From an uncultured Candidatus Saccharibacteria bacterium (GTDB lineage Bacteria; Patescibacteriota; Minisyncoccia; Phycocordibacterales; UBA12088), in the NCBI GenBank assembly GCA_964562615.1, contig CAZLUD010000002.1, forward strand, positions 153,300 to 217,299: a DNA stretch of 64,000 bases. The letters are read 5' to 3'. This document shows positions 1 through 64,000 of the stretch, piece after piece. The notes under the pieces are model-generated. The model was not told the origin of the DNA. It was given only the letters and a program-made list of their open reading frames with translations, and did no database searches. A program made the position numbers and the translations under genes. The first letter of the stretch is position 1, and the number at the start of each line of letters is the position of its first letter.

Positions 1-1
1 A

Positions 2-2656
2 ACCCGCCATGATGAATTTGCTGGGCATGCATCACGCATGAATGAATTACGCGAGCTTGCTAAGCAATGTGCGGTACGGTGTGTTGCCGCACACGATGTC
101 TATTACCTATCGCCAAGCGATAGAAGGGCGCGCGAGGTAATGGTAAAAATCCAAACTGGTGGAATGGTAGAAGAAAATACCGCTAACGATGAAGATGAGG
201 ACTTTTCTTTTATCTCAAAAGAAACTGCGAATGAGTATTTTAGAGATCACCAAGAGGAGCTTGATGCCACTATAGAGATAGCTAATAAATGTACGCTCAC
301 TATCCCGCTTAAAGAGTGGAAATTCCCCCACTTTATTATTGAAAGTGGACGTACTCCAGATGAAGAGTTGAAAGAGCAAGCCTATAGAGGCGCACAGTGG
401 CGAGGATTGTCACTTGATGATGAGGTGATAAAACAACGCCTCGACTATGAGCTTGCCGTTATCAGCATGAAAAAGTACAGCGCGTACTTTCTTGTGGTGG
501 GAGACTTGGTGCGCGAAGCACGAAGCAGAGGCATACTCTCAACTATTAGAGGGTCAGTAGCCGGCTCACTTACGACCTATGTACTTGGTATTACCACGGT
601 AAACCCTCTTGAATTTGAAATTCCCTTTGAGCGCTTTTTAAATCCCGACAGACCAAGCGCCCCTGATATCGACATGGATTTTGCTGATAACAGAAGAGAC
701 GAGATTATCGAGTACGCAAGGAAAAAATACGGCGAAGACAAGGTGGCACAAATTGGTACCTTTGGAACCATGATGGCACGAGCCGCAGTACGTGACGTTG
801 CGCGAGCACTTGGTCACCCGTACGCCCTTGGCGATACTATCGCTAAGCTTATCCCCATGGGTAGCCAAGGCTTTCCTATGACGATAACGCACGCCTTTGA
901 AATTGAACCCGAGCTTGCCAAGCTATACAAAGACAATAGCGCGGCTAAAGAGGTTATTGACCTAGCCAAAAAAATTGAAGGTAAGGTGCGTCACATCTCG
1001 GTACACGCCGCCGGAGTGGTGATATCACCAGAACCACTTACTAACCATGTGCCACTCCAGCGCGACCCCAAGGGAGGTGATAAGCTCATCACACAGTACG
1101 ACATGTACTCGGTAGGAGAAGACGGTATTGGACTTTTAAAATTTGACTTTCTTGGTATTCGCAACTTATCCATACTCTCTGATGCAGTACGCCGAGTTAA
1201 AAAAATTCGTGGTATCGATGTGGATGTAGAGCACATTCCCTCTGATGATAAAAAAACATTTGACATGCTCGCTCGCGGCGAAACACTTGGACTCTTCCAG
1301 CTAAACGGCGCAGGGATGACCAAATTTTTGAAAGACCTCAAACCAACCACCATTCACGATGTAAACGCGATGGTTGCCCTCTATCGCCCGGGGCCGATGC
1401 AGTTTATCCCCCTCTATATTGAGAGAAAGTCTAATCCCCATCTCATTCGATATCCTGATCCTCTCATGGAACCTATCTTGAGAAAGACGTACGGTATTCT
1501 TGTGTACCAAGATGACCTACTACTCCTCGCACACAAGCTTGCAGGCTACACATGGCTTGAGCTTGATAAATTTAGAAAGGCAGTCGGAAAAAAAATACCA
1601 GAAGAGATGGCAGCGCAAAAAGAGCGTTTCGTCACTGGCTGTATGGAAACAAGCGGATGGGACAGAAAAAAGGCAGAGGGAATTTGGCTATGGATAGAGC
1701 CATTTGCTGCGTACGGCTTTAACAAGGCGCACTCGGTAAGTTATGGGCGAGTTGCCTACCAAACCGCCTACATGAAGGCAAATTATCCTGTCGAATACAT
1801 GAGCGCGGTGCTTACCGCAGAAAGCGGTGACGTAGAAGAGGTTGCAGAAATTATTGCCGAGTGTAAACGAATGAACATTCCAGTTTTGCCACCTGATGTT
1901 AATGAATCCTTTGAAGATTTCTCTGTAGTACCTCAATCACAAACTATCCGCTTTGGACTTACCAGTATTAAAAACTTTGGAGAAGGAATAGCACACACCA
2001 TCGTTGAAGAACGTAAAGCACATGGCACCTACGCTTCCTTGGAAGATTTTCTCACTCGCATTCACTCACAAAACTTAAATAAGCGATCTCTTGAATCTCT
2101 TGTTAAAGCTGGCGCGCTTGATTGTTTTGGCGTATCTCGCAACCGTCTCTTAGAAAATATCGAGTTGGTACTTTCCTACAGCAAATTCGCAAGTGAAGAC
2201 ACCGGGCAATCGTCATTATTTAGCTCGATACACACAGGACCAGAGCCACTCGTCCTTCCTGACGCTCCTGAGCTTGATGCCCGCACGCGTCTTGCGTTTG
2301 AAAAAGAGCTCCTTGGTCTTTATGTCTCAGGACACCCTCTCGATAGCCACAAAGAAAAACTCGAGTCGCGCGCTAAACATATTGGACAAATAAAAACAGA
2401 TGCACCAATTGGGATAGAGGTAATCATTACAGGTATTGTAGAAGAAGCGAAGGTGGTCATCACCAAAAAGGGTGACAAAATGGCATTTGTAAGAATCGCT
2501 GACTTTAATGACACAATTGAAGTAGTTGTATTTCCAAGTATATATACAGAATTTCAACAATTCCTCGTACCTGATACCTGCATTGCGATAAAGGGCAAAA
2601 TGTCGGGCAGAAATGGCGAAAAAAGCGTCGTCGCCGATAAGGTAAAGCTGCTCTAG
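2..2656 (+). CDS. dnaE: DNA polymerase III alpha subunit, 5'-truncated by window edge
   Basis: The frame of ORF 38..2656 stays open back to nt 2 (TRHDEFAGHASR precedes the first Met). Pol III alpha core motifs are present: GLLKFDFLGIRNL, ILVYQDDLLLLA, FNKAHSVSYGRVAYQTAYMKANYP. A C-terminal OB-fold-like tail is present and the PHP domain is missing, consistent with truncation. Confidence 0.9.
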   Translation, partial: TRHDEFAGHASRMNELRELAKQCAVRCVAAHDVYYLSPSDRRAREVMVKIQTGGMVEENTANDEDEDFSFISKETANEYFRDHQEELDATIEIANKCTLTIPLKEWKFPHFIIESGRTPDEELKEQAYRGAQWRGLSLDDEVIKQRLDYELAVISMKKYSAYFLVVGDLVREARSRGILSTIRGSVAGSLTTYVLGITTVNPLEFEIPFERFLNPDRPSAPDIDMDFADNRRDEIIEYARKKYGEDKVAQIGTFGTMMARAAVRDVARALGHPYALGDTIAKLIPMGSQGFPMTITHAFEIEPELAKLYKDNSAAKEVIDLAKKIEGKVRHISVHAAGVVISPEPLTNHVPLQRDPKGGDKLITQYDMYSVGEDGIGLLKFDFLGIRNLSILSDAVRRVKKIRGIDVDVEHIPSDDKKTFDMLARGETLGLFQLNGAGMTKFLKDLKPTTIHDVNAMVALYRPGPMQFIPLYIERKSNPHLIRYPDPLMEPILRKTYGILVYQDDLLLLAHKLAGYTWLELDKFRKAVGKKIPEEMAAQKERFVTGCMETSGWDRKKAEGIWLWIEPFAAYGFNKAHSVSYGRVAYQTAYMKANYPVEYMSAVLTAESGDVEEVAEIIAECKRMNIPVLPPDVNESFEDFSVVPQSQTIRFGLTSIKNFGEGIAHTIVEERKAHGTYASLEDFLTRIHSQNLNKRSLESLVKAGALDCFGVSRNRLLENIELVLSYSKFASEDTGQSSLFSSIHTGPEPLVLPDAPELDARTRLAFEKELLGLYVSGHPLDSHKEKLESRAKHIGQIKTDAPIGIEVIITGIVEEAKVVITKKGDKMAFVRIADFNDTIEVVVFPSIYTEFQQFLVPDTCIAIKGKMSGRNGEKSVVADKVKLL

Positions 2657-2701
2657 CACACATCCAATCATTGTTGGTTTCCCTAACGCAAAAACTATGC
2701 G

Positions 2702-2707
2702 TATAAT
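2702..2707 (+). promoter_or_regulatory. -10 box TATAAT 8 nt upstream of the thrS ATG (possible leaderless start)
   Basis: TATAAT at 2702-2707, then ggcggtat, then ATG at 2716. No Shine-Dalgarno and no clear -35. Confidence 0.4.
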
Positions 2708-2715
2708 GGCGGTAT

Positions 2716-4449
2716 ATGGCATCAATTGAACATGTACGACACACTCTTGCCCACCTTTTAGCACAGGCAGTACTAGAGCACTATCCTCACGCAAAGCCAA
2801 CCATTGGCCCAGCCATAGATACAGGCTTTTATTATGATTTTGATTTTGGCACTGACGGCAAGCCCGGAGACACGGAGTTAAAGGCAATCGAAAAAACAAT
2901 GAAGAAACGCCTTAATACGTGGACGGCATTTACCCATGAGGAGGTTACCCCACAAAAGGCAAAGGAGATTTTTAGTGGTAACCCCTACAAGCTCGAACTC
3001 ATTAATGAGCTCGAGGAGAAAGGCGAAACCATCACCCTCTACACCTGCGGAGGCTTTACTGATCTATGCCGTGGTGGACACACTGATGCGCCTAATAAAG
3101 AAATAGACACTGACGCATTTACACTTGAGCGTGTTGCGGGAGCCTACTGGAGAGGCGATGAACGAAACACCATGCTTACCCGCATCTATGGACTTGCCTT
3201 TTCTAACAAGACAGACCTTGATACCTACCTCCGAGATCGTGAAGAAGCAAAAAAGCGTGATCACAGAAAGATAATAAAAGACCAAGACCTTGTTACCTTT
3301 TCTGAATTAGTTGGCGCCGGACTCCCCTTGTGGACACCCAAAGGCACGCTCATTAGGCACCTCCTTGATACATTTGTATGGCGACTACGTGAGGAGCATG
3401 GATACCAGCGTGTCACTATTCCTCACATCACCAAAAAGGACCTCTATGTCACCTCTGGTCACTGGGAAAAATTTGCTGATGAGCTCTTCCGTATTACTAC
3501 TCGTGAGGGTAAAGAATACGCGCTAAAACCAATGAACTGTCCTCACCACACGCAGATATTTGCACGGCATCCTCACTCCTATAAAGACATGCCTCAGCGG
3601 TATGCAGAGACCACCATGGTCTACAGAGACGAGCAATCAGGAGAGCTTGGTGGCCTTACCCGGGTACTTTCTATTACACAAGATGACAGTCATGTATTTT
3701 GCCGTCATTCTCAAGTAAAAGAGGAATTCTTTAGGATATGGGATATTGTGGACAGATTCTATGGGGCATTCGGATTCTCACTAAGAGTACGCCTCTCATT
3801 CCACGACAAAGACCATTTTGAAAAGTACCTAGGTACCAAAGAGATATGGGAAAAGGCAGAAACCGCACTCCGCGAGATTGCTCATGAGAGAAATGCAGAT
3901 TCATTTGAGGCGCCAGGAGAGGCTGCTATGTACGGGCCAAAACTCGATTTCATGGCAAAGGACTCACTAGGCCGAGAACACCAAGTTGCTACCATACAGC
4001 TTGATATGAATCTCCCAGAGAGATTTGACCTATTTTGCATCAATGAACAAAGCGAAAAAGAGCGTATTGTGATGATTCACTGCGCCATCATGGGCTCGAT
4101 TGAGCGATTCTCTGCAGTACTCTTTGAACACACGGGAGGCGCGTTTCCACTATGGCTTTCACCCGAACAACTTCGCATTCTTCCTATTGCAGAAGCACAT
4201 CATGAATATGCAGAGACCGTAAGAAAGACGCTTGCAGCTAAAGGCTTTAGAGTAAAAATACTTCCTGCAACTGATTCACTTGGTAAGCGAATACGTGCAA
4301 GTTCACTTGAGAAAATTCCTTACACCCTAGTGATTGGAGACGCTGAAATGAACAGCGCAAGTGTCACCCTAGAGAGCCGTGACCATGGGAAATTAGGCAC
4401 CAAAACAATTGATGAAATGTTCGAGCTTCTTCAAAAAGAAATGCAGTAG
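2716..4449 (+). CDS. thrS: threonyl-tRNA synthetase (no N-terminal TGS domain)
   Basis: 577 aa. It starts at the editing/SAD region (HVRHTLAHLLAQAV...GPAIDTGFYYDFDF). Class II core is present (MNCPHHTQIF, YRDEQSGELGGLTRV), followed by an anticodon-binding C-terminus. Confidence 0.95.
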   Translation: MASIEHVRHTLAHLLAQAVLEHYPHAKPTIGPAIDTGFYYDFDFGTDGKPGDTELKAIEKTMKKRLNTWTAFTHEEVTPQKAKEIFSGNPYKLELINELEEKGETITLYTCGGFTDLCRGGHTDAPNKEIDTDAFTLERVAGAYWRGDERNTMLTRIYGLAFSNKTDLDTYLRDREEAKKRDHRKIIKDQDLVTFSELVGAGLPLWTPKGTLIRHLLDTFVWRLREEHGYQRVTIPHITKKDLYVTSGHWEKFADELFRITTREGKEYALKPMNCPHHTQIFARHPHSYKDMPQRYAETTMVYRDEQSGELGGLTRVLSITQDDSHVFCRHSQVKEEFFRIWDIVDRFYGAFGFSLRVRLSFHDKDHFEKYLGTKEIWEKAETALREIAHERNADSFEAPGEAAMYGPKLDFMAKDSLGREHQVATIQLDMNLPERFDLFCINEQSEKERIVMIHCAIMGSIERFSAVLFEHTGGAFPLWLSPEQLRILPIAEAHHEYAETVRKTLAAKGFRVKILPATDSLGKRIRASSLEKIPYTLVIGDAEMNSASVTLESRDHGKLGTKTIDEMFELLQKEMQ

Positions 4450-4481
4450 ACTCCCCTCCCTTACCCTTCCATATCTACATA

Positions 4482-4520
4482 AAAACAAACAGAGCGACAT
4501 GTGTCGCTCTGTTTGTTTTA
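4482..4520. terminator. bidirectional rho-independent terminator between convergent thrS and the giant surface protein gene
   Basis: Perfect palindrome aaaacaaacagagcgaca-tg-tgtcgctctgtttgtttt with A/T runs on both sides. Confidence 0.7.
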
Positions 4521-4542
4521 TACGTACTCGTACGTACCGATA

Positions 4543-7500
4543 CTACTCACCTTTTCTGAAGGTGCGTCCCTTTTGCTTTTCAATAAAGTCTACCACTTTC
4601 GCGATAGCAATTTTTGCGCCTGTTTGTGAGTGGCTGTAGGTATAGTCAACACCACCAGAGAGGATTTCAATGATGTGTTCAAGCTCACCATTGCTCCAGA
4701 TAGCCGTTACCTCAAGAAGATCACGATTTGCGCGTCTTCCGCCCTCGATTCTGTTTTTGAATACATCATCAAGCTCGGTAACTACCTGCATAAGGAAGTT
4801 TTGCGCGTCATAGCCTTGGCCTGCAAGCTTTCTCAAGAAGTTGAATGACTTCTCTTCTTTGCCCTCAGCGAGCCATGAGATAAAGGTTGCGATCGCTGAA
4901 ATAGTAGTCAATCCTTCATGTGATGATGAGACCGCTCGCTCGTGTCGTGGCTCGCTGTGCGGCGTGACATGAGCAGAGAATCGTTCACGTGGCATCTGGT
5001 TCTGTGAGGTAGAACGATTGGTACCATGATATCCATCTCTATCTCTAGAATATCGTTCAAGAGAGAATCTATCAGAAGCAACTGCTGATGCCTGTGGCGC
5101 AGCTGGTGCATACTCTTCTACTGCTTTATCAGTAATGGTGTCAGCTGGTGCTTCTACTACTGTTTCTTCTGTAGTAATAGACGCAGGTACATCATGAGCA
5201 ATTTCTGTATCTCGTCGAGTCTCTCTCGTATCTCGCGCACCGTCAATATCTCGTGTTGCAATACGAAGTGCTTGTATGCGCTCACGGTTAAGCGGTATCC
5301 ATCCATCTTCACGTGGATATAGTTTCTTTGCAGCAAGAATCATTTCTTCAAGAAGCATACGTGCCTTTTGCTCATCACTATCAGAGTACGCAACAATCTG
5401 CGCAAGACCTTCAGGAGAAACAAGAACATCTGATTCATACGCGGTCTTCTCAAGCACTCCTTCAAGATATCTATCTGCAATTGCCTCCTTGTGCCACAGA
5501 CGATCAGCTGGAACAGCTGGTGCCTGTGCTTGAGCAGCAAATTGCATAGTGCCTGTTGGAAGATTGTGAGGCGGGTTGTTTGTTCGAGTTACCGGTGCCT
5601 CAGCGCGTGGCGCATGAGTAGGCGCTGGCATGTATCGTGGCTCTTCAGGTGACACATGATGTGAGTGTGCATAGTGATTATGTATCTCTTGTTGAGGCGC
5701 TCGTGGATATTCAGTTGCTGCCTCACGTGGGCTATCTACGTATCGCATTTTTTCTACTTCTCGCTCATCGAGGTATTCTCCCGCTCGTGTAAACGCGACG
5801 CGAATAAATCGGTGGAGATACTGCCTCACGATAAGGTAGTGCGTCATGATACCGGTTACCACAAGTACAGTAAGCCAGAAGAAGAAGGTAAGCAGTGGGC
5901 CAGCTTCAAATCCTGTGTACGGCACTTGAGAAAGGTACACGAAAGCAAGCGGTTGATCAGTTGGAGGCGTAATAGAAGGTGGGGTGGTTGTTGACGCGAT
6001 AGTCACTCTTGGTGGGTTAAGCCCACCGCCGCCTCCACAATTACCGTTAGGACATAGTGGTTGTAGGTCTATTCGTGCCGTACAGGTAGTAGTACCAAAT
6101 TCACCACTAAATACTCCGGTATATAGCTTGCTACTGTTTGCCACAAACTTTGCTGATCCAGACACACTCACATCATTAAGATCAGGCGTGATAGTGGTCT
6201 TGGTTACATTAGTACCACTCCATGAAAGTGTTACTTCAGTATTTTGACCTTCTACAACACGATTAGGTGTAATAGACATCTCACAGACTGGCACCTTGTT
6301 AGGTACAGTCACCGTTGCCTGACAGGTTACCACTGCGCCCGTTGCGCCTGTTGCAGTAAGGGTGTAGGTGGTGGTTTGTGTTGGTGTTACTTGTGTTGAG
6401 TTATTAGCAGTTACTGAACCGATACCCTTATCAATAGATATAGAAGTTGCTCGTAGGGTTGTCCAGGTAAGCGTTGCAGCATCACCGGCTTTTGCAAGTG
6501 TTTGAGGCGATGCGACAAGCGTACAGAATGGTGGGTCAATTGGAGTTTCTACCGTCACTGTTACCTTACAGGTCACGGTCTTTCCCTTTTCACCAGTAAA
6601 GGTACCCGTGTACTCGGTAGTAACCTCAGGTGAGACTACCTTTGAACCATTAAGCGCGATAGCGCCAATACCAGAATCTATACTTGCACCAAAGGTGTTT
6701 TGACTTGTCCACGTTATGGTTGCGCTCTCGCCTTTCTTTATCGTTGATGGTGCTACGCTCATTGCACAGACAGGATCTTGTGGCTCAGGTAGTTTTTCAA
6801 AGGCAGCACACAACGGCACGATATCGTTAGTAGATGATGCGTCTGGGTACGCAGCATGGACAGCGACCGCAGTCTTGGTGTCTTGTGATATAACCAGTTC
6901 GCTATTTACTACTGATACATCGTAATCTTTTGTATCAGCAAGATCAGGTGATGCATTTGTAGAAACAATAGTTGATCCAACCAAGTCACGCAATTTTACA
7001 AACCACTGCTCTTTTGGCTCGGTAACGATGGTTCTGTCAGTGTGATAGTCAAATGACGCAAGCGTTACTTTGTAGGTACCTTTTGCTAGCTCTGCAGGTA
7101 CTGGAGCGGTTTCTGCCGCTGAACCAGACTGATCAGATCGTATCTTACCAGTAGAGAGGTTTACTATCGTTATTCCTTGTGATGGTGAAAGTGGACATAC
7201 CGGCAATGTGTCTTGCTTTACCACAACTGGTGCAGAACACGTGATAGTCTTTCCGTTTTCTCCAACAAAGGTTCCTGTATAGGTAACGTTGGTTGTTGGT
7301 GAAAGATTTTTAGTACCACTTGCTCCTACTGAACCTACGCCATTGTCTATGGTAACTGACGTTACGTTGGTACCATTCCATGTAAGAGTGATGCTTTCAC
7401 CAAGTTTAATAACACTCTTATCTACGCTCATAGCACAGATAGGATCAGGAATTATTCTAAGTTCTCCAAAGTTGTTTCGCTCACTATGATCTCCAGGAGC

Positions 7501-10500
7501 AAGCACGATACTTGAGAACACATCATTTACTGTGTCATTTCCTCCCTTTGTTCCTATTTGATCAAACCAATCTTCATACCCCGCTGGTTGTGACTCAATA
7601 ACGGTATAAGTTCCCTGCTCAAGATTATCAAAGAGATAACATCCATCCGCGCCGGTAGTGGTGGTCTTAGTTACTGCTGAGCCACTTACCGTGGTGCCAG
7701 TAAGAGAGATGGTAGTACCAGGAATTGGTGCATCGTTAGTGTCTTTTACTTTGTTCTTGTTAGCATCAACATATACGCATCCAGATATTTTAGCTGGTGC
7801 AAGGCTCTCTACTCGCTCAAAGAGCGCACAGATTGGAATGATGCTGTTTGGATTGCTGTTTGGATATGCTGCGTGCTTAGCAGTTACCTGTGTGATGGTC
7901 TGGGTAACTTCTAGTCGATCGTTTACCACTTGTGAAAGATAGTTCTGGTCATCAGGAAGATCTCCTATAGTACCGCTCGTACCAAGTGATATAAGTCCAC
8001 CAAATCGAGCAAATGATAGGAACCATTTCTCATCAGGCTGTACTTGTCCTGGCTTTGCTGAGTGTTCATCAAATGAGGCAAGAGTGACTTTGTAGATACC
8101 ACTTGGGATCTCGGTAGTAAATGGACCCTTCTCTGAATTTGCTTTTGTCTGATCTGATCTGATGAGTCCATCACCAAAGTCAATAAGGATTTTATCCGCA
8201 CCGCCAACAAGTGGGCATGTTGGTGTTTGTGGAGGCGGCAAGACAACTATTGGTGCTGAGCAGGTGATTACTTTTCCATTTACTCCAGTTACTGAAGCTG
8301 TGTACGTAGTACTTTGTGATGGTGTCACACTTTGTGATCCATTTACCGCCACGCTACCAACGCCATTATTTATGGTGACGCTAGATGCATTCTCAGTAGT
8401 CCATACCAATGTTGCTACTCCGCCTTGGGTGATTGTGCCTGGGTTAACGGTGAGCGTACACACTGGCTCTGGCTTAGGAGAAACGGTGATTGTAGTACTG
8501 CAAGAAATAGTCTTGCCCTCATTACCTATAAAGGTAGCGGTGTAGGTGGTTGTTTGTGTTGGAGAAACAGCGCTAGAACCATTTACCGCTATAGAGCCTA
8601 CTCCATTATCAATAGAACCACTTGAAGTGTTACTTGAAGTCCATACGAGTGTTGCAGTGCCTCCTGTTTGAATTGAAGATGGGCTTGCAGAAAGCGCACA
8701 TACTGGATTTGGTGTTGGGTTAACCACAATCGTAGTCACACACGTAACACTCTTTCCTGCTTCACCCATAAAGGTTGCCCTATAGGTGGTAGTTTCTGTT
8801 GGCGCTACTGTCTTTGATCCCTGCACCTCTATGCTGCCGATATTGTTATCAAGCGATGCAGAAAGTGCGTGTTGTGATGTCCAGCTAAGAAGTACTTCTC
8901 CACCCTTTGTGATAGTAGTTGGGAAGCCAGTGAGCGTACAAATTGGATCCTTAGGTTCTGGAAGTTTTTCAAATGCTGCACAGATAGGCACGATACTGTT
9001 TGGGTTGCTGTTTGGATATGCTGCATGAGTTACTACTCCAGTTTTTACATCACCGTCTATCTTGAGATTGCTGTTTACCAGCTCCACAAGATAATCTTGC
9101 GTATCAGGAAGGTCTGCAATCGCCGATGTAGTAACTATTGTTGATCCCGTGATAGAGCGAAGCGCAAGTTCCCATGATTCGTTAGGCTGTACTTGTCCAG
9201 GCTTATTGGTGTGATCATCGTACGAAGCAAGGTATACACGGTACGATCCTTGTGGAAGGTTGAGGGCAAATGGCCCTACGGTAGCACTTGCTTGTGATGA
9301 GTTTGCCGTGATGATGTTTGTGGTAATAGGTACCACGGTAAGTCCATCACGTGGTGCAATAGGACACGTTGGCGATGTTGGTGGAGGTGTTACCGTCACC
9401 TTAGCAGAACAGGTAATGGTCTTTCCGTTGGTACCAACAAATGTTCCGATGTAGGTAGTGGTATCACTTGGCGATACTGACTTTGAACCATTTACTGCAA
9501 CTTGTCCTACCCCATCGCTAATTGATGCTGAAGCAACATTTGATGTTGTCCATGACAGTGTCGCAAGACCACCCTTTACTATCGTGCTTGGTGTAATGGT
9601 CATCTGACAAATAGGGTCTGCAAGCGGTACCACCACAATAGTCTGTGAACAGGTAATAACTGAGTTATCTGTACCAACAAATGTACCAGTGTACGTTGTA
9701 GTCTGTGTTGGAGAAACCACCTTGGTGCCAGTCGTAGAAACTGAACCAACACCACCATCTATACTTGCGCTCTTTGTGTTAGTTGAAGACCATGAAAGCG
9801 TAGTAGAACCTCCCACAGAAATAGTGGTAGGGTTTGCCGACATCGTACAGGTAGGTGGCTTTGGAGTATCAGGCAACTTTTTAAAGGCTGCACAGATAGG
9901 GATAATACTGTTAGGTGAAGAGGTATCTGGGTACGCTGCGTGTACCGCCTTTACTGATGAAGCGCTACCTATAGTGAGTGCGGAGTTTACTTTTTGAGTA
10001 AGATAATCTTGTGAATCAGCCAAATCACTTATTGCGTTTGATTGTACTCCGTTGTTTAGCTCAACAAACCAACGTTCGTTAGGTTGCACCTGCCCCACCT
10101 TGTGGGTGTGATCGTCATACGATGCAAGAGTCACGTCGTATTGTCCTGCTGCAAGGTTTACCGCAACTGGTCCCGCAATAGCACTTGATTGGCTAAGGTC
10201 AGAACGTAGTACGGTTGTACCAAAGTTTACAATGGTAGTATCCGCAGATGGAGTGAGCGGACAAGTTGGTCCTGCTACTGGTTTTTTATCAAATGCGACA
10301 CATACAGGCACGACACTATTGTATTTAGTATTCGGCGTTGCGTGGCGCGCGGTTATTTTTGCGATTGGCTCACCAATGAGTGCATTGGTAGCAAAGTTTG
10401 CAGTTACTGATGCTTCTTTTACTCCATCAGCAAGATCTGCGGTTGGTCCATAGGTCGCGATGGTGTTTCCTACTCCATTATATATATCTAGGTACCACTG

Positions 10501-11319
10501 CTCGCTCTTTTGCTCATTTACATTAGTAGATGCTCTATTTGAGTATCCATCATAAGAATACCCAGTGATGGTGTAGTCACCAGACTCTATAGAGACAAAC
10601 TCGCTGTGGCTTGTTGGTGATCCTGCTTGTCCAGCAATAAGACGCACAAACGCGGTGCCGTCTTTAAACTCAACAATAGTTCTTCCCGCTTGTGGAGTAA
10701 GTGGACAGCTAGGAGTGTAAAACTCTGTGCTTGGAGTAGTTGGGGTAGTAGGAGTGGTTGGTGTGGTAGGAACATCAATTCGTTCAAATGATGCGCACAC
10801 AGGATACACACTGTTTGGCGAACCATTTTTATCAAAGGTGACATGCTGCGCGCGTAGCATCGCAATATCGTTTTTGAGTACAAATCCAGTTTCAACCACG
10901 GTAGTTTTGGTGTCTTGCTCTACAAAATCAGCAAGGTCTGAAGTACCCTTTGCCCATTGCCAGGTAGACTGTGCTCCACTTTCAAAACCTATCGAATATG
11001 ATTCGCTAGGTTGCTTTGCAGTTTGTGTTCTTCCGGTGTATCCATCAAATGATACTGCGGTGATTTTGTAGGTACCCTTAGGTAGATTTGTTGCGGCACG
11101 TACATACCCGTCCTCGTAGGTTCCGGTTGAAATGAGCTTCTTTGTTGGAAACGTCACTATAGTAGTGTTTGCTCCCGCAACAAGTGGACATGTTGGAACC
11201 GAAAAATCAGACGTTCCAGTCCCTGTCGCAGAAACTCGGTCAGATGAAAGGATCACGCTCACGGCGGATACGACAATCATCAAAGAAAGAAATGCTGATC
11301 CAATAAGTACTCGTTTCAT
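4543..11319 (-). CDS. giant modular cell-surface protein (2258 aa): signal peptide, repeat modules, VPYTG motif, TM helix, long cytoplasmic tail
   Basis: Uninterrupted 6.8 kb ORF with an N-terminal signal peptide (MKRVLIGSAFLSLMIVVSAVSVIL). Architecture is A-A-A-B-B-A-B-B-B-A-SdrD-B-A-B-B-B. It then has CPNGNCGGGGG, a T/P linker, VYLSQVPYTGF, a TM helix (aa 1808-1831) and a 427-aa tail. Confidence 0.85.
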   Translation of the reverse strand: MKRVLIGSAFLSLMIVVSAVSVILSSDRVSATGTGTSDFSVPTCPLVAGANTTIVTFPTKKLISTGTYEDGYVRAATNLPKGTYKITAVSFDGYTGRTQTAKQPSESYSIGFESGAQSTWQWAKGTSDLADFVEQDTKTTVVETGFVLKNDIAMLRAQHVTFDKNGSPNSVYPVCASFERIDVPTTPTTPTTPTTPSTEFYTPSCPLTPQAGRTIVEFKDGTAFVRLIAGQAGSPTSHSEFVSIESGDYTITGYSYDGYSNRASTNVNEQKSEQWYLDIYNGVGNTIATYGPTADLADGVKEASVTANFATNALIGEPIAKITARHATPNTKYNSVVPVCVAFDKKPVAGPTCPLTPSADTTIVNFGTTVLRSDLSQSSAIAGPVAVNLAAGQYDVTLASYDDHTHKVGQVQPNERWFVELNNGVQSNAISDLADSQDYLTQKVNSALTIGSASSVKAVHAAYPDTSSPNSIIPICAAFKKLPDTPKPPTCTMSANPTTISVGGSTTLSWSSTNTKSASIDGGVGSVSTTGTKVVSPTQTTTYTGTFVGTDNSVITCSQTIVVVPLADPICQMTITPSTIVKGGLATLSWTTSNVASASISDGVGQVAVNGSKSVSPSDTTTYIGTFVGTNGKTITCSAKVTVTPPPTSPTCPIAPRDGLTVVPITTNIITANSSQASATVGPFALNLPQGSYRVYLASYDDHTNKPGQVQPNESWELALRSITGSTIVTTSAIADLPDTQDYLVELVNSNLKIDGDVKTGVVTHAAYPNSNPNSIVPICAAFEKLPEPKDPICTLTGFPTTITKGGEVLLSWTSQHALSASLDNNIGSIEVQGSKTVAPTETTTYRATFMGEAGKSVTCVTTIVVNPTPNPVCALSASPSSIQTGGTATLVWTSSNTSSGSIDNGVGSIAVNGSSAVSPTQTTTYTATFIGNEGKTISCSTTITVSPKPEPVCTLTVNPGTITQGGVATLVWTTENASSVTINNGVGSVAVNGSQSVTPSQSTTYTASVTGVNGKVITCSAPIVVLPPPQTPTCPLVGGADKILIDFGDGLIRSDQTKANSEKGPFTTEIPSGIYKVTLASFDEHSAKPGQVQPDEKWFLSFARFGGLISLGTSGTIGDLPDDQNYLSQVVNDRLEVTQTITQVTAKHAAYPNSNPNSIIPICALFERVESLAPAKISGCVYVDANKNKVKDTNDAPIPGTTISLTGTTVSGSAVTKTTTTGADGCYLFDNLEQGTYTVIESQPAGYEDWFDQIGTKGGNDTVNDVFSSIVLAPGDHSERNNFGELRIIPDPICAMSVDKSVIKLGESITLTWNGTNVTSVTIDNGVGSVGASGTKNLSPTTNVTYTGTFVGENGKTITCSAPVVVKQDTLPVCPLSPSQGITIVNLSTGKIRSDQSGSAAETAPVPAELAKGTYKVTLASFDYHTDRTIVTEPKEQWFVKLRDLVGSTIVSTNASPDLADTKDYDVSVVNSELVISQDTKTAVAVHAAYPDASSTNDIVPLCAAFEKLPEPQDPVCAMSVAPSTIKKGESATITWTSQNTFGASIDSGIGAIALNGSKVVSPEVTTEYTGTFTGEKGKTVTCKVTVTVETPIDPPFCTLVASPQTLAKAGDAATLTWTTLRATSISIDKGIGSVTANNSTQVTPTQTTTYTLTATGATGAVVTCQATVTVPNKVPVCEMSITPNRVVEGQNTEVTLSWSGTNVTKTTITPDLNDVSVSGSAKFVANSSKLYTGVFSGEFGTTTCTARIDLQPLCPNGNCGGGGGLNPPRVTIASTTTPPSITPPTDQPLAFVYLSQVPYTGFEAGPLLTFFFWLTVLVVTGIMTHYLIVRQYLHRFIRVAFTRAGEYLDEREVEKMRYVDSPREAATEYPRAPQQEIHNHYAHSHHVSPEEPRYMPAPTHAPRAEAPVTRTNNPPHNLPTGTMQFAAQAQAPAVPADRLWHKEAIADRYLEGVLEKTAYESDVLVSPEGLAQIVAYSDSDEQKARMLLEEMILAAKKLYPREDGWIPLNRERIQALRIATRDIDGARDTRETRRDTEIAHDVPASITTEETVVEAPADTITDKAVEEYAPAAPQASAVASDRFSLERYSRDRDGYHGTNRSTSQNQMPRERFSAHVTPHSEPRHERAVSSSHEGLTTISAIATFISWLAEGKEEKSFNFLRKLAGQGYDAQNFLMQVVTELDDVFKNRIEGGRRANRDLLEVTAIWSNGELEHIIEILSGGVDYTYSHSQTGAKIAIAKVVDFIEKQKGRTFRKGE
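4546..5826 (-). other. predicted cytoplasmic tail of the giant protein (aa 1832-2258)
   Basis: It follows the single TM helix. The TM-proximal flank is rich in Arg/His (VRQYLHRFIRVAFTR). Two helical-looking segments are separated by P/A/R/E-rich, apparently disordered linkers. Confidence 0.5.
5911..5925 (-). other. VPYTG sortase-signal-like motif (aa 1799-1803) immediately before the TM helix
   Basis: Codons gtg ccg tac aca gga read on the minus strand. The position relative to the hydrophobic helix mimics LPXTG-type sorting signals. Confidence 0.45.
6061..11190 (-). repeat. intragenic protein-module repeats: 6 A modules (about 135 aa) and 9 B modules (about 80 aa)
   Basis: A modules: 10780-11190, 10285-10707, 9865-10263, 8956-9366, 7804-8217, 6784-7197. 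B modules: 9385-9849 (x2), 8239-8940 (x3), 7216-7437 (x1), 6061-6768 (x3). Recurrent strings are CPL..TIV, HAAYPNSNPNSIxPICAAFEKLPEP and C..S..P..I..GG.ATL.W.S.N..S.SID.G.G.V...GS..VSP...TTY...F.G..GK..TC. Confidence 0.85.
7462..7788 (-). other. SdrD B-like / Cna-B-type domain inside the giant protein (aa 1178-1286)
   Basis: ISGCVYVDANKNKVKDTNDAPIPGTTISLTG...TGADGCYLFDNLEQGTYTVIESQPAGYE...NNFGE matches the SdrD-B-like pattern (G.V..D.N.N...D......G..V.L......T...G.Y.F..L..G.Y.V). Confidence 0.7.
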
Positions 11320-11402
11320 AATATGTATCGTGTTGTCTACCTGCTAGTAATAGTATTCTACATCCCAATCACCACCAATTGCTGGCAGTTGTCCACTATC
11401 AA

Positions 11403-12167
11403 TTATCTTGAGAGCGGATAACTTCCAACAAAATCTGCCTCTACAATAAATCGGTCTTGCTTTGTACCAAACGAATTGCACGTCGCAAGGGTAAGGCGCT
11501 TTCTGTCATTCGTGAAGTCAACACGAACATCAGACGCCTGATCCATACGCACCGCCACTACCTTGTATATATTTTCCTGAGAGCCGTTCTGCACCTTTAT
11601 AAGTGCCCCCTCAGTAAGCTTGCCAATATTATTAAACGCCTTGAAATTTTGGTTTCTAATATTTGGCAATCCTGATGAATGAGCAAAAATAAACATGTTG
11701 CCATTGTCTATCATGCTTCCTGACCCAGGAAATCGAACCGCTCCATATAGGAGTGCGCTATCAAGGACTTCAATGTCTCTTGAGAGCGGATTTTTAACCG
11801 CTACATCAACACCGATATCATCGATGATGATGCGAGTTGGTTTATCAGCAACCGACACCTTTGCCTCCATTGATGCAACTGGGTCGATATATACCCCTGT
11901 TGTTTGCGCAACTCTTTCAGACGTCTGTGCTGGTGTTGGAGTTGACGCTGTAGCTGGTGGCGCTGCCTCAACAAACGTAACTGGCACAAGACGAGAGCTG
12001 AGGGTTACGGTAACTTCTTCCTCTGGTAGCTGCTCTAAAACTTCCTCAGTAGTAATTGTTGTTTCTTCAACCATTACTAGTTCAGGATAAAAATCAATTT
12101 TAAAGAGCAGTATCCCCAACAACGCAAAAATAAGTGCAAACACTCCGATATATTCAAAGATTCTCAT
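11403..12167 (-). CDS. sortase family transpeptidase (membrane-anchored)
   Basis: TM anchor (IGVFALIFALLGILLF). Catalytic triad context is present: His in MFIFAHSSG, Cys in RLTLATCNSF (tgc at 11478-11480) and Arg in KQDRFIV. Start chosen at MRIFEY (12165-12167), because the longer ORF to 12278 overlaps the divergent gene. Confidence 0.8.
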   Translation of the reverse strand: MRIFEYIGVFALIFALLGILLFKIDFYPELVMVEETTITTEEVLEQLPEEEVTVTLSSRLVPVTFVEAAPPATASTPTPAQTSERVAQTTGVYIDPVASMEAKVSVADKPTRIIIDDIGVDVAVKNPLSRDIEVLDSALLYGAVRFPGSGSMIDNGNMFIFAHSSGLPNIRNQNFKAFNNIGKLTEGALIKVQNGSQENIYKVVAVRMDQASDVRVDFTNDRKRLTLATCNSFGTKQDRFIVEADFVGSYPLSR

Positions 12168-12372
12168 GGTTGATGAGGCGCTTCGAAGATTATCATTAGT
12201 GAGTCTATTACTCATGCAAGTGAGGAGTTCAAAGACCAAAAGCGTGTTGACGCATGGCGACAACAGACTACTAGTCACCCGTATATACTACCCCAGATTA
12301 TTGACAAAGTCAAGTTTCCGTGTCGGTCTTCCTTTGTCAGAAATATACGGGTGGTGGTACCATATATATACT

Positions 12373-13500
12373 ATGCAAACACATTCCCCGAAGCCAAAAT
12401 TACCAAACACCCTTCTTACAAGAGACACTGTAGAAAAAGTAGTACTCTACACCGCAATAACTGGAATTGTAGTACTTGCGATTGCCCTTTTTGGTGCTGC
12501 CTTCATAAAAATCCCTACATCAATTCAAACTGCTGCGGTAGAAATTAGCTCGGTGTTTTATCCTGCAGATACTCGTCTACAACTTTCGCTTGAAAGTAGA
12601 TACGTAGAGAACGGTGTCCCTCTTACCCTTTCATGGAGCGCGCCTGCCACTGATATTCCGGGATCATTTTTGTTTGCTTACAAATGCGCACAGGGGCTTA
12701 CCGTGTTTATGGAAAACAGAGATGGTGAGTACGAACCAATTAATTGCGAACAACCAACCGAACCATTAGTAAGTGGCAATCAAGTACGCATTCGCCTCAC
12801 CTCTACTGAAAACCGTTTTCTTGATGTACCCCTTGCGGTTGCCTTTTACCCTGAAGGCGATCCATCACCACTATTTTTCTCACGTGCGTTAGTAACGGTA
12901 GAAAATCCACGCATTGCATTTAGTCCTTCTTTGAGGCCAGATGGCACTGTTGCAACATCAACTACCCCAGATACACCGACACCGCCTGAGACCACCACGC
13001 CTACCCCACCTGCAAAAAAACCTACCGAGCAAACAACACCGCGACAGGGTGCTAGCACCTCAGAATCATTCCAGATTCCTCGCATCGATGGATCTGCGCA
13101 AACCGCCCCTCGTACCCTCACCGGAAAAAGTGATCTGTCAGTAAAAATAATGAATGTAGGATACATTGACGATGCAACAAAAGGATTTGTTATCACCAAT
13201 ACCGTTGAAAAAAACAATGTCAGCGCAGTTATGTTTGCCGTTGAGAACACAGGTACCAATTCATCAGGTTCGTGGGACTTTGCTGCAATACTTCCTACAA
13301 ATCCTCCTTACATATTTCAATCACCAACACAAAGAGAGCTTCTTCCTGGTGAAAGAATTGAATTCACCATGGGCTTTGACCGAGTAAAGGAAGGCGCATC
13401 TTCAGTTGAAATAAAAATCAATATCGACCCTTCACAAAAAATCTCAGAATCAAACGAGACAAACAACTCTACCATCGCTACGATTGGTATCCGTAACTAA
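12373..13500 (+). CDS. membrane-anchored surface protein with C-terminal CARDB domain (paralog 1)
   Basis: N-terminal TM (VVLYTAITGIVVLAIALFGAAF), a conserved about 170-aa domain, a T/P-rich linker and a CARDB-like end (SDLSVKIMNVGY...DPSQKISESNETNNS). Start taken at MQTHSPK (12373). Confidence 0.7.
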   Translation: MQTHSPKPKLPNTLLTRDTVEKVVLYTAITGIVVLAIALFGAAFIKIPTSIQTAAVEISSVFYPADTRLQLSLESRYVENGVPLTLSWSAPATDIPGSFLFAYKCAQGLTVFMENRDGEYEPINCEQPTEPLVSGNQVRIRLTSTENRFLDVPLAVAFYPEGDPSPLFFSRALVTVENPRIAFSPSLRPDGTVATSTTPDTPTPPETTTPTPPAKKPTEQTTPRQGASTSESFQIPRIDGSAQTAPRTLTGKSDLSVKIMNVGYIDDATKGFVITNTVEKNNVSAVMFAVENTGTNSSGSWDFAAILPTNPPYIFQSPTQRELLPGERIEFTMGFDRVKEGASSVEIKINIDPSQKISESNETNNSTIATIGIRN

Positions 13501-13512
13501 AACAAAAGCATA

Positions 13513-13541
13513 CAAGCCGCTGCGGTAACCGCAGCGGCTTG
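13513..13541. terminator. bidirectional terminator hairpin between convergent genes
   Basis: caagccgctgcgg-taa-ccgcagcggcttg perfect stem, followed by ttt. Confidence 0.7.
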
Positions 13542-13548
13542 TTTAGGC

Positions 13549-13995
13549 TTATGTCTCTGGGCGCTTCTTCCAGCCACAGTAGAAAACCCCAGGGCATGGA
13601 CTTGGCCACTGTTCTAAATAGGGTTTTCGTGAGCAAATTACAGCCTCAATTCCTTCTGGCATTTTTATTTTGTCACCCGCTTCTTCCATTTTGTCCAGAA
13701 AGTCTCGAGGAACGGGACACCACGACCCATCAACAAGTACGTGTTCTTTCCCTAGGGCGTCATACTTAATGACGGTCTGTCGGCATTCACCTCCTTTACC
13801 TCCGTCGCAACATGTTCCTCCCTTCAATGTTTCGAGTTGTTCAACAATACGATCGGCATGCAGTAGGCTGTGACCGAAGCCGTAATCCCCCACGTTCTGT
13901 CCTGGTGGTTTTGGCGTCCATTTTTTCTGATCCGCACCAAAGGAAGCGTCGGGAAAAAATAATACCAATGCACAGAGCGTGACGATCTTTTTCAT
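13549..13995 (-). CDS. small secreted cysteine-rich protein, unknown function
   Basis: Signal peptide MKKIVTLCALVLFFPDASFGA. The mature part carries 9 Cys (GGTCCDGGKGGECR, WCPVP, PCPGVFYCGW). By eye it is more GC-rich than its neighbours. Confidence 0.6.
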   Translation of the reverse strand: MKKIVTLCALVLFFPDASFGADQKKWTPKPPGQNVGDYGFGHSLLHADRIVEQLETLKGGTCCDGGKGGECRQTVIKYDALGKEHVLVDGSWCPVPRDFLDKMEEAGDKIKMPEGIEAVICSRKPYLEQWPSPCPGVFYCGWKKRPET

Positions 13996-14101
13996 AACAC
14001 TCTCCTTTACCTCTACTAAGTGAGGCACTGTACCTTTTATGCCCTCTCATGGTGACATCGTCAAATAGACAAACGCTCTCTCGTATTGTAAAAAGGGGTT
14101 C

Positions 14102-14130
14102 TTGACATTACTAAACGAGCGTGTTACTAT
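14102..14130 (+). promoter_or_regulatory. sigma70-like promoter TTGACA-17-TACTAT for CARDB paralog 2
   Basis: TTGACA at 14102-14107, a 17-nt spacer, TACTAT at 14125-14130. It lies inside the 5' extension of ORF 14102..15364, which argues for the downstream ATG at 14195. Confidence 0.5.
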
Positions 14131-14194
14131 GCTCCCGCATCAAGTAGTCGGTGCACACAGACCAATTATTCGTTTCGTATTATCAGTATTCATT

Positions 14195-15364
14195 ATGAAT
14201 CAGCAATATCAGAATCCGGGAGATGTGCAGGTAACCATCGAGCACCGCTCAAAGGTTGAAAGAGCAATAACACGCGCACTAGCAGTTATCGGCGTCATTG
14301 CCATTGTCGTTATTGTTATATGGGCAGGGCTTATGGTGGTTCGATCACTACCAACCGCAATTACCGCAGTACAAAATGCTGCCGTAGGACTTACTCAGGT
14401 GTTTTCACCAAAGAAAGAAGAGGCTATTAGCCTTTCAATGAGCACGCTTGTTGCTCGATCTGGTGCTCCATACACCATTGCGTGGGGACACACTACTACT
14501 GAGTCAACTGGCACCTATGCCCTTACCTACTCATGTAGAGATGGACTTTCAGTAGAATCACCTAATACTGATGGTACCTACCAGAGCGCATTTTGTGATA
14601 CTCCATTTAACTTTGCACGATCAAATAGCGAGATTCGCATTGTGCCTACATCAACACAAAATAGATACCTTGATGTACCAATGACCATCTCATACTTCCC
14701 TGAAGGAGCATCAACTCCAACAGTACAGAAGACATTCGTCATGACCATTGAGAATCCATCTGTATCGGTAAGTCCAAGTACTACTGGTGGAACAGTAGCA
14801 ACATCAACTGCCGCTACAAGCACACCAGTCACCACACCGACTACAACTACTCGCCCTACTACAGGCACCACACGACCAACGGGGACAACCACCGTTACCC
14901 CAGGCACTCGTACAGACAATACCTACCAAATTCCTGGTACTGGTGGCAGTACTCCTGGAAGCACTACCGCAAAACCTATCAATCCTAACGGAAAGCCTGA
15001 CCTTGCTGTCAACGTACTAGACGTTGGATACATTGACGCTGCTACCAACAAGTTTGTTGCTGCAAGCTCAGTAAACCGAAGTGAGCGAGTAGCAGTACGA
15101 TTTGAAATTGAGAACAAAGGAAACAATGTCTCAGACTCATGGATGTTCAGCGCGATACTTCCTACCTATCCTCCATTTGTATTCCAATCTCAAACGCAAC
15201 AGAAGCTAAATCCTGGTGAGAAGATTGAATACACCCTTGGATTCGATAAGGTAGCAACTGGAAACTCAGTAGATCTAAAAATATTTGCTGACCAGAGCCT
15301 CAAGATTAACGAATCTAATGAGGAGAACAACATCAAGATTGTTACTATCAACATCAGAGACTAG
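14195..15364 (+). CDS. membrane-anchored surface protein with C-terminal CARDB domain (paralog 2)
   Basis: Same architecture as 12373..13500: TM (ALAVIGVIAIVVIVIWAGLMVV), shared blocks (NRYLDVPMTISYFPEG, ENPSVSVSPS), a T/P linker and CARDB (KPDLAVNVLDVGY...DQSLKINESNEENN). Confidence 0.7.
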   Translation: MNQQYQNPGDVQVTIEHRSKVERAITRALAVIGVIAIVVIVIWAGLMVVRSLPTAITAVQNAAVGLTQVFSPKKEEAISLSMSTLVARSGAPYTIAWGHTTTESTGTYALTYSCRDGLSVESPNTDGTYQSAFCDTPFNFARSNSEIRIVPTSTQNRYLDVPMTISYFPEGASTPTVQKTFVMTIENPSVSVSPSTTGGTVATSTAATSTPVTTPTTTTRPTTGTTRPTGTTTVTPGTRTDNTYQIPGTGGSTPGSTTAKPINPNGKPDLAVNVLDVGYIDAATNKFVAASSVNRSERVAVRFEIENKGNNVSDSWMFSAILPTYPPFVFQSQTQQKLNPGEKIEYTLGFDKVATGNSVDLKIFADQSLKINESNEENNIKIVTINIRD

Positions 15365-15395
15365 TAACCGGTATACCCTCCATACCGTAGCCTAG

Positions 15396-15431
15396 AATAG
15401 CGGCAGAATTCATACGAATTCTGCCGCTATT
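15396..15431 (+). terminator. rho-independent terminator after CARDB paralog 2
   Basis: aatagcggcagaattc-ata-cgaattctgccgctatt hairpin. Confidence 0.65.
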
Positions 15432-15459
15432 GACATATACCAACATTGTGTAGTATAAT
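15430..15459 (+). promoter_or_regulatory. promoter TTGACA-18-TATAAT placed 6 nt upstream of ATG 15466 (leaderless configuration)
   Basis: TTGACA at 15430-15435 and TATAAT at 15454-15459, then actggt, then ATG. Confidence 0.55.
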
Positions 15460-15465
15460 ACTGGT

Positions 15466-16122
15466 ATGAATAGAGCAATACCAATGTATAGCGCTACCTA
15501 CATACCGTCATCAAGTGTCTCACAAAAGGAGATAGATGCGATTATTACCCGCGCCACTATCTCGTCAAAGAACGAGCTCAAACACTCTGACGCAGATGAA
15601 AAATCATTTGCAGAACACCTCAACATTGATGAGCTGTACTTGAATGAAGATGCGCTCACTGAGGCTATCCGCTCATGTGAAGAGTCTACCCTTCCCCACG
15701 AATTGGATGACGAGCTATTGATGAGTCATGATGACATGTCAGATGCGTTCGGAAATAAGGTGAGTATCTCTCAAAAAGGCAACCACATCCATCTAAGCGA
15801 TGACGCAAAGCTTGATCTACAAAAAGTCATTCCTCGCTCAAAGCTAGCAACAAAGAGTGTTGCGATGCGAAGTAACCATATCCTTAAAGACTTTGTCGAG
15901 TACTTTGGTGGTAGCGTGTACCAGGGCGCAAAAACAATAAGCACTACACTAAGCGCAGAAGGTCATGCATCAATTGCTCAGCATGCAGAGCGTGTCCAAA
16001 ATCGAAAGCGTGCAAACCTTGGAGAAGATGGCTCAGAAATACATACCTTCCTCATCGGATACCCTCTTGTATTCTTCTTCAATCTTCTTGTCCTTGTCGC
16101 ATTTGGACTCTACCCTGCTTAA
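15466..16122 (+). CDS. hypothetical acidic protein with C-terminal TM anchor
   Basis: 218-aa ORF with a promoter directly upstream. C-terminal hydrophobic helix FLIGYPLVFFFNLLVLVAFGLY. I recognise no family. Confidence 0.55.
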   Translation: MNRAIPMYSATYIPSSSVSQKEIDAIITRATISSKNELKHSDADEKSFAEHLNIDELYLNEDALTEAIRSCEESTLPHELDDELLMSHDDMSDAFGNKVSISQKGNHIHLSDDAKLDLQKVIPRSKLATKSVAMRSNHILKDFVEYFGGSVYQGAKTISTTLSAEGHASIAQHAERVQNRKRANLGEDGSEIHTFLIGYPLVFFFNLLVLVAFGLYPA

Positions 16123-16129
16123 ACAATAC

Positions 16130-16405
16130 TTAGCTAACTAGCGATAAGAAAAATAGCGCCATACCTTCACCTAGTGGAGTAAATACAAACAAAGAAAGTG
16201 GTGTGTAGCCGAGGAGAAATCCAAAGGCACACCACTTTTTTTGATCCATGAGTAGTGAGCCAATAAACACAAGACCAATAATCGCAATAAGAAGGCGTGC
16301 AATCATCGCAGGAAAATCAACCACAGCCATAAGTCCCAAGAGTAACAAAGAGAGAAATATTGCGATAGCTGTCCAAGCAAGCGTGTCCCGGAAAAATCTG
16401 TTCAT
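16130..16405 (-). CDS. small integral membrane protein (about 3 TM), unknown function
   Basis: 91-aa ORF that is almost entirely hydrophobic helices. Confidence 0.5.
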   Translation of the reverse strand: MNRFFRDTLAWTAIAIFLSLLLLGLMAVVDFPAMIARLLIAIIGLVFIGSLLMDQKKWCAFGFLLGYTPLSLFVFTPLGEGMALFFLSLVS

Positions 16406-16437
16406 GGTAGTCGTACTGGGTTGATTACGTAATAAGA

Positions 16438-18471
16438 TTAAATATCAAGTGTTGCGTTACGTGCATTTGACTGGATAAATGATTTTCTGTTGGTAACATC
16501 GGTGCCCATAAGAATATCAAATATTTTATCAGCCTCACGAGCATCATCAATAGTCACCTGCTTAAGGACTCTTCGGGCGGGATCCATTGTAGTCTCCCAC
16601 AACTCACCGTAGTTCATTTCTCCAAGACCTTTGTATCGTTGAATAGAAACTTTAACCGCCTTTTTCTTCTCGTCAACAACATCAACCTCTTCTGCTTCTT
16701 CGTTTTCAGATTCTTCAAAATCCGCCTCAATCACCCCAAGAGAAACAAGAATCTTATTCTTTTCTTCATCATTATACGCGTAGTGAAGGTCCTTCCCCTT
16801 GGTGATTTTATACAATGGTGGCTGAGCAATGTAGACATGCCCCGCAGAAATAAGCTGCGGCAAGTATCGATAAAATAGAGTGAGGAATAGGGTGCGTATG
16901 TGCGCGCCGTCTACGTCGGCATCGGTAGCGATAATAATCTTGTGATATCGCAAACGAGAAATATCAAAGGTGTCTCCAATAGCGGTACCGAGCGCGATAA
17001 GTAACTCTTTTACCCCACGCGCGGTCACAATTTTATCAAGGCGTGCACGCTCTACATTTAATACTTTTCCCCACATCGGCAAAACCGCTTGTATTCTTCT
17101 GTCTCTACCCTGCTTTGCTGATCCTCCTGCAGAATCTCCCTCTACAATAAATAGCTCAGCTTCTTCTGCTGCCTTTGTCTGGCAATCAGCAAGCTTTCCT
17201 GGCAAGGTCATACCCTCGAGCATTCCTTTTCGAAGGACGGAATCTTTTGCTGCTTTTGCTGCCTTTCGCGCCTTGAGGGCAAGTATTGATTTACCAATAA
17301 TAAATCGCGCGTCATCAGGATTCTCTTCCAAGTATTCGTTAAACGCTTCTGAGAATACCGTCTCGACAGCTCCCCTTGCCTCAACTGATCCAAGCTTGGC
17401 CTTTGTCTGCCCCTCAAACTGAATCTCGCGTAGCTTTACCGATACCACTGCGGTAAGACCCTCAAGCACATCATCACCAGTAAAGTTTTCGTCCTTCTCT
17501 TTAATGAGATTATTTTTGCGTCCGTAGGTATTAAGCGTACGAGTAAGCGCCGTTTTAAAGCCGGTTATGTGCGTACCGCCTTCTGGGTTGTATATGTTGT
17601 TCGCAAAGCCAAGTATGCGTGGTGAAAAGTCATCAATATATTGAAGAGAAACTTCAACCGCGACATTATCGATTTCTTTCTCTACATAAAAAATATTTTT
17701 GTGTACTGGCTTTTGTGTGTGGTTATAAAACCGCACCAACGACTTAAGTCCGCCCTCAAAGTAAAACGACATTGACGGTACATCGAGTGCCAAGTCTCTA
17801 AACCAAAACACACTGTCAAGATCAATCTTGCCCTCATAGTCTCTGGCATCAAAAATAGAGATACGTAGCGCCTTTACTAAATACGCCTGCTGTCTGAGGT
17901 GGTCTACGATTTTATTCCATGAAAACGCTATCTCAGGAAATATCTCAGCGTCTGGCTCAAAGGTAACAATGGTGCCGTATGCTTTCGATGCTGAAACTTT
18001 CTTAACCGCCGCCTTTCTTTTGCCTCTGCTGTATTCTTGGAAAAACTTTCCTCCGTCGCGATGCACCTCAACACTCGCAAACACAGAGAGCGCATTTACA
18101 ACCGACACACCCACGCCGTGGAGTCCACCAGAAACTTTGTACCCCTCGCCACCAAATTTTCCTCCCGCATGGAGTGTGGTCATGATAGTTTCAAGCGCAG
18201 ACACTTTTGTCTGCTTGTGCATATCGACAGGAATACCGCGTCCATTGTCTGCGACGCGTATTCTATTGTTTGGCAACAACACTACTTCAATATCATTTGC
18301 ATACCCACCCATCGCCTCATCGCGACTGTTATCAAATACCTCCCAGATCAAGTGGTGAAGCCCATCAGGGCCAGTGGTACCAATATACATACCCGGTCGC
18401 TTGCGTACCGGCTCAAGCCCTTCTAGTACTTGAATGTCTTCTGCGCTGTAGTGATGTCCTTTTGCATTCAT
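16438..18471 (-). CDS. gyrB: DNA gyrase subunit B
   Basis: YSAEDIQVLEGLEPVRKRPGMYIG, GLHGVGVSVVNALS, the Toprim motif EGDSAGGSAKQGRDR, and QRYKGLGEMN. Start taken at MNAKGHHY (18469-18471); the ATG at 18513 lies inside a TATAAT-like box. Confidence 0.92.
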   Translation of the reverse strand: MNAKGHHYSAEDIQVLEGLEPVRKRPGMYIGTTGPDGLHHLIWEVFDNSRDEAMGGYANDIEVVLLPNNRIRVADNGRGIPVDMHKQTKVSALETIMTTLHAGGKFGGEGYKVSGGLHGVGVSVVNALSVFASVEVHRDGGKFFQEYSRGKRKAAVKKVSASKAYGTIVTFEPDAEIFPEIAFSWNKIVDHLRQQAYLVKALRISIFDARDYEGKIDLDSVFWFRDLALDVPSMSFYFEGGLKSLVRFYNHTQKPVHKNIFYVEKEIDNVAVEVSLQYIDDFSPRILGFANNIYNPEGGTHITGFKTALTRTLNTYGRKNNLIKEKDENFTGDDVLEGLTAVVSVKLREIQFEGQTKAKLGSVEARGAVETVFSEAFNEYLEENPDDARFIIGKSILALKARKAAKAAKDSVLRKGMLEGMTLPGKLADCQTKAAEEAELFIVEGDSAGGSAKQGRDRRIQAVLPMWGKVLNVERARLDKIVTARGVKELLIALGTAIGDTFDISRLRYHKIIIATDADVDGAHIRTLFLTLFYRYLPQLISAGHVYIAQPPLYKITKGKDLHYAYNDEEKNKILVSLGVIEADFEESENEEAEEVDVVDEKKKAVKVSIQRYKGLGEMNYGELWETTMDPARRVLKQVTIDDAREADKIFDILMGTDVTNRKSFIQSNARNATLDI

Positions 18472-18568
18472 ATACGTATAGTGACTAGAGTATACCACAA
18501 AACCACGCTTCATTATAGCGATAATTCATTGACTAACCCCCAAAAATACGACCTATTGCGGAGTGTAA

Positions 18569-19006
18569 TTAGCGCTTACTTGTCGCCCTTTCTGCAATAA
18601 TTAAGGTCATGGCACTTACAAGCGCCGTAACGAGTATGCCCCAAATGATATCCACAACCGTAACCACTATTGGCCAATCAGCAAGTATAGCCGCGTTGGT
18701 AAACCCATACGTGCCGTAGGCCACAAGCCCAAGCACGGCACCCCTAAATAATGCCCCGTAGGCAGATATCTTTTCGTTATGAGAAGGAATAACCGCAAGG
18801 GTAGCAATACCAATTGGGTATATCGCATAAAAGAGGAATGTGGGTAAAAGACCAATTTGTGGAGCAAGAAGATGAAATAGTGAATCCGCATAAAAGGTAG
18901 TCGCCACAATCCCAAGCCAAATACCATCCATAGTGGTAAGAAGAACAAAGGCAACCGCATACACCATCCAAAATGATAATGATTTTGTGAAAAAGAATCG
19001 TAACAT
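18569..19006 (-). CDS. DUF2177-like integral membrane protein
   Basis: 145 aa, 4 TM, with MDGIWLGIVATTFY near the N-terminus as in DUF2177 proteins as I recall them. Confidence 0.55.
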   Translation of the reverse strand: MLRFFFTKSLSFWMVYAVAFVLLTTMDGIWLGIVATTFYADSLFHLLAPQIGLLPTFLFYAIYPIGIATLAVIPSHNEKISAYGALFRGAVLGLVAYGTYGFTNAAILADWPIVVTVVDIIWGILVTALVSAMTLIIAERATSKR

Positions 19007-19009
19007 ATA

Positions 19010-19402
19010 TTATTCTTTGCGAATAACTCCTCCGTCTGCAGACATTCTATACACAGACAAACGCTCTCCTGTGGTAATCTCTACACGATACCCATCAACA
19101 GTGGCTTGGGTGCACATCTCATCTTTTCCTAGCCCCAGACAACCATCTGGCCATGTTCGCACCTCCGAAGAGGTGATGGTGATATCTTCAATTGCCGAGG
19201 AAGTGTCCTCAACTGCTTTAGTGAGTAGTGCTGCAAGTGCCTTATCAGGGATAGTCGCAAATTCTTCACGCTCTATAGAAGTCTCATGTACTTCTGGTAT
19301 AGATTGCTCCTCTTTTTGCTTTGCGATCATCACCCCATCAACCACATACGCTCCCCCTGCGCCAAATAGTGCTATGAGTACAATAATAGGTATCCATCTC
19401 AT
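19010..19402 (-). CDS. membrane-anchored hypothetical protein
   Basis: Start at MRWIPIIVLIALFGAGGAYV (TM anchor), with an extracytoplasmic about 100-aa domain containing a Cys pair. Confidence 0.5.
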   Translation of the reverse strand: MRWIPIIVLIALFGAGGAYVVDGVMIAKQKEEQSIPEVHETSIEREEFATIPDKALAALLTKAVEDTSSAIEDITITSSEVRTWPDGCLGLGKDEMCTQATVDGYRVEITTGERLSVYRMSADGGVIRKE

Positions 19403-19429
19403 GCACACAGCATACCATGGGTACAACTA

Positions 19430-19621
19430 TTACAGCGAGTACATTGTACCAATAGTGCTCATGAGCATTGGTACCGCAAAGACAAGTCCGATAAGCGGAA
19501 GCACAAAAAATACAATGGTAGCAATAAGTGAGTAAAGAAAGTATTTGCGAATCTTCTCTACCGACACACTCATCATGTCTATCTTATCTTCAAGCGCCTT
19601 GAGTCTATCGTTTTCTTCCAT
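19430..19621 (-). CDS. small membrane protein (63 aa)
   Basis: MEENDRLKALEDKIDMM then the TM segment YSLIATIVFFVLPLIGLVFAVPML. The longer ORF would overlap the end of msrAB. Confidence 0.45.
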   Translation of the reverse strand: MEENDRLKALEDKIDMMSVSVEKIRKYFLYSLIATIVFFVLPLIGLVFAVPMLMSTIGTMYSL

Positions 19622-19634
19622 AGTAGGGTGATTA

Positions 19635-20798
19635 TTAATTAAACAGGGCAAGATACTCGCCATACCCCTCCTTTTCCATATCGCGCGTAGGAATAAATCT
19701 AAGCGCCGCACTGTTCATGCAATATCTAAGTCCCCCTCTGTCTTTTGGACCATCTGAAAACACGTGCCCAAGATGAGAATCTGCAAATCGTGAACGCACC
19801 TCGGTACGTGTACTAAAAAATGATGAATCATCTTTTGTCACAATAAAGAGAGGGTCTATTGGCTTAACAAATGATGGCCATCCCGTACCCGAGTCATACT
19901 TATCCCTCGATGAAAACAGCGGTTCCCCAGACACCACATCAACGTATATACCCTCTTCTTTGTTATCTGCATACTCATTTGCAAACGGTTTTTCTGTGCC
20001 ATCCTTTTGCGTTACTTTGTATGACTCCGGAGAGAGCATTCCTTGTAGTTCTGTATCACTTGGTTTTACAAAACTAGACCATGCGGTGGTAGTGGTAGGC
20101 ATATATTCTGGTGATATGTTATGTAATGTGTCTCCCCAGTACTTCTTTATAAAGGCATCTCTCCCTGATGCGTTTCTATAAAAACCGTATCTGAGTGCGT
20201 TTTCTTTATAGTAATTTTGGTGATACTCCTCAGCGGTATAAAAAGGTGCACGTGGCAATACCTCAACGGCAAGCGGTTTTTCATACACCTTTTGCGCATC
20301 TATATGCGCAAGCACGCGCATGGCAGTGTCTTTTTCATTTTCATCAGCATAGTATATCGCTGGTGAGTATGCCTTTCCTCTATCATGAAAGGATCCATCT
20401 TTATCAGTTGGGTCAATGTGCTTTATAAAATACTCAAGTAACCCCGCATAGGTGAGGACTTGTGGATTATAGGTAACCTCTACCACCTCTCTGTGGTCAT
20501 CTTTGCTGTACGTCTCGTAGGTAGGATTGCTACTAGTACCGCCACTATACCCCGACACCACACTCGCTACTCCATCTAGTTTTTCTAGATCTGCCTCTAC
20601 GCACCAAAAGCATCCACCCGCAACAATAGCAGTGCGCATATCAGAAGCTGAGTTAGTGGTGTGAGAAGTAGTATCCGAGAGCGGCATATCTTGTGTAGTA
20701 ATCATAGAAAAATTGTGTGTATAAAAATAAATACTGATGCCAACCACAACACACGCTACCGCCAGTATAATGCGTTTATTCATGGCTTGTCTTTTCAA
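19635..20798 (-). CDS. msrAB: bifunctional methionine sulfoxide reductase MsrA/MsrB with N-terminal membrane anchor or signal
   Basis: [11 protein letters not shown] (MsrA active site) and [13 protein letters not shown] (MsrB active site). N-terminal hydrophobic segment [17 protein letters not shown]. Confidence 0.9.
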
Positions 20799-21513
20799 TT
20801 ATTTGCGCACTCTTCATTCTTTCTTTTCGCTCACCTTGATACAGAAAAAACGAGTATAGTACGGTAATGACTACCGTACTCATAAGCGGGTAGAAAAATA
20901 GTGCAAACGAATACTGTGGTGCAAAAAGCGCAAGCATACTTATTGCCCCCGAAAACATAAACAAATCTGACGCAAGCAAATGGGTTTTGTCCCACACCGT
21001 ATCACTTGAAAGAGTCCACGGCGTACGGACTCCCATAAACCAATTTCTCCTAGCAAACCTCAGTTCGTACCCAATGATGATAAAAAGGATACCAAGTGGC
21101 GGTACTATCGCACGTGACATAGCAAACTCATACCCCATATTCCATACCAGCACGAGCGCGTGGATGTACGTAAGAAAGGCGATGATAGCAAGGACCACCA
21201 TATTGTAGTGGGGTCGAAACTTTTCAACATTATCCTTAAATGGATCTATGCGGGGGAGCAAAAACAGCACGCCAGAGAGTATTACTGAAAGCAGCGGAAT
21301 AATAAGAAGCGCAAACAGTCGCGGAGTAAACGAATCCGCCTCCCCTGCAACAGTAAAATGAGTTGCCATCTGTTCAGGAAGCTGGTCATACAACAACACC
21401 CCAGATCCTATAGTGATAAGAATCAAGATACCGATGCATGTATAGGTAAGTGTAGTACTCACCCCACTATCATAACCCAAGTGAGTCTGTGTGTCTTTTA
21501 TGTATTCCACCAA
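20776..21513 (-). CDS. SdpI/YhfL-family membrane protein (DUF1648 + SdpI)
   Basis: [19 protein letters not shown] (DUF1648-like) and [24 protein letters not shown] (SdpI hallmark), with multiple TM helices. Confidence 0.65.
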
Positions 21514-21516
21514 TTA

Positions 21517-22239
21517 CTATTTAACCAAAAAGGTAGCCCTTACCGTGATCATCACTTCTTTCTCTATAGTAGAAGTATCGTACATACCATAATCAGCAAC
21601 ATCAATAGAATTATTCTGGAGCACCTGCACCACACCACCCTGCGCGCTCTTCAACTTTCCTACTGATTGTCCGCTTGCGCTTGCTATTTCATTTGCGCGA
21701 GCTTCCGCATCTTTTACCGCGTCAGAAAGTAACGAGACTCTCAGTTCTGGAAGTGTCGATATATAGTACTCTGGCATCATAGGAGAAAACTGCACTGCAC
21801 GCTGCGCAAGCACCACGGTATTGCTGGCAAGTGATTCAATAAGCTCTACTGAGTCGCTCTCTACGGTAACTAGCTGCCTCACAGTCACCTTTCGTGGACC
21901 TTCATTTGTCCAATACTCATCAACTGCTATAGCGCCTTTGGTGATCGCCTCTTCTGGTACTCCCCCTTCGGTAAGAAAGGTCGCCACCTTTGCGCTATCA
22001 CGCGCTACTTCGCTATATGCATTTGCTAGTTCGTAATCATAGACAATTCTGTTTACGGCAATTGCCCACTTGGCAGTATCTGCTGTTGCAACCTGCGTTG
22101 CTGAGCCGGTAACAGAAAGCGTGTTATCAAGTGATCGCACCGCATAAAAGGTATAACTAAACACAAATGCGCACAGCACTAACGAACCCCCCACAATAAC
22201 TGCCGGCAAAGAAACTAATTTGTAGTCTGTTGTAAACAT
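21517..22239 (-). CDS. SIMPL (DUF541) domain protein with N-terminal anchor
   Basis: The TM anchor, LSVTGSATQVATADTA and AVKDAEARANEIASASGQSVGKL resemble SIMPL/26-kDa periplasmic protein family patterns. Confidence 0.55.
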   Translation of the reverse strand: MFTTDYKLVSLPAVIVGGSLVLCAFVFSYTFYAVRSLDNTLSVTGSATQVATADTAKWAIAVNRIVYDYELANAYSEVARDSAKVATFLTEGGVPEEAITKGAIAVDEYWTNEGPRKVTVRQLVTVESDSVELIESLASNTVVLAQRAVQFSPMMPEYYISTLPELRVSLLSDAVKDAEARANEIASASGQSVGKLKSAQGGVVQVLQNNSIDVADYGMYDTSTIEKEVMITVRATFLVK

Positions 22240-22491
22240 ATACAGCTAGTATACACGCAATAATTCACCCTGCACATGCTATGCAAATCAGTACATGAGT
22301 TATAACTCTATTCATCATGTGTGACCTTGATCACAAGAGTGCTTGGATGTATCATTCCCTCAGAAGATGACTCTACACTCAGTTCTCCTAGTGCCGGAAT
22401 GAGCCGATCGAGAAGTCAGTCGCCAAAACTACCTGTCTTGATCAGTTCACTACCGACTCACTGGTTGCAGGTGAGTAGTCCGAGCCCGACG

Positions 22492-22521
22492 TGTATCAGC
22501 ACGTCGGGCTCTTTAACTAAT
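22492..22521 (+). terminator. strong GC hairpin followed by TTT inside a 362-bp gene-free gap
   Basis: gagcccgacgtg-tatcag-cacgtcgggctc then tttaac. The U-run is on the plus strand only, while both flanking genes are on the minus strand. Confidence 0.4.
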
Positions 22522-22601
22522 ATGTATTACTGACACACCTCACGATTCTACCTTCGTGTTTGATTGATAATCTAACCAAGACTTATTCTTTAGTATTCTA
22601 A

Positions 22602-24242
22602 TTACCCCGTATACGTTGCGCGGGCGAGGGAGAGAGTGTCGAAGTCGTAGACTTCTTTGAGGTGTGTATACACGGGGGTTAGTTTTTCAGTGCCGAGTTT
22701 TTTAAAGGCGCTATGGATGTGTGCCAAATCGTCCGCATCAAAAAGTGCAGAGAGCGTAGCCATGTCAGCGGCAAGCAATGCTCCTTTTTTATTGAGAGCA
22801 TCAAGGTGTCCAATAATAGTACGCACTGTCATGCCACGCGCTTTTGCTATCTCAGCAGGCGTCTTTCCGGTTCGGAGTAATTGCAGTGTTTCTTCAGTGG
22901 TAGATAGTTTTTTCTTGCTTTTTTGAGGAGAGAGTCCCACTGTGCCGCCCATGGCGGTGATTGATCGCACGTGAAGCGTGTCTATTTCTTCCTTACTCAT
23001 ACTCATAAACATACGGCGCGCTTGATGAGACTCTTCCTTTACCACCGCATCAGTATCACGCACGAGCGGATGTACCTCGAGCGCTCGTTCGTTAAATCCA
23101 ACAAGATACAGTCCCTCTATTGTCCTAATACGTGAAAGTGCGACGTATCCCTGCCCGTATTCAAATGCTTTACTCAAATCAATATACGCCGCATCAAGAC
23201 TCATACCCTGGCTTTTGTGTATAGTAATAGCCCACGCAAGGCGCAGTGGTAACTGTGTTACTTTAGCAAGTACCTTTCCCTCTTCTTCAAGCGTCCATTC
23301 CATAAATGGCACGTCAATCGTTTTGCCATCGCGGGTTTTAACCACCGGCACGCCATCACGCCTAAATGCCTCAACAACTCCAAGAGTACCGTTCGCAAAT
23401 CCTTCTTCGGGATTGTTTTTGGTAAACATCACCGCGGCACCCTTTTTTATCACAAGCTCAGCAGGTGAGAGGCATCCTTTTTTAATTGCTTCAATATGAT
23501 GTGGTGAGCCTTTCTCAGTCATGCGAAAACGCTTTGCATCTCCTGGTAGCGCGGTAAGCGTTGCATCATTCATGGAGTCTACATCAGCGTTGTGGGTAAA
23601 CAGTTTAGGAATATGTCCTGAGTCAGGTATCACTTGCCTACTCTCTAATACATTCATGATTCGTGCTGTCTTGGTACCTGTACGAATGTGTGACAGTAGC
23701 TCTGTGAGCGCCTCATCCACATGTCGGTGTTGTTCATCTAAATAGCAGACCACGGGGTTAGCCGCACTCCACGCATCAGCGGTAAAGGCAAATTCGGCAT
23801 GTTCACCAATTGGTGGTAATTGAAAAAAATCTCCAACAAATATTACCTGCACACCGCCAAAAGGAAGTGGGTTACCCCGAGCGGTAATAAGTATGGCATT
23901 TACTGCATCAAGCACACCACGCGGAAGCATGGATATTTCGTCAATAATAAGAACGGTGGCTTTTTTCAGGCGCTTCACTACCCGCTCACGTTCTAAAATA
24001 GTATCAATGTCGTATTTTGACACAGAGGACTTAGTGCCCACGCCAGACCATGCGTGTATGGTCATTCCATGAAGGTGGGTTGCCGCAATGCCCGTTGAAG
24101 CAGTAACAGAGGGCTCTATACCTCTATCACGCAAGTATCTAATATACTCCCGAATTGTGTGTGTCTTCCCTGACCCTGGCTCCCCTGTCAAAAATACATT
24201 TGAGCCGGTTTTGAGAATAGTAAGTGCTTCAGCTTGCGTCAT
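22602..24242 (-). CDS. PIF1/RecD-like superfamily 1 DNA helicase with C-terminal helix-turn-helix
   Basis: Walker A TGEPGSGKTHTI, Walker B VLIIDEISML, ITIHKSQGMSLD, and a C-terminal HTH-like segment TPAEIAKARGMTVRTIIGHL. Confidence 0.8.
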   Translation of the reverse strand: MTQAEALTILKTGSNVFLTGEPGSGKTHTIREYIRYLRDRGIEPSVTASTGIAATHLHGMTIHAWSGVGTKSSVSKYDIDTILERERVVKRLKKATVLIIDEISMLPRGVLDAVNAILITARGNPLPFGGVQVIFVGDFFQLPPIGEHAEFAFTADAWSAANPVVCYLDEQHRHVDEALTELLSHIRTGTKTARIMNVLESRQVIPDSGHIPKLFTHNADVDSMNDATLTALPGDAKRFRMTEKGSPHHIEAIKKGCLSPAELVIKKGAAVMFTKNNPEEGFANGTLGVVEAFRRDGVPVVKTRDGKTIDVPFMEWTLEEEGKVLAKVTQLPLRLAWAITIHKSQGMSLDAAYIDLSKAFEYGQGYVALSRIRTIEGLYLVGFNERALEVHPLVRDTDAVVKEESHQARRMFMSMSKEEIDTLHVRSITAMGGTVGLSPQKSKKKLSTTEETLQLLRTGKTPAEIAKARGMTVRTIIGHLDALNKKGALLAADMATLSALFDADDLAHIHSAFKKLGTEKLTPVYTHLKEVYDFDTLSLARATYTG

Positions 24243-24260
24243 ACGAGTAGTCTACCATGA

Positions 24261-24767
24261 CTACATTAGACCAAGTTTTCGCCAAAACGAGAGGAGTGTC
24301 TCTGAAGACACTACCCGCCCTACTCCTTCAGCATTTGTATATTCAGGATCGTGATAGAAATAATCTTTTTTGTGTCGCCCCACTATCACCACCTGGTGAT
24401 ACTTATCACGTAGCGCTTCATCAAACCTGCGAGATACTGAAACAATAACTGGCATTCCACGTTCAAGTGCCTCATCCAAAAAATCCAATACTCGCTCATC
24501 AGAGTATTCTTTGATATCAAATCGATTGATGCTCACGTCAAATGAGTTAGCTACCTCGATAAGCTTGTCATGTACCCATCCAGATGGCCCAAATGCATTT
24601 ATGCGTAGCGCGCGAGCGAGCACTTCATCAGGAGAAATATTCTCTTTGCGATGGTAGGCAATAAGCATAGAGAGTGCCGCGATACCGCACGCACGCGGCT
24701 TCCACTCAATGTCAGTAATATGGTCATACTGTGAATAATATGGAACGATAAGTGTCGCTTCTTTCAT
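24261..24767 (-). CDS. peptidase C39-like (papain-fold) domain protein
   Basis: VPYYSQYD...PRACGIAALSML (catalytic Cys context) and YHQVVIVG (His context). The start lies 1 nt after the pheT stop. Confidence 0.7.
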   Translation of the reverse strand: MKEATLIVPYYSQYDHITDIEWKPRACGIAALSMLIAYHRKENISPDEVLARALRINAFGPSGWVHDKLIEVANSFDVSINRFDIKEYSDERVLDFLDEALERGMPVIVSVSRRFDEALRDKYHQVVIVGRHKKDYFYHDPEYTNAEGVGRVVSSETLLSFWRKLGLM

Positions 24768-24768
24768 G

Positions 24769-27114
24769 TTATCTAACGGTATGTCCTAGACTGGTGAGTG
24801 TGTTAGTGATGGCGGTCATACGCTCAAGAATTTCACTATCGGTAAGTGTTTTGGTGCGAGACAAAAACACCAATCGATACGCGTATGATACCTTGCCTTC
24901 CTTTTCAAATTGATCAAACAAATCAATGCGTGCAAGCAATGCTCCTGCCTGTGTACGAATTATGTCTTCTATCTCAAAAGATGAGACCTCATTAGGTACC
25001 CATAGGGCAATATCTCGAAGGGCAAATGGATACTGAGATATAGGCTGATATCGCACGTCATCAGTCTCTTTCAAAAAATCATACGCGACATCTTCGGGTA
25101 TAGTGACATCAGTAATGTCATACTCCACTACGTTGTCTGATTGATGTACCGCGGCGATATCACCTATCACTTCTTGTATACTCTCTGCACCTTCTTCAAG
25201 CATGGTGCGTAGTGTCGCTTCTCGCTTTTTTTGTGTTGTTTCAGCTGCGTATGCAACATGAAGCCGCTCTCCTTCTTTACTAAAGACAATACCAATTTCA
25301 AATATCATAATGTCACTACCTCCCCACAATGGCGCGTGCGGGAGATTCTTTTTTGCCGTAAGGGCGAGTGTCTCGTGTAGTGATTCTCGCAAATGTGATT
25401 TGTCTGAGGCAAGCGCGTTTTTAAGTTCTACCGCTCCTTTATCAAGTAGCGTAGAGGTGATGACTTCATTCCATCCACGTGCAACAAACGCTGCGCGAAG
25501 TCGGTGTGCAATATAGTGATGTGGGTGCGGTACAACCGGCCCATCAAATGGTGGTAACGTGGCAGATGCAATTGCTCGATATCCAGCTATTCTTCCAATC
25601 TCCTCAATAACATCTTCTCTGATACGGATGTCTCTGCGTTCAGCAGGTACAGCAATAACAAATCGCTCATCCTCAGTACCCAACCCCAACATAGAGCGGT
25701 ACCCAACAATGGTAGTAAATCGCTCACTTGTTTGTAGTGGTTCCATCACCACACCGCTACCACCTGTGGAGTGGAGCACCATACCATCTCCCATATAGAT
25801 ACCAACATGATCAACACCAACGGGGACCTTGGTACCCTTTTTGTATTCGATGCTTTCGTAATGAATGGTACCAACACCGGTGTTCGCAAACACCAAATCA
25901 CCAGGCTGAGGGTCAGTGACCTCTGTGCCAAACACATATTGATCTACCGACATACGTGGGATAGCAACCCCACTCATTGCGTACACATATGCCGTAAGTG
26001 ATGAACAATCAAATGTCTCTGGCGCATCGTACCGTATACGCGCGCCAAGCTTGTACGCCTTACCAAGGAGTGTTGGTGCATGCGCGCAGATATGCTGACG
26101 CGGCGCTATTACTTCAAAAGGAAGCTGCGCCCTTGTGAGTAAGGCAACTACTTCTTCTTTGGTGTACGACGTACCAAGGAGTGCATGTATCTCACGCAGT
26201 GAGACGCCTACTTTGTAGGGTGCAGGTAGAGGTACTTCTTGTATCGCCTCACCCACAAGCGTACCCGAAGCTATATCCATAATAAGAGAAACCACTTCAC
26301 GAAGGGCAATGGCAGTGAGTTCGATTGGTGGTTGGTTTTGAAAACGAACAGACGCATCAGTAGCAAGCTTTAATCGTTGTGAGGTTGCGCGTATTGATGC
26401 GTAGTTAAAGTGCCCCGCTTCAACCAAAATAGTTTTTGTGTTTGTATCCACCTCTGCGTGCTTGCCGCCTTTGACGCCTGCTATCCCTATTGGAGTGCTT
26501 GTCACCGCATCATAGATTAGCAGCGTGTCCTTGTTTAGCGTGTAGGTATCACCCGTAAGGGTGGTGATAGATTCGCCATCTTTTGCAGATTGAACCGCTA
26601 GGTTGTACTTCCCTTGTTCATCTTTACCAAGCTTGTCTGCATCAAATGCATGCAGTGGTTGTCCAAGCTCATACATGACATAGTTTGTCGCATCTACGAC
26701 ATTATTGATGCTTTTTTGTCCAAGACGAGTAAGATACTGCCGCAGCCACTCGGGCGATGGTTCAACAGACACCCCTTCAAGAAGCGCTATACGATATGAA
26801 TCACACAGTGAAGGCGACTCAACCGCAACACGCACTCTATCTGTAGCAGGTAGTAGTTGCGGGTGTGGTTGTCGTAGTGGATCTTTTACAAGTGGTATCG
26901 AGAGTATTACAGAGAGCTCACGAGCAATACCAAGGTGACACAGGCAATCACCTGATCTGTTTGCAAGTACATCAACATCAATTATGTCATCGCCATCAAC
27001 ATGAGCTACTCCCTCAATTTCAAATGAGTGAAAGGTGAGTAGTTCAACAAGCTTCTCGCTTGATGGAAGCGTGTCGGCAAAATAGGTCTGAAGCTGAGCG
27101 CGAGAAACTTTCAT
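24769..27114 (-). CDS. pheT: phenylalanyl-tRNA synthetase beta subunit carrying an inserted NlpC/P60-like domain
   Basis: B3_4 region (NNVVDATNYVMYELGQPLHAFD), B5 halves (SLREIHALLGTSYTKEEVVALL ... VPAERRDIRIREDVIEEIGRIAGY) and a C-terminal FDX-ACB-like end. No N-terminal tRNA-binding OB domain. Confidence 0.92.
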   Translation of the reverse strand: MKVSRAQLQTYFADTLPSSEKLVELLTFHSFEIEGVAHVDGDDIIDVDVLANRSGDCLCHLGIARELSVILSIPLVKDPLRQPHPQLLPATDRVRVAVESPSLCDSYRIALLEGVSVEPSPEWLRQYLTRLGQKSINNVVDATNYVMYELGQPLHAFDADKLGKDEQGKYNLAVQSAKDGESITTLTGDTYTLNKDTLLIYDAVTSTPIGIAGVKGGKHAEVDTNTKTILVEAGHFNYASIRATSQRLKLATDASVRFQNQPPIELTAIALREVVSLIMDIASGTLVGEAIQEVPLPAPYKVGVSLREIHALLGTSYTKEEVVALLTRAQLPFEVIAPRQHICAHAPTLLGKAYKLGARIRYDAPETFDCSSLTAYVYAMSGVAIPRMSVDQYVFGTEVTDPQPGDLVFANTGVGTIHYESIEYKKGTKVPVGVDHVGIYMGDGMVLHSTGGSGVVMEPLQTSERFTTIVGYRSMLGLGTEDERFVIAVPAERRDIRIREDVIEEIGRIAGYRAIASATLPPFDGPVVPHPHHYIAHRLRAAFVARGWNEVITSTLLDKGAVELKNALASDKSHLRESLHETLALTAKKNLPHAPLWGGSDIMIFEIGIVFSKEGERLHVAYAAETTQKKREATLRTMLEEGAESIQEVIGDIAAVHQSDNVVEYDITDVTIPEDVAYDFLKETDDVRYQPISQYPFALRDIALWVPNEVSSFEIEDIIRTQAGALLARIDLFDQFEKEGKVSYAYRLVFLSRTKTLTDSEILERMTAITNTLTSLGHTVR
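25669..26109 (-). other. NlpC/P60-like cysteine peptidase/acyltransferase-fold insertion in PheT (aa about 336-482)
   Basis: GKAYKLGARIRYDAPETFDCSSLTAYVY (Cys370), PGDLVF, DHVGIYMGDGMVLHS (His436, His448). The canonical NlpC/P60 motif order and catalytic residues are intact. Confidence 0.7.
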
Positions 27115-27115
27115 A

Positions 27116-27826
27116 CTAAAATTGTGTCACTAGTCGCAGGTCGCCATAATGAAATAGTCGTACGTCTTCAATGCCGTACTTAACTGCAACCAGACGCTCT
27201 ATTCCTGCCCCAAAGGCAAAGCCCTGATATAGCTCTGGATCAAGTCCTGCATTTTTAAGCACGGTTGGATGCACCATCCCCGCCCCCATAACCTCAAGCC
27301 AACGTTCAGTACCGTCCTTTTTCTTTAGATACATATCCACCTCGACACCGGGCTCAACAAAAGGAAAGTACCCAGGGCGAAACCTCACCGGAACGGATGC
27401 TCCATAAAACTCACTAAAGAATTGTTCAAGGGTACCCTTAAGATGCGCAAGCGTCACCGCCCCCTTCTTATCAATAACAAGTCCTTCAACCTGAAAAAAC
27501 TGTGCTTCATGCGTTGCGTCGGTTGCTTCATTTCTGTAGACGCGCCCCGGCACAATAATCCGTATTGGTGGGGTGTGTGTTTCCATATACCTAATCTGTA
27601 CCGGTGAGGTGTGTGTGCGTAATACAGTCTCTTCTCTATCTTTAACAAAAAAGGTATCTTGCGCGTCTCTCGCGGGATGATTTTTTGGCACATTAAGGGC
27701 ATCAAAGTTATACCACTCACTTTCTATAATTGGACCCTCCGCAAGGGTAAATCCCATACCAGAAAAAATCTCCGTGATGCGAGATATTGCCATCGATATT
27801 GGATGTACGTGTCCCTTTTCCTTCAT
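27116..27826 (-). CDS. pheS: phenylalanyl-tRNA synthetase alpha subunit (short form)
   Basis: HPARDAQDTFF, LRTHTSPVQIR, FRPGYFPFVEPG and GAGMVHP class II motifs. Start at MKEKGHVHP. The N-terminal coiled-coil is absent. Confidence 0.9.
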   Translation of the reverse strand: MKEKGHVHPISMAISRITEIFSGMGFTLAEGPIIESEWYNFDALNVPKNHPARDAQDTFFVKDREETVLRTHTSPVQIRYMETHTPPIRIIVPGRVYRNEATDATHEAQFFQVEGLVIDKKGAVTLAHLKGTLEQFFSEFYGASVPVRFRPGYFPFVEPGVEVDMYLKKKDGTERWLEVMGAGMVHPTVLKNAGLDPELYQGFAFGAGIERLVAVKYGIEDVRLFHYGDLRLVTQF

Positions 27827-27974
27827 GTGTAAGAAGTATAGCAAAAATGTCACATTTGGCGACTTTACAATACATCATCATATGATAAGCGCGCAGTTTT
27901 TTACCAAGGTGACAAATCTGATTTTGTTATTACAAGCCTCGCTTTTTTGGTAGTTTCTGCTACAGTTTATAGTA

Positions 27975-29219
27975 ATGAGTGGAGTAATCGAGGCGCTCAT
28001 GTACATATTCCTCTTCACCACCCTCTATTTTGAGGTGTTTCTCCTATTGGCATTTTTAGAGCGAGGAAAGGGTACCGACAAAGGCGAGGACGCGCCCGAG
28101 CTTACCCGCTACCCGCACGTCTCAATTATCGTACCTGCCTTCAATGAAGAGCAAGCGGTTATAGATACAATTCACTCTCTTCTTAATCTTAATTACCCAA
28201 AGCATAAGCTGTCTATCATTGCCGTTGATGACGGAAGTACCGACGACACTTGGCAAAAACTGCAAGCCTTCAGTAGTCATCCGATGGTCACTCTTCTCCG
28301 AAAAGAAAACGGGGGCAAACACACCGCACTCAATCTCGGTATTAAAGACTGCAAGAGTGAGCTTATTGGATGCCTGGATTCAGATTCTACGGTCCACAAA
28401 GACGCGCTTCGCTACATAGTGAGAGAGTTCTTGCTTAACGAAAAAGTTGACGCAGTCACCCCCGCTATGCGCATACAATCACCGCGCACCATACTTGAAA
28501 GAGTACAAGCGGCAGAATACACCCTAGGTATTTTTATGCGCAGGACCTTTTCATTCATGAATACCCAGATAGTTACCCCGGGGCCATTTTCGCTATTTCG
28601 TCGCTCCACCTTTGAAAAATTGGGCCCCTACAAAAAGGCGCACAACACCGAGGATCTTGAGTACGCGCTTCGTATCCAAGCATCACAAGGCCAGATCGCT
28701 AATGCGCCACACGCGCTCGTATACACACCCGGTAAGCGCGGTCTCTCTAACCTTCTTAACCAGCGAGTACGTTGGACCTATGGTTTTTTAAGAAATGCCC
28801 GCGACTACAAGCATCTCTTTTTTAACAAAGCGTATGGTGATTTGAGCTTTTTTGTACTTCCTAGCGCACTCCTTGCTATTGGGAGCGCAATCACACTTGC
28901 CGTCCTAAGCCTTTACACCTTTGGTATGAATATCGCAGAGAGAATAGCGCAATACTACTATGGCGGATTTAATTTTTCGTTTGGCATAAACTGGTTTTTC
29001 ATCAATACGGACGCGCTCATTTTTGTCATCGTAGTAGTACTCACCCTTACCCTATCGCTTATGATTCTTGGATTTGCGTTGGCGCGTGACAAGGTAAATC
29101 CAATCAACATAGGCGCCTACTTTGCTCTCTATGGACTCATTGCCCCGTTGTGGCTAGCACAGGCAGTAATACGAGTACTGCTAAAACGAGAATCAAGTTG
29201 GCAGCAAGAGCGCTCATAA
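27975..29219 (+). CDS. processive family-2 glycosyltransferase (membrane-embedded synthase type)
   Basis: VSIIVPAFNEE, AVDDGSTDDT, LDSDS and QRVRWTYG (the Q-x-x-R-W motif), with flanking TM helices. Confidence 0.85.
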   Translation: MSGVIEALMYIFLFTTLYFEVFLLLAFLERGKGTDKGEDAPELTRYPHVSIIVPAFNEEQAVIDTIHSLLNLNYPKHKLSIIAVDDGSTDDTWQKLQAFSSHPMVTLLRKENGGKHTALNLGIKDCKSELIGCLDSDSTVHKDALRYIVREFLLNEKVDAVTPAMRIQSPRTILERVQAAEYTLGIFMRRTFSFMNTQIVTPGPFSLFRRSTFEKLGPYKKAHNTEDLEYALRIQASQGQIANAPHALVYTPGKRGLSNLLNQRVRWTYGFLRNARDYKHLFFNKAYGDLSFFVLPSALLAIGSAITLAVLSLYTFGMNIAERIAQYYYGGFNFSFGINWFFINTDALIFVIVVVLTLTLSLMILGFALARDKVNPINIGAYFALYGLIAPLWLAQAVIRVLLKRESSWQQERS

Positions 29220-29231
29220 TCCCTAAACTCT

Positions 29232-29906
29232 ATGCGAGAAACTAATCTAACCAGATACATATCGGCATTCCTTATTACGGGAACAATATTTGCTACTGCC
29301 TTTTACGTGAGCAATAACCTTAATCAAAAGCGTATAGAGCAAATACGCCAAATTGAGGAGAAGATTTCCGTTGATATTCTTTCTCTTGAAACACAGTTTG
29401 ACCTGCTTGAACAACTCTCCTGCAACCAAATAAAAGAAAACCCTGTTCTCTCGCAAGAGCTTCAGGGGCTAGCCGACAGACTACAGTACGCAGAAGAAGA
29501 GCTTGGTACAGATGACGAGCGTGTTATTGAGCTAAAAAAATCTTACTCTCTGCTCCTTATAAAGGACGCCGTCTTGATGGAGCGTGTTAAAGAAAAATGT
29601 GACATCACCCCAATCGTGATGTACTACTTCTATTCAAATGAAGGTGACTGTGAGGATTGTACCAAGCAAGGCTATGTACTTACCCGCATAGGTAGAGAGT
29701 ACCCTGCTGCTCGTATTTATGCCTTTGACTACAACCTCGACCTCTCTGCGCTACGCACCCTTATCGCTATTCATGAGGTGAAAAACACCCTTCCTGCACT
29801 CATTATTGATGATGTCGTTCATTATGGATTTAATGATTTTGAAACTCTTCAAGAGCGTATACCGTCGCTAGTAGCAACCACCACCGCTACATCAACCGAG
29901 CGATAG
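29232..29906 (+). CDS. membrane-anchored hypothetical protein with coiled-coil and a CxxC (thioredoxin-like?) region
   Basis: TM anchor ISAFLITGTIFATAFYV and the motif YFYSNEGDCEDCTKQGYVL. It sits 12 nt downstream of the GT2 gene. Confidence 0.5.
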   Translation: MRETNLTRYISAFLITGTIFATAFYVSNNLNQKRIEQIRQIEEKISVDILSLETQFDLLEQLSCNQIKENPVLSQELQGLADRLQYAEEELGTDDERVIELKKSYSLLLIKDAVLMERVKEKCDITPIVMYYFYSNEGDCEDCTKQGYVLTRIGREYPAARIYAFDYNLDLSALRTLIAIHEVKNTLPALIIDDVVHYGFNDFETLQERIPSLVATTTATSTER

Positions 29907-29911
29907 TGTGG

Positions 29912-30409
29912 CTATGCTTTAGGGGTTGCGTTTATTTCTCTCTCTGCTCGTTCTGCAAAAGCAAGAAAATCTGCTATCTCTTCTACTGTCATTGTTTTTG
30001 GTGTGTCACCCTTTATACAAAACACTCCCACTGCTTTGCCTGTTGCCTGATCATACAAAGACTTACCCGCATAAAATCGAACATACGGCTCTCCTAACAC
30101 CATAGGATTATCTTTGAAACGATCATCCAATAGCGTGTCGGGGACTACAAGCATTACTTCAGAAATAAGCGCATGTCCACAGAATGAGGTTGCTCGTGGT
30201 GCCTCCTTTTCAGTAAGGCCTTGTACGGATTTGTACCATTCTCTACCCTCATCAACTAACGTAATGGTAGATATGGGGACAGAAAATCTTGCCACCGCCT
30301 CTCTGGTTATTCGATCAAATCGCTCTTCATTTGAGGTATCAAGTAGTGATAACCCATGAAGTGCACACAAACGCTCCTTCTCATCCCTTGGTAAAGGTGC
30401 ATGTAACAT
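29912..30409 (-). CDS. stand-alone GAF domain protein
   Basis: EKERLCALHGLSLLDTSNEERFDRITREA...REWYKSVQGL...TSFCGHAL...DDRFKDNPMV...VRFYAG is a classic GAF sensor pattern. Confidence 0.8.
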   Translation of the reverse strand: MLHAPLPRDEKERLCALHGLSLLDTSNEERFDRITREAVARFSVPISTITLVDEGREWYKSVQGLTEKEAPRATSFCGHALISEVMLVVPDTLLDDRFKDNPMVLGEPYVRFYAGKSLYDQATGKAVGVFCIKGDTPKTMTVEEIADFLAFAERAEREINATPKA

Positions 30410-30535
30410 ACTGTGATAAAACTAAGTAAATAAATTACTGAGTCACATGTCCGACACCTAGATGGCATCAGTACACGAACACATACCCATGAGCTTCAGG
30501 AGCTTCTATTGCTAGCAATAATACCGCAATCGTAT

Positions 30536-31045
30536 TTAGTCGACAACTATCTCTACCCCAACAAAAAACAAAACATTTTTATTAGTATCTAAAATGGGTG
30601 AAATCTGTAGCGTCACATTATAAAACTGACCATCCTTTCTCCTGTTTGCGATATTAAGGGTTATTGGGGATTTGTTCGCGATCATCACTGACCACGCCTC
30701 ATCATAAAATTCTTTTGGCATGTGCCCTCCCCAAAGCTCAGACGGTCTTTTACCGATAATCTCTTGTATGGGGTACTGAGTAGCTTCGACTACTGCATTG
30801 TTAACAAACATAATTGCTCCTGTGCTATCAGTGATGATGACTTGCTCTTTCATGGTCTCAAACACACGATTAAGCGTGCCACATCGCAGGCACTTTATCT
30901 CAGCACCATCAAGGCCATGATGCTTTGCTAACAACTTACCGCACTTCATACACCGAACATCTTTAAGTACAGATGGAAGAATGTCTGATGTGGCTACGGA
31001 TGGGTTGTTCATAGGCGAGTAACCACTATATGGTATACCAACCAC
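30536..31045 (-). CDS. Com-like zinc-ribbon fused to a PAS domain
   Basis: CMKCGKLLAKHHGLDGAEIKCLRCGTLN (CxxC...CxxC), then a PAS-like segment IITDSTGAIMFVNNAVVEATQYPIQEIIGKRPSELWGG...RRKDGQFYNVTLQISPI. The start is uncertain (31045 or 31012). Confidence 0.65.
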   Translation of the reverse strand: MVGIPYSGYSPMNNPSVATSDILPSVLKDVRCMKCGKLLAKHHGLDGAEIKCLRCGTLNRVFETMKEQVIITDSTGAIMFVNNAVVEATQYPIQEIIGKRPSELWGGHMPKEFYDEAWSVMIANKSPITLNIANRRKDGQFYNVTLQISPILDTNKNVLFFVGVEIVVD

Positions 31046-31100
31046 GGTTACTAATAAATAGAGACATACTTGCGGTATAACTCTCTACCACTCTTACTCT

Positions 31101-31176
31101 TGGAGCCAGCAGTCAGATTCGAACTGACGACCTGCCGCTTACAAGGCGGCTGCTCTACCAACTGAGCTATGCTGGC
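31101..31176 (-). tRNA. tRNA-Thr (anticodon UGU), CCA encoded
   Basis: The reverse complement folds as a cloverleaf: acceptor GCCAGCA/TGCTGGC, D stem GCTC/GAGC, anticodon stem GCCGC/GCGGC with loop CTTGTAA, T arm GTCAG-TTCGAAT-CTGAC, discriminator T and CCA. Total 76 nt. Confidence 0.9.
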
Positions 31177-31189
31177 GCTTGGTACTACT

Positions 31190-31555
31190 TTACTTCCTTC
31201 CTCTCCTCCCTACTTCCTCTAAAAACTCTGACGTCTCTGTCTTGCCTCGCTTTGGTGTATATTTACCTCGTATAAACATAACCACATTGGTAAGTCTCCG
31301 TTCTAGCGCTCGCACCACTAAAAGTGATGTGTACGCCACCGTATGACTGCCATATGTTAGCATTTTTTTTACCGCATCGCGAAGGGTGTGTTCGGTAAAG
31401 CGCTTCAACGCAAGCACCGTACGAATAACTGCAGAATCCAACATACTGCGTACGTCCTTAAAAAAGACAACGTCTCTTCTAATTTCATACGACCGTACAG
31501 TAAATAGTACTGCAATACCCCAAAGCGACACCAAAAAGACCCATGTAAGTATCAT
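31190..31555 (-). CDS. hypothetical membrane-anchored protein
   Basis: 121-aa ORF with an N-terminal TM (MILTWVFLVSLWGIAVLFTV) and a basic helical remainder. Confidence 0.45.
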   Translation of the reverse strand: MILTWVFLVSLWGIAVLFTVRSYEIRRDVVFFKDVRSMLDSAVIRTVLALKRFTEHTLRDAVKKMLTYGSHTVAYTSLLVVRALERRLTNVVMFIRGKYTPKRGKTETSEFLEEVGRRGRK

Positions 31556-31570
31556 GGTAATAATTGCGTA

Positions 31571-32152
31571 TTAGCGCACTCCCAAACGAACACATTCGGT
31601 TACCTCAATACGCTCACCAAACTTTTGCGTTGCCTCTTCAACGAGATCACGAATAGTCTTTGATGAGTCTTTCACAAATGGTTGTTCAAGAAGAACCTTT
31701 TCTTTAAGGTAATCGTTAAGTTTACCTTCAACAATTTGTGCTCGTATATTTTCAGGCTTCTCTTCAGCCTCTCGTTCAAACACCTCTTTCGCTGCGCGGA
31801 TGTCTTCTGGCTTTACCTGCTCCTTAGACACAAACTGTGGCGCCATAGCAGCTGCATGTAGCGCTATCTCGTACGCGAGCTTTTTGAAGTCCTCGTTCTT
31901 AGAAACAAAATCTGTTTCTGAAGAAAGAAGCACCATAGCGCCAACATCACCAGAGGCGTGTATGTAGGCAGCTACCGCACCTGCACCAAGTGTTCTGTCT
32001 GCTTTTTTCTCTGCTGCTCTGCTTGATTTTTTGCGGAGCAACACGAGTGCTTTCTCGTCATCGCCACCCGCTTCTTCAAGCGCCTTTTTACACTCCATGA
32101 CAGATACTCCCGTTTTGTCACGAAGTGCCTTGATTTGATCAGTTGATACCAT
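31571..32152 (-). CDS. tsf: translation elongation factor Ts (short form)
   Basis: IKALRDKTGVSVMECKKALEEAGGDDEKALVLLRKK (UBA-like N-terminus) plus a dimerisation core. Only 193 aa. Confidence 0.9.
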   Translation of the reverse strand: MVSTDQIKALRDKTGVSVMECKKALEEAGGDDEKALVLLRKKSSRAAEKKADRTLGAGAVAAYIHASGDVGAMVLLSSETDFVSKNEDFKKLAYEIALHAAAMAPQFVSKEQVKPEDIRAAKEVFEREAEEKPENIRAQIVEGKLNDYLKEKVLLEQPFVKDSSKTIRDLVEEATQKFGERIEVTECVRLGVR

Positions 32153-32184
32153 AGAGCAATGTTAAACCTGATTATTGTACTCGC

Positions 32185-32907
32185 TTATTGTACCACAGGC
32201 GCATTCTTCATGCCGTGTTCATACGCCTCTTTTAGCTCTTCCAAAATAATAGAAATTGTTTTTTGTGAGCTGTCATTAGCAAGCACCGGAAAGGATACTG
32301 CGGTAAGGTCACAGTCTGAATTACCAATACCGAGCACAGGGATATTTCTTGCCTTTGCTTCATTGATAGCAATTTCTTCGTGTTTGGTGTCTACCACCAC
32401 AAGAAGTGCAGGCAATTGATCCTTCATAGGAAGGAGACCTGAAAACTGCAATTCAAGCTTCGCAATCTCTCTATCAATAAGTAGTCGCTCTTTCTTGGTG
32501 TACTTCTTCTGAAATTCGCCCTTTTCTCTGCTTATGCGAAGTGACTCAAGGCGAGCGATTCTTTTCTTTATTTCTGCAAAGTTAGTGAGGGTACCACCAA
32601 TCCATCTACCGGCAACAAATGGCATTGAAAGCTCACCTGCTACCGCTCGTACTGGCTTTTGTGCCTCTTGTTTGCCTCCAACAAAAAGAACCACCTTTTT
32701 GTCCTTTCCATAATTAGCAATAGCCTCCTTTGCCTTTTCGATAAGGTCAGAAGCTTTTTCAAGGTCTAATATTTCAGTGTTGTTTTTCACTCCAAAGATA
32801 AACTTTGTTGTGCTTGGATGGCGTCGTGATCGGCTATAGCCAAAGTGCGCCCCTGCTCCGAATAGGCGTTCAATAAGCTTTTCTTTATTTGGTGTCGTTT
32901 GACTCAT
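32185..32907 (-). CDS. rpsB: 30S ribosomal protein S2
   Basis: LFGAGAHFGYSRSRRHPS, VLFVGGKQEA, FVAGRWIGGTLTNF. Start taken at MSQTTPN. Confidence 0.92.
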   Translation of the reverse strand: MSQTTPNKEKLIERLFGAGAHFGYSRSRRHPSTTKFIFGVKNNTEILDLEKASDLIEKAKEAIANYGKDKKVVLFVGGKQEAQKPVRAVAGELSMPFVAGRWIGGTLTNFAEIKKRIARLESLRISREKGEFQKKYTKKERLLIDREIAKLELQFSGLLPMKDQLPALLVVVDTKHEEIAINEAKARNIPVLGIGNSDCDLTAVSFPVLANDSSQKTISIILEELKEAYEHGMKNAPVVQ

Positions 32908-32936
32908 GTTGCAGTACTGTACCAAAGATGGCGACT

Positions 32937-33923
32937 TTAGGCAACCCCATCTCCTTGGTGCTGGAGGGCACTCTCGGCTGCCTCTAGGGCGGCTACCACA
33001 GCCTCAATATCCCCTAGCATAATACCCTCGATATTGTGCCATGACTCCTTTATCCGGTGATCGGTAACTCTATCCTGCAAAAAATTGTAGGTTCGTATTT
33101 TTTCAGATCTATCAGCGGTACCCACCTGCTCTTTTCGAGTTGCGGCGTACTTTTTTGCCTCTTCTTCCTCGTAATACTTTTCAAGCTTGGCAGTCAAAAT
33201 CATAAGTGCCTTTTCGCGATTGGCTAGCTGTGATCGCTCAGAGGTAGAGCGCACATCAATACCGGTAGGTTTATGGATAAGCCTCACGGCAGTTTCCACC
33301 TTGTTAACATTTTGCCCTCCCGCACCTCCCGATCGTGAAAATTCCATTTCAAGATCAGTAGGAGGAATTTCTAATTTACTTTTCTTCCTAATAGGAAGCA
33401 CCGCAACTGATGCGGTAGACGTGTGGATGCGTCCTGTCTTTTCGGTTGCAGGTATTCTTTGAACTCTATGTACTCCCGTCTCAAATCTGAGCGCCTTATA
33501 TACACCTAGTCCGTGTATCTCAAAAGACGCTTCTTTGTACCCGCCAAGCGCTGCAGGAGAGGTGGCGAGTTTCTTCATACTCCATCCTTTTGTCTCGGCA
33601 TACCGCTCATACATAACCGCTAATTCTTCAGCAAAGAGTGCCGCTTCTTCACCTCCTGCACCTGCACGCACCTCAAGTATTGCCTCATTAGGAAAGGCAT
33701 CCTCCTCCTCTTCTTGTTTAGCAATAGATTTGAGTTGATCTACCAGTGCATCAAGTTGCGCTTGGATATTATGGAGATCATCCTCAGCTAGTGCTTTCAT
33801 TTCTTCATCATGCTCCATGAGAAGCACTGTTTCTTGTTTGTTTTTTATCAAACGTTCATACTCACCTGCAAGGTATGCGGTTTTTTGATTTTCTTTAAAG
33901 GGTGATATATCAAAGTCTTCCAT
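32937..33923 (-). CDS. prfA: peptide chain release factor 1
   Basis: The GGQ motif ([18 protein letters not shown]) and the RF1-type PxT tripeptide context ([16 protein letters not shown]). Confidence 0.88.
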
Positions 33924-33936
33924 GGTTTTTAGTATA

Positions 33937-33970
33937 CAAAAATGCGCCTCGCGGAGCGAGGCGCATTTTT
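33937..33970. terminator. bidirectional terminator downstream of rpmE
   Basis: aaaaatgcgcctcgc-ggag-cgaggcgcattttt, flanked by gtatac on both sides. Confidence 0.7.
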
Positions 33971-33986
33971 GTATACGGGTGCATCA

Positions 33987-34256
33987 TTACGCCTTACTTT
34001 CTTTACCCTTTGCTGCAGCTGCTCGCTTCTTAAATTTATCTACGCGTCCTGCGGTGTCGATAACTGTCTCCTTTCCTGTATAAAATGGGTGTGATGCGCT
34101 TGAGATTTCAACACTTGCGTATGGGTACTCATTGCCGTCTTTTGCCTTCTTGGTACCGCTCGTTTTAAGGGTTGAGGCAATAATATACTGCTCCCCGCTT
34201 GAGATATCCTCAAAAAGGACCGGTCGATATTCTTTTGGATGTATGTCTTTCTTCAT
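33987..34256 (-). CDS. rpmE: 50S ribosomal protein L31 (type B, no Zn motif)
   Basis: [10 protein letters not shown]...[27 protein letters not shown]. Confidence 0.9.
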
Positions 34257-34317
34257 GTCAGAAAACTATACCAGAGAAGCGATAAAAGGCAAGAATGTCT
34301 AGCCAGTGACAAGGTCA

Positions 34318-34782
34318 CTACCACAACCGTGCTGCTGGGGTATAAATCGCGCCTGTTCTTTGGCCGGTTCTTGCAGGATCCTGTAGCGGGCAAGATCCGG
34401 GGGTACATGCTTCAAGGGCTCCGTGGATAAGTATCTTGTAGTCAACTCCATTAGAGTAGTAGAGATAACAAATACCACTACTTGCCGTACTTGGGAGTGG
34501 GTCCATTGGCATACTAGAAATGTAGGTAGGTACAATACCCGGAATACCAGCGCCACCATAACAGCCAGGACTAGTTCCTTGCCACCCACCCACGACAGGA
34601 TAGTTTCCAAAATCGTTATAGTACATTTCAACTGCTCTTTCTATTTGGCGTACGTCAGCAATACGCCGAGCGTCTCTAGCTTTACCACGCGCACTATTAA
34701 GTGACGCAAACACTACTGAGGAAAGAAGTCCTATGATCGCAATGACGACAAGTAGTTCAATAAGGGTAAATCCTCTTTTCAT
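34318..34782 (-). CDS. type IV pilin-like protein (prepilin N-terminal cleavage/methylation domain), paralog P1
   Basis: MKRG|FTLIELLVVIAIIGLLSSVVFASLNSAR class III signal, with a variable Cys-containing C-terminal domain. Confidence 0.85.
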   Translation of the reverse strand: MKRGFTLIELLVVIAIIGLLSSVVFASLNSARGKARDARRIADVRQIERAVEMYYNDFGNYPVVGGWQGTSPGCYGGAGIPGIVPTYISSMPMDPLPSTASSGICYLYYSNGVDYKILIHGALEACTPGSCPLQDPARTGQRTGAIYTPAARLW

Positions 34783-34797
34783 AAATAAAGTAATGTA

Positions 34798-35274
34798 CTA
34801 GTAACCCCGAGCTCCGGTAGACCAATTACCATACGCCCAACAATCTCTCACTGGGTCTATAAGTCCTGGTGCTTGCGCCTTTACCCCCGCGCAATCTTGA
34901 GGATTATGCCAAATGAGTTTGTAGTCAGCTCCATTGTCTGAACGATAAATATAATTATCACTACAATTAGTAGAATTATTTGGTGACCGAGGGAGTGTAG
35001 GGATATAGTTTGGAGCAAGTCCTGGTATCCAGTTTGTCGTACTGTTGCCCCAGCAGGTATACAACCCGTCATATCTCCCCGATGTGCTTGGGTACGCATT
35101 ATTGTCGTTATAATACAATTCTAGTGCTATTTTTAGCTGCTCAAGATCTGCGATACTTCGAGCATTTCGAGCTTTTTGTCGTGCACTATTAAGTGACGCA
35201 AACACCACCGAAGAGAGTAGTCCGATAATAGCAATCACAACAAGTAGTTCAATGAGGGTGAATCCTCTTTTCAT
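34798..35274 (-). CDS. type IV pilin-like protein, paralog P2
   Basis: MKRG|FTLIELLVVIAIIGLLSSVVFASLNSAR. In tandem with P1, separated by a 15-nt spacer. Confidence 0.85.
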   Translation of the reverse strand: MKRGFTLIELLVVIAIIGLLSSVVFASLNSARQKARNARSIADLEQLKIALELYYNDNNAYPSTSGRYDGLYTCWGNSTTNWIPGLAPNYIPTLPRSPNNSTNCSDNYIYRSDNGADYKLIWHNPQDCAGVKAQAPGLIDPVRDCWAYGNWSTGARGY

Positions 35275-35297
35275 ACCTTACAGCATACCAAATATAC

Positions 35298-36707
35298 CTA
35301 TTCTCGAGAAAGGATATCTAGTTGTTTTTGGAAGTATGCTGCATGCTCCATCACCCCATCACCATAAAAGGCATAGGCGGGCTTGGTGGCATTACCCCAC
35401 CCCGCAAAGTATCTAAGAGCAGCGAGTCGCTCTGCGGCATACGTGCCAGCATCTGCACCATTATCCATCATGAGTACCCCGCTTGCCATAAAGGCATCAG
35501 CGTTTTTCCATGGATCAGAGGGGCTATTTTTGCCAAGAAGTTTTCGTATTCTGTCTTTGCTTGCAGAATATTCCCATGGCCCCGCCCAAAATTCATCCCA
35601 GCTCATTGTACGCTTTGCATTATTACAATCGTTGGTTTTTGAATTGATATAACCGCCATAACACGCCCACGTTGAAGGGATAAACTGTGCCGGCCCCATA
35701 GCGCCGCCCCACCCGTACCCTGGTTGTTTTGATACTGGCATTCTGTCTGGGTTGTAGCCAAGGGTAGAGGTTATTGCCTGAAAGAGTGGCCTATCTCGAG
35801 TAGGGTGCATATCCTCCTTCCATGTACCGGTACCAAGATACTCACCAAGCCTTGTCTCTTGTTTTAATACCCCAAGGATAAGCGCGGGGCGTACCCCCGT
35901 TGCCTTACCTGCTTGCCCTGCAAAGGTAACCGCATCACCAAAAGGTATCGCCGCAGAGTCTCGTAGTGAAAATAGCTCTGAACGAATTTCTGCAGCACTC
36001 TTTTCTTTTTGGTTGATAAGTGCTTGATATGATTTTTCTTGTCCTTTTGTTACAGAAAGAATATTTTGCTTTTGCTTTTCTTGTTGTTCAATTTTCTGCT
36101 TTTCAAGTAATTGCAGATTACGAAGCTCAGTTTCGTCAGAGCGTTTTGATTCAAGGGTGCTCTTTGCCTCTTCTGTGGTTACGACGGTATTTTCTATTTC
36201 TTCAAATGAATCTTGTAGGGCAATCTTTAATTGTGTAAACGAATCTAATTCTTCAAATACATCTGAAAGTGATTGGTTGCCAATAATAATCTCAACCATC
36301 GTAAGATCATCTATCTGATCTGTTCTACGTATGAGCTGCGCAAGAGAATTTTTCTCTCGCGTGAGTTTATCAGCAAGGCTGCCAATGGTGACCAGCTTTT
36401 CGCCTATATCGCCATTGATTTGTTGGATAGCAAGATCGCGTTGTCGTATGGCTAGCTTAGCTTTTGCAATTTGTGCATCAAGAATAGCAACGTCTCTCTC
36501 AAGCGAGACTCGCTCTTTTTGTTTACCTTCTAGTAGTACTCCCTGCGCTTGTATCTCCTTTTCTATCTGCTGTAATTGCGCTTCAAGCTCAGCGCGGCGC
36601 CGTGCTACATCTTCACTAGTTACCTGTGCTTGAAGGGTAGGCGCGTACGAATACACACCCATGCACAGTGAAAGTATAGTGATTGTGATATATCCAAAAC
36701 GCTTCAT
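35298..36707 (-). CDS. secreted coiled-coil protein with C-terminal lytic transglycosylase-like domain
   Basis: Signal peptide, about 250 aa of heptad-rich coiled coil, then LGVLKQETRLGEYLG (catalytic Glu context) and GAMGPAQFIPSTW, typical of SLT/MltB-type transglycosylases. Confidence 0.7.
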   Translation of the reverse strand: MKRFGYITITILSLCMGVYSYAPTLQAQVTSEDVARRRAELEAQLQQIEKEIQAQGVLLEGKQKERVSLERDVAILDAQIAKAKLAIRQRDLAIQQINGDIGEKLVTIGSLADKLTREKNSLAQLIRRTDQIDDLTMVEIIIGNQSLSDVFEELDSFTQLKIALQDSFEEIENTVVTTEEAKSTLESKRSDETELRNLQLLEKQKIEQQEKQKQNILSVTKGQEKSYQALINQKEKSAAEIRSELFSLRDSAAIPFGDAVTFAGQAGKATGVRPALILGVLKQETRLGEYLGTGTWKEDMHPTRDRPLFQAITSTLGYNPDRMPVSKQPGYGWGGAMGPAQFIPSTWACYGGYINSKTNDCNNAKRTMSWDEFWAGPWEYSASKDRIRKLLGKNSPSDPWKNADAFMASGVLMMDNGADAGTYAAERLAALRYFAGWGNATKPAYAFYGDGVMEHAAYFQKQLDILSRE

Positions 36708-36727
36708 GGTAGTCGTATTCTATCATA

Positions 36728-36759
36728 AAACAACACACCCCTTAAGGGGTGTGTTGTTT
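36728..36759 (-). terminator. terminator hairpin downstream of rplY
   Basis: aaacaacacacccc-ttaa-ggggtgtgttgttt. Confidence 0.6.
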
Positions 36760-36780
36760 AACGTCACTCTTTTGTGTTCA

Positions 36781-37431
36781 TTACTCGTCTGCTTTTGCAT
36801 CTGACTCTTCATCAGTCTTGCCTTTTTTGATTACTTCTATTGTAGAAAGGTCAGGTGCCACAGCATCTTCATCTTTTTCTTCAGTTACTGCAGCAACAAG
36901 TGCTACCACTTCTTCTGCGTTAGTGATAAGCGTAACACCCGTACTTAGCTTCAAATCCTTAGCGAGAATTTGACTCTCAAATGTCTCAAGAGTAGAAATA
37001 TCAACCTCGATACTATGAGGTAGATTCTTAGGAAGTGCTTCAATTGATACTTCGTGAAGTACTTTTACAAGGTTTCCTCCAAGTAGTTTTACTGCTGGCG
37101 CTTCACCAACGTATTCAAGTGGTACCTCCACTTCTACCATTTTGTCCGCCTCAATTGCATAAAAATCAACATGCACCGGAAGTCCTGAGATGTGATCAAT
37201 TGACACCTCTTGGATGAGTACGTCAATACCCTTTCCAAGGCCATCAAGCGTAACCACCGTTGACTCTCCCGCCTCTTCCCATACCTTTTTAAAATTAATT
37301 ACTGACACCGCGATTGGTGTTGACGCCTCCTTCTTTCCATAGACAACCGCAGGAATCATCGCCTCCTTTCTGAGGGATGCTCGCGCAGACTTTGATGTCT
37401 CTCGTTTTATTGCTTCTAGTTTTACTACCAT
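36781..37431 (-). CDS. rplY: 50S ribosomal protein L25 / general stress protein Ctc
   Basis: LRKEAMIPAVVYGKKE, the two-domain Ctc form and an acidic C-terminal tail. Confidence 0.9.
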   Translation of the reverse strand: MVVKLEAIKRETSKSARASLRKEAMIPAVVYGKKEASTPIAVSVINFKKVWEEAGESTVVTLDGLGKGIDVLIQEVSIDHISGLPVHVDFYAIEADKMVEVEVPLEYVGEAPAVKLLGGNLVKVLHEVSIEALPKNLPHSIEVDISTLETFESQILAKDLKLSTGVTLITNAEEVVALVAAVTEEKDEDAVAPDLSTIEVIKKGKTDEESDAKADE

Positions 37432-37500
37432 ACCGCAAAACTATACCTAATTATGGATATTTGGCAACCCACACGAGGTAGTATTACTAATATAATACGG

Positions 37501-38076
37501 TTACCACCCACTGCAGGTGCCTACGCCAATACAATAGTATGGGTCATTACAACCTCCGTTATTGTTATAGTAACTACCGTCCAAATCCCCTGCAAGGCTC
37601 TGATTATTAGCATTTTCAAGACGTACAGCGAGTCGATAACTCTGACCAGTACCGCATCCTGATGGCCACGCATAATAATAGGTTGGGTCCGCATCTGAAA
37701 ACCCTGATGGACTATCTTGTGGGTCTTGAGGAACCTCAGACATAAATACCGGTCGAGAAGATAGACCAAATCCACACGATGCATCACTTGCGGTTTCTAG
37801 ACATTGCGCAAAGTAATCCCAATGCTGATCCCATGTAGGTGCTCCGGGACTACTTGGATAGCGTCCATGGGTGTCATAAAACAATTCTAGTGCGGTGCGA
37901 ATCTGCTGAAAGTCTGCTATACGTTTTGCATCACGTGCTTTACTGCGCGCGCTATTAAGTGACGCAAACACCACCGAAGAGAGTAGTCCGATGATAGCAA
38001 TGACAACAAGAAGCTCGATGAGAGTAAATCCCATCGTGGAGGATTGTCTATGATTTCTCTGTAACAAATTATGCAT
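37501..38076 (-). CDS. type IV pilin-like protein, paralog P3
   Basis: Leader MHNLLQRNHRQSSTMG|FTLIELLVVIAIIGLLSSVVFASLNSAR. The longer ORF to 38157 would run into the divergent kinase gene. Confidence 0.8.
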   Translation of the reverse strand: MHNLLQRNHRQSSTMGFTLIELLVVIAIIGLLSSVVFASLNSARSKARDAKRIADFQQIRTALELFYDTHGRYPSSPGAPTWDQHWDYFAQCLETASDASCGFGLSSRPVFMSEVPQDPQDSPSGFSDADPTYYYAWPSGCGTGQSYRLAVRLENANNQSLAGDLDGSYYNNNGGCNDPYYCIGVGTCSGW

Positions 38077-38132
38077 AACTGCTACACTATATATACAGCA
38101 ATAATAGTATATCAGCTTACCAGTATTTACAC

Positions 38133-39128
38133 ATGGAAAAACTTGATTTTGTAGCAATTGGCGACATCGTAAATGATGAATTCATTGAGCTCTCACCAGA
38201 GTGGACTAAAGTAGTAACAGATACTGAAAGTGGGCGCGAGCTCCTTGCTATGAATTTTGGAGACAAAATTGAGTTTAAAGACTTTGTCATTGTTCCTGCA
38301 GTAGGCAATAGTCCAAATGCTGCAGTAAGTGCGCACCGCTTGGGTCTGCGTAGCGCGCTAGTAACTGATATGGGAGATGATGACGAGGGCGATCAGATGA
38401 TGCGCCAACTTGAGCACGAGGGTGTTGATAGACAATTTATACGAAGACATCCAGGGAAAAAATCAAATCATCATTACGTACTACGCCTTGCCCCTGAACG
38501 AACCATTTTGATTAAGCACGAAGAGTACCCCTACTCACTTCCTGATCTTGGTGAGCCATCATGGATATATTTCAGCTCGGTAGGAAATAACTCCCTCCCG
38601 TATCACCAGGAAATTGCCACGTATGTAAAAAATCACCCAGCAAGCAAATTGGTATTTCAGCCTGGATCGTTCCAAATCAAATTAGGATACGAAGTACTTA
38701 AATCAATATATGAAGCATCTACATTATTCTTTTGTAACAAAGAAGAAGCGCAGAGTATTGTAGGAAAAAAGGAGCTTGATATAAAACAATTACTGACAGC
38801 AATCCATGAAAAGGGTCCAAAAATCGTAGTGATTACTGATGGCCCACGAGGTGCCTACGCAAGCGATGGTACAAACGCCTGGCACATGCCTATGTATCCT
38901 GACATTGCCCCACCTGTTGATAGAACTGGTGCTGGTGATTCATTCTCTTCAACATTTACAAGCGCGCTTGCATTAGGACATGACATACCAACGGCATTGA
39001 GTTGGGGTCCAATTAACTCAATGTCTGTAGTACAAGAGATTGGCGCACAAAAGGGACTCCTCTCTCAAGAAGCAATACAGCAATACCTCCAAAACGCACC
39101 TGCAGAGTACACTCCGACGCTCCTATAG
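38133..39128 (+). CDS. PfkB-family carbohydrate/nucleoside kinase (ribokinase-like)
   Basis: GDIVNDEF near the N-terminus, and the PfkB signature 2 context VDRTGAGDSFSSTFTSAL. Confidence 0.85.
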   Translation: MEKLDFVAIGDIVNDEFIELSPEWTKVVTDTESGRELLAMNFGDKIEFKDFVIVPAVGNSPNAAVSAHRLGLRSALVTDMGDDDEGDQMMRQLEHEGVDRQFIRRHPGKKSNHHYVLRLAPERTILIKHEEYPYSLPDLGEPSWIYFSSVGNNSLPYHQEIATYVKNHPASKLVFQPGSFQIKLGYEVLKSIYEASTLFFCNKEEAQSIVGKKELDIKQLLTAIHEKGPKIVVITDGPRGAYASDGTNAWHMPMYPDIAPPVDRTGAGDSFSSTFTSALALGHDIPTALSWGPINSMSVVQEIGAQKGLLSQEAIQQYLQNAPAEYTPTLL

Positions 39129-39135
39129 CAAAAAG

Positions 39136-39336
39136 CTATTCTTTGTAGAGATCAACATCATCAAAATCTCTGCCCTTTAAGATTTGATCATTTTGTACTC
39201 GTGTTGCTGAGATATCAGCAATGAATGCTTCGCTGTGCGATACTTTGTAAATAAGAAACATCGCACCACCCGCTAGTAATCCGAGAAATATTCCACTGAA
39301 CCAAAAATTTAATTTTATTGCGTGTAAATTTCTCAT
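39136..39336 (-). CDS. small membrane protein (66 aa)
   Basis: MRNLHAIKLNFWFSGIFLGLLAGGAMFLIY, then a soluble tail. The TTG-extended ORF has no support. Confidence 0.4.
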   Translation of the reverse strand: MRNLHAIKLNFWFSGIFLGLLAGGAMFLIYKVSHSEAFIADISATRVQNDQILKGRDFDDVDLYKE

Positions 39337-39349
39337 GGTGATTATCTTA

Positions 39350-39481
39350 TTAATACACAAGCATTGAGTGGGATATTGTCCAAAGAAAGTAGTATGCTCC
39401 TGCGGTGACTGATGATATAAAAAACCATGCAACAATTGGTCTTACTTCGTATGCCTTCATTGCTGAGAATTTCTTTTTCAT
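39350..39481 (-). CDS. possible 43-aa membrane peptide (not in the ORF track)
   Basis: ATG lies 2 nt after the transketolase stop. Translation: MKKKFSAMKAYEVRPIVAWFFISSVTAGAYYFLWTISHSMLVY, ending at TAA (39350-39352). Confidence 0.3.
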   Translation of the reverse strand: MKKKFSAMKAYEVRPIVAWFFISSVTAGAYYFLWTISHSMLVY

Positions 39482-39483
39482 GA

Positions 39484-40476
39484 TTACGCTTGTGTTAAGG
39501 AAATAGCTTTTTGTATGATACTAGGCACATCTAGCCCATACGCAGTGTATAACTCTTGTGTGGTACCAGACTGGCCAAATCGGTTTTGTACCCCTACAAA
39601 CGCCATCTTTGTTGGTCGATTGAGTGATAGGGTTTCTGCTACCGCTCCTCCGAGCCCGGCAATCACTTGATGCTCTTCAACGGTAAGGATGGCGTTAGTT
39701 TCATTTGCAAGTGCTACTATCGCATCGGTATCAAGAGGTTTTATAGTATGTACTGAAAGTACCACCGAGCTAATACCAAGACGAGTCTCTAATTCAACCG
39801 CAGCCTGTATGGCCTGATACACCATGCTTCCCATCGCAATGATACCTACCGTTGGCGCATTTCCTTGCCACACTCTATAGGCCTTCCCTATTTCAAATGG
39901 AGTATCTTTGGTAGTAAGTAATGGGGTATTTTCTCTTGCAAATCTAAGGTACATGGGGCGCTTACTTGTTGCAGCAGCAAGGGTTGCCTTTCTTGCTTCT
40001 TCCATGTCGGATGGGACAATCACGGTCATATTAGGTATCACCCGCATAAGCGCGACATCCTCAAGTGCTTGATGTGTTGCACCATCAGGACCCACCGAGA
40101 GGCCGGCATGCATACCACAAACCACTACTGGTTGCTCATTAAGCGCAATGGTGGTGCGTATCTGTTCATTATTGCGTCCAGGATTAAAAGCGGCGTAGGA
40201 GGTGATAAACGGCACCTTTCCCATTGATGCCATACCACTTGCTACTCCTGCAAGATTTTGTTCGGCAACCCCAAGCTCAATGTACCTATCAGGAAATTTT
40301 TCTTTAAACCAATGACTGCGGGTACTCTCTGCCAAGTCCGCACACAGCACTACTACATTGTGGTCACGCTCACCCGCCTCTACTACCCCCTTACCAAAAC
40401 CATCGCGTGTAGCACCTTCTTCTCTCGCGGTGGCATCAAGTATTCCTTTATGTAATCGGGCTTCTCCTACCAGCAT
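39484..40476 (-). CDS. transketolase, C-terminal (pyrimidine-binding) subunit
   Basis: ATRDGFGKGVVEAG, FPDRYIELGVAEQNLAGVASGMA. Forms a split transketolase with the gene upstream. Confidence 0.9.
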   Translation of the reverse strand: MLVGEARLHKGILDATAREEGATRDGFGKGVVEAGERDHNVVVLCADLAESTRSHWFKEKFPDRYIELGVAEQNLAGVASGMASMGKVPFITSYAAFNPGRNNEQIRTTIALNEQPVVVCGMHAGLSVGPDGATHQALEDVALMRVIPNMTVIVPSDMEEARKATLAAATSKRPMYLRFARENTPLLTTKDTPFEIGKAYRVWQGNAPTVGIIAMGSMVYQAIQAAVELETRLGISSVVLSVHTIKPLDTDAIVALANETNAILTVEEHQVIAGLGGAVAETLSLNRPTKMAFVGVQNRFGQSGTTQELYTAYGLDVPSIIQKAISLTQA

Positions 40477-40477
40477 A

Positions 40478-41341
40478 TTAGTCGTGGTTACTTGGAGTTA
40501 TCTTTCCTCCTAATGTACGAAGTTCTTTGAGCCATCTTAGTTCTTGCTCTTTATTTGGTGGCATACCATGCCATTTATAATCGTACTCGATCTCTTTTAT
40601 TCCCTTACCGGCTATTGCGTGCGCAATAATAAGCGTGGGCTTTTCGTACACTGCTTTTGCTTGTTCTACCGCATCAACAATTGCCTCCATGTTGTGCGCG
40701 TCTATATCAATAACATTCCAATTAAATGCTTCGTACTTGTCTTTGAGTGGCTCAAGAGGCATCACATCTTCGGTCATGCCGTTTATTTGTATATTGTTTC
40801 TGTCTATTATAGCGGTGAGATTTGATAGCTTGTACTTACCCGCAAACATAACCGCCTCCCACACATTACCTGCATCCTGCTCACCATCACCCATCATGCA
40901 ATACGTGCGAAATGGTTTTTTATCCATTCGGGCGGCAAGTGCAATTCCTGCTGCTTGAGAAAGTCCAGTACCCAACGGACCAGAAGTGGTTTCCATTTCT
41001 GGTAACAAAATACGTTCAGGGTGTCCCTGCATACGTGATCCAAATTTTCTAAGTGTTTTAGCTTCTTCAACACTAAAATAACCCGCAAGCGCCATCGTTG
41101 CGTACCGTATAGGAACAATATGTCCGTTAGAGAGGATGAATCTATCCCTCTCCTCAAACATTGGTTCTTTTGGCGAATGATTTAATATATGAAAATAAAA
41201 TGCAGTAAACACATCCGCCATACCAAGCGGACCTGCGGTGTGCCCTGACCCAGCATCCTCAAGCATGTCGATAAGCAATTGCCGTACTTCGTTTGCTTTG
41301 TTTTCAAGAAAAAGTCTTTTTTCTTCTGTGAGATATGCCAT
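40478..41341 (-). CDS. transketolase, N-terminal (TPP-binding) subunit
   Basis: GSGHTAGPLGMADVFTAFYF, SNGHIVPIRYA, MMGDGEQDAGNVWEA. Confidence 0.9.
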   Translation of the reverse strand: MAYLTEEKRLFLENKANEVRQLLIDMLEDAGSGHTAGPLGMADVFTAFYFHILNHSPKEPMFEERDRFILSNGHIVPIRYATMALAGYFSVEEAKTLRKFGSRMQGHPERILLPEMETTSGPLGTGLSQAAGIALAARMDKKPFRTYCMMGDGEQDAGNVWEAVMFAGKYKLSNLTAIIDRNNIQINGMTEDVMPLEPLKDKYEAFNWNVIDIDAHNMEAIVDAVEQAKAVYEKPTLIIAHAIAGKGIKEIEYDYKWHGMPPNKEQELRWLKELRTLGGKITPSNHD

Positions 41342-41384
41342 TACTACTATGATACCTCAAATAGACGCTTTCGGTATCCACACA

Positions 41385-41858
41385 CTAGCGTTCAAAGCCT
41401 CCTAAGACATAATCAAATTCTCCTTGCCAGTATCGTGATGGACAACTCCATCCAGGTGAATCTGGGTGTGGGTTAGGAGATGTCTCCATGTCCCGTACCC
41501 CAAGTACAAAATATGCCCCACGAGCACTATCGCACCCTGCATAGCCCGCTGGGTACCGGTAGTAATTGTATCCTTGGCAGTCAGCAGTAAATCCCTCGTC
41601 GATGGGCACTCTCCCTCCAAAATAGGTGTCCATACCCCTTCCGTTAAGTAGTGGGTATGTACGGTTGCCATTATCCCACCCACCGCATCCATCAAAATCT
41701 GAATCTGGGTAGGCGTTATAATCTGAATAATACAACGCGAGCGCTTTTACGATTTCTTGAATCTCTGCCAATCGTGCGGCATCTCGTGCCTTTGTGCGCG
41801 CACTATTAAGCGAGGCAAATACCACCGATGAAAGTAGTCCGATGATGGCGATAACCAC
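41385..41858 (-). CDS. type IV pilin-like paralog P4 lacking a canonical start codon and leader (possible pseudogene or atypical initiation)
   Basis: Homology (SGA-FTLIELLVVIAIIGLLSSVVFASLNSAR) extends in frame up to 41888, where it abuts the rpe stop. The codons between the in-frame TGA and FTLIE are AGC ATA AGC GGT GCG, with no ATG/GTG/TTG. The first ATG (41858) falls inside the hydrophobic helix. Confidence 0.55.
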   Translation of the reverse strand: MVIAIIGLLSSVVFASLNSARTKARDAARLAEIQEIVKALALYYSDYNAYPDSDFDGCGGWDNGNRTYPLLNGRGMDTYFGGRVPIDEGFTADCQGYNYYRYPAGYAGCDSARGAYFVLGVRDMETSPNPHPDSPGWSCPSRYWQGEFDYVLGGFER

Positions 41859-41887
41859 AAGTAGCTCAATGAGGGTAAACGCACCGC

Positions 41888-42583
41888 TTATGCTTCATGG
41901 ATAGCGTCTTCTGCTATGGTGAGTAATGTGTGGTACGCATCTTTTGGTGACGCATCTGCAAAGATTGCTGACCCTGCGGCAAAGTGCGTGGCGCCTGCTG
42001 TGATTAGTTTTTTAATGGTGCGCTTACTAACACCAATATCCACTCCAATCACAACCTCGCTCATTGCATGTATACGCGAGATGATGTCATATACTCGCTC
42101 ATCAAGTGATGTACCCTGTCTACCTATAGTATCGCTTCCCATTACTTGGAGAAGGTCAATCTCATTGAGTAATGTCTCATAACCTTGTGACGATGGGGTA
42201 ATTGCAAGACCTACTCGTGTCCCGCGCTCGCGCGCACGACTAATACATTCACTTAGTTCACTTGCTGAGCATGAGGTAAAGTGAAATATAAGTGTTGACG
42301 ACCCGGCATCAATCCATGCATCAATATGCTCTTTTGGATTTGCTACCATAAGGTCAATTTCATACTCAACTCTATCCCATTTTGGAAGACCTGTATCTTG
42401 CGCGAGAATTTCTTGCCACTCACCATCTGCCTTAGCACCTATCGGCCACGTTGATGGTGTCGCAAACACACCATCAACAATATCAATTTGTATATGCGTT
42501 GCAGGAGGTGCAATAAGAGAGACTTTTTCGCTCAGATCTGCGTATGACGTTGGCAATATGGCGGGTAAAAGCTGGATAGTCAT
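41888..42583 (-). CDS. rpe: ribulose-phosphate 3-epimerase-like TIM-barrel protein
   Basis: THIQIDIVDGVF (the H-x-D...DG metal/active-site context), DLMV, VGLAITP, DLLQVM, a GxD...G phosphate-binding end, and an insertion after the first strand. Confidence 0.7.
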   Translation of the reverse strand: MTIQLLPAILPTSYADLSEKVSLIAPPATHIQIDIVDGVFATPSTWPIGAKADGEWQEILAQDTGLPKWDRVEYEIDLMVANPKEHIDAWIDAGSSTLIFHFTSCSASELSECISRARERGTRVGLAITPSSQGYETLLNEIDLLQVMGSDTIGRQGTSLDERVYDIISRIHAMSEVVIGVDIGVSKRTIKKLITAGATHFAAGSAIFADASPKDAYHTLLTIAEDAIHEA

Positions 42584-42593
42584 ATACGTACAG

Positions 42594-43100
42594 TTATCGC
42601 GAACAAACGGCGTAATTCATATTATACCCTGGGTTAACTGGTACTGTGGCAAAACGAGCAGTATCCTCAGGAGTAGGACTTTCAAGCTGTGCGTACACGC
42701 ACACACTCGTCTGTGATCCATATGGGTGATAAATCATGTAATGATTGCCAGGATCTGGATGCTTTATTTCACCTGATGTAAAACCTGCGTTCATAAGTGC
42801 TCTTGAAACAGACAATGCATAGCTTCCAGTGTCTTGATAATCAAACCAACCACATGAGCATCCCTGCCACCCTGACCCAGCAACTTGAAATGTATTATAC
42901 GTATCATAATACAATTGGAGCGCAGTCATTGCCTGCGAAAGATCTTGCTTTCGCTTTGCATCTCGCGCCTTTCCACGAGCACTATTAAGCGACGCAAATA
43001 CCACCGATGAAAGTAGCCCGATGATGGCGATAACCACGAGTAGCTCAATGAGGGTAAATCCTTTTTTGTTTTTTGCGCGCTGTTGATAATAGGTAAACAT
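42594..43100 (-). CDS. type IV pilin-like protein, paralog P5
   Basis: Leader MFTYYQQRAKNKKG|FTLIELLVVIAIIGLLSSVVFASLNSAR. Confidence 0.85.
   Translation of the reverse strand: MFTYYQQRAKNKKGFTLIELLVVIAIIGLLSSVVFASLNSARGKARDAKRKQDLSQAMTALQLYYDTYNTFQVAGSGWQGCSCGWFDYQDTGSYALSVSRALMNAGFTSGEIKHPDPGNHYMIYHPYGSQTSVCVYAQLESPTPEDTARFATVPVNPGYNMNYAVCSR
42974..43052 (-). repeat. 79-nt segment identical to 44495..44573 (pilin constant region)
   Basis: cacgagcactattaagcgacgcaaataccaccgatgaaagtagcccgatgatggcgataaccacgagtagctcaatgag occurs in both P5 and P6. P4 differs at 3 positions over the same span. Confidence 0.9.
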
Positions 43101-43204
43101 TGGTATTCTCTAAGAAATAAAATAGTACATTAATAGTAACATACCCTTGCTTTTTTTTATTTTTTGTATAGTATTAATCATACAAATGGCCACTAGGCCC
43201 CCGA

Positions 43205-43228
43205 GAAACCCCGCTTAGGCGGGGTTTC
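43205..43228 (-). terminator. hairpin 5 nt downstream of the mazF-like stop (no clear U-tract on the minus strand)
   Basis: gaaaccccgc-ttag-gcggggtttc. Confidence 0.4.
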
Positions 43229-43233
43229 GACTT

Positions 43234-43620
43234 TTATAACTTTGGAAAGAATTGCTGAACTTGAGCCAAAATTTTCTTGAACTGATTTTTCGGTAATTTA
43301 TACATAAGACGTTCTAGACGTTTGCTACTAACAAGTCTAAGTTGAGAAAGGATAACTGCCGATCCTTCTTGTCCGCCAATCGGAAAATAATACTGATTTC
43401 GCTTATCTGATGTAGTAAGTGGAAGTGCCCAAAAAACGTCCCTATTAAATTTCTTTATTACCAGAACGGGCCTTTCGAACTTTTCTCCACCATCTTGCTC
43501 ATACCCCACGTTTAGCCCAAGCGAACACCACCATATCTCTCGCTCATGAAAGAACGGAACATTCTCTCTTTCATGAATAATTTTCTTTTTCTTATTCCAG
43601 ACTTCAAAATCTTTTTTCAT
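43234..43620 (-). CDS. PemK/MazF-family toxin-like protein
   Basis: REIWWCSLGLNVGYEQDGGEKFERPVLVIKKF...ALPLTT...SAVILSQLRLVSSKRL aligns by eye with the MazF/EndoA pattern (G.EQ.G.RPVL.I ... P.T ... S..L..Q.R....RL). Confidence 0.7.
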   Translation of the reverse strand: MKKDFEVWNKKKKIIHERENVPFFHEREIWWCSLGLNVGYEQDGGEKFERPVLVIKKFNRDVFWALPLTTSDKRNQYYFPIGGQEGSAVILSQLRLVSSKRLERLMYKLPKNQFKKILAQVQQFFPKL

Positions 43621-43628
43621 GCTACCAC

Positions 43629-44078
43629 CTATAACGTATCAAGCTTGTGATTACGTCTACTATGTCGCTCCTCATTTGGAAAAATTGTCGTAAGAAATAT
43701 TTTAACCGCCGCCTTTGCCTCATCATGAGTCAAAAACCTTGCGCCGAGTGATAACGCATTTGCATCATTATGCTCTCTACTCAAGGTTATAAGCTCAAGG
43801 TTGTTGGTATTGTAAGATACTGCTCGTACCCCCTTAAAACGGTTTGCCATAATCGCCTCTCCATACCCTGATCCACCAAGTATGATTGCTCGAGTGTCTT
43901 CATCTGCGTGTGAGAGTTCTTTTGCAGCAAGTGCAATGTAGTCATTGTAATCATCATCCGCGACAAGAGCACTTGCTCCCATATCAACAACTTCGTGCCC
44001 TAATACATGAGCTACATACTCAACAAGCACCTCTTTTAGAGCGAAGCCTGCGTGATCTGTTGCAAATAATATTTTCAT
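43629..44078 (-). CDS. rpiB: ribose-5-phosphate isomerase B
   Basis: MKILFATDHAGFALKEVL, ILGGSGYGEAIMANRFKGVRA (RpiB/LacA/LacB family). Confidence 0.9.
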   Translation of the reverse strand: MKILFATDHAGFALKEVLVEYVAHVLGHEVVDMGASALVADDDYNDYIALAAKELSHADEDTRAIILGGSGYGEAIMANRFKGVRAVSYNTNNLELITLSREHNDANALSLGARFLTHDEAKAAVKIFLTTIFPNEERHSRRNHKLDTL

Positions 44079-44087
44079 AAATGAATT

Positions 44088-44621
44088 TTAGTGGTCAGCA
44101 AACATATACGGGCTATAGCCGTAGCCGCCTCCCGCATAACTGCACCAATAAGTTTCTCCTCCCCAATCATGATATCGCCAACCTCGTACCGCGCATCGCT
44201 CAGGATGACTTGTGTTTTCAAATTGTCCAACGAGGTCATATTTTTGACCTGAACCAGAGCCGTATACATACGTATAGTAGCCATTATTCCACGGACCAGC
44301 ACATGAGGTATTGATAGGATCCTTTGGCAAACTTGGCATATATGCTGTTAAAGCACTTTGTAAGTTATTCCATGACGAATCACAGCTATACCACCACCCT
44401 CCAATTGGATACGCACCATTTGCATCATAATAAAGCTCAAGCGCTATTCTTACCTGCTGTAAATCAGCCTGTCTTTTTGCATCTCGCGCCTTTGCACGAG
44501 CACTATTAAGCGACGCAAATACCACCGATGAAAGTAGCCCGATGATGGCGATAACCACGAGTAGCTCAATGAGTGTAAACCCCTTTCTTGTATTATTACT
44601 TAATGAAGAGAAAGTACCCAT
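44088..44621 (-). CDS. type IV pilin-like protein, paralog P6
   Basis: Leader MGTFSSLSNNTRKG|FTLIELLVVIAIIGLLSSVVFASLNSAR. Confidence 0.85.
   Translation of the reverse strand: MGTFSSLSNNTRKGFTLIELLVVIAIIGLLSSVVFASLNSARAKARDAKRQADLQQVRIALELYYDANGAYPIGGWWYSCDSSWNNLQSALTAYMPSLPKDPINTSCAGPWNNGYYTYVYGSGSGQKYDLVGQFENTSHPERCAVRGWRYHDWGGETYWCSYAGGGYGYSPYMFADH
44495..44573 (-). repeat. 79-nt segment identical to 42974..43052 (pilin constant region)
   Basis: Direct comparison of the two stretches in the sequence shows no mismatch. Confidence 0.9.
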
Positions 44622-44626
44622 TATAG

Positions 44627-45664
44627 TTATATATACTTTCCCGCTTCTTTGACGTGCTGTATAAGCGAGTGAGTGTAGCCCATTTCATTGTCGTACCACG
44701 CAAGTACCTTAACAAGGTCACCATCTACCACCTGCGTAAGGGAGAGATCCGCTATTGAGGCAAAGGGCTGTCCCAACACATCACTTGATACTATAGGTTC
44801 TTCTGTGAATGAAAACACATCTTTCCACCGAGGAGTAAGTGCCGCTTCTTTAAGTGCGGTGTTTACTTCTGCTACTGAGGTACGTCTTTTTGCAACAAAT
44901 GTAATATCAGCAATTGACCCTGCGATTACAGGCACTCGCATTGCCACCCCATCAAATTTTCCTGCAAGATCGGTAATAGCCTTGGTGGTAGCAACCGCTG
45001 CGCCGGTAGTGGTGGGTACAATGTTGTGTGCTGCAGCTCTCCCTTCTTTCCAATCTTTTGGTTTGGTACCGTCGACAATAGATTGACTTGCGGTATAAGC
45101 ATGGGTGGTGTTAAGCATTGCCTTTTCTATGCCAATAGCCTCATGCAATATTTGTATCACAGGAGACACGGCATTAGTGGTGCATGATGCATTAGAAGAT
45201 ATATCTGCGTCTTTAAGAAGCTCGGTATTAATACCCATTAGCGCGGTAACTCCAACAATTCCATTTGGTGCCTCGTCTTTTACCGGAGCGCTGATAACCA
45301 CTCGTTTAGCTCCTGCCTCAAGATGTACTCGCGCCTTTTCATAACTTGCAAATACACCGGTAGATTCAAGGACTATATCAATATCTAATTCACCCCACGG
45401 CAACATGGTGGGATCTTTTTCTGATAAAAATCTCGTATGATTACCCTCAACATCCATAAACACCGCACTCCCCTCCTTTTTTATTTTTGGGTCAAACCCG
45501 CTTCGCCCATACACCGTGTCGTATTTAAGCAGATACGCAAGATTTTCTGCGTCGCCTAAGTCATTAATGGCGATTATTTGTAATTCAGGAATATTTTTAG
45601 CAACACTAAAAAATGCCCTTCCTATTCTTCCAAATCCATTTATTGCTACTCGTATTCTTTTCAT
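44627..45664 (-). CDS. gap: glyceraldehyde-3-phosphate dehydrogenase
   Basis: VAINGFGRIGR, SNASCTTNAVSP (active-site Cys) and WYDNEMGY. Confidence 0.95.
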   Translation of the reverse strand: MKRIRVAINGFGRIGRAFFSVAKNIPELQIIAINDLGDAENLAYLLKYDTVYGRSGFDPKIKKEGSAVFMDVEGNHTRFLSEKDPTMLPWGELDIDIVLESTGVFASYEKARVHLEAGAKRVVISAPVKDEAPNGIVGVTALMGINTELLKDADISSNASCTTNAVSPVIQILHEAIGIEKAMLNTTHAYTASQSIVDGTKPKDWKEGRAAAHNIVPTTTGAAVATTKAITDLAGKFDGVAMRVPVIAGSIADITFVAKRRTSVAEVNTALKEAALTPRWKDVFSFTEEPIVSSDVLGQPFASIADLSLTQVVDGDLVKVLAWYDNEMGYTHSLIQHVKEAGKYI

Positions 45665-45728
45665 TGTATCTAGTATACATTACTTTTTTTCAACATATCA
45701 CCTTTATTCCCATTCTTTTGTTCTGCCG

Positions 45729-46259
45729 TTATATACCCCCCGTCGTTACTTTATAATTTGGTCTATTAGAAGAGCCGCACGCACCCGCCCCACCTCGCAA
45801 CCAATTATCTGTACCACTTGCTGGGTTGAGATTATTTTGGGTCTGATCTTCAAGAGTGGCATACAGCGCGTACTGTGTTGCTCCTGCATTTGGCGCAGAA
45901 CAATTGTTATATACGTTGCTTATATATAAATATGAATTGTTGTAACAGCTTCCATCTTGTGGGTCCTTAGGAAAAGTAGGAAGAAACTGTAACATTTTTG
46001 ACTCCATAGCAAGACTTGTCTCAATTTGATAATCAACCGCTGGACATGCGCTAGATGGGTATCCACCATACGTGTCGTAATACAATTCGAGCCCTTTCTG
46101 AAGCTCAGCTAGATCGGCTTTTCTTCGAGCATCGCGAGCCTTTCCACGCGCGGTATTTAATGACGCAAATACTACCGACGAAAGTAGCCCGATGATGGCG
46201 ATAACCACCAGAAGCTCGATGAGGGTAAATCCATGTTTGTATCTTAAAAATTTATGCAT
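45729..46259 (-). CDS. type IV pilin-like protein, paralog P7
   Basis: Leader MHKFLRYKHG|FTLIELLVVIAIIGLLSSVVFASLNTAR. Confidence 0.85.
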   Translation of the reverse strand: MHKFLRYKHGFTLIELLVVIAIIGLLSSVVFASLNTARGKARDARRKADLAELQKGLELYYDTYGGYPSSACPAVDYQIETSLAMESKMLQFLPTFPKDPQDGSCYNNSYLYISNVYNNCSAPNAGATQYALYATLEDQTQNNLNPASGTDNWLRGGAGACGSSNRPNYKVTTGGI

Positions 46260-46571
46260 AGAATATTGTGCACAGTATACTATATTGATTACTCGATTGG
46301 CGCTGCAGCTGGCGCATCACCTAATATACATCCCATACACTTATAAGTGGTGGTAATGTCGAGTTTTATTACAATAGTGGAGATTACACCAACGTATCAA
46401 GCTACCTATTTAAAAGGATCAAGCGTATCTATATATTCTATTAGTAAGAGTAATTTACCACTCTCTGATTATGAAAATTTAAGTAGGAAATTGTACAAAA
46501 ATACACTCACATCTTCACGCTTAAGTTGGCATCCCTTGAAAATCTATCTCGTCTAAACGAGATACGTTGAT

Positions 46572-47195
46572 TTATAAAGATATTTCGGATGCTGATACCA
46601 CCTGGACTCCTCGGGTAAGTCCTTCTGAATCAGAGTATGAGTATGTTGCTTCAAGCCCGAAAGTAGCGATTGCAAACAGTAGTACCGCGGCAGCTGGTAG
46701 CAAAATGCCCTGCATAGTAAATCTAACACTGCGAGGAGTGTGTCGTACCTGAATTGGCGACAGTATCTCTCTTTTAACCGGCACTGTCTCTACTGGTGAG
46801 ACTAGCGACTCTGTTTTTTGTGGCAAATCCTTTGATACCATTGGATAGAGGGGTGCATCGTCATATTCAAACATTATTTGCTCCTCATTTTTAGGAATAA
46901 ATGATGATCTTTTTGATAATTCCTCAACAAGGTACTTTTGCCTCTCGGTGTAGGTGCCCTTTCTCTTAATTTCTACAGCCATACCCCTTGGAGAATTCTC
47001 AGAAATTCGCTTTTGAACCTTTCTGCCGCAAAGAGATGTCTGCTCGACGTACCAAGTACGCCCAACCAACCTACAGTCTGCTCTGTTAGCTCTACAAAGC
47101 TGACCAATGTAATCAGTAGTATATCCAGTAAGCTGTGACGCTCGTACTGAAGATACATACGCCTTACCATTAAAGACTAGTGCATTCTCCTTCAT
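46572..47195 (-). CDS. hypothetical protein with N-terminal HTH-like (excisionase/MerR-like) segment and C-terminal TM
   Basis: YVSSVRASQLTGYTTDYIGQLCRANRADCRLVGRTWYV resembles a small HTH. The C-terminal helix is GILLPAAAVLLFAIATFGL. Confidence 0.5.
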   Translation of the reverse strand: MKENALVFNGKAYVSSVRASQLTGYTTDYIGQLCRANRADCRLVGRTWYVEQTSLCGRKVQKRISENSPRGMAVEIKRKGTYTERQKYLVEELSKRSSFIPKNEEQIMFEYDDAPLYPMVSKDLPQKTESLVSPVETVPVKREILSPIQVRHTPRSVRFTMQGILLPAAAVLLFAIATFGLEATYSYSDSEGLTRGVQVVSASEISL

Positions 47196-47267
47196 GTGGT
47201 AATTATACCACCAAGCACCCTCTAGAGCACAAGGTATTTGTGCACAGGTCGGCTAGACGAGATATTT

Positions 47268-48665
47268 TTATGATTTTACAGCACTTATTATTGCCTCACG
47301 CAGCTTCTGCGGATTTGCTGAGCCTTTAGATAACTTCATTCCTTGCCCTACCAAAAACTGTAGTGAGCTATCCTTGCCTTTAGTATATTCAACAACTACA
47401 GCAGCATTCACCGCAATCACCTCTTTTGCAATAGCAATAAGTAGCGAATCATCATTTACCTGAAGCAGCCCAAGGCTAGTAGCAATAGCTTTTGCATCAT
47501 TATCTCCTGATTCATTTAATGATTTGAGCAAATCTTTAGCCCCTCTTGAAGATAGCTCGCCAGATTCAAGTAGACCAATAAGGGAACGCATACCAAGGGT
47601 GGTAAGCTGATTTCTACCCCCTAATCCATTTAGATCCGAGGTAAGATAATTGGCTGCCTTAGTAACAAATGAAGTAACTGACTCATTACCACTTATAACC
47701 TCATCAAAAAAGTGACCTAATTCAATCTGATTAGTGAGCGTATCCCGTACATCAGCAGCAATACCATACGAGTCGAGGCGCCTTCTTCTCTCTTCAGGTA
47801 ATTCTGGCATCAACGCTTTAAGTGCCTCAACAGAAAATTCTGGGATTTCTGAGATTACATATTTTGGAATGTCTGGATCTGGAAAATATCGATAGTCGTG
47901 CGCGCTTTCCTTTTTTCTTTGAGAGAATGTTTTTTCACCCATTTCGTCCCACCCTCGTGTCTCCTGAACTATCTCGTCTCCCCGAGATATCGCTTCAATA
48001 TGACGTTTTATTTCGAACTCAATCGCCCTCTCTACTGACTTAAATGAATTGAGATTTTTTACTTCTACCTTGGTGCCAAGTGCGTCGGTTGCACTTACTG
48101 ATATGTTTGCCTCAACTCGCATCTCACCTCTTTCCATATTTGCATCAGAGACACCAAGTGTTCGAAGAAGTAACTGTAGCTCCTTAGCAAAGGCACTTGC
48201 CTCCTCACCACTGTGGAGCACTGGCTCTGTCACCAACTCCATAAGAGGCACTCCTGCTCTGTTAAAATCAACGAGGCTGCCGCTTATACTCTCGTGTGAT
48301 GACTTTGCCGTATCCTCCTCAAGATGGATACGTGTTAGCAAAACGCCTTTTATGCTACCTCCAGATACTAGTGGATGCTTGTACTGGCTTATCTGGTAGC
48401 CTTTTGGAATATCTGGGTAGAAATAGTTCTTTCTATCAAATTCTGTGTAGTCAGCTAGAGTGCCGCCAACCGCAACACCAACAGTAAGCACCTTTTTAAC
48501 TGCTTCTTTGTTAACCCGAGGAAGTACCCCTGGATGCCCCATACATACTGGGCAAATATTAGTATTTGGCTCTGCTGATGGGTCATTAGCAGAGTTACAA
48601 AACATCTTTGTTTTAGTCTTTAGCTCTACGTGTATTTCAAGACCGATAGTAGGTTTAAATTCCAT
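47268..48665 (-). CDS. gatB: Asp-tRNA(Asn)/Glu-tRNA(Gln) amidotransferase subunit B
   Basis: PTIGLEIHVELKTKTKMFC, DFNRAGVPLMELVTEP, RVEANISV and a C-terminal YqeY-like tail. Confidence 0.92.
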   Translation of the reverse strand: MEFKPTIGLEIHVELKTKTKMFCNSANDPSAEPNTNICPVCMGHPGVLPRVNKEAVKKVLTVGVAVGGTLADYTEFDRKNYFYPDIPKGYQISQYKHPLVSGGSIKGVLLTRIHLEEDTAKSSHESISGSLVDFNRAGVPLMELVTEPVLHSGEEASAFAKELQLLLRTLGVSDANMERGEMRVEANISVSATDALGTKVEVKNLNSFKSVERAIEFEIKRHIEAISRGDEIVQETRGWDEMGEKTFSQRKKESAHDYRYFPDPDIPKYVISEIPEFSVEALKALMPELPEERRRRLDSYGIAADVRDTLTNQIELGHFFDEVISGNESVTSFVTKAANYLTSDLNGLGGRNQLTTLGMRSLIGLLESGELSSRGAKDLLKSLNESGDNDAKAIATSLGLLQVNDDSLLIAIAKEVIAVNAAVVVEYTKGKDSSLQFLVGQGMKLSKGSANPQKLREAIISAVKS

Positions 48666-48687
48666 ACCGACACTATAGCAGAGCGCC

Positions 48688-49659
48688 CTATTTGCTCAAA
48701 ATCGTAAGGAGAACTTCACGAAGATGCTTCATGCTAGCATCATCAATCACTGAAACTGGGATCATGTCCTTGCCGGTTTTTGATTTGAATTCTTGTATGA
48801 GTCTTGTTGCCTCCTCAAAAGAAACAGTATCAACCTGAGAAAGTAGTACAAGCTCCTCCTTCTTTAGCAAATCATCGCTAAACGCTCCGAGCTCATCTCG
48901 TATTGATTTATAGCTTAAAACTTGGTTTTCTCGGCTAGCCGAGATAAGATGGACAAGTATTTTTGTTCTGGTTACATGCTTTAAAAACTTGTGACCAAGC
49001 CCCTTACCTTCTGACGCACCCTCTATAAGTCCTGGTATGTCGGCAATGACATACTTGTCCATCACGCCTAGTGATGGCTCGAGTGTAGTAAACGGATAGT
49101 CACCAACTTTAGAGTGAGAATTAGTTAGCGCATTAAGGAGTGATGATTTTCCGGCATTTGGAAACCCTATGAGTCCTATATCAGCAATAAGCTCAAGCTC
49201 TATTAAAAAGGAGCCTTCCTCGCCACCTTCACCAGGCGTGAATTCCATTGGTGTGGTATTGCGAGAGCTTTTAAACTCGGTATTCCCAAGTCCTCCCTTT
49301 CCTCCTTTTAAAAGGAGCTCAATCTGCCCCTCGTTATCAATTCGAATCTGTCTATCGGAGTCTCGTTGTGTGATGATGCTTCCAGTGGGTACCTCTATAT
49401 ATAGGTCTTGTCCATTCTTTCCATGCTCATTATTTTTTCTCCCTGACTCACCGTGGGCTGCAGCAAAATTAGTATCTCCTTTATATCGCGCGAGTATCAT
49501 TCGATCACGTACCCCCTTGAGGTATACGTCACCACCCTTACCACCATTACCTCCTGCAGGGCCACCAAGTGGGACAAACTTCTCTCTACGCCAACGCACC
49601 ACACCGGTGCCACCGTTGCCTGCCTTTGCTTGTATGAGTAATTCGTCTACGAATGCCAT
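48688..49659 (-). CDS. obg: GTPase Obg/CgtA
   Basis: FVDELLIQAKAGNGGTGVVRWRREKF, the Gly-rich Obg fold, and G1 GFPNAGKSSL. Confidence 0.92.
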   Translation of the reverse strand: MAFVDELLIQAKAGNGGTGVVRWRREKFVPLGGPAGGNGGKGGDVYLKGVRDRMILARYKGDTNFAAAHGESGRKNNEHGKNGQDLYIEVPTGSIITQRDSDRQIRIDNEGQIELLLKGGKGGLGNTEFKSSRNTTPMEFTPGEGGEEGSFLIELELIADIGLIGFPNAGKSSLLNALTNSHSKVGDYPFTTLEPSLGVMDKYVIADIPGLIEGASEGKGLGHKFLKHVTRTKILVHLISASRENQVLSYKSIRDELGAFSDDLLKKEELVLLSQVDTVSFEEATRLIQEFKSKTGKDMIPVSVIDDASMKHLREVLLTILSK

Positions 49660-49699
49660 GTATCACACAGACTACAGTGCATAATGAACTCCTGCAAGT

Positions 49700-49739
49700 C
49701 ATATAAAAACACTTCTCGATTGAGAAGTGTTTTTATATG
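49700..49739 (-). terminator. terminator palindrome between the holin-like gene and obg
   Basis: catataaaaacacttctc-gatt-gagaagtgtttttatatg. Confidence 0.65.
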
Positions 49740-49756
49740 ACATACTCGTATGTGTT

Positions 49757-50095
49757 TTATGGGAGCACCTTGTTCCCTACCCATGTTACCAGCGAGATGA
49801 TGAGCGCGCCCAAGAGCGCCGGAATAAATCCATCAATGTGGAAACCTTCGACAAATGACGCAACAAACCAAAGAAGCAGTGCATTAAGGACAAACGCAAA
49901 CAATCCGAGTGTGAGAATAGTCACTGGTAGAGTGAGTACAAAGAGGATTGGCTTGAGGGTGATGTTGATGAGCCCAAGCAAGAGGGCGACAATGAGCGTA
50001 GTAGTGAGTCCATCCACGGACACACCAGGAACAAGCCGCGCAACAAGGAGGATGCTAAACACTATAAGAAGGTATCGCGTGATGAGGTGAGTCAT
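49757..50095 (-). CDS. Phage_holin_4_2 / YvlD-like (DUF360) membrane protein
   Basis: 112 aa and 4 TM. LVARLVPGVSVDG...LLGLINITLKPIL..LTLPVTILTLGLF..VLNALLLW is typical of this widespread family. Confidence 0.7.
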   Translation of the reverse strand: MTHLITRYLLIVFSILLVARLVPGVSVDGLTTTLIVALLLGLINITLKPILFVLTLPVTILTLGLFAFVLNALLLWFVASFVEGFHIDGFIPALLGALIISLVTWVGNKVLP

Positions 50096-50104
50096 AGAGT
50101 GAGA

Positions 50105-52606
50105 TTATTTGTTTTCAATAATCCTAAAACCTTGTGCTATTTTTGCTTCTGCCTTTTTATACTTTACCGTCTCGGTAGTCACTCCATCGGTGATAGTGAC
50201 AAGGTCATTTCTACCATACTCCGTGGTACTGTCAGTCACTGGTGAGGTGGTGCCAGTACTTGGCTGTATAGCCTGCACCTTTATCTGCCCTATCGGCATT
50301 GCGCTAGGGGCAAGGGTAGGTAATTTATTTCTGATATCCTCTTCTATATTTTCTTCTAGCTCTTTAAAGAGTCTAAGTCCTTCCTTTCTGTATTCAATAA
50401 GCGGGTCTCGTTGGCCGTACGCTCGTAGGTTAACACTTGAGCGTAGGTACTCCATGCTCTCAAGATGATCCATCCAAAGCGTATCTATAGTGCGCATAAT
50501 CAATCGACGTGCTTGTGTATACATCATCACTGCGCCAAGCTCACTCTTTTTACCCTCTAGTATACGCGTAAGTGCCTCTGTATCACGAGAACACGATATC
50601 AAAAGCTCATCGACTTCAGCGTCGCTTCCGAGTAGCGCAATCATGCGCTTTTTATATATTGCCTGTCGCTGATGATTCATTACATTGTCGTAGGCAAGTA
50701 CATGCTTTCGAGAATCAAAATTGAATCCTTCTATTCTCTTTTGAGCGGTTTCAAGTGACTTAGAAATGCGACCGTGTGTTATCGCTTCATCTTCTGGCAA
50801 TTTATCCATCACCATTCGTATGAGCTCATTGTTACCAAAGACGCGCATAAGATCATCGTCGAGCGAAACAAAGAATTGTGTCTCACCTGGATCCCCTTGC
50901 CTACCCGAGCGACCTCTGAGCTGGTTGTCGATACGACGAGCTTCGTGACGCTCTGTACCAAGCACAAAGAGACCACCAAGCGCCTTAACCTCTTCTCTGC
51001 CTTCTGGGGTTGCTGGTACACCACCTAGTTTTATATCAACACCTCTTCCTGCCATGTTGGTTGCCACGGTGACATTGCCCTTCTTTCCTGCTTGCGCGAT
51101 TATCTCTCCTTCGCGTTCATGGTTTTTAGCATTAAGCACTTCATGAGGTACTCCCTCTTTATGAAGATATGCACTGAGTAGTTCATTCTTTTCTATTGAA
51201 ACCGTACCAATGAGTACTGGCTGTCCAAGGGCATTTACTTCTTTAACCTTTTTAGCTACCGCGCTAAATTTGGCATTTTCGTTTTTATATATAAGATCAT
51301 TCTTGTCTATCCTAGAAATTGTGCGATGGGTCGGTATAACAATTGTCTCCAAGTTATATACCGTTTGAAATTCTTCTGCTGAAGTCTCTGCGGTACCGGT
51401 CATACCTGCGAGCTTTTTATACATTCTGAAATAATTCTGAAATGTTACAGACGCGTAGGTACGACTCTCTCTTTGTACCGGCATACCTTCTTTTGCTTCT
51501 ATTGCTTGGTGAAGTCCCTCACTCCAGCGTCTTCCAGGCTGTAATCTACCGGTAAACTCGTCCACAATGACTATTTGCCCATCTTTGACTACATACTGCT
51601 TATCCTTTGTATACAACGCCTTGGCGCGTATTGCCGTCTCGAGGTGATGTACATATTTGATTCCCTTTTGGGTATAAATGTCAGTTACCCCGAGCATTTT
51701 TTCAGCTTTCTCTATCCCCTTATCAGTTATTGAAATTGATCTTGATTTTTCTTCCTTTTCAAAATCTTCTCCTTCATTCAAGGAGCGAGCTATTTCAGCA
51801 AATGTCTGATAGAGATTCTCAGACTCTGCTGCGGGACTTGAAATGATAAGCGGTGTTCTTGCCTCGTCTATTAATATAGAGTCTATTTCGTCGACAATGG
51901 CATAGTGATGTCCACGCTGTCGGAGTGCCTGTGGTTCATACTCAATATTATCTCGTAGGTAGTCAAAGCCGTACTCATTATTAGTGCCGTAGGTAATGTC
52001 GGCATGATAGGCGTCCTTTTTTGATGCGGGTCGTAGATATTCATGCACCACCTTAAAAGAACCAAGCGCATCTCGTACCTCATCTTCATTTGATTCTTCA
52101 GGCTTAGCGGTCGCGTCATACAAATATGCCCCATCACCGTTGATGATACCGACGCGTAGTCCTAAAAAGGAGTATATTTGCCCCATCCATACCGCGTCGC
52201 GACGAGCAAGGTAATCATTAACAGTGATGACGTGAACGCCATCACCAACAAGCGCATTAAGGTACACAGGGAGTGTAGCTACCAAGGTCTTTCCTTCTCC
52301 TGTTTTCATTTCTGCAATGTTTCCTTCATGAAGGGCAATACCTCCCATGAGCTGGACATCATAGTGTCGCTCGCCACTTAGGCGTCTTGATACTTCTCTT
52401 ACTACCGCAAACGCCTCTGGGAGGAGCATGGCGGTAGTCTCACCTTTTGCAAGGCGTGCTTTAAACTCGGTTGTTTTTTGACGAAGCTCGTCATCACTAA
52501 GCGCCAGTAGCCCTTGTTCTAGCGCATTGATTTTAGCCACTATTGGCTTATAGCGCTTTATCGCCTTTGTAGAGGGGGTGCCGAATATAGTGTCAAATAT
52601 TTTCAT
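50105..52606 (-). CDS. secA: preprotein translocase ATPase SecA
   Basis: EMKTGEGKTLVATLP, DEIDSILIDEARTPLIIS, TNMAGRGVDIKLGG. Start at MKIFDTIFG. Confidence 0.95.
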   Translation of the reverse strand: MKIFDTIFGTPSTKAIKRYKPIVAKINALEQGLLALSDDELRQKTTEFKARLAKGETTAMLLPEAFAVVREVSRRLSGERHYDVQLMGGIALHEGNIAEMKTGEGKTLVATLPVYLNALVGDGVHVITVNDYLARRDAVWMGQIYSFLGLRVGIINGDGAYLYDATAKPEESNEDEVRDALGSFKVVHEYLRPASKKDAYHADITYGTNNEYGFDYLRDNIEYEPQALRQRGHHYAIVDEIDSILIDEARTPLIISSPAAESENLYQTFAEIARSLNEGEDFEKEEKSRSISITDKGIEKAEKMLGVTDIYTQKGIKYVHHLETAIRAKALYTKDKQYVVKDGQIVIVDEFTGRLQPGRRWSEGLHQAIEAKEGMPVQRESRTYASVTFQNYFRMYKKLAGMTGTAETSAEEFQTVYNLETIVIPTHRTISRIDKNDLIYKNENAKFSAVAKKVKEVNALGQPVLIGTVSIEKNELLSAYLHKEGVPHEVLNAKNHEREGEIIAQAGKKGNVTVATNMAGRGVDIKLGGVPATPEGREEVKALGGLFVLGTERHEARRIDNQLRGRSGRQGDPGETQFFVSLDDDLMRVFGNNELIRMVMDKLPEDEAITHGRISKSLETAQKRIEGFNFDSRKHVLAYDNVMNHQRQAIYKKRMIALLGSDAEVDELLISCSRDTEALTRILEGKKSELGAVMMYTQARRLIMRTIDTLWMDHLESMEYLRSSVNLRAYGQRDPLIEYRKEGLRLFKELEENIEEDIRNKLPTLAPSAMPIGQIKVQAIQPSTGTTSPVTDSTTEYGRNDLVTITDGVTTETVKYKKAEAKIAQGFRIIENK

Positions 52607-52684
52607 AGGTAAAACATGTGCATGGTAGCACATTTTTTGCTGATTCGGAACCCAGTCTTAGCGGATTTTGACATTAACCACTCC

Positions 52685-53194
52685 TCAATAGAAGGGGCGT
52701 CTCATTATGATTTCATCAAGGTGCACCTTGTCTGTTACCCTATATAGTGACGTTTCTCCCGTTGGAACAAAACCGTGCGCGGTATAAAAAGCAATAGCGC
52801 GATCATTATTGGCTACTACTGATAACTCAATATCGGCTTGAGCCAGGCGAATTGACTCCTGCATCAACAACGTGCCGATACCCATCCTTAGACGAGTTGG
52901 ATCAACATAAAACTGTGACAATCTCCAGAGCGCATCCTTCTTGCTAAGAACACATACACCACAAACCACCCCATCGCTATCCTCTGCCACAAGCACAACG
53001 CGTAATGATACGTCTTGCGCTTCTATATATTGCACATAGGTGTCTACTTTTTTATCTCTAGCACCAAATGACTCAGTGATAGCTTCTATGCATACACCTA
53101 GTGGAACATACGTGGCACACCACGCTCGAAACAATACATCTACTATTGCTGAGGCATCATCTGGTTTTGCGATTCGTATATGCACCTGCGTCAT
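52685..53194 (-). CDS. GNAT family N-acetyltransferase
   Basis: The acetyl-CoA binding context QFYVDPTRLRMGIGTLLM and the overall GNAT length and pattern. Confidence 0.8.
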   Translation of the reverse strand: MTQVHIRIAKPDDASAIVDVLFRAWCATYVPLGVCIEAITESFGARDKKVDTYVQYIEAQDVSLRVVLVAEDSDGVVCGVCVLSKKDALWRLSQFYVDPTRLRMGIGTLLMQESIRLAQADIELSVVANNDRAIAFYTAHGFVPTGETSLYRVTDKVHLDEIIMRRPFY

Positions 53195-53247
53195 AGTTAT
53201 ACCCTAGCACAAACAACTACACCGAATGAATACTCCCTACAAAAAAA

Positions 53248-53271
53248 CAAAACCCCTCAAGAGGGGTTTTG
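53248..53271 (-). terminator. rho-independent terminator for the 38-aa basic protein gene
   Basis: caaaacccc-tcaaga-ggggttttg, followed on the minus strand by a 7-T run (plus-strand A-run at 53241-53247). Confidence 0.7.
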
Positions 53272-53291
53272 TTTTCTCAAAGAGAGTAGAG

Positions 53292-53408
53292 TTATCGGCG
53301 GCGGCGTGCTGCCTTCTTTGCTACCTTCTTTGTAGCCTTCTTAGCTACTCGCTTCTTTGCTACTTTCTTTGTAGCTTTCTTAGCTACTCGTTTCTTTTTT
53401 GCTGGCAT
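53292..53408 (-). CDS. 38-aa Lys/Arg-rich basic protein (histone-H1-like composition), absent from the ORF track
   Basis: Minus-strand ATG at 53406-53408 and TAA at 53292-53294. Translation: MPAKKKRVAKKATKKVAKKRVAKKATKKVAKKAARRRR. It contains a 39-nt tandem duplication and has its own terminator. Confidence 0.6.
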   Translation of the reverse strand: MPAKKKRVAKKATKKVAKKRVAKKATKKVAKKAARRRR

Positions 53409-53614
53409 GATTTTTTTTATGCAAATTTACCAATTAAAGGCGAACGATATCCGACCAGTAACACATCATGTTACATAGTATCGCTGCTCGTTATAATTAT
53501 CATGCACAACAATGTAAGTAACAATAATATTTACTCAATTTATGTGGATAACTTTTTTAACAAATTTTTTATGTGTAGATGACATCATAAAAAATTTTGC
53601 ATACATGTGTCGCG

Positions 53615-54643
53615 TTAAAATTTTTTCTTGTGTGTTGTGGTGATGATAGTTACCTCTGGTACAACATTGATAGCAGTTGCAGCAAAAACTTTTTTGATAA
53701 CTTCATCAGCTAGTGCGAGTATCTCTTGTGTTGTTGCGCCACGCGTAGCAACCATCACTAATGGTTGTCGTTCATACAATGATGCGTGTCCGTGTGTGTA
53801 TCCCTTGAGATGTAGGACGTTATCCAATATCCACGCAAGTGGCACCTTTACCAAATCCCCTTCTATATAGCCAGGAATTAGAGGGTACCGCTCTTTAAGG
53901 CGTGCGTATGCTGCGTGGGTAATATGTGGGTTTTTAAAAAATGACCCCGCAGTACCATGGGTATCAAGTGAAGGAAACTTTTGGTTACGTATCGCTAACA
54001 CCACATCGCGCACCTCATGTACTGAAGATTCGGCAGTAAGTGTACTCTGCGCAAGGTCTTTGTATGAGAGTTGTGGTTGCCCTTTTGTAGTGAGTGCAAA
54101 GGTAACCTGAGTAATGATGAGATGTTCATTATCTTGAAACATGCTGTGACGATAGGCAAAGTCAGCATCATGTATGGTTACGGTACGTACATCATGTAGT
54201 GTGGTATCAAGCACTTGTGCAGATACAAATACATCTTTTACTTCAGCACCATATGCACCAATGTTTTGCACCAGTGATGCGCCAACGTATCCCGGTATAC
54301 CAGAAAGATTTTCTAATCCCCACAAATTGTTTTTAACCGCATACGCAACTATGTCATCCCATGACTCTCCGGCGCCAACGCATAAAGTCGAAACGTCTCT
54401 TTCACCACTGGTGAGCTGTATACCTTTTATATGTATATGTATAACTAATCCATCAAATCCATTGTCATCAAACAACACATTGGAACCACCAGAAAGAACA
54501 ATCCATGGCAACTTATTTGTGTTTGCAAATGCAATTGCTTCTTTGAGTATATCTACGCTGGTAGCAGAAATAAAAAAGCGGGCGTTGCCGCCAGTCTTAA
54601 ATGTAGAGTACTCTCTAAGTGGTATATATTCTCTGAGTTCCAT
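53615..54643 (-). CDS. murB: UDP-N-acetylenolpyruvoylglucosamine reductase
   Basis: LREYSTFKTGGNARFF, the FAD-binding segment VLSGGSNVLF, GLENLSGIPGYVGASLVQNIGAYG, and the C-terminal MurB domain. Confidence 0.9.
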   Translation of the reverse strand: MELREYIPLREYSTFKTGGNARFFISATSVDILKEAIAFANTNKLPWIVLSGGSNVLFDDNGFDGLVIHIHIKGIQLTSGERDVSTLCVGAGESWDDIVAYAVKNNLWGLENLSGIPGYVGASLVQNIGAYGAEVKDVFVSAQVLDTTLHDVRTVTIHDADFAYRHSMFQDNEHLIITQVTFALTTKGQPQLSYKDLAQSTLTAESSVHEVRDVVLAIRNQKFPSLDTHGTAGSFFKNPHITHAAYARLKERYPLIPGYIEGDLVKVPLAWILDNVLHLKGYTHGHASLYERQPLVMVATRGATTQEILALADEVIKKVFAATAINVVPEVTIITTTHKKKF

Positions 54644-54798
54644 AGTTCCGAAAAGATATGGGGAGCGGGAGCGAGCTCCAAGTGAAAATCTATGTGAGTG
54701 CCACCGCCCCCCGTACCTGTTAAGAACCTATCTATAGTAACGAATATGAGTAAAGTTGCAACCAAGCACCAGCATACCATCCTTTAATACAGCAAGAT

Positions 54799-54828
54799 GC
54801 CAGAAGTAGTACGAATACTACTTCTGGC
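54799..54828 (-). terminator. 13-bp hairpin just downstream of the 78-aa gene
   Basis: gccagaagtagta-cgaa-tactacttctggc. No clear U-tract. Confidence 0.4.
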
Positions 54829-54834
54829 CTTAGT

Positions 54835-55071
54835 TCAAATGCCCCATGTTTCCTTTACTCTTTTCGCTTGATCATTGCAGACACCTAACAGATTAAATAT
54901 TGTTCGCCAACATTGCACGTAATACTGAATAATATATAAAGCGCTAGGTTCAATATATACCGGAGGAGTATTTGGAGGAATATTTGATATCCCACCTGCA
55001 GCCCTATTTTCATTTGCTGCAGGCGTGGCCATACCTGAACAAGTAATACTAGATGCTGTTAGTAAACTCAT
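54835..55071 (-). CDS. 78-aa hypothetical protein with perfect Shine-Dalgarno
   Basis: AGGAGG (plus-strand cctcct at 55078-55083) lies 6 nt upstream of the ATG. The product has 3 Cys and matches no family I recognise. Confidence 0.55.
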   Translation of the reverse strand: MSLLTASSITCSGMATPAANENRAAGGISNIPPNTPPVYIEPSALYIIQYYVQCWRTIFNLLGVCNDQAKRVKETWGI

Positions 55072-55204
55072 CGGAAACCTCCTAACCTGGGGTTACGCTA
55101 CCTAAAGTGAACCACTTTTTGAAAAGGACGCAAGTCGACAATTCGCCCTTCTAAATTTCTAAAAATCATGTAGTCTGTGTTGGGTCAAATACCTGGAGGT
55201 GGTG

Positions 55205-55609
55205 ATGGGTAAACAAATTGCCCGTGTGCTCTTTGAAAAACTTGTGTTAGTGAACAGCATACTCAAAAGAGAAATTATTGCTGCTAACAAAAAGGATATT
55301 AAAACAATAGTATCCAGTCTTGGAAGCAAGATAGACAGTGCCAAAGCACTAGATGATGCCTGGCGTAACTGGCTCACAATGTGTTGTGATACTCCAGAAA
55401 TTTGCGCGGCAATTAGTATGGTAATACGAATAAGAATATTCGAGCAGCTTGTAGAGTTACATCAAAACTTTAGATCGAATTATGATGCGTTGCAACAACT
55501 GTATGATGAAGGTTGCACAAGTAAAGCAGTGCGTGAATCTCTATTTTTAGTAACACCACCTCCAATAGAAGAAGCCGAGGTGATACATGTTAAGTTCGGA
55601 AAGCGTTAA
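55205..55609 (+). CDS. 134-aa helical hypothetical protein
   Basis: GGAGG at 55195-55199 lies 5 nt upstream of ATG 55205. Divergent from the 78-aa gene. Confidence 0.6.
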   Translation: MGKQIARVLFEKLVLVNSILKREIIAANKKDIKTIVSSLGSKIDSAKALDDAWRNWLTMCCDTPEICAAISMVIRIRIFEQLVELHQNFRSNYDALQQLYDEGCTSKAVRESLFLVTPPPIEEAEVIHVKFGKR

Positions 55610-55623
55610 TTCGCTTTCCGAAC
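55594..55623. terminator. bidirectional hairpin enclosing the stop codons of two convergent, overlapping genes
   Basis: gttcggaaagcg-ttaatt-cgctttccgaac. The TAA of the plus gene and the TTA (stop of the minus gene) lie in the loop. Confidence 0.55.
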
Positions 55624-56058
55624 TCTTCCTTTTATAAGCGCATACACATAGATAATTGCTGAGTATATTGCAAGCGCATATGAGGCAATTCTTGTTCGAT
55701 GAGTTATTTCAACAGTTGCTCCAAAGGCAACATCATAATTTGGGAAGAAGTATATAAACAATATAGTTACAAGAAGTCCTATCAAAAATAGATTTCTAAA
55801 AATTCTAAATTGTCTTGAATTGAAAAAGAGTGATAGTAAAAAAGTAATGAACAGTACTAATCCTAAATTGAGTATGATTGTACGGTCTCCACTCAAAAAA
55901 CTTAATTCACACCAATAAACAGAGCCAAATAACCAATGCGTGTGATTCATTACAGCTTGGCATAACCCAAACGTCCCCGGACTCCATAACACATAGCTTG
56001 TAAATAAAAGCAAAGCCCCTACTACTATGAAAGCTATTTTTTGTATCATGTTTTCCAT
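55606..56058 (-). CDS. integral membrane protein (about 4 TM), unknown function
   Basis: 150-aa hydrophobic ORF that is very AT-rich relative to the rest of the window. Confidence 0.55.
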   Translation of the reverse strand: MENMIQKIAFIVVGALLLFTSYVLWSPGTFGLCQAVMNHTHWLFGSVYWCELSFLSGDRTIILNLGLVLFITFLLSLFFNSRQFRIFRNLFLIGLLVTILFIYFFPNYDVAFGATVEITHRTRIASYALAIYSAIIYVYALIKGRVRKAN

Positions 56059-56062
56059 ATTG

Positions 56063-58492
56063 TTATTTTATCCTACTTCTTAAACTTTCATAAAGCTCTT
56101 TATACAGTGCTCTAAATGCATTCATCTCAGGACTTGCCCACGTACCCATGGTGCGCTTTTTCATTATCTTGTAGCCACCATTAATAACTATAGATGCGGT
56201 ATAGGGGCGGTCCATAGCAATGTACCGTCGTGCATAGTAGAGCTTGTGCAAAAATACCACCTGAAAGTAGCGTGATATAGGAAGCGTAGGTGCCATGGCG
56301 GTTATGTCTGCCATAATAGCTTCTGGATCTCGGTGTCCACTAGTAGGCGTGGGAGTATTTGCGAGTATGTCCTTTTCATAATTTCCATCACCCTCAGTAT
56401 CAACCAAGAATGACGTAAGGGTGCCATCTGGTGCAATAGTAATCTTGGCATCAGTATCAGTAGACACTGGGATATCTGGGTAATTTTTTCCTTGAGTCAC
56501 ACCCGCTTGTGTGACGGTATCAAATGATACTGAGAAAGTACCACTCCCTGTACCAGCTAACTCTAGGTGGTACTCCTCGCCAGTAGGCAAGACTACGTAC
56601 TTGGCATCCCCCACCTCTAGGTAGGCACTGTTAGGGATATCTTCTGTATACGACACCACTTGAGGAGTGTGGATCTGTTTGCCAGTATATTGGCCACTAG
56701 TATTAGTTGCGGCAATACTTATTGGTGAATGAACACCTATGAGGGTGCCTTTAGGGATAAATGATGGTGATGGCTTATTTTTTTCTATAAACATAGTTCC
56801 GAGGTTCTCCTCACGAACTAAATTTTTTATGAGTGAAGCAACTTCCTTTGCTTCGAACAACATTCCATGATCAATATTAATATTATTTAATTTGTTAAAC
56901 CCAAAAACATTAAAATAATACGTCACATTATTATTACTATCCCCCACTACCGTACCGTCCCCATCAAAGGTAAGTTGCGGGGTGTATCGTATAGCATTAT
57001 TTGATGGTGGCTCACCTTCATAGGTAATACCCTCTATCGTTGGTATACCCCACCCTACCACCGTTGTCACCTCTATATTGTTTGGTGCCGTCCATGCATC
57101 AAGGGTGTCATGGAGTAATTGCGCTCTGCTTAATAGCCCTTGATGCAAAGTTGCAGGGGTTTGAATATCATCAAACACAGGTGTATTTCGTAGGTCATGA
57201 CTATCTGTTAAAAAAGTCTCGAGTGATTCTCGTGAAGAGATGTTTTCTCCGTAGGCAAGTCCCCATGTGGAAAGTTTTTGATTATGTGGAAGTATACGCA
57301 CCGCGCTTGTGCCCGCATGCACAAAGTACTCATGTGATGGAAGAAGCACATGTGCACTAATCATATTGTGTATCGCGTCACGCGCATATGGCTCACTAAG
57401 AGCAAGCCCAAAGAAAAACCGTTGTCCATGCCCATGCAGGAGCGACCCTACCGCACTTGGCGTGCCAGTCTCTGGCGTACCTACCGTTACAAATTTATCT
57501 ACTAAGTCTTCTTTGCCTTGGCGAACAAGTTCATCGATAAGAAGCTTTCCTACCAAGCCTCCCATTGAGTGCGCGACAATGGTTACCTTTCCTGTTTGCG
57601 ATTTCTCAGCTAGGCTCTCTAATTCATGCACCATGGTGGTACCTCCGTCCTTCGTATTAATCACCCCACGCGCAATAGTCTCTATATCTAATCGCCAATC
57701 ATATGGTTGCGCATGCCATTCATTAATATCTCGGGTTTCTTTAAGAGCATCTAACGAAGCAAAAAACTGGGTATAAAAATGCGACGAACCAGCACTCGCT
57801 ATTACCTCATTGGTATAGATATCTTTTTTGCTTGTACCATCACTATTCATGGCAAGCTCTGAGGAGTCATAGTTCCCTACAAACAATTGCGGTGGCCATA
57901 GCTGATCATTGCTATCTTGCACATACAAATCACTTCCTGAAATACCAGGGATAAAAAAGACGTTCGAGCAACAATCTTCAGTACGATTTTCTGCGTAGGT
58001 GAAGGTAATAGTGTCATACGAGAGTGGCGGATTCCCTTTTGTACCTCCAGAGGTAAACCAGTCATATCCATTTTGCGGATTTCCTGGTTGTGGCTTCGTT
58101 ACTACCACAGTATACGTACCAAATGGTGCACTTTTTAGTGACAAAAATCTATTTGATAACACCACGGACCCTGCATTCCATCCCTTAAATCCAAACCCAG
58201 AGTACGCGGGATCAGTATTACCAAAGGTTCCCTTAAACACTCCTATTCCTCCATCAGGAAAAATAGCCGGTGCATCAGATGTAAATCGAAATGTCCAACT
58301 ATCCCCCATGTTAGTAAGGTCTTCAGGAACTATAACTGCCCCATCAGTAATCACCTTGCCGCCGGTGGTTACCGACGTAAAGAGCACAGAAGCAAATGCA
58401 GGTGTTGGAACAAAAAAAGCACCAACGGTGCATACAAAAACTACGTATAAAAAAATATGGTGGAGCCCCCTATAATGTGCCAAAGGCGACAT
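56063..58492 (-). CDS. secreted LCAT/PGAP1-like alpha/beta-hydrolase (lipase/acyltransferase) with N- and C-terminal beta-rich extensions
   Basis: AQPYDWRLD (the LCAT-family YDWR motif) and the nucleophile elbow VTIVAHSMGGLVG (Ser codon at 57566-57568). Start at MSPLAHYRGLHHIFLYVVFVCTVGAFFVPTPAFA (signal peptide), with TAGTAT 8 nt upstream. Confidence 0.72.
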   Translation of the reverse strand: MSPLAHYRGLHHIFLYVVFVCTVGAFFVPTPAFASVLFTSVTTGGKVITDGAVIVPEDLTNMGDSWTFRFTSDAPAIFPDGGIGVFKGTFGNTDPAYSGFGFKGWNAGSVVLSNRFLSLKSAPFGTYTVVVTKPQPGNPQNGYDWFTSGGTKGNPPLSYDTITFTYAENRTEDCCSNVFFIPGISGSDLYVQDSNDQLWPPQLFVGNYDSSELAMNSDGTSKKDIYTNEVIASAGSSHFYTQFFASLDALKETRDINEWHAQPYDWRLDIETIARGVINTKDGGTTMVHELESLAEKSQTGKVTIVAHSMGGLVGKLLIDELVRQGKEDLVDKFVTVGTPETGTPSAVGSLLHGHGQRFFFGLALSEPYARDAIHNMISAHVLLPSHEYFVHAGTSAVRILPHNQKLSTWGLAYGENISSRESLETFLTDSHDLRNTPVFDDIQTPATLHQGLLSRAQLLHDTLDAWTAPNNIEVTTVVGWGIPTIEGITYEGEPPSNNAIRYTPQLTFDGDGTVVGDSNNNVTYYFNVFGFNKLNNINIDHGMLFEAKEVASLIKNLVREENLGTMFIEKNKPSPSFIPKGTLIGVHSPISIAATNTSGQYTGKQIHTPQVVSYTEDIPNSAYLEVGDAKYVVLPTGEEYHLELAGTGSGTFSVSFDTVTQAGVTQGKNYPDIPVSTDTDAKITIAPDGTLTSFLVDTEGDGNYEKDILANTPTPTSGHRDPEAIMADITAMAPTLPISRYFQVVFLHKLYYARRYIAMDRPYTASIVINGGYKIMKKRTMGTWASPEMNAFRALYKELYESLRSRIK

Positions 58493-58513
58493 ACCACTAC
58501 ATACTACCACAAA

Positions 58514-58541
58514 CGAAAAAGCCCCCGAAGGGGCGTTTTCG
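58514..58541 (-). terminator. rho-independent terminator after the Wzy_C/TPR gene
   Basis: Minus-strand reading: cgaaaacgcccc-ttcg-ggggc, followed by tttttcg. Confidence 0.7.
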
Positions 58542-58615
58542 TAGATTTTCTTGGAAGCCTCACAACTTTCGAGGCACTCACAAAAGAAGTATAGCAGACA
58601 AATCGTAAATGTCAA

Positions 58616-60781
58616 TTACCGCATTGCATCAACCTCTTGTAGATAGGACGCAATTTCTTCTGCTCTATCAGGGAATGCCTCCTGCATTCGCACCAGTGTC
58701 TCTCGAGCCTTTTTCTTATCACCACTATTTAGATATGCCGCCGCAAGTCCTAGGAGTGATTCGTTATCAGTTGATGCTCTAAGCTCCCATATAGCAACCA
58801 CTGATGCCATATCCTTAGCATTGTAGTAGCTAGTGAGAAGTGTGTTGTTGTCTAGTATATGCGTACCTACCTGCTCGGTTAAAAATGCTTTCGCCTCAGC
58901 AAGTCTGTCATCATAGATAAGGGCTACGGCATAAAAGACAGCAGCTTGTTCATTTGAAGGAGCGAGATCGAATGCCGTCTTCATATACTCGACACCCATC
59001 TTGGTGTCGCCTCCGTTTATACTTGCAAGTCCAAGCTCATAGTAGATAGTCTGTTTTTTTGGAGAAAGCGCTAGCGCTTTTTTGAGCGACTCACTTGCTT
59101 CACCTGGCTGACCTGCGCCATTGAGGAATGTCCCGAGGAAAAGTTGTAGTCGTGCATCATCTGGGTATTGATCAATCTCTGATTGCAATATCGCCACCGC
59201 ACCCGCAGAAAACTTTTGCTTTTCTTCCTGTGTTACGGTGTCTGCATTTACCACCTGTAGCGCAGCTTGAATTACTTGCTCGGCAGTTTCTTGCCTTCCT
59301 ACGCTATTTTTTGCATACGCTTCCTGGTACATCGCAAGATTAACCAGCACCCCTCCCTCTTGTGGAGAATAGGTATCAATCAGCAATCGAGCTGTTTGAA
59401 TACCAGGAATGTTAATCGCATACACACTCACTGCAGTTATCACAAACACCGCAGGAGCCACCATTGTATAGACGGTCTGTTCACTGATTCTTTTTTCTGC
59501 AAAGAGGGTCGGTTCGTCCTTGGTAGTGCGTGTGTGTAGATAGGCAAGCAAACTCACAAAGAACACATAGCTGATCAAGTTGTCGAACACAAAGATGTTG
59601 TGCACCATATAGGCACCAAGTAGCCCGGTGAATATTGCCTTCTCAGTGGCGGTAAAGTCACCCTTTTTAGAAAGCCACAGATAATAGAGTGCGATTCCAA
59701 AAAGAGATAGATAGAGCGCAAACCCAAGGACGCCGCCCGCAATAAGCCAATCAAGGAAAATATTATGCACCCTATCAAACCACTGCTCTTGCTTGTACAT
59801 GAGCGGGTTGTAGTGCTGGTTAAAGACATAGTTAAAACTCTCTTGTCCCCACCCAAGTACAGGCCTCTCTTTAAAGCCTTCGTACGCCATGTTCCATATC
59901 ATGAATCGAGAAATGGTAGTGGTGTCAGTAAGGGATATAGAGGCAAAACGATTGAGTACCGGTGAAGACGTAACAAAGGCACTATCGCGATTCATGAAGA
60001 ATACCCCCGCACCAAGCGCAAGGAGGATAAGCAGTATGCCTGATCCGTATCTGAGTTGCTTTTTTTGTGAAAGGAATGCAGCGATAATTGCCGCAAGAGT
60101 GATGCCACCCAAAAATCCAAGTATCGCTCCGCGAGTCGCTGTGTAATAGAGCGTCACCAGCATCAAGAGAACAAAGAATGCGTACGGCAGACGGTAAAAC
60201 CATCTAAGCCCATCCCGTAGCGCATACTGAATAGCGATAAATATATGAAAGAGCGTATACACCGCAAGGTATGTTGGGTTACCAAGAGTAACATCAATAC
60301 GTGACCCCCCTACTCCATTAAATAGATACTCTCGTATCTCAAGCATGCCTTGTATACCGATTACCGTAGCTACCGCAATTGAGATATGCCAAAACCAATA
60401 CCACAAACGCTCGGTAGTAAGTACGCTTATCGTAATGACAAAATAGAGCAACAAGTGGAAGAGCGTAATCCAGCCCTCCATTCGCTCAAAGTTTGAAAAG
60501 AAACTCTTAAAGACATTTGGACTAAAGAGGTCTGCCACAAATATCCACCCCACAAACATGGCAAGCGACGCAAGAAGCCATGAAAATTTTGGACGATACG
60601 CGGGCTCCATGATGGCGAGTACCACCCATACCCCAAAGAGAACTTCTACTAATATTCTGAATGAAAATCCCTTCCCGGTAATATACGGAAAGAACATCGA
60701 CTCACTAACAATAAGTGGAATAAAAGGTACCAAAAAGGTACCAGCAATAAGCGTATAACGCAGTGCATCTTTAATAGTCAT
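58616..60781 (-). CDS. O-antigen ligase/Wzy_C-like polytopic membrane protein with C-terminal TPR repeats
   Basis: YYTATRGAILGFLGG and RVHNIFLDWLIAGGVLGF (Wzy_C hallmarks), at least 10 TM helices, and C-terminal TPR-like repeats (ASESLKKALALSPKKQTIYYELG...). Confidence 0.8.
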   Translation of the reverse strand: MTIKDALRYTLIAGTFLVPFIPLIVSESMFFPYITGKGFSFRILVEVLFGVWVVLAIMEPAYRPKFSWLLASLAMFVGWIFVADLFSPNVFKSFFSNFERMEGWITLFHLLLYFVITISVLTTERLWYWFWHISIAVATVIGIQGMLEIREYLFNGVGGSRIDVTLGNPTYLAVYTLFHIFIAIQYALRDGLRWFYRLPYAFFVLLMLVTLYYTATRGAILGFLGGITLAAIIAAFLSQKKQLRYGSGILLILLALGAGVFFMNRDSAFVTSSPVLNRFASISLTDTTTISRFMIWNMAYEGFKERPVLGWGQESFNYVFNQHYNPLMYKQEQWFDRVHNIFLDWLIAGGVLGFALYLSLFGIALYYLWLSKKGDFTATEKAIFTGLLGAYMVHNIFVFDNLISYVFFVSLLAYLHTRTTKDEPTLFAEKRISEQTVYTMVAPAVFVITAVSVYAINIPGIQTARLLIDTYSPQEGGVLVNLAMYQEAYAKNSVGRQETAEQVIQAALQVVNADTVTQEEKQKFSAGAVAILQSEIDQYPDDARLQLFLGTFLNGAGQPGEASESLKKALALSPKKQTIYYELGLASINGGDTKMGVEYMKTAFDLAPSNEQAAVFYAVALIYDDRLAEAKAFLTEQVGTHILDNNTLLTSYYNAKDMASVVAIWELRASTDNESLLGLAAAYLNSGDKKKARETLVRMQEAFPDRAEEIASYLQEVDAMR

Positions 60782-60839
60782 TGAAAAGACTATACCACGG
60801 CAGTATCCCTATTGCGAATCGGGAGTTACAATACAGTAC

Positions 60840-62117
60840 ATGCTCACATCGCTTAAAACCCGCCTGCTGGCGATCCTCAAAAAATCAGAGCGCTACACCA
60901 AAACCGACATGAAATACCTTCTTGGTGGAGGGTTTTGGATTACCTTTGGACAACTGATTACGGGTGTCTCAGGGCTTATTTTATCCTACGCATTTGCTAA
61001 CCTTGTTTCCCCTGAAGTCTTTGGTAACTACCGATTTATTCTCTCTGTTGTTGGTGTGTTGGGCGCCCTTACCCTACCTGGTCTTGCCACATCAATAGTA
61101 CGGGCGGTTGCCCTTAACGAAAGGGGGGTATTTGCTCACAGCCTTATGGTGCGCATGCGTTGGGGTGTCCTTGCGTCAGTCATAGCTCTTGGTATCGCTA
61201 CCTACTACTATGGTGTTGAGCAAAATATTGAATTAGCACTAGCGCTTGTCGTCGCAGCGATATTTCTTCCCTTGTTTGAGCCGGTCCAGATGTACTCATC
61301 GTACCTAAGTGGAAAAAAAGATTTCAAGCGAACAAGTATGTACCTCACTCTTGCACACCTTGCTGGCACGCTAGGAGTCATCGGGACACTGTTTTACTCA
61401 ACAGAGTTACTCATTCTTGTTATTGCCTACTTTGTCTCGTATACCACCGCGCATGCAATGATGCTTGTGTTTGTCATTAACAAGTACCGCGAAGTACTTG
61501 TACACGACGCGACACATACAGAAACCATTGAATACGGCAAACACCTTAGTTATATAAATGGCTTCTATGTAATCACCACACACATAGACAAGGTCTTAGT
61601 CTTCTACTTTTTAGGACCAATTGATCTTGCGATATACACCTTTGCGACCTTATTTCCCGACTATATACGCAACATGACCCGCACCATAAGCACTGTTGCC
61701 CTGCCAAAATTTGCAGAGCGTTCAATGAAGGAAATTGGCCACACTATCTATGCCCGAATGACACTCTTTGGTGTGTTCCTTCTTGGTATCGCCGGTATCT
61801 ACGCACTACTTGCACCGTATCTATTTGAATTACTATTCCCACAATATCTTGCAAGCATTCCTTACACGCAATTGTTGTCACTCACCATACTCGGCGCGCT
61901 CATGTCTATACCAAACACCATTCTACGAGCACATAAAAAAGTAAAAGAGCTGTACACACTACAAATCTCAGGATCCGTAATTCAGATTTTTTCACTCGTT
62001 ATAGGTGTTGCGTTTTTTGGCATCATGGGTGCCATTGTTGCGCGCATAGGCGCACGACTCCTCCAAGCAGGGCTAGGATCTATATATCTCAATAAGATGT
62101 TTAGAACGGCAGATTAA
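60840..62117 (+). CDS. oligosaccharide flippase (MOP/Wzx-like polysaccharide biosynthesis protein)
   Basis: 425 aa and about 12 TM, with the N-terminal pattern LLGGGFWITFGQLITGVSGLILSYAFANLVSPEVFGNY typical of Wzx-type proteins. TACAAT lies 7 nt upstream of the ATG. Confidence 0.75.
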   Translation: MLTSLKTRLLAILKKSERYTKTDMKYLLGGGFWITFGQLITGVSGLILSYAFANLVSPEVFGNYRFILSVVGVLGALTLPGLATSIVRAVALNERGVFAHSLMVRMRWGVLASVIALGIATYYYGVEQNIELALALVVAAIFLPLFEPVQMYSSYLSGKKDFKRTSMYLTLAHLAGTLGVIGTLFYSTELLILVIAYFVSYTTAHAMMLVFVINKYREVLVHDATHTETIEYGKHLSYINGFYVITTHIDKVLVFYFLGPIDLAIYTFATLFPDYIRNMTRTISTVALPKFAERSMKEIGHTIYARMTLFGVFLLGIAGIYALLAPYLFELLFPQYLASIPYTQLLSLTILGALMSIPNTILRAHKKVKELYTLQISGSVIQIFSLVIGVAFFGIMGAIVARIGARLLQAGLGSIYLNKMFRTAD

Positions 62118-62758
62118 CTCTTCTTTCTTGCGCTAAAGACTAAGTCAAACGCAAACCACGAAGGAAAATGTTTTGATAGTAATGCGTACTTACCAAGTCC
62201 ATATATCGTTACCTCGTCAAAGTGTTTAAGGAGTAGTGTTCGTAACTCATCGACAGAAAAATGGTTTATATGAGTAGGGTCTGAAAGAGGTGTATGTTTT
62301 TTTGAGGCAAACAAATAACGGAGTCGATGCTTGAGGGTAAATGCATTAGGAACTGAACCAACAAATACACCGTGGGGGTGTAAGTGTGCAGAAACCCTTG
62401 CACACACTTCTTGTGGAAAAAATAGATGCTCTACAACCTCTCCTGCAACTACCACATCAAACTTTTTTTCTCCTAATTCACTCCATGAACCATTAAGATC
62501 AAAGATGATGGTTTCTATACCTAATTGTTTTCGTGCCTCATTAAGTAGCTCAGCGTCTATATCCACTCCGAGCACGGAATTGTTTTTTGTGAAATAACGA
62601 GTAAGCGTCCCATCTCTACACCCAATATCAAGCACTTGCTTGCCCTCTCCCACAAGGGATGTAAATAGCTTTCCTCTATCAGCTTCAAGAATTGAAAAGC
62701 CCTTTCTTCTTCCCCCTTTATGGTGGGTAGTGTACATGTCTTCGAGTGGTGATACCAT
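62114..62758 (-). CDS. class I SAM-dependent methyltransferase
   Basis: Motif I VLDIGCRDGTL, motif II-like FDVVVAGEVVEHL, and post-II PHGVFVGSVPN. Confidence 0.85.
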   Translation of the reverse strand: MVSPLEDMYTTHHKGGRRKGFSILEADRGKLFTSLVGEGKQVLDIGCRDGTLTRYFTKNNSVLGVDIDAELLNEARKQLGIETIIFDLNGSWSELGEKKFDVVVAGEVVEHLFFPQEVCARVSAHLHPHGVFVGSVPNAFTLKHRLRYLFASKKHTPLSDPTHINHFSVDELRTLLLKHFDEVTIYGLGKYALLSKHFPSWFAFDLVFSARKKS

Positions 62759-62815
62759 GGAAAAACCATACCATAAAAAGTCTTTAGTGACATATTTTTG
62801 CGCTTCAACACAACC

Positions 62816-64000
62816 ATGAAATCAATACCTCACCTAGAACATATATTGAATGACGAGTGCACAGCGCTTATAGAGGCACTCCCTAACGCACATGAAAAGC
62901 TAGAAATTCTTGCCGCTCAATATCAAACACTATTTTGTAACAAAGTAGCAGCATTAGGGTGTGATATCTCTTCACCTGATGCAGCGGTGTGTGCGCACAA
63001 AAAAATGATCGCGCTCATAAAAGAAATTGAGCGATCATTAGAAATGAGATACTCAGCACTTAATTGCTCAAATAGCGATGCTCTTTTAGCATTTGGCTCT
63101 TCGCTACACACCCTACTTCCACACAACACAAACACTCACTACCTCACTGAAAGTGCGATAGTGAGATTACTTGAAACAAATCCGCCTCATGCCCTCATGA
63201 GGCTTCATCACGTAGACACCATAAAGGACTTGCAACAAAAACTCCCCTTACGAATGGCGCTTGCCGCAACGAGACATACAGAAAGTGATGTCTGGCAACA
63301 GACATACCTAACGACACTTAGCACGTGCGCTATAGAGGACTTTGAAGAGCGAACATTAACGATACAGGTTATAGACATGACGCATTACTCACAAACACTC
63401 ATTGACGCAGGCAAGACACCCAAACCCTGGCGAATGAGCCATAGTAAAGAGACCGGCGTTATCACCTTCTTTACCGCAGACAAATACGCACACCACATTG
63501 CACCTTTACTTACCCGCATAGCGGTATTCCTTCATTATTATTATGAAGTCACTAGTGTTGGCGAATTTATTGCAAATCGCTCACACCACACCAGCGAAGA
63601 ATCATTAGGTGCTACATTAGTTGCAATCATACACAATCACCGAGATTCATTTGCCCACTTTACAACTCCAAACATATACGACGAAAATTTGTACTGGAAA
63701 CACGCACTCCTCGCATTTGATGCACTGTTTGCCATACCTGCATTTGATTTTTTTAAGGATACCGCATCACTTGGCGGAAGGTGCGCCGACACCGGTGAGC
63801 TACTATCACTAAATATAATAGATGTGCTATGGGATATTAGCCTCAGCGCCACAGACATAGAGTCGTATTTTGGAAACAACCCAAAACGATTTCTTTATCA
63901 CATGCAAGAATCCCTTTGGTATGACCTCCTGCAAAACCTGCTTGCAATTACACCTGATGCTATGGAGAAATTGGTAAAAGCATCACTACACATTGGCGAT
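62816..64000 (+). CDS. hypothetical protein, 3'-truncated by window edge
   Basis: From ATG 62816 the frame stays open for 395 codons to the end of the window (translated by hand: MKSIPHLEHILNDECTALIEALPNAHEKLEIL...). I recognise no family. Confidence 0.6.
   Translation, partial: MKSIPHLEHILNDECTALIEALPNAHEKLEILAAQYQTLFCNKVAALGCDISSPDAAVCAHKKMIALIKEIERSLEMRYSALNCSNSDALLAFGSSLHTLLPHNTNTHYLTESAIVRLLETNPPHALMRLHHVDTIKDLQQKLPLRMALAATRHTESDVWQQTYLTTLSTCAIEDFEERTLTIQVIDMTHYSQTLIDAGKTPKPWRMSHSKETGVITFFTADKYAHHIAPLLTRIAVFLHYYYEVTSVGEFIANRSHHTSEESLGATLVAIIHNHRDSFAHFTTPNIYDENLYWKHALLAFDALFAIPAFDFFKDTASLGGRCADTGELLSLNIIDVLWDISLSATDIESYFGNNPKRFLYHMQESLWYDLLQNLLAITPDAMEKLVKASLHIGD

Follow-up and report, generated by a model that had tools for sequence, protein, structure and literature searches.

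How do two genes that have diverged along most of their length come to share a segment of DNA letter for letter? The question is raised by a 64,000-nt stretch of the genome of an uncultivated Paceibacteria (CPR) bacterium, which we refer to as the window and whose positions serve as coordinates throughout. Two of its pilin genes, P5 and P6, are identical over a segment near their 5' ends. The original prediction read this as gene conversion or concerted evolution among eight paralogs, and as a potential substrate for rearrangement of the pilin repertoire. We therefore examined the pilin genes, the repeat and its counterparts in related genomes.

Pilin genes of the window

Seven type IV pilin paralogs in the window, rather than eight, bear the constant segment, and all lie on the same strand:

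P1: 34318..34782, minus strand, prepilin of 154 aa, leader MKRG
P2: 34798..35274, minus strand, prepilin of 158 aa, leader MKRG; Pfam N_methyl and T2SSG
P3: 37501..38076, minus strand, prepilin, start taken as MHNLLQR...
P4: 41385..41898, minus strand, pilin paralog whose leader is frameshifted (+1)
P5: 42594..43100, minus strand, prepilin of 168 aa, leader MFTYYQQRAKNKKG followed by FTLIE...; Pfam N_methyl, 37.2 bits
P6: 44088..44621, minus strand, prepilin of 177 aa, leader MGTFSSLSNNTRKG; Pfam N_methyl, 36.3 bits
P7: 45729..46259, minus strand, prepilin of 176 aa

Pfam N_methyl scores of all seven ranged from 22.4 to 37.2 bits (cut-off 21.2), and the same N-terminal helix, FTLIELLVVIAIIGLLSSVVFASLN(S/T)AR, is encoded by every copy. 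In P1, P2, P3, P5, P6 and P7, a leader of 4–16 aa is followed by GFTLIE, giving Gly at −1, Phe at +1 and Glu at +5. P4 has Ala at −1 and a frameshifted leader in front of a full-length body: its ATG (41898-41896) lies 19 nt ahead of the Phe+1 codon (41879-41877), compared with 18 nt in the syntenic relative L085. P4 has the same sequence in the JGI contig L001 as well as four Logan contigs, and dN/dS between P4 and its L085 ortholog P4' was 0.029. Accordingly, 7/7 copies have a full-length body as well as the constant segment, and 6/7 a leader and start codon of their own.

An AF2 model of P6 (pLDDT 91.9) consists of a helix at 17–68 and a beta-rich globular head. Nearly all of its Foldseek matches in the PDB were pilins or pseudopilins (PilA4, EpsG, gonococcal pilin), all of them weak, with E of at least 0.035. 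As modelled, the seven paralogs are type IV pilins, major-pilin or pseudopilin-like, with the long helix and globular head predicted for P6. Judging by their sequences, they have in common an identical alpha1-N helix and predicted class III signal-peptide core, while leader and head are individual to each. Among the window ORFs scanned, no genes for pilus assembly or processing machinery were found.

The 79-nt repeat

The two copies of the exact repeat and the genes between them are as follows:

P5 copy of the 79-nt exact repeat: 42974..43052, minus strand, within a near-identical tract at 42955-43058
Solitary PemK/MazF-like toxin gene: 43234-43620, minus strand, by Pfam, between the repeat copies
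RpiB gene: 43629-44078, minus strand, by Pfam, between the P6 and P5 repeat copies
P6 copy of the 79-nt exact repeat: 44495..44573, minus strand, within a near-identical tract at 44476-44579

The position and length of the identity were exactly as first described. It covers 79 nt, which encode LIELLVVIAIIGLLSSVVFASLNSAR on the minus strand, and the flanking base differs on either side. One mismatch is followed by a further 18 identical nt and, upstream, another by five, so that the extended tract comprises 104 nt with 2 mismatches. The copies are direct repeats 1521 nt apart, in agreement with the predicted distance of about 1.5 kb. Divergence of leaders and C-terminal heads was likewise borne out: the leaders of P5 and P6 differ (MFTYYQQRAKNKKG versus MGTFSSLSNNTRKG) and their heads are 23% identical, a divergence like that of any other pair, indicating that P5 and P6 are not recent duplicates. 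Over the 79-nt core, P1-P3 are 15–16 nt and P7 11 nt away from P5/P6, and P4 differs at 6 of 79 positions, not the 3 initially reported. The sole amino-acid change among the paralogs in the constant segment is S26T in P7.

P5 and P6 use the same codon at 27 of 28 positions, where the codon usage of the window would lead to an expectation of 0.33 per codon (P = 4e-13) and the rate in the other 87 pairs to 0.47 per codon (P = 2e-8). A recombination test of the kind the original prediction called for, a GENECONV-like permutation, was significant, with a run of 27 concordant polymorphic sites in P5/P6 (global P = 0.0004). P2 and P3 share an exact tract of 41 nt (35186-35226 in P2, 37952-37992 in P3; pairwise P = 0.007).

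All sequences used here, including those of the three close relatives compared, are short-read metagenome assemblies. Bubble removal in such assemblies can collapse near-identical repeats, and graph simplification or consensus polishing might have merged two similar segments into one sequence. Such an artefact is extremely improbable, given that the same P5/P6 sequence is present in the independent contig L001, which comes from a different strain (15 SNPs relative to the window in 11.7 kb, none of them in P5/P6 and 7/15 in P1). Moreover, in each of four separate runs the Logan contig starts at 43003, 30 nt (k-1) into the P5 copy, the position to be expected of reads that contain the repeat, and an analogous 93-nt tract exists in another pair, P1'-P2' of L085. 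Evidence for the repeat thus comes from two assemblies and from breaks of contigs in four read sets.

Constant segments in related genomes

L085 carries orthologs of all seven pilins in the same order, each with its own head. Its distance from the window is large, with dS from 0.9 to saturated in all genes and the same codon used at only 44–61% of codons for identical amino acids; protein identity is 77% for P5' and 88% for P6'. Within an 84-nt constant region, orthologs of the two genomes differ at 10–18 positions. P5 and P6 differ from each other at 1/84, and each differs from the P5'/P6' orthologs at 12–14, while P5' and P6' differ at 13. The reverse holds for the pair P1'-P2' in L085, which shows 2/84 differences and a 93-nt exact run against 12–14 differences to the orthologs, whereas P1 and P2 in the window differ at 14/84. 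Both contrasts, P5-P6 versus P5'-P6' and P1'-P2' versus P1-P2, were significant (Fisher P = 0.0012 and 0.0027). Across 91 pairs, the number of same codons was 6–19 of 28 except in four pairs of within-genome neighbours: P5-P6 (27), P1'-P2' (26), P4-P5 (23) and P4-P6 (22). Quartet-informative sites in the constant region supported grouping within genomes by 4:0:0, and those in the next 81 nt supported grouping of orthologs by 10–17 versus 1–2.

The median difference within a genome, 15–16/84, equals that between non-orthologs of different genomes, which argues against concerted evolution of all paralogs. Homogenisation, as read from these comparisons, is episodic and pair-specific instead. The gene conversion part of the original prediction was thereby supported, and the concerted evolution part, as applied to all paralogs, was not. 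We attempted to polarise the P5/P6 event with L085 as outgroup, which failed because synonymous sites are saturated.

Selection on the nucleotides themselves, through codon preference, mRNA structure or the translation kinetics of the signal-anchor segment, would need no recombination. The protein segment is the same in 14 copies, P7 S26T aside; some codons, namely TCG GTG GTx TTT GCx TCx CTT AAT, are common to the majority of copies from both genomes; and the same-codon mean of non-outlier pairs (0.47) exceeds the 0.33 calculated from codon usage. Against such selection, same-gene orthologs and P5'-P6' differ as described above, and the homogenised pair is not the same in the two genomes. A baseline was provided by the genome contig L083, in which the N-terminal segments of five pilins show 1–4 differences/32 aa, yet 20–33 nt differences/96, indicating that selection at the protein level alone is insufficient for identity of the DNA. 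We therefore give selection on nucleotides almost no weight as the source of the P5/P6 identity.

A recent partial duplication or head swap, in which the copied 5' end of one gene was joined to an older or foreign head, would also leave identical 5' ends. Identity levels make the region from P6 to P4 a mosaic relative to L085, with RpiB at 53%, P5 at 77% and Rpe at 75% between flanking genes at 92–98%, and with the toxin gene missing from L085, as might follow from a swap. Set against this, P5 and P6 each have a positional ortholog in L085 bearing its own, different constant segment; the genes are hence older than the identity, and replacement of the 5' segment only is conversion by definition. 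In addition, P6 of L095 had a different 5' half although it is accompanied by a window-type RpiB. A head swap is therefore very unlikely.

L095, 96% identical to the window overall, is closer to it than L085. Its P6 has 7 synonymous differences from window P6 within 44523-44574 and zero in the following 54 nt; six of the synonymous differences are packed into a stretch of the constant segment only 25 nt long (Poisson P = 4e-4). The differing part is nearest to P7 (3 differences), and the next 54 nt are those of P6. This pattern shows what is read here as a third, mosaic conversion tract, and it weakly suggests that the transfer in the window ran from P5 to P6.

With these data, the P5/P6 identity is most probably due to ordinary, recent non-allelic gene conversion of a conserved 5' segment between neighbouring paralogs. 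Sequence comparison shows, as far as it reaches, a history that is mosaic, lineage-specific and recurrent, and changes that are synonymous: the putative conversions are lineage-specific, episodic and recurrent, join adjacent paralogs, alter no amino acid and are limited to the segment held similar by purifying selection. We propose that the helix is under strong purifying selection, by which the 5' ~85–105 nt of all copies remain alike enough to recombine homologously, and that occasionally a short non-reciprocal transfer, presumably RecA-dependent as far as the enzymology can be inferred, would let the sequence of a nearby copy overwrite the segment in one copy. Pairing may take place within the chromosome or ectopically with DNA taken up from sibling cells, and the tract would end where the flanking leader and head are too diverged to pair. 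The last P5/P6 event would have followed the split of the L085 lineage and probably lies near that of the L095 lineage. Since the protein segment was identical beforehand, such events would be synonymous and phenotypically silent; presumably neutral, they would be a by-product of constraint and not a variation device.

Pilin repertoire, gene neighbourhood and known systems

The original prediction also saw in the repeats a substrate for deletion, duplication or shuffling of pilin heads and the intervening metabolic genes, reminiscent of pilE/pilS variation. Read in this way, the identical segments would be recombination sites for Neisseria-like programmed variation or cassette shuffling, and the frameshifted P4 a silent donor. 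Several observations are compatible with it: the direct repeats lie 1.5 kb apart, P4 lacks a usable start codon and has an intact body, P6-family pilins occupy different positions of one metabolic cluster among lineages, and P1 is missing from the relative L091. The order and head identity of the seven pilins have however been kept across dS of about 1 or more, the tracts are synonymous and confined to the constant segment, and dN/dS is low (0.011–0.088 in the five pilins with estimable dS), indicating purifying selection on the heads. Repeat-mediated deletion was rejected as the cause of P1 absence from L091 because a deletion of this kind would leave a hybrid of P2 leader and P1 head, whereas the gene that L091 retains is P2 in intact form. 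Ten predicted leader/body chimeras gave no hit (0/10) in a collection of 15 billion proteins, a weak negative that covers exact full-length matches only. A G4 motif (G3+N1-7 x4) was absent from both strands of the whole window, neither conversion tracts in the variable region nor diversifying evolution of the heads was found, and none of the seven window copies is a 5'-truncated silent cassette, the last as the original prediction had itself stated. Neither shuffling nor the likeness to pilE/pilS was upheld by these results, and we regard programmed variation as highly unlikely.

P6-family pilins are found at differing intergenic positions of the same GAPDH-RpiB-Rpe-Tkt-PfkB cluster across genomes, and this variation of pilin position inside a central-metabolism cluster is the more unusual observation. 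P0005, an ortholog of P6 with 66% identity, lies on a contig that has four tandem pilins between TktN and TktC. A scan of genome contigs with the neighbouring GAPDH gene yielded relatives that were all at most 64% identical, most of them without pilins beside GAPDH; the scan served as a baseline only and as the source of L068 and L041. In the tandem pilin pair of L068, 5 differences fall within the first 180 nt, after which identity is ~60%. Scans of metagenome contigs returned no relative when the P6 head domain served as query, and 0 matches to a degenerate pattern representing 38 nt of the constant segment. A promoter and terminator scan between 41000 and 47000 counted 7 promoter-like sites versus 13.8 expected, and the only clear hairpin sits downstream of the toxin gene.

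Import of RpiB, the toxin gene, P5 and Rpe as one block from a single donor was considered and rejected because Rpe, usually faster than RpiB (38% vs 58% identity to distant relatives), is here the less diverged of the two (75% vs 53%). Conceivably, the invariant alpha1-N coding segment might act as portable homology for the gain, exchange and loss, at sites between housekeeping genes, of pilin heads and neighbours such as the foreign RpiB-PemK/MazF block between P6 and P5 across Paceibacteria lineages. This would explain the varying positions of P6-family pilins, the divergent block bounded by pilin genes and the loss of the P4 start at one of its boundaries, and we consider it unlikely. If true, the silent conversions would be the visible trace of a hotspot driving turnover of the pilin repertoire.

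In bacteria, ectopic gene conversion and concerted evolution are known from paralogs such as the duplicated tuf genes and the rRNA operons. As in those cases, the paralogs here are closer within a genome than orthologs are, the tract is short, contiguous and discordant with its flanks, and independent lineages are affected. Unlike in tuf and rRNA genes, only ~80–105 nt per gene convert, the rest being too diverged to pair and the functions staying distinct; conversion here is episodic and restricted to neighbours, and whole-gene identity is not maintained. Non-allelic gene conversion among bacterial paralogs has been the subject of a prokaryote-wide survey (PMC6053082).

Neisseria pilE/pilS (PMC4023411) resembles the window in that type IV pilin genes with a conserved N-terminal coding part undergo non-reciprocal recombination. 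The donors in Neisseria are promoterless, 5'-truncated silent cassettes, tracts fall in the variable part and alter the protein expressed (PMC4023411), whereas the window has full-length copies, synonymous tracts in the constant part, heads under purifying selection and no G4 motif. Nanosynbacter lyticus TM7x, another CPR bacterium, likewise has numerous pilin genes, spread over several loci, whose products combine conserved N-terminal features with strongly diverged heads; these are described as the major and minor pilins of two systems, and that source yielded nothing on conversion between copies, on N-terminal segments that are identical or on pilin genes within a sugar-metabolism cluster (PMC11623550).

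Haloferax volcanii has six pilins, PilA1-PilA6, whose hydrophobic H-domain is conserved almost throughout (PMC4371748). They share with the window a near-identical N-terminal hydrophobic segment, different heads and genes scattered away from those for assembly, and differ from it in being archaeal, processed by PibD and experimentally tested for function, the window pilins being known from sequence; gene conversion among them goes unmentioned in the passages of that review that were searched. One common N-terminal segment combined with different heads, in Haloferax as in the window, suggests interchangeable subunits for one machinery.

A striking sequence feature has thus been traced to an ordinary process, and it is the setting that is new: this is a clean, well-controlled case of short-tract gene conversion in a member of the CPR, whose recombination biology is known from genomes only. 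Identical segments of 80–105 nt break k-mer assemblies, as the Logan contigs ending exactly there illustrate, and they may mislead phylogenies or recombination scans that rely on the N-termini of pilins. For the organism itself, seven distinct heads, each under purifying selection, on one invariant helix point, by analogy with Haloferax PilA1-6, to a stable repertoire of interchangeable subunits rather than a variation system.

Pilin paralogs of the metabolic cluster

Eight pilin paralogs had been counted in the original prediction; seven with the constant segment (the conserved 5' coding part, comprising the class III signal-peptide core and the alpha1-N helix) were present in the window, and all seven ORFs exceeded the Pfam N_methyl cut-off.

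Type IV pilin genes of the window with their Pfam matches
34318-34782, minus strand, P1, N_methyl
34798-35274, minus strand, P2, N_methyl and T2SSG
37501-38076, minus strand, P3, N_methyl
41385-41898, minus strand, P4, N_methyl
42594-43100, minus strand, P5, N_methyl
44088-44621, minus strand, P6, N_methyl
45729-46259, minus strand, P7, N_methyl

The mature N-terminus FTLIELLVVIAIIGLLSSVVFASLNSAR was common to P1-P7, with S26T in P7 as the sole exception; the leaders were divergent, and pairwise identity of the C-terminal globular domains (heads) was 15-36% (23% for P5/P6). An AlphaFold2 model of P6 based on 61 homologs (pLDDT 91.9) predicted an N-terminal helix of 52 residues together with a globular head, and its fold matches in the PDB, all weak (best E = 0.035), were nearly all major type IV pilins or major pseudopilins.

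The P4 leader contained a +1 frameshift (41877-41898), with 19 nt from the ancestral ATG to the Phe+1 codon vs 18 nt in the syntenic relative L085, and an in-frame TGA five codons 5' of GAFTLIE with no ATG, GTG or TTG between them. This frameshift was found in all assemblies of the window lineage (a JGI contig and four Logan contigs) and is therefore not a sequencing error. The P4 body ORF was uninterrupted (dN/dS of 0.029 against the L085 ortholog), and residue -1 was Ala in both genomes. P1 (34318-34678) accounted for 7 of the 15 SNPs between the window and L001, an 11.7-kb JGI contig from another strain; three of the seven alter the protein (V51I, P72S, T127S).

The pilins were interspersed, with gaps of 5-70 nt and some of only a few bases, in a GAPDH-RpiB-Rpe-TktN-TktC-PfkB-L25 cluster (34318-46259), in which GAPDH, RpiB, Rpe, the split transketolase and ribosomal protein L25 lay on the same strand as the pilins and PfkB on the opposite one. 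No pilus machinery genes were found among the window ORFs scanned. The host is a Paceibacteria (CPR) bacterium whose closest GAPDH among species representatives was only 64% identical. Elsewhere in the window, a 2258-aa surface protein (4543-12278; SdrD_B, SpaA and Ig-like domains) adjoined a sortase gene and was followed by two CARDB-domain proteins (12166-15364); in the phenylalanyl-tRNA synthetase beta subunit (24769-27114, 781 aa), the B3_4 and B5 domains were separated by an inserted NlpC/P60 peptidase domain (residues 351-463); and a stand-alone GAF-domain protein (29912-30409) adjoined a small protein with a Mu Com-like zinc ribbon and a PAS domain (30536-31045).

DNA identity of P5 and P6

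P5 and P6 were identical over exactly 79 nt (42974-43052 and 44495-44573, both flanking bases mismatched), just as first reported, with the coding sense on the minus strand and the product LIELLVVIAIIGLLSSVVFASLNSAR. Past one mismatch a further 18 bases were identical and, upstream, past another mismatch a further 5, giving a near-identical tract of 104 nt with 2 mismatches (42955-43058 and 44476-44579) in direct repeats spaced 1521 nt apart. P4, said to differ at 3 positions in this span, differed at 6 of 79.

Variation within this stretch is limited to synonymous sites, as the protein segment does not vary. Of 28 codons, P5 and P6 shared 27, giving P = 4e-13 at the same-codon rate of 0.33 per codon expected from window codon usage and P = 2e-8 at the average rate of 0.47 in other pairs, and a GENECONV-like permutation of polymorphic sites assigned their run of 27 concordant sites a global P = 0.0004. 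Five pilins of the distant genome L083 had N-terminal protein segments with 1-4 differences per 32 aa, yet every pair differed at 20-33 of 96 nt, and protein-level selection alone therefore does not have DNA identity as its outcome.

The independent contig L001 carried the same sequence, with 15 SNPs over 11.7 kb and zero in P5/P6. Logan contigs of four runs all started at 43003, which is 30 nt (k-1, k = 31) into the P5 copy, and one of them terminated at the end of a 41-nt tract common to P2 and P3; such breakpoints are as expected if the reads contain a genuine repeat.

Smaller traces of conversion were the P2/P3 tract and, at the unrelated locus L068, a tandem pair with 5 differences over 180 nt followed by ~60% identity. 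The closer relative L095 (Logan SRR21681524) matched the window at 96% identity over P6, RpiB and the 3' end of GAPDH. L095 P6 had 7 synonymous differences from window P6 within 44523-44574, 6 of them in 25 nt (Poisson P = 4e-4), and zero over the next 54 nt; the first 57 nt were nearest to P7 (3 differences) and the following 54 nt were those of P6. The 5' half was therefore converted again, very recently, in one of the two lineages, and two or more events appear to have contributed to the identity of P5 and P6. Within the P2 constant segment, position 35215 carried a strain-level synonymous SNP (CTC in the window, CTT in L001); CTT is the variant of P4-P7, and either simple mutation or micro-conversion of a single site could account for this SNP.

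Constant regions in a syntenic relative

L085 (GCA_964409035.1), reached through 90%-identity protein clusters, has the gene order of the window and orthologs of all seven pilins (P1'-P7'). Housekeeping proteins of the two genomes, RpiB and Rpe excepted, were 92-98% identical; the same codon was used in only 44-61% of codons with an identical amino acid, and dS was 0.9 to saturated in every gene. Ortholog pairs differed at 10-18 of 84 constant-region positions. P5 and P6 differed at 1 of 84 vs 13 of 84 for P5'/P6', and P1' and P2', with a 93-nt exact run, at 2 of 84 vs 14 of 84 for P1/P2 (Fisher tests, P = 0.0012 and 0.0027).

Same-codon counts in 91 pairs were 6-19 of 28 except in four (P5-P6, 27; P1'-P2', 26; P4-P5, 23; P4-P6, 22), each formed by neighbouring genes within one genome. 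Quartet-informative sites grouped the paralogs of one genome in the constant region (4:0:0), whereas the next 81 nt favoured the ortholog grouping by 10-17 sites vs 1-2. Such a pattern is classically left by gene conversion that occurred independently in each lineage. The gene conversion originally proposed was thus supported by the P5/P6 contrast between genomes, by the homogenisation of another pair in L085 and by the permutation result. Homogenisation is episodic; the median constant-region difference within genomes (15-16 of 84) equalled that of between-genome non-orthologs.

Cluster mosaicism and the probable process of conversion

The repeats had also been suggested as possible mediators of deletion, duplication or shuffling of the pilin heads and the intervening metabolic genes, reminiscent of pilE/pilS variation though lacking silent cassettes. 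Order and heads of the seven pilins were kept between the window and L085 despite a dS of ~1 or more, and pilin dN/dS was 0.011-0.088 (five with estimable dS), like that of most housekeeping genes. None of ten predicted leader/body chimeras was found in a 15-billion-protein collection, and no G4 motif was found in the window. Every copy here has the constant part, unlike pilS cassettes, and the relative L091 lacks P1 and has an intact P2, not the hybrid predicted by repeat-mediated deletion. The pilE/pilS analogy and the shuffling idea found no support here and are therefore speculation.

The P6-P4 interval was mosaic relative to L085, with P5 (77%) and Rpe (75%) less identical than the flanks. 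RpiB (43629-44078) was 53% identical to its L085 counterpart vs 92-98% for flanking genes, and as far from it as from other Paceibacteria families (best 58%); L095 has the window type, and RpiB seems to have been replaced by a xenolog in one lineage. A solitary PemK/MazF-like toxin gene (43234-43620) without an adjacent antitoxin ORF lay between RpiB and P5, followed by a strong GC-rich hairpin (43205-43228), and the whole insert was missing from L085. Synteny stopped directly upstream of P7 (window 46260-46572 vs L085 1-8380), a position occupied in the window by GatB and a 207-aa ORF and in L085 by a surface protein of >4500 aa (Peptidase_S74, Ig-like domains).

Pilin positions in the cluster varied by lineage (loci L082, L083, L093, L094, L092, L041): one relative had four tandem pilins between TktN and TktC, L093 and L094 an unbroken cluster with a single pilin after PfkB, and L092 a P6-family pilin after MurD. 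P6-family pilins of other lineages occupied differing sites in the same metabolic cluster, or lay elsewhere. The mosaic interval, the toxin insert, the P4 frameshift at one boundary and the varying P6-family positions allow the reading, which we consider quite improbable, that pilin cassettes turn over by using the invariant segment as portable homology.

Very probably, the identity arose when adjacent paralogs underwent short-tract, non-reciprocal homologous recombination. Purifying selection on the alpha1-N helix would keep the segment similar enough for recombination, and tract ends would be set by leaders and heads too diverged for pairing. The tracts have a mosaic history; the enzymology and direction of transfer we infer, and the route could be intrachromosomal or ectopic pairing with DNA taken up from sibling cells. 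Saccharibacteria likewise have many diverged pilins (PMC11623550), and in the literature searched we found no description of CPR pilins converting one another's constant segments. As a process this is ordinary ectopic gene conversion, and its events would be phenotypically silent because the changes are synonymous.
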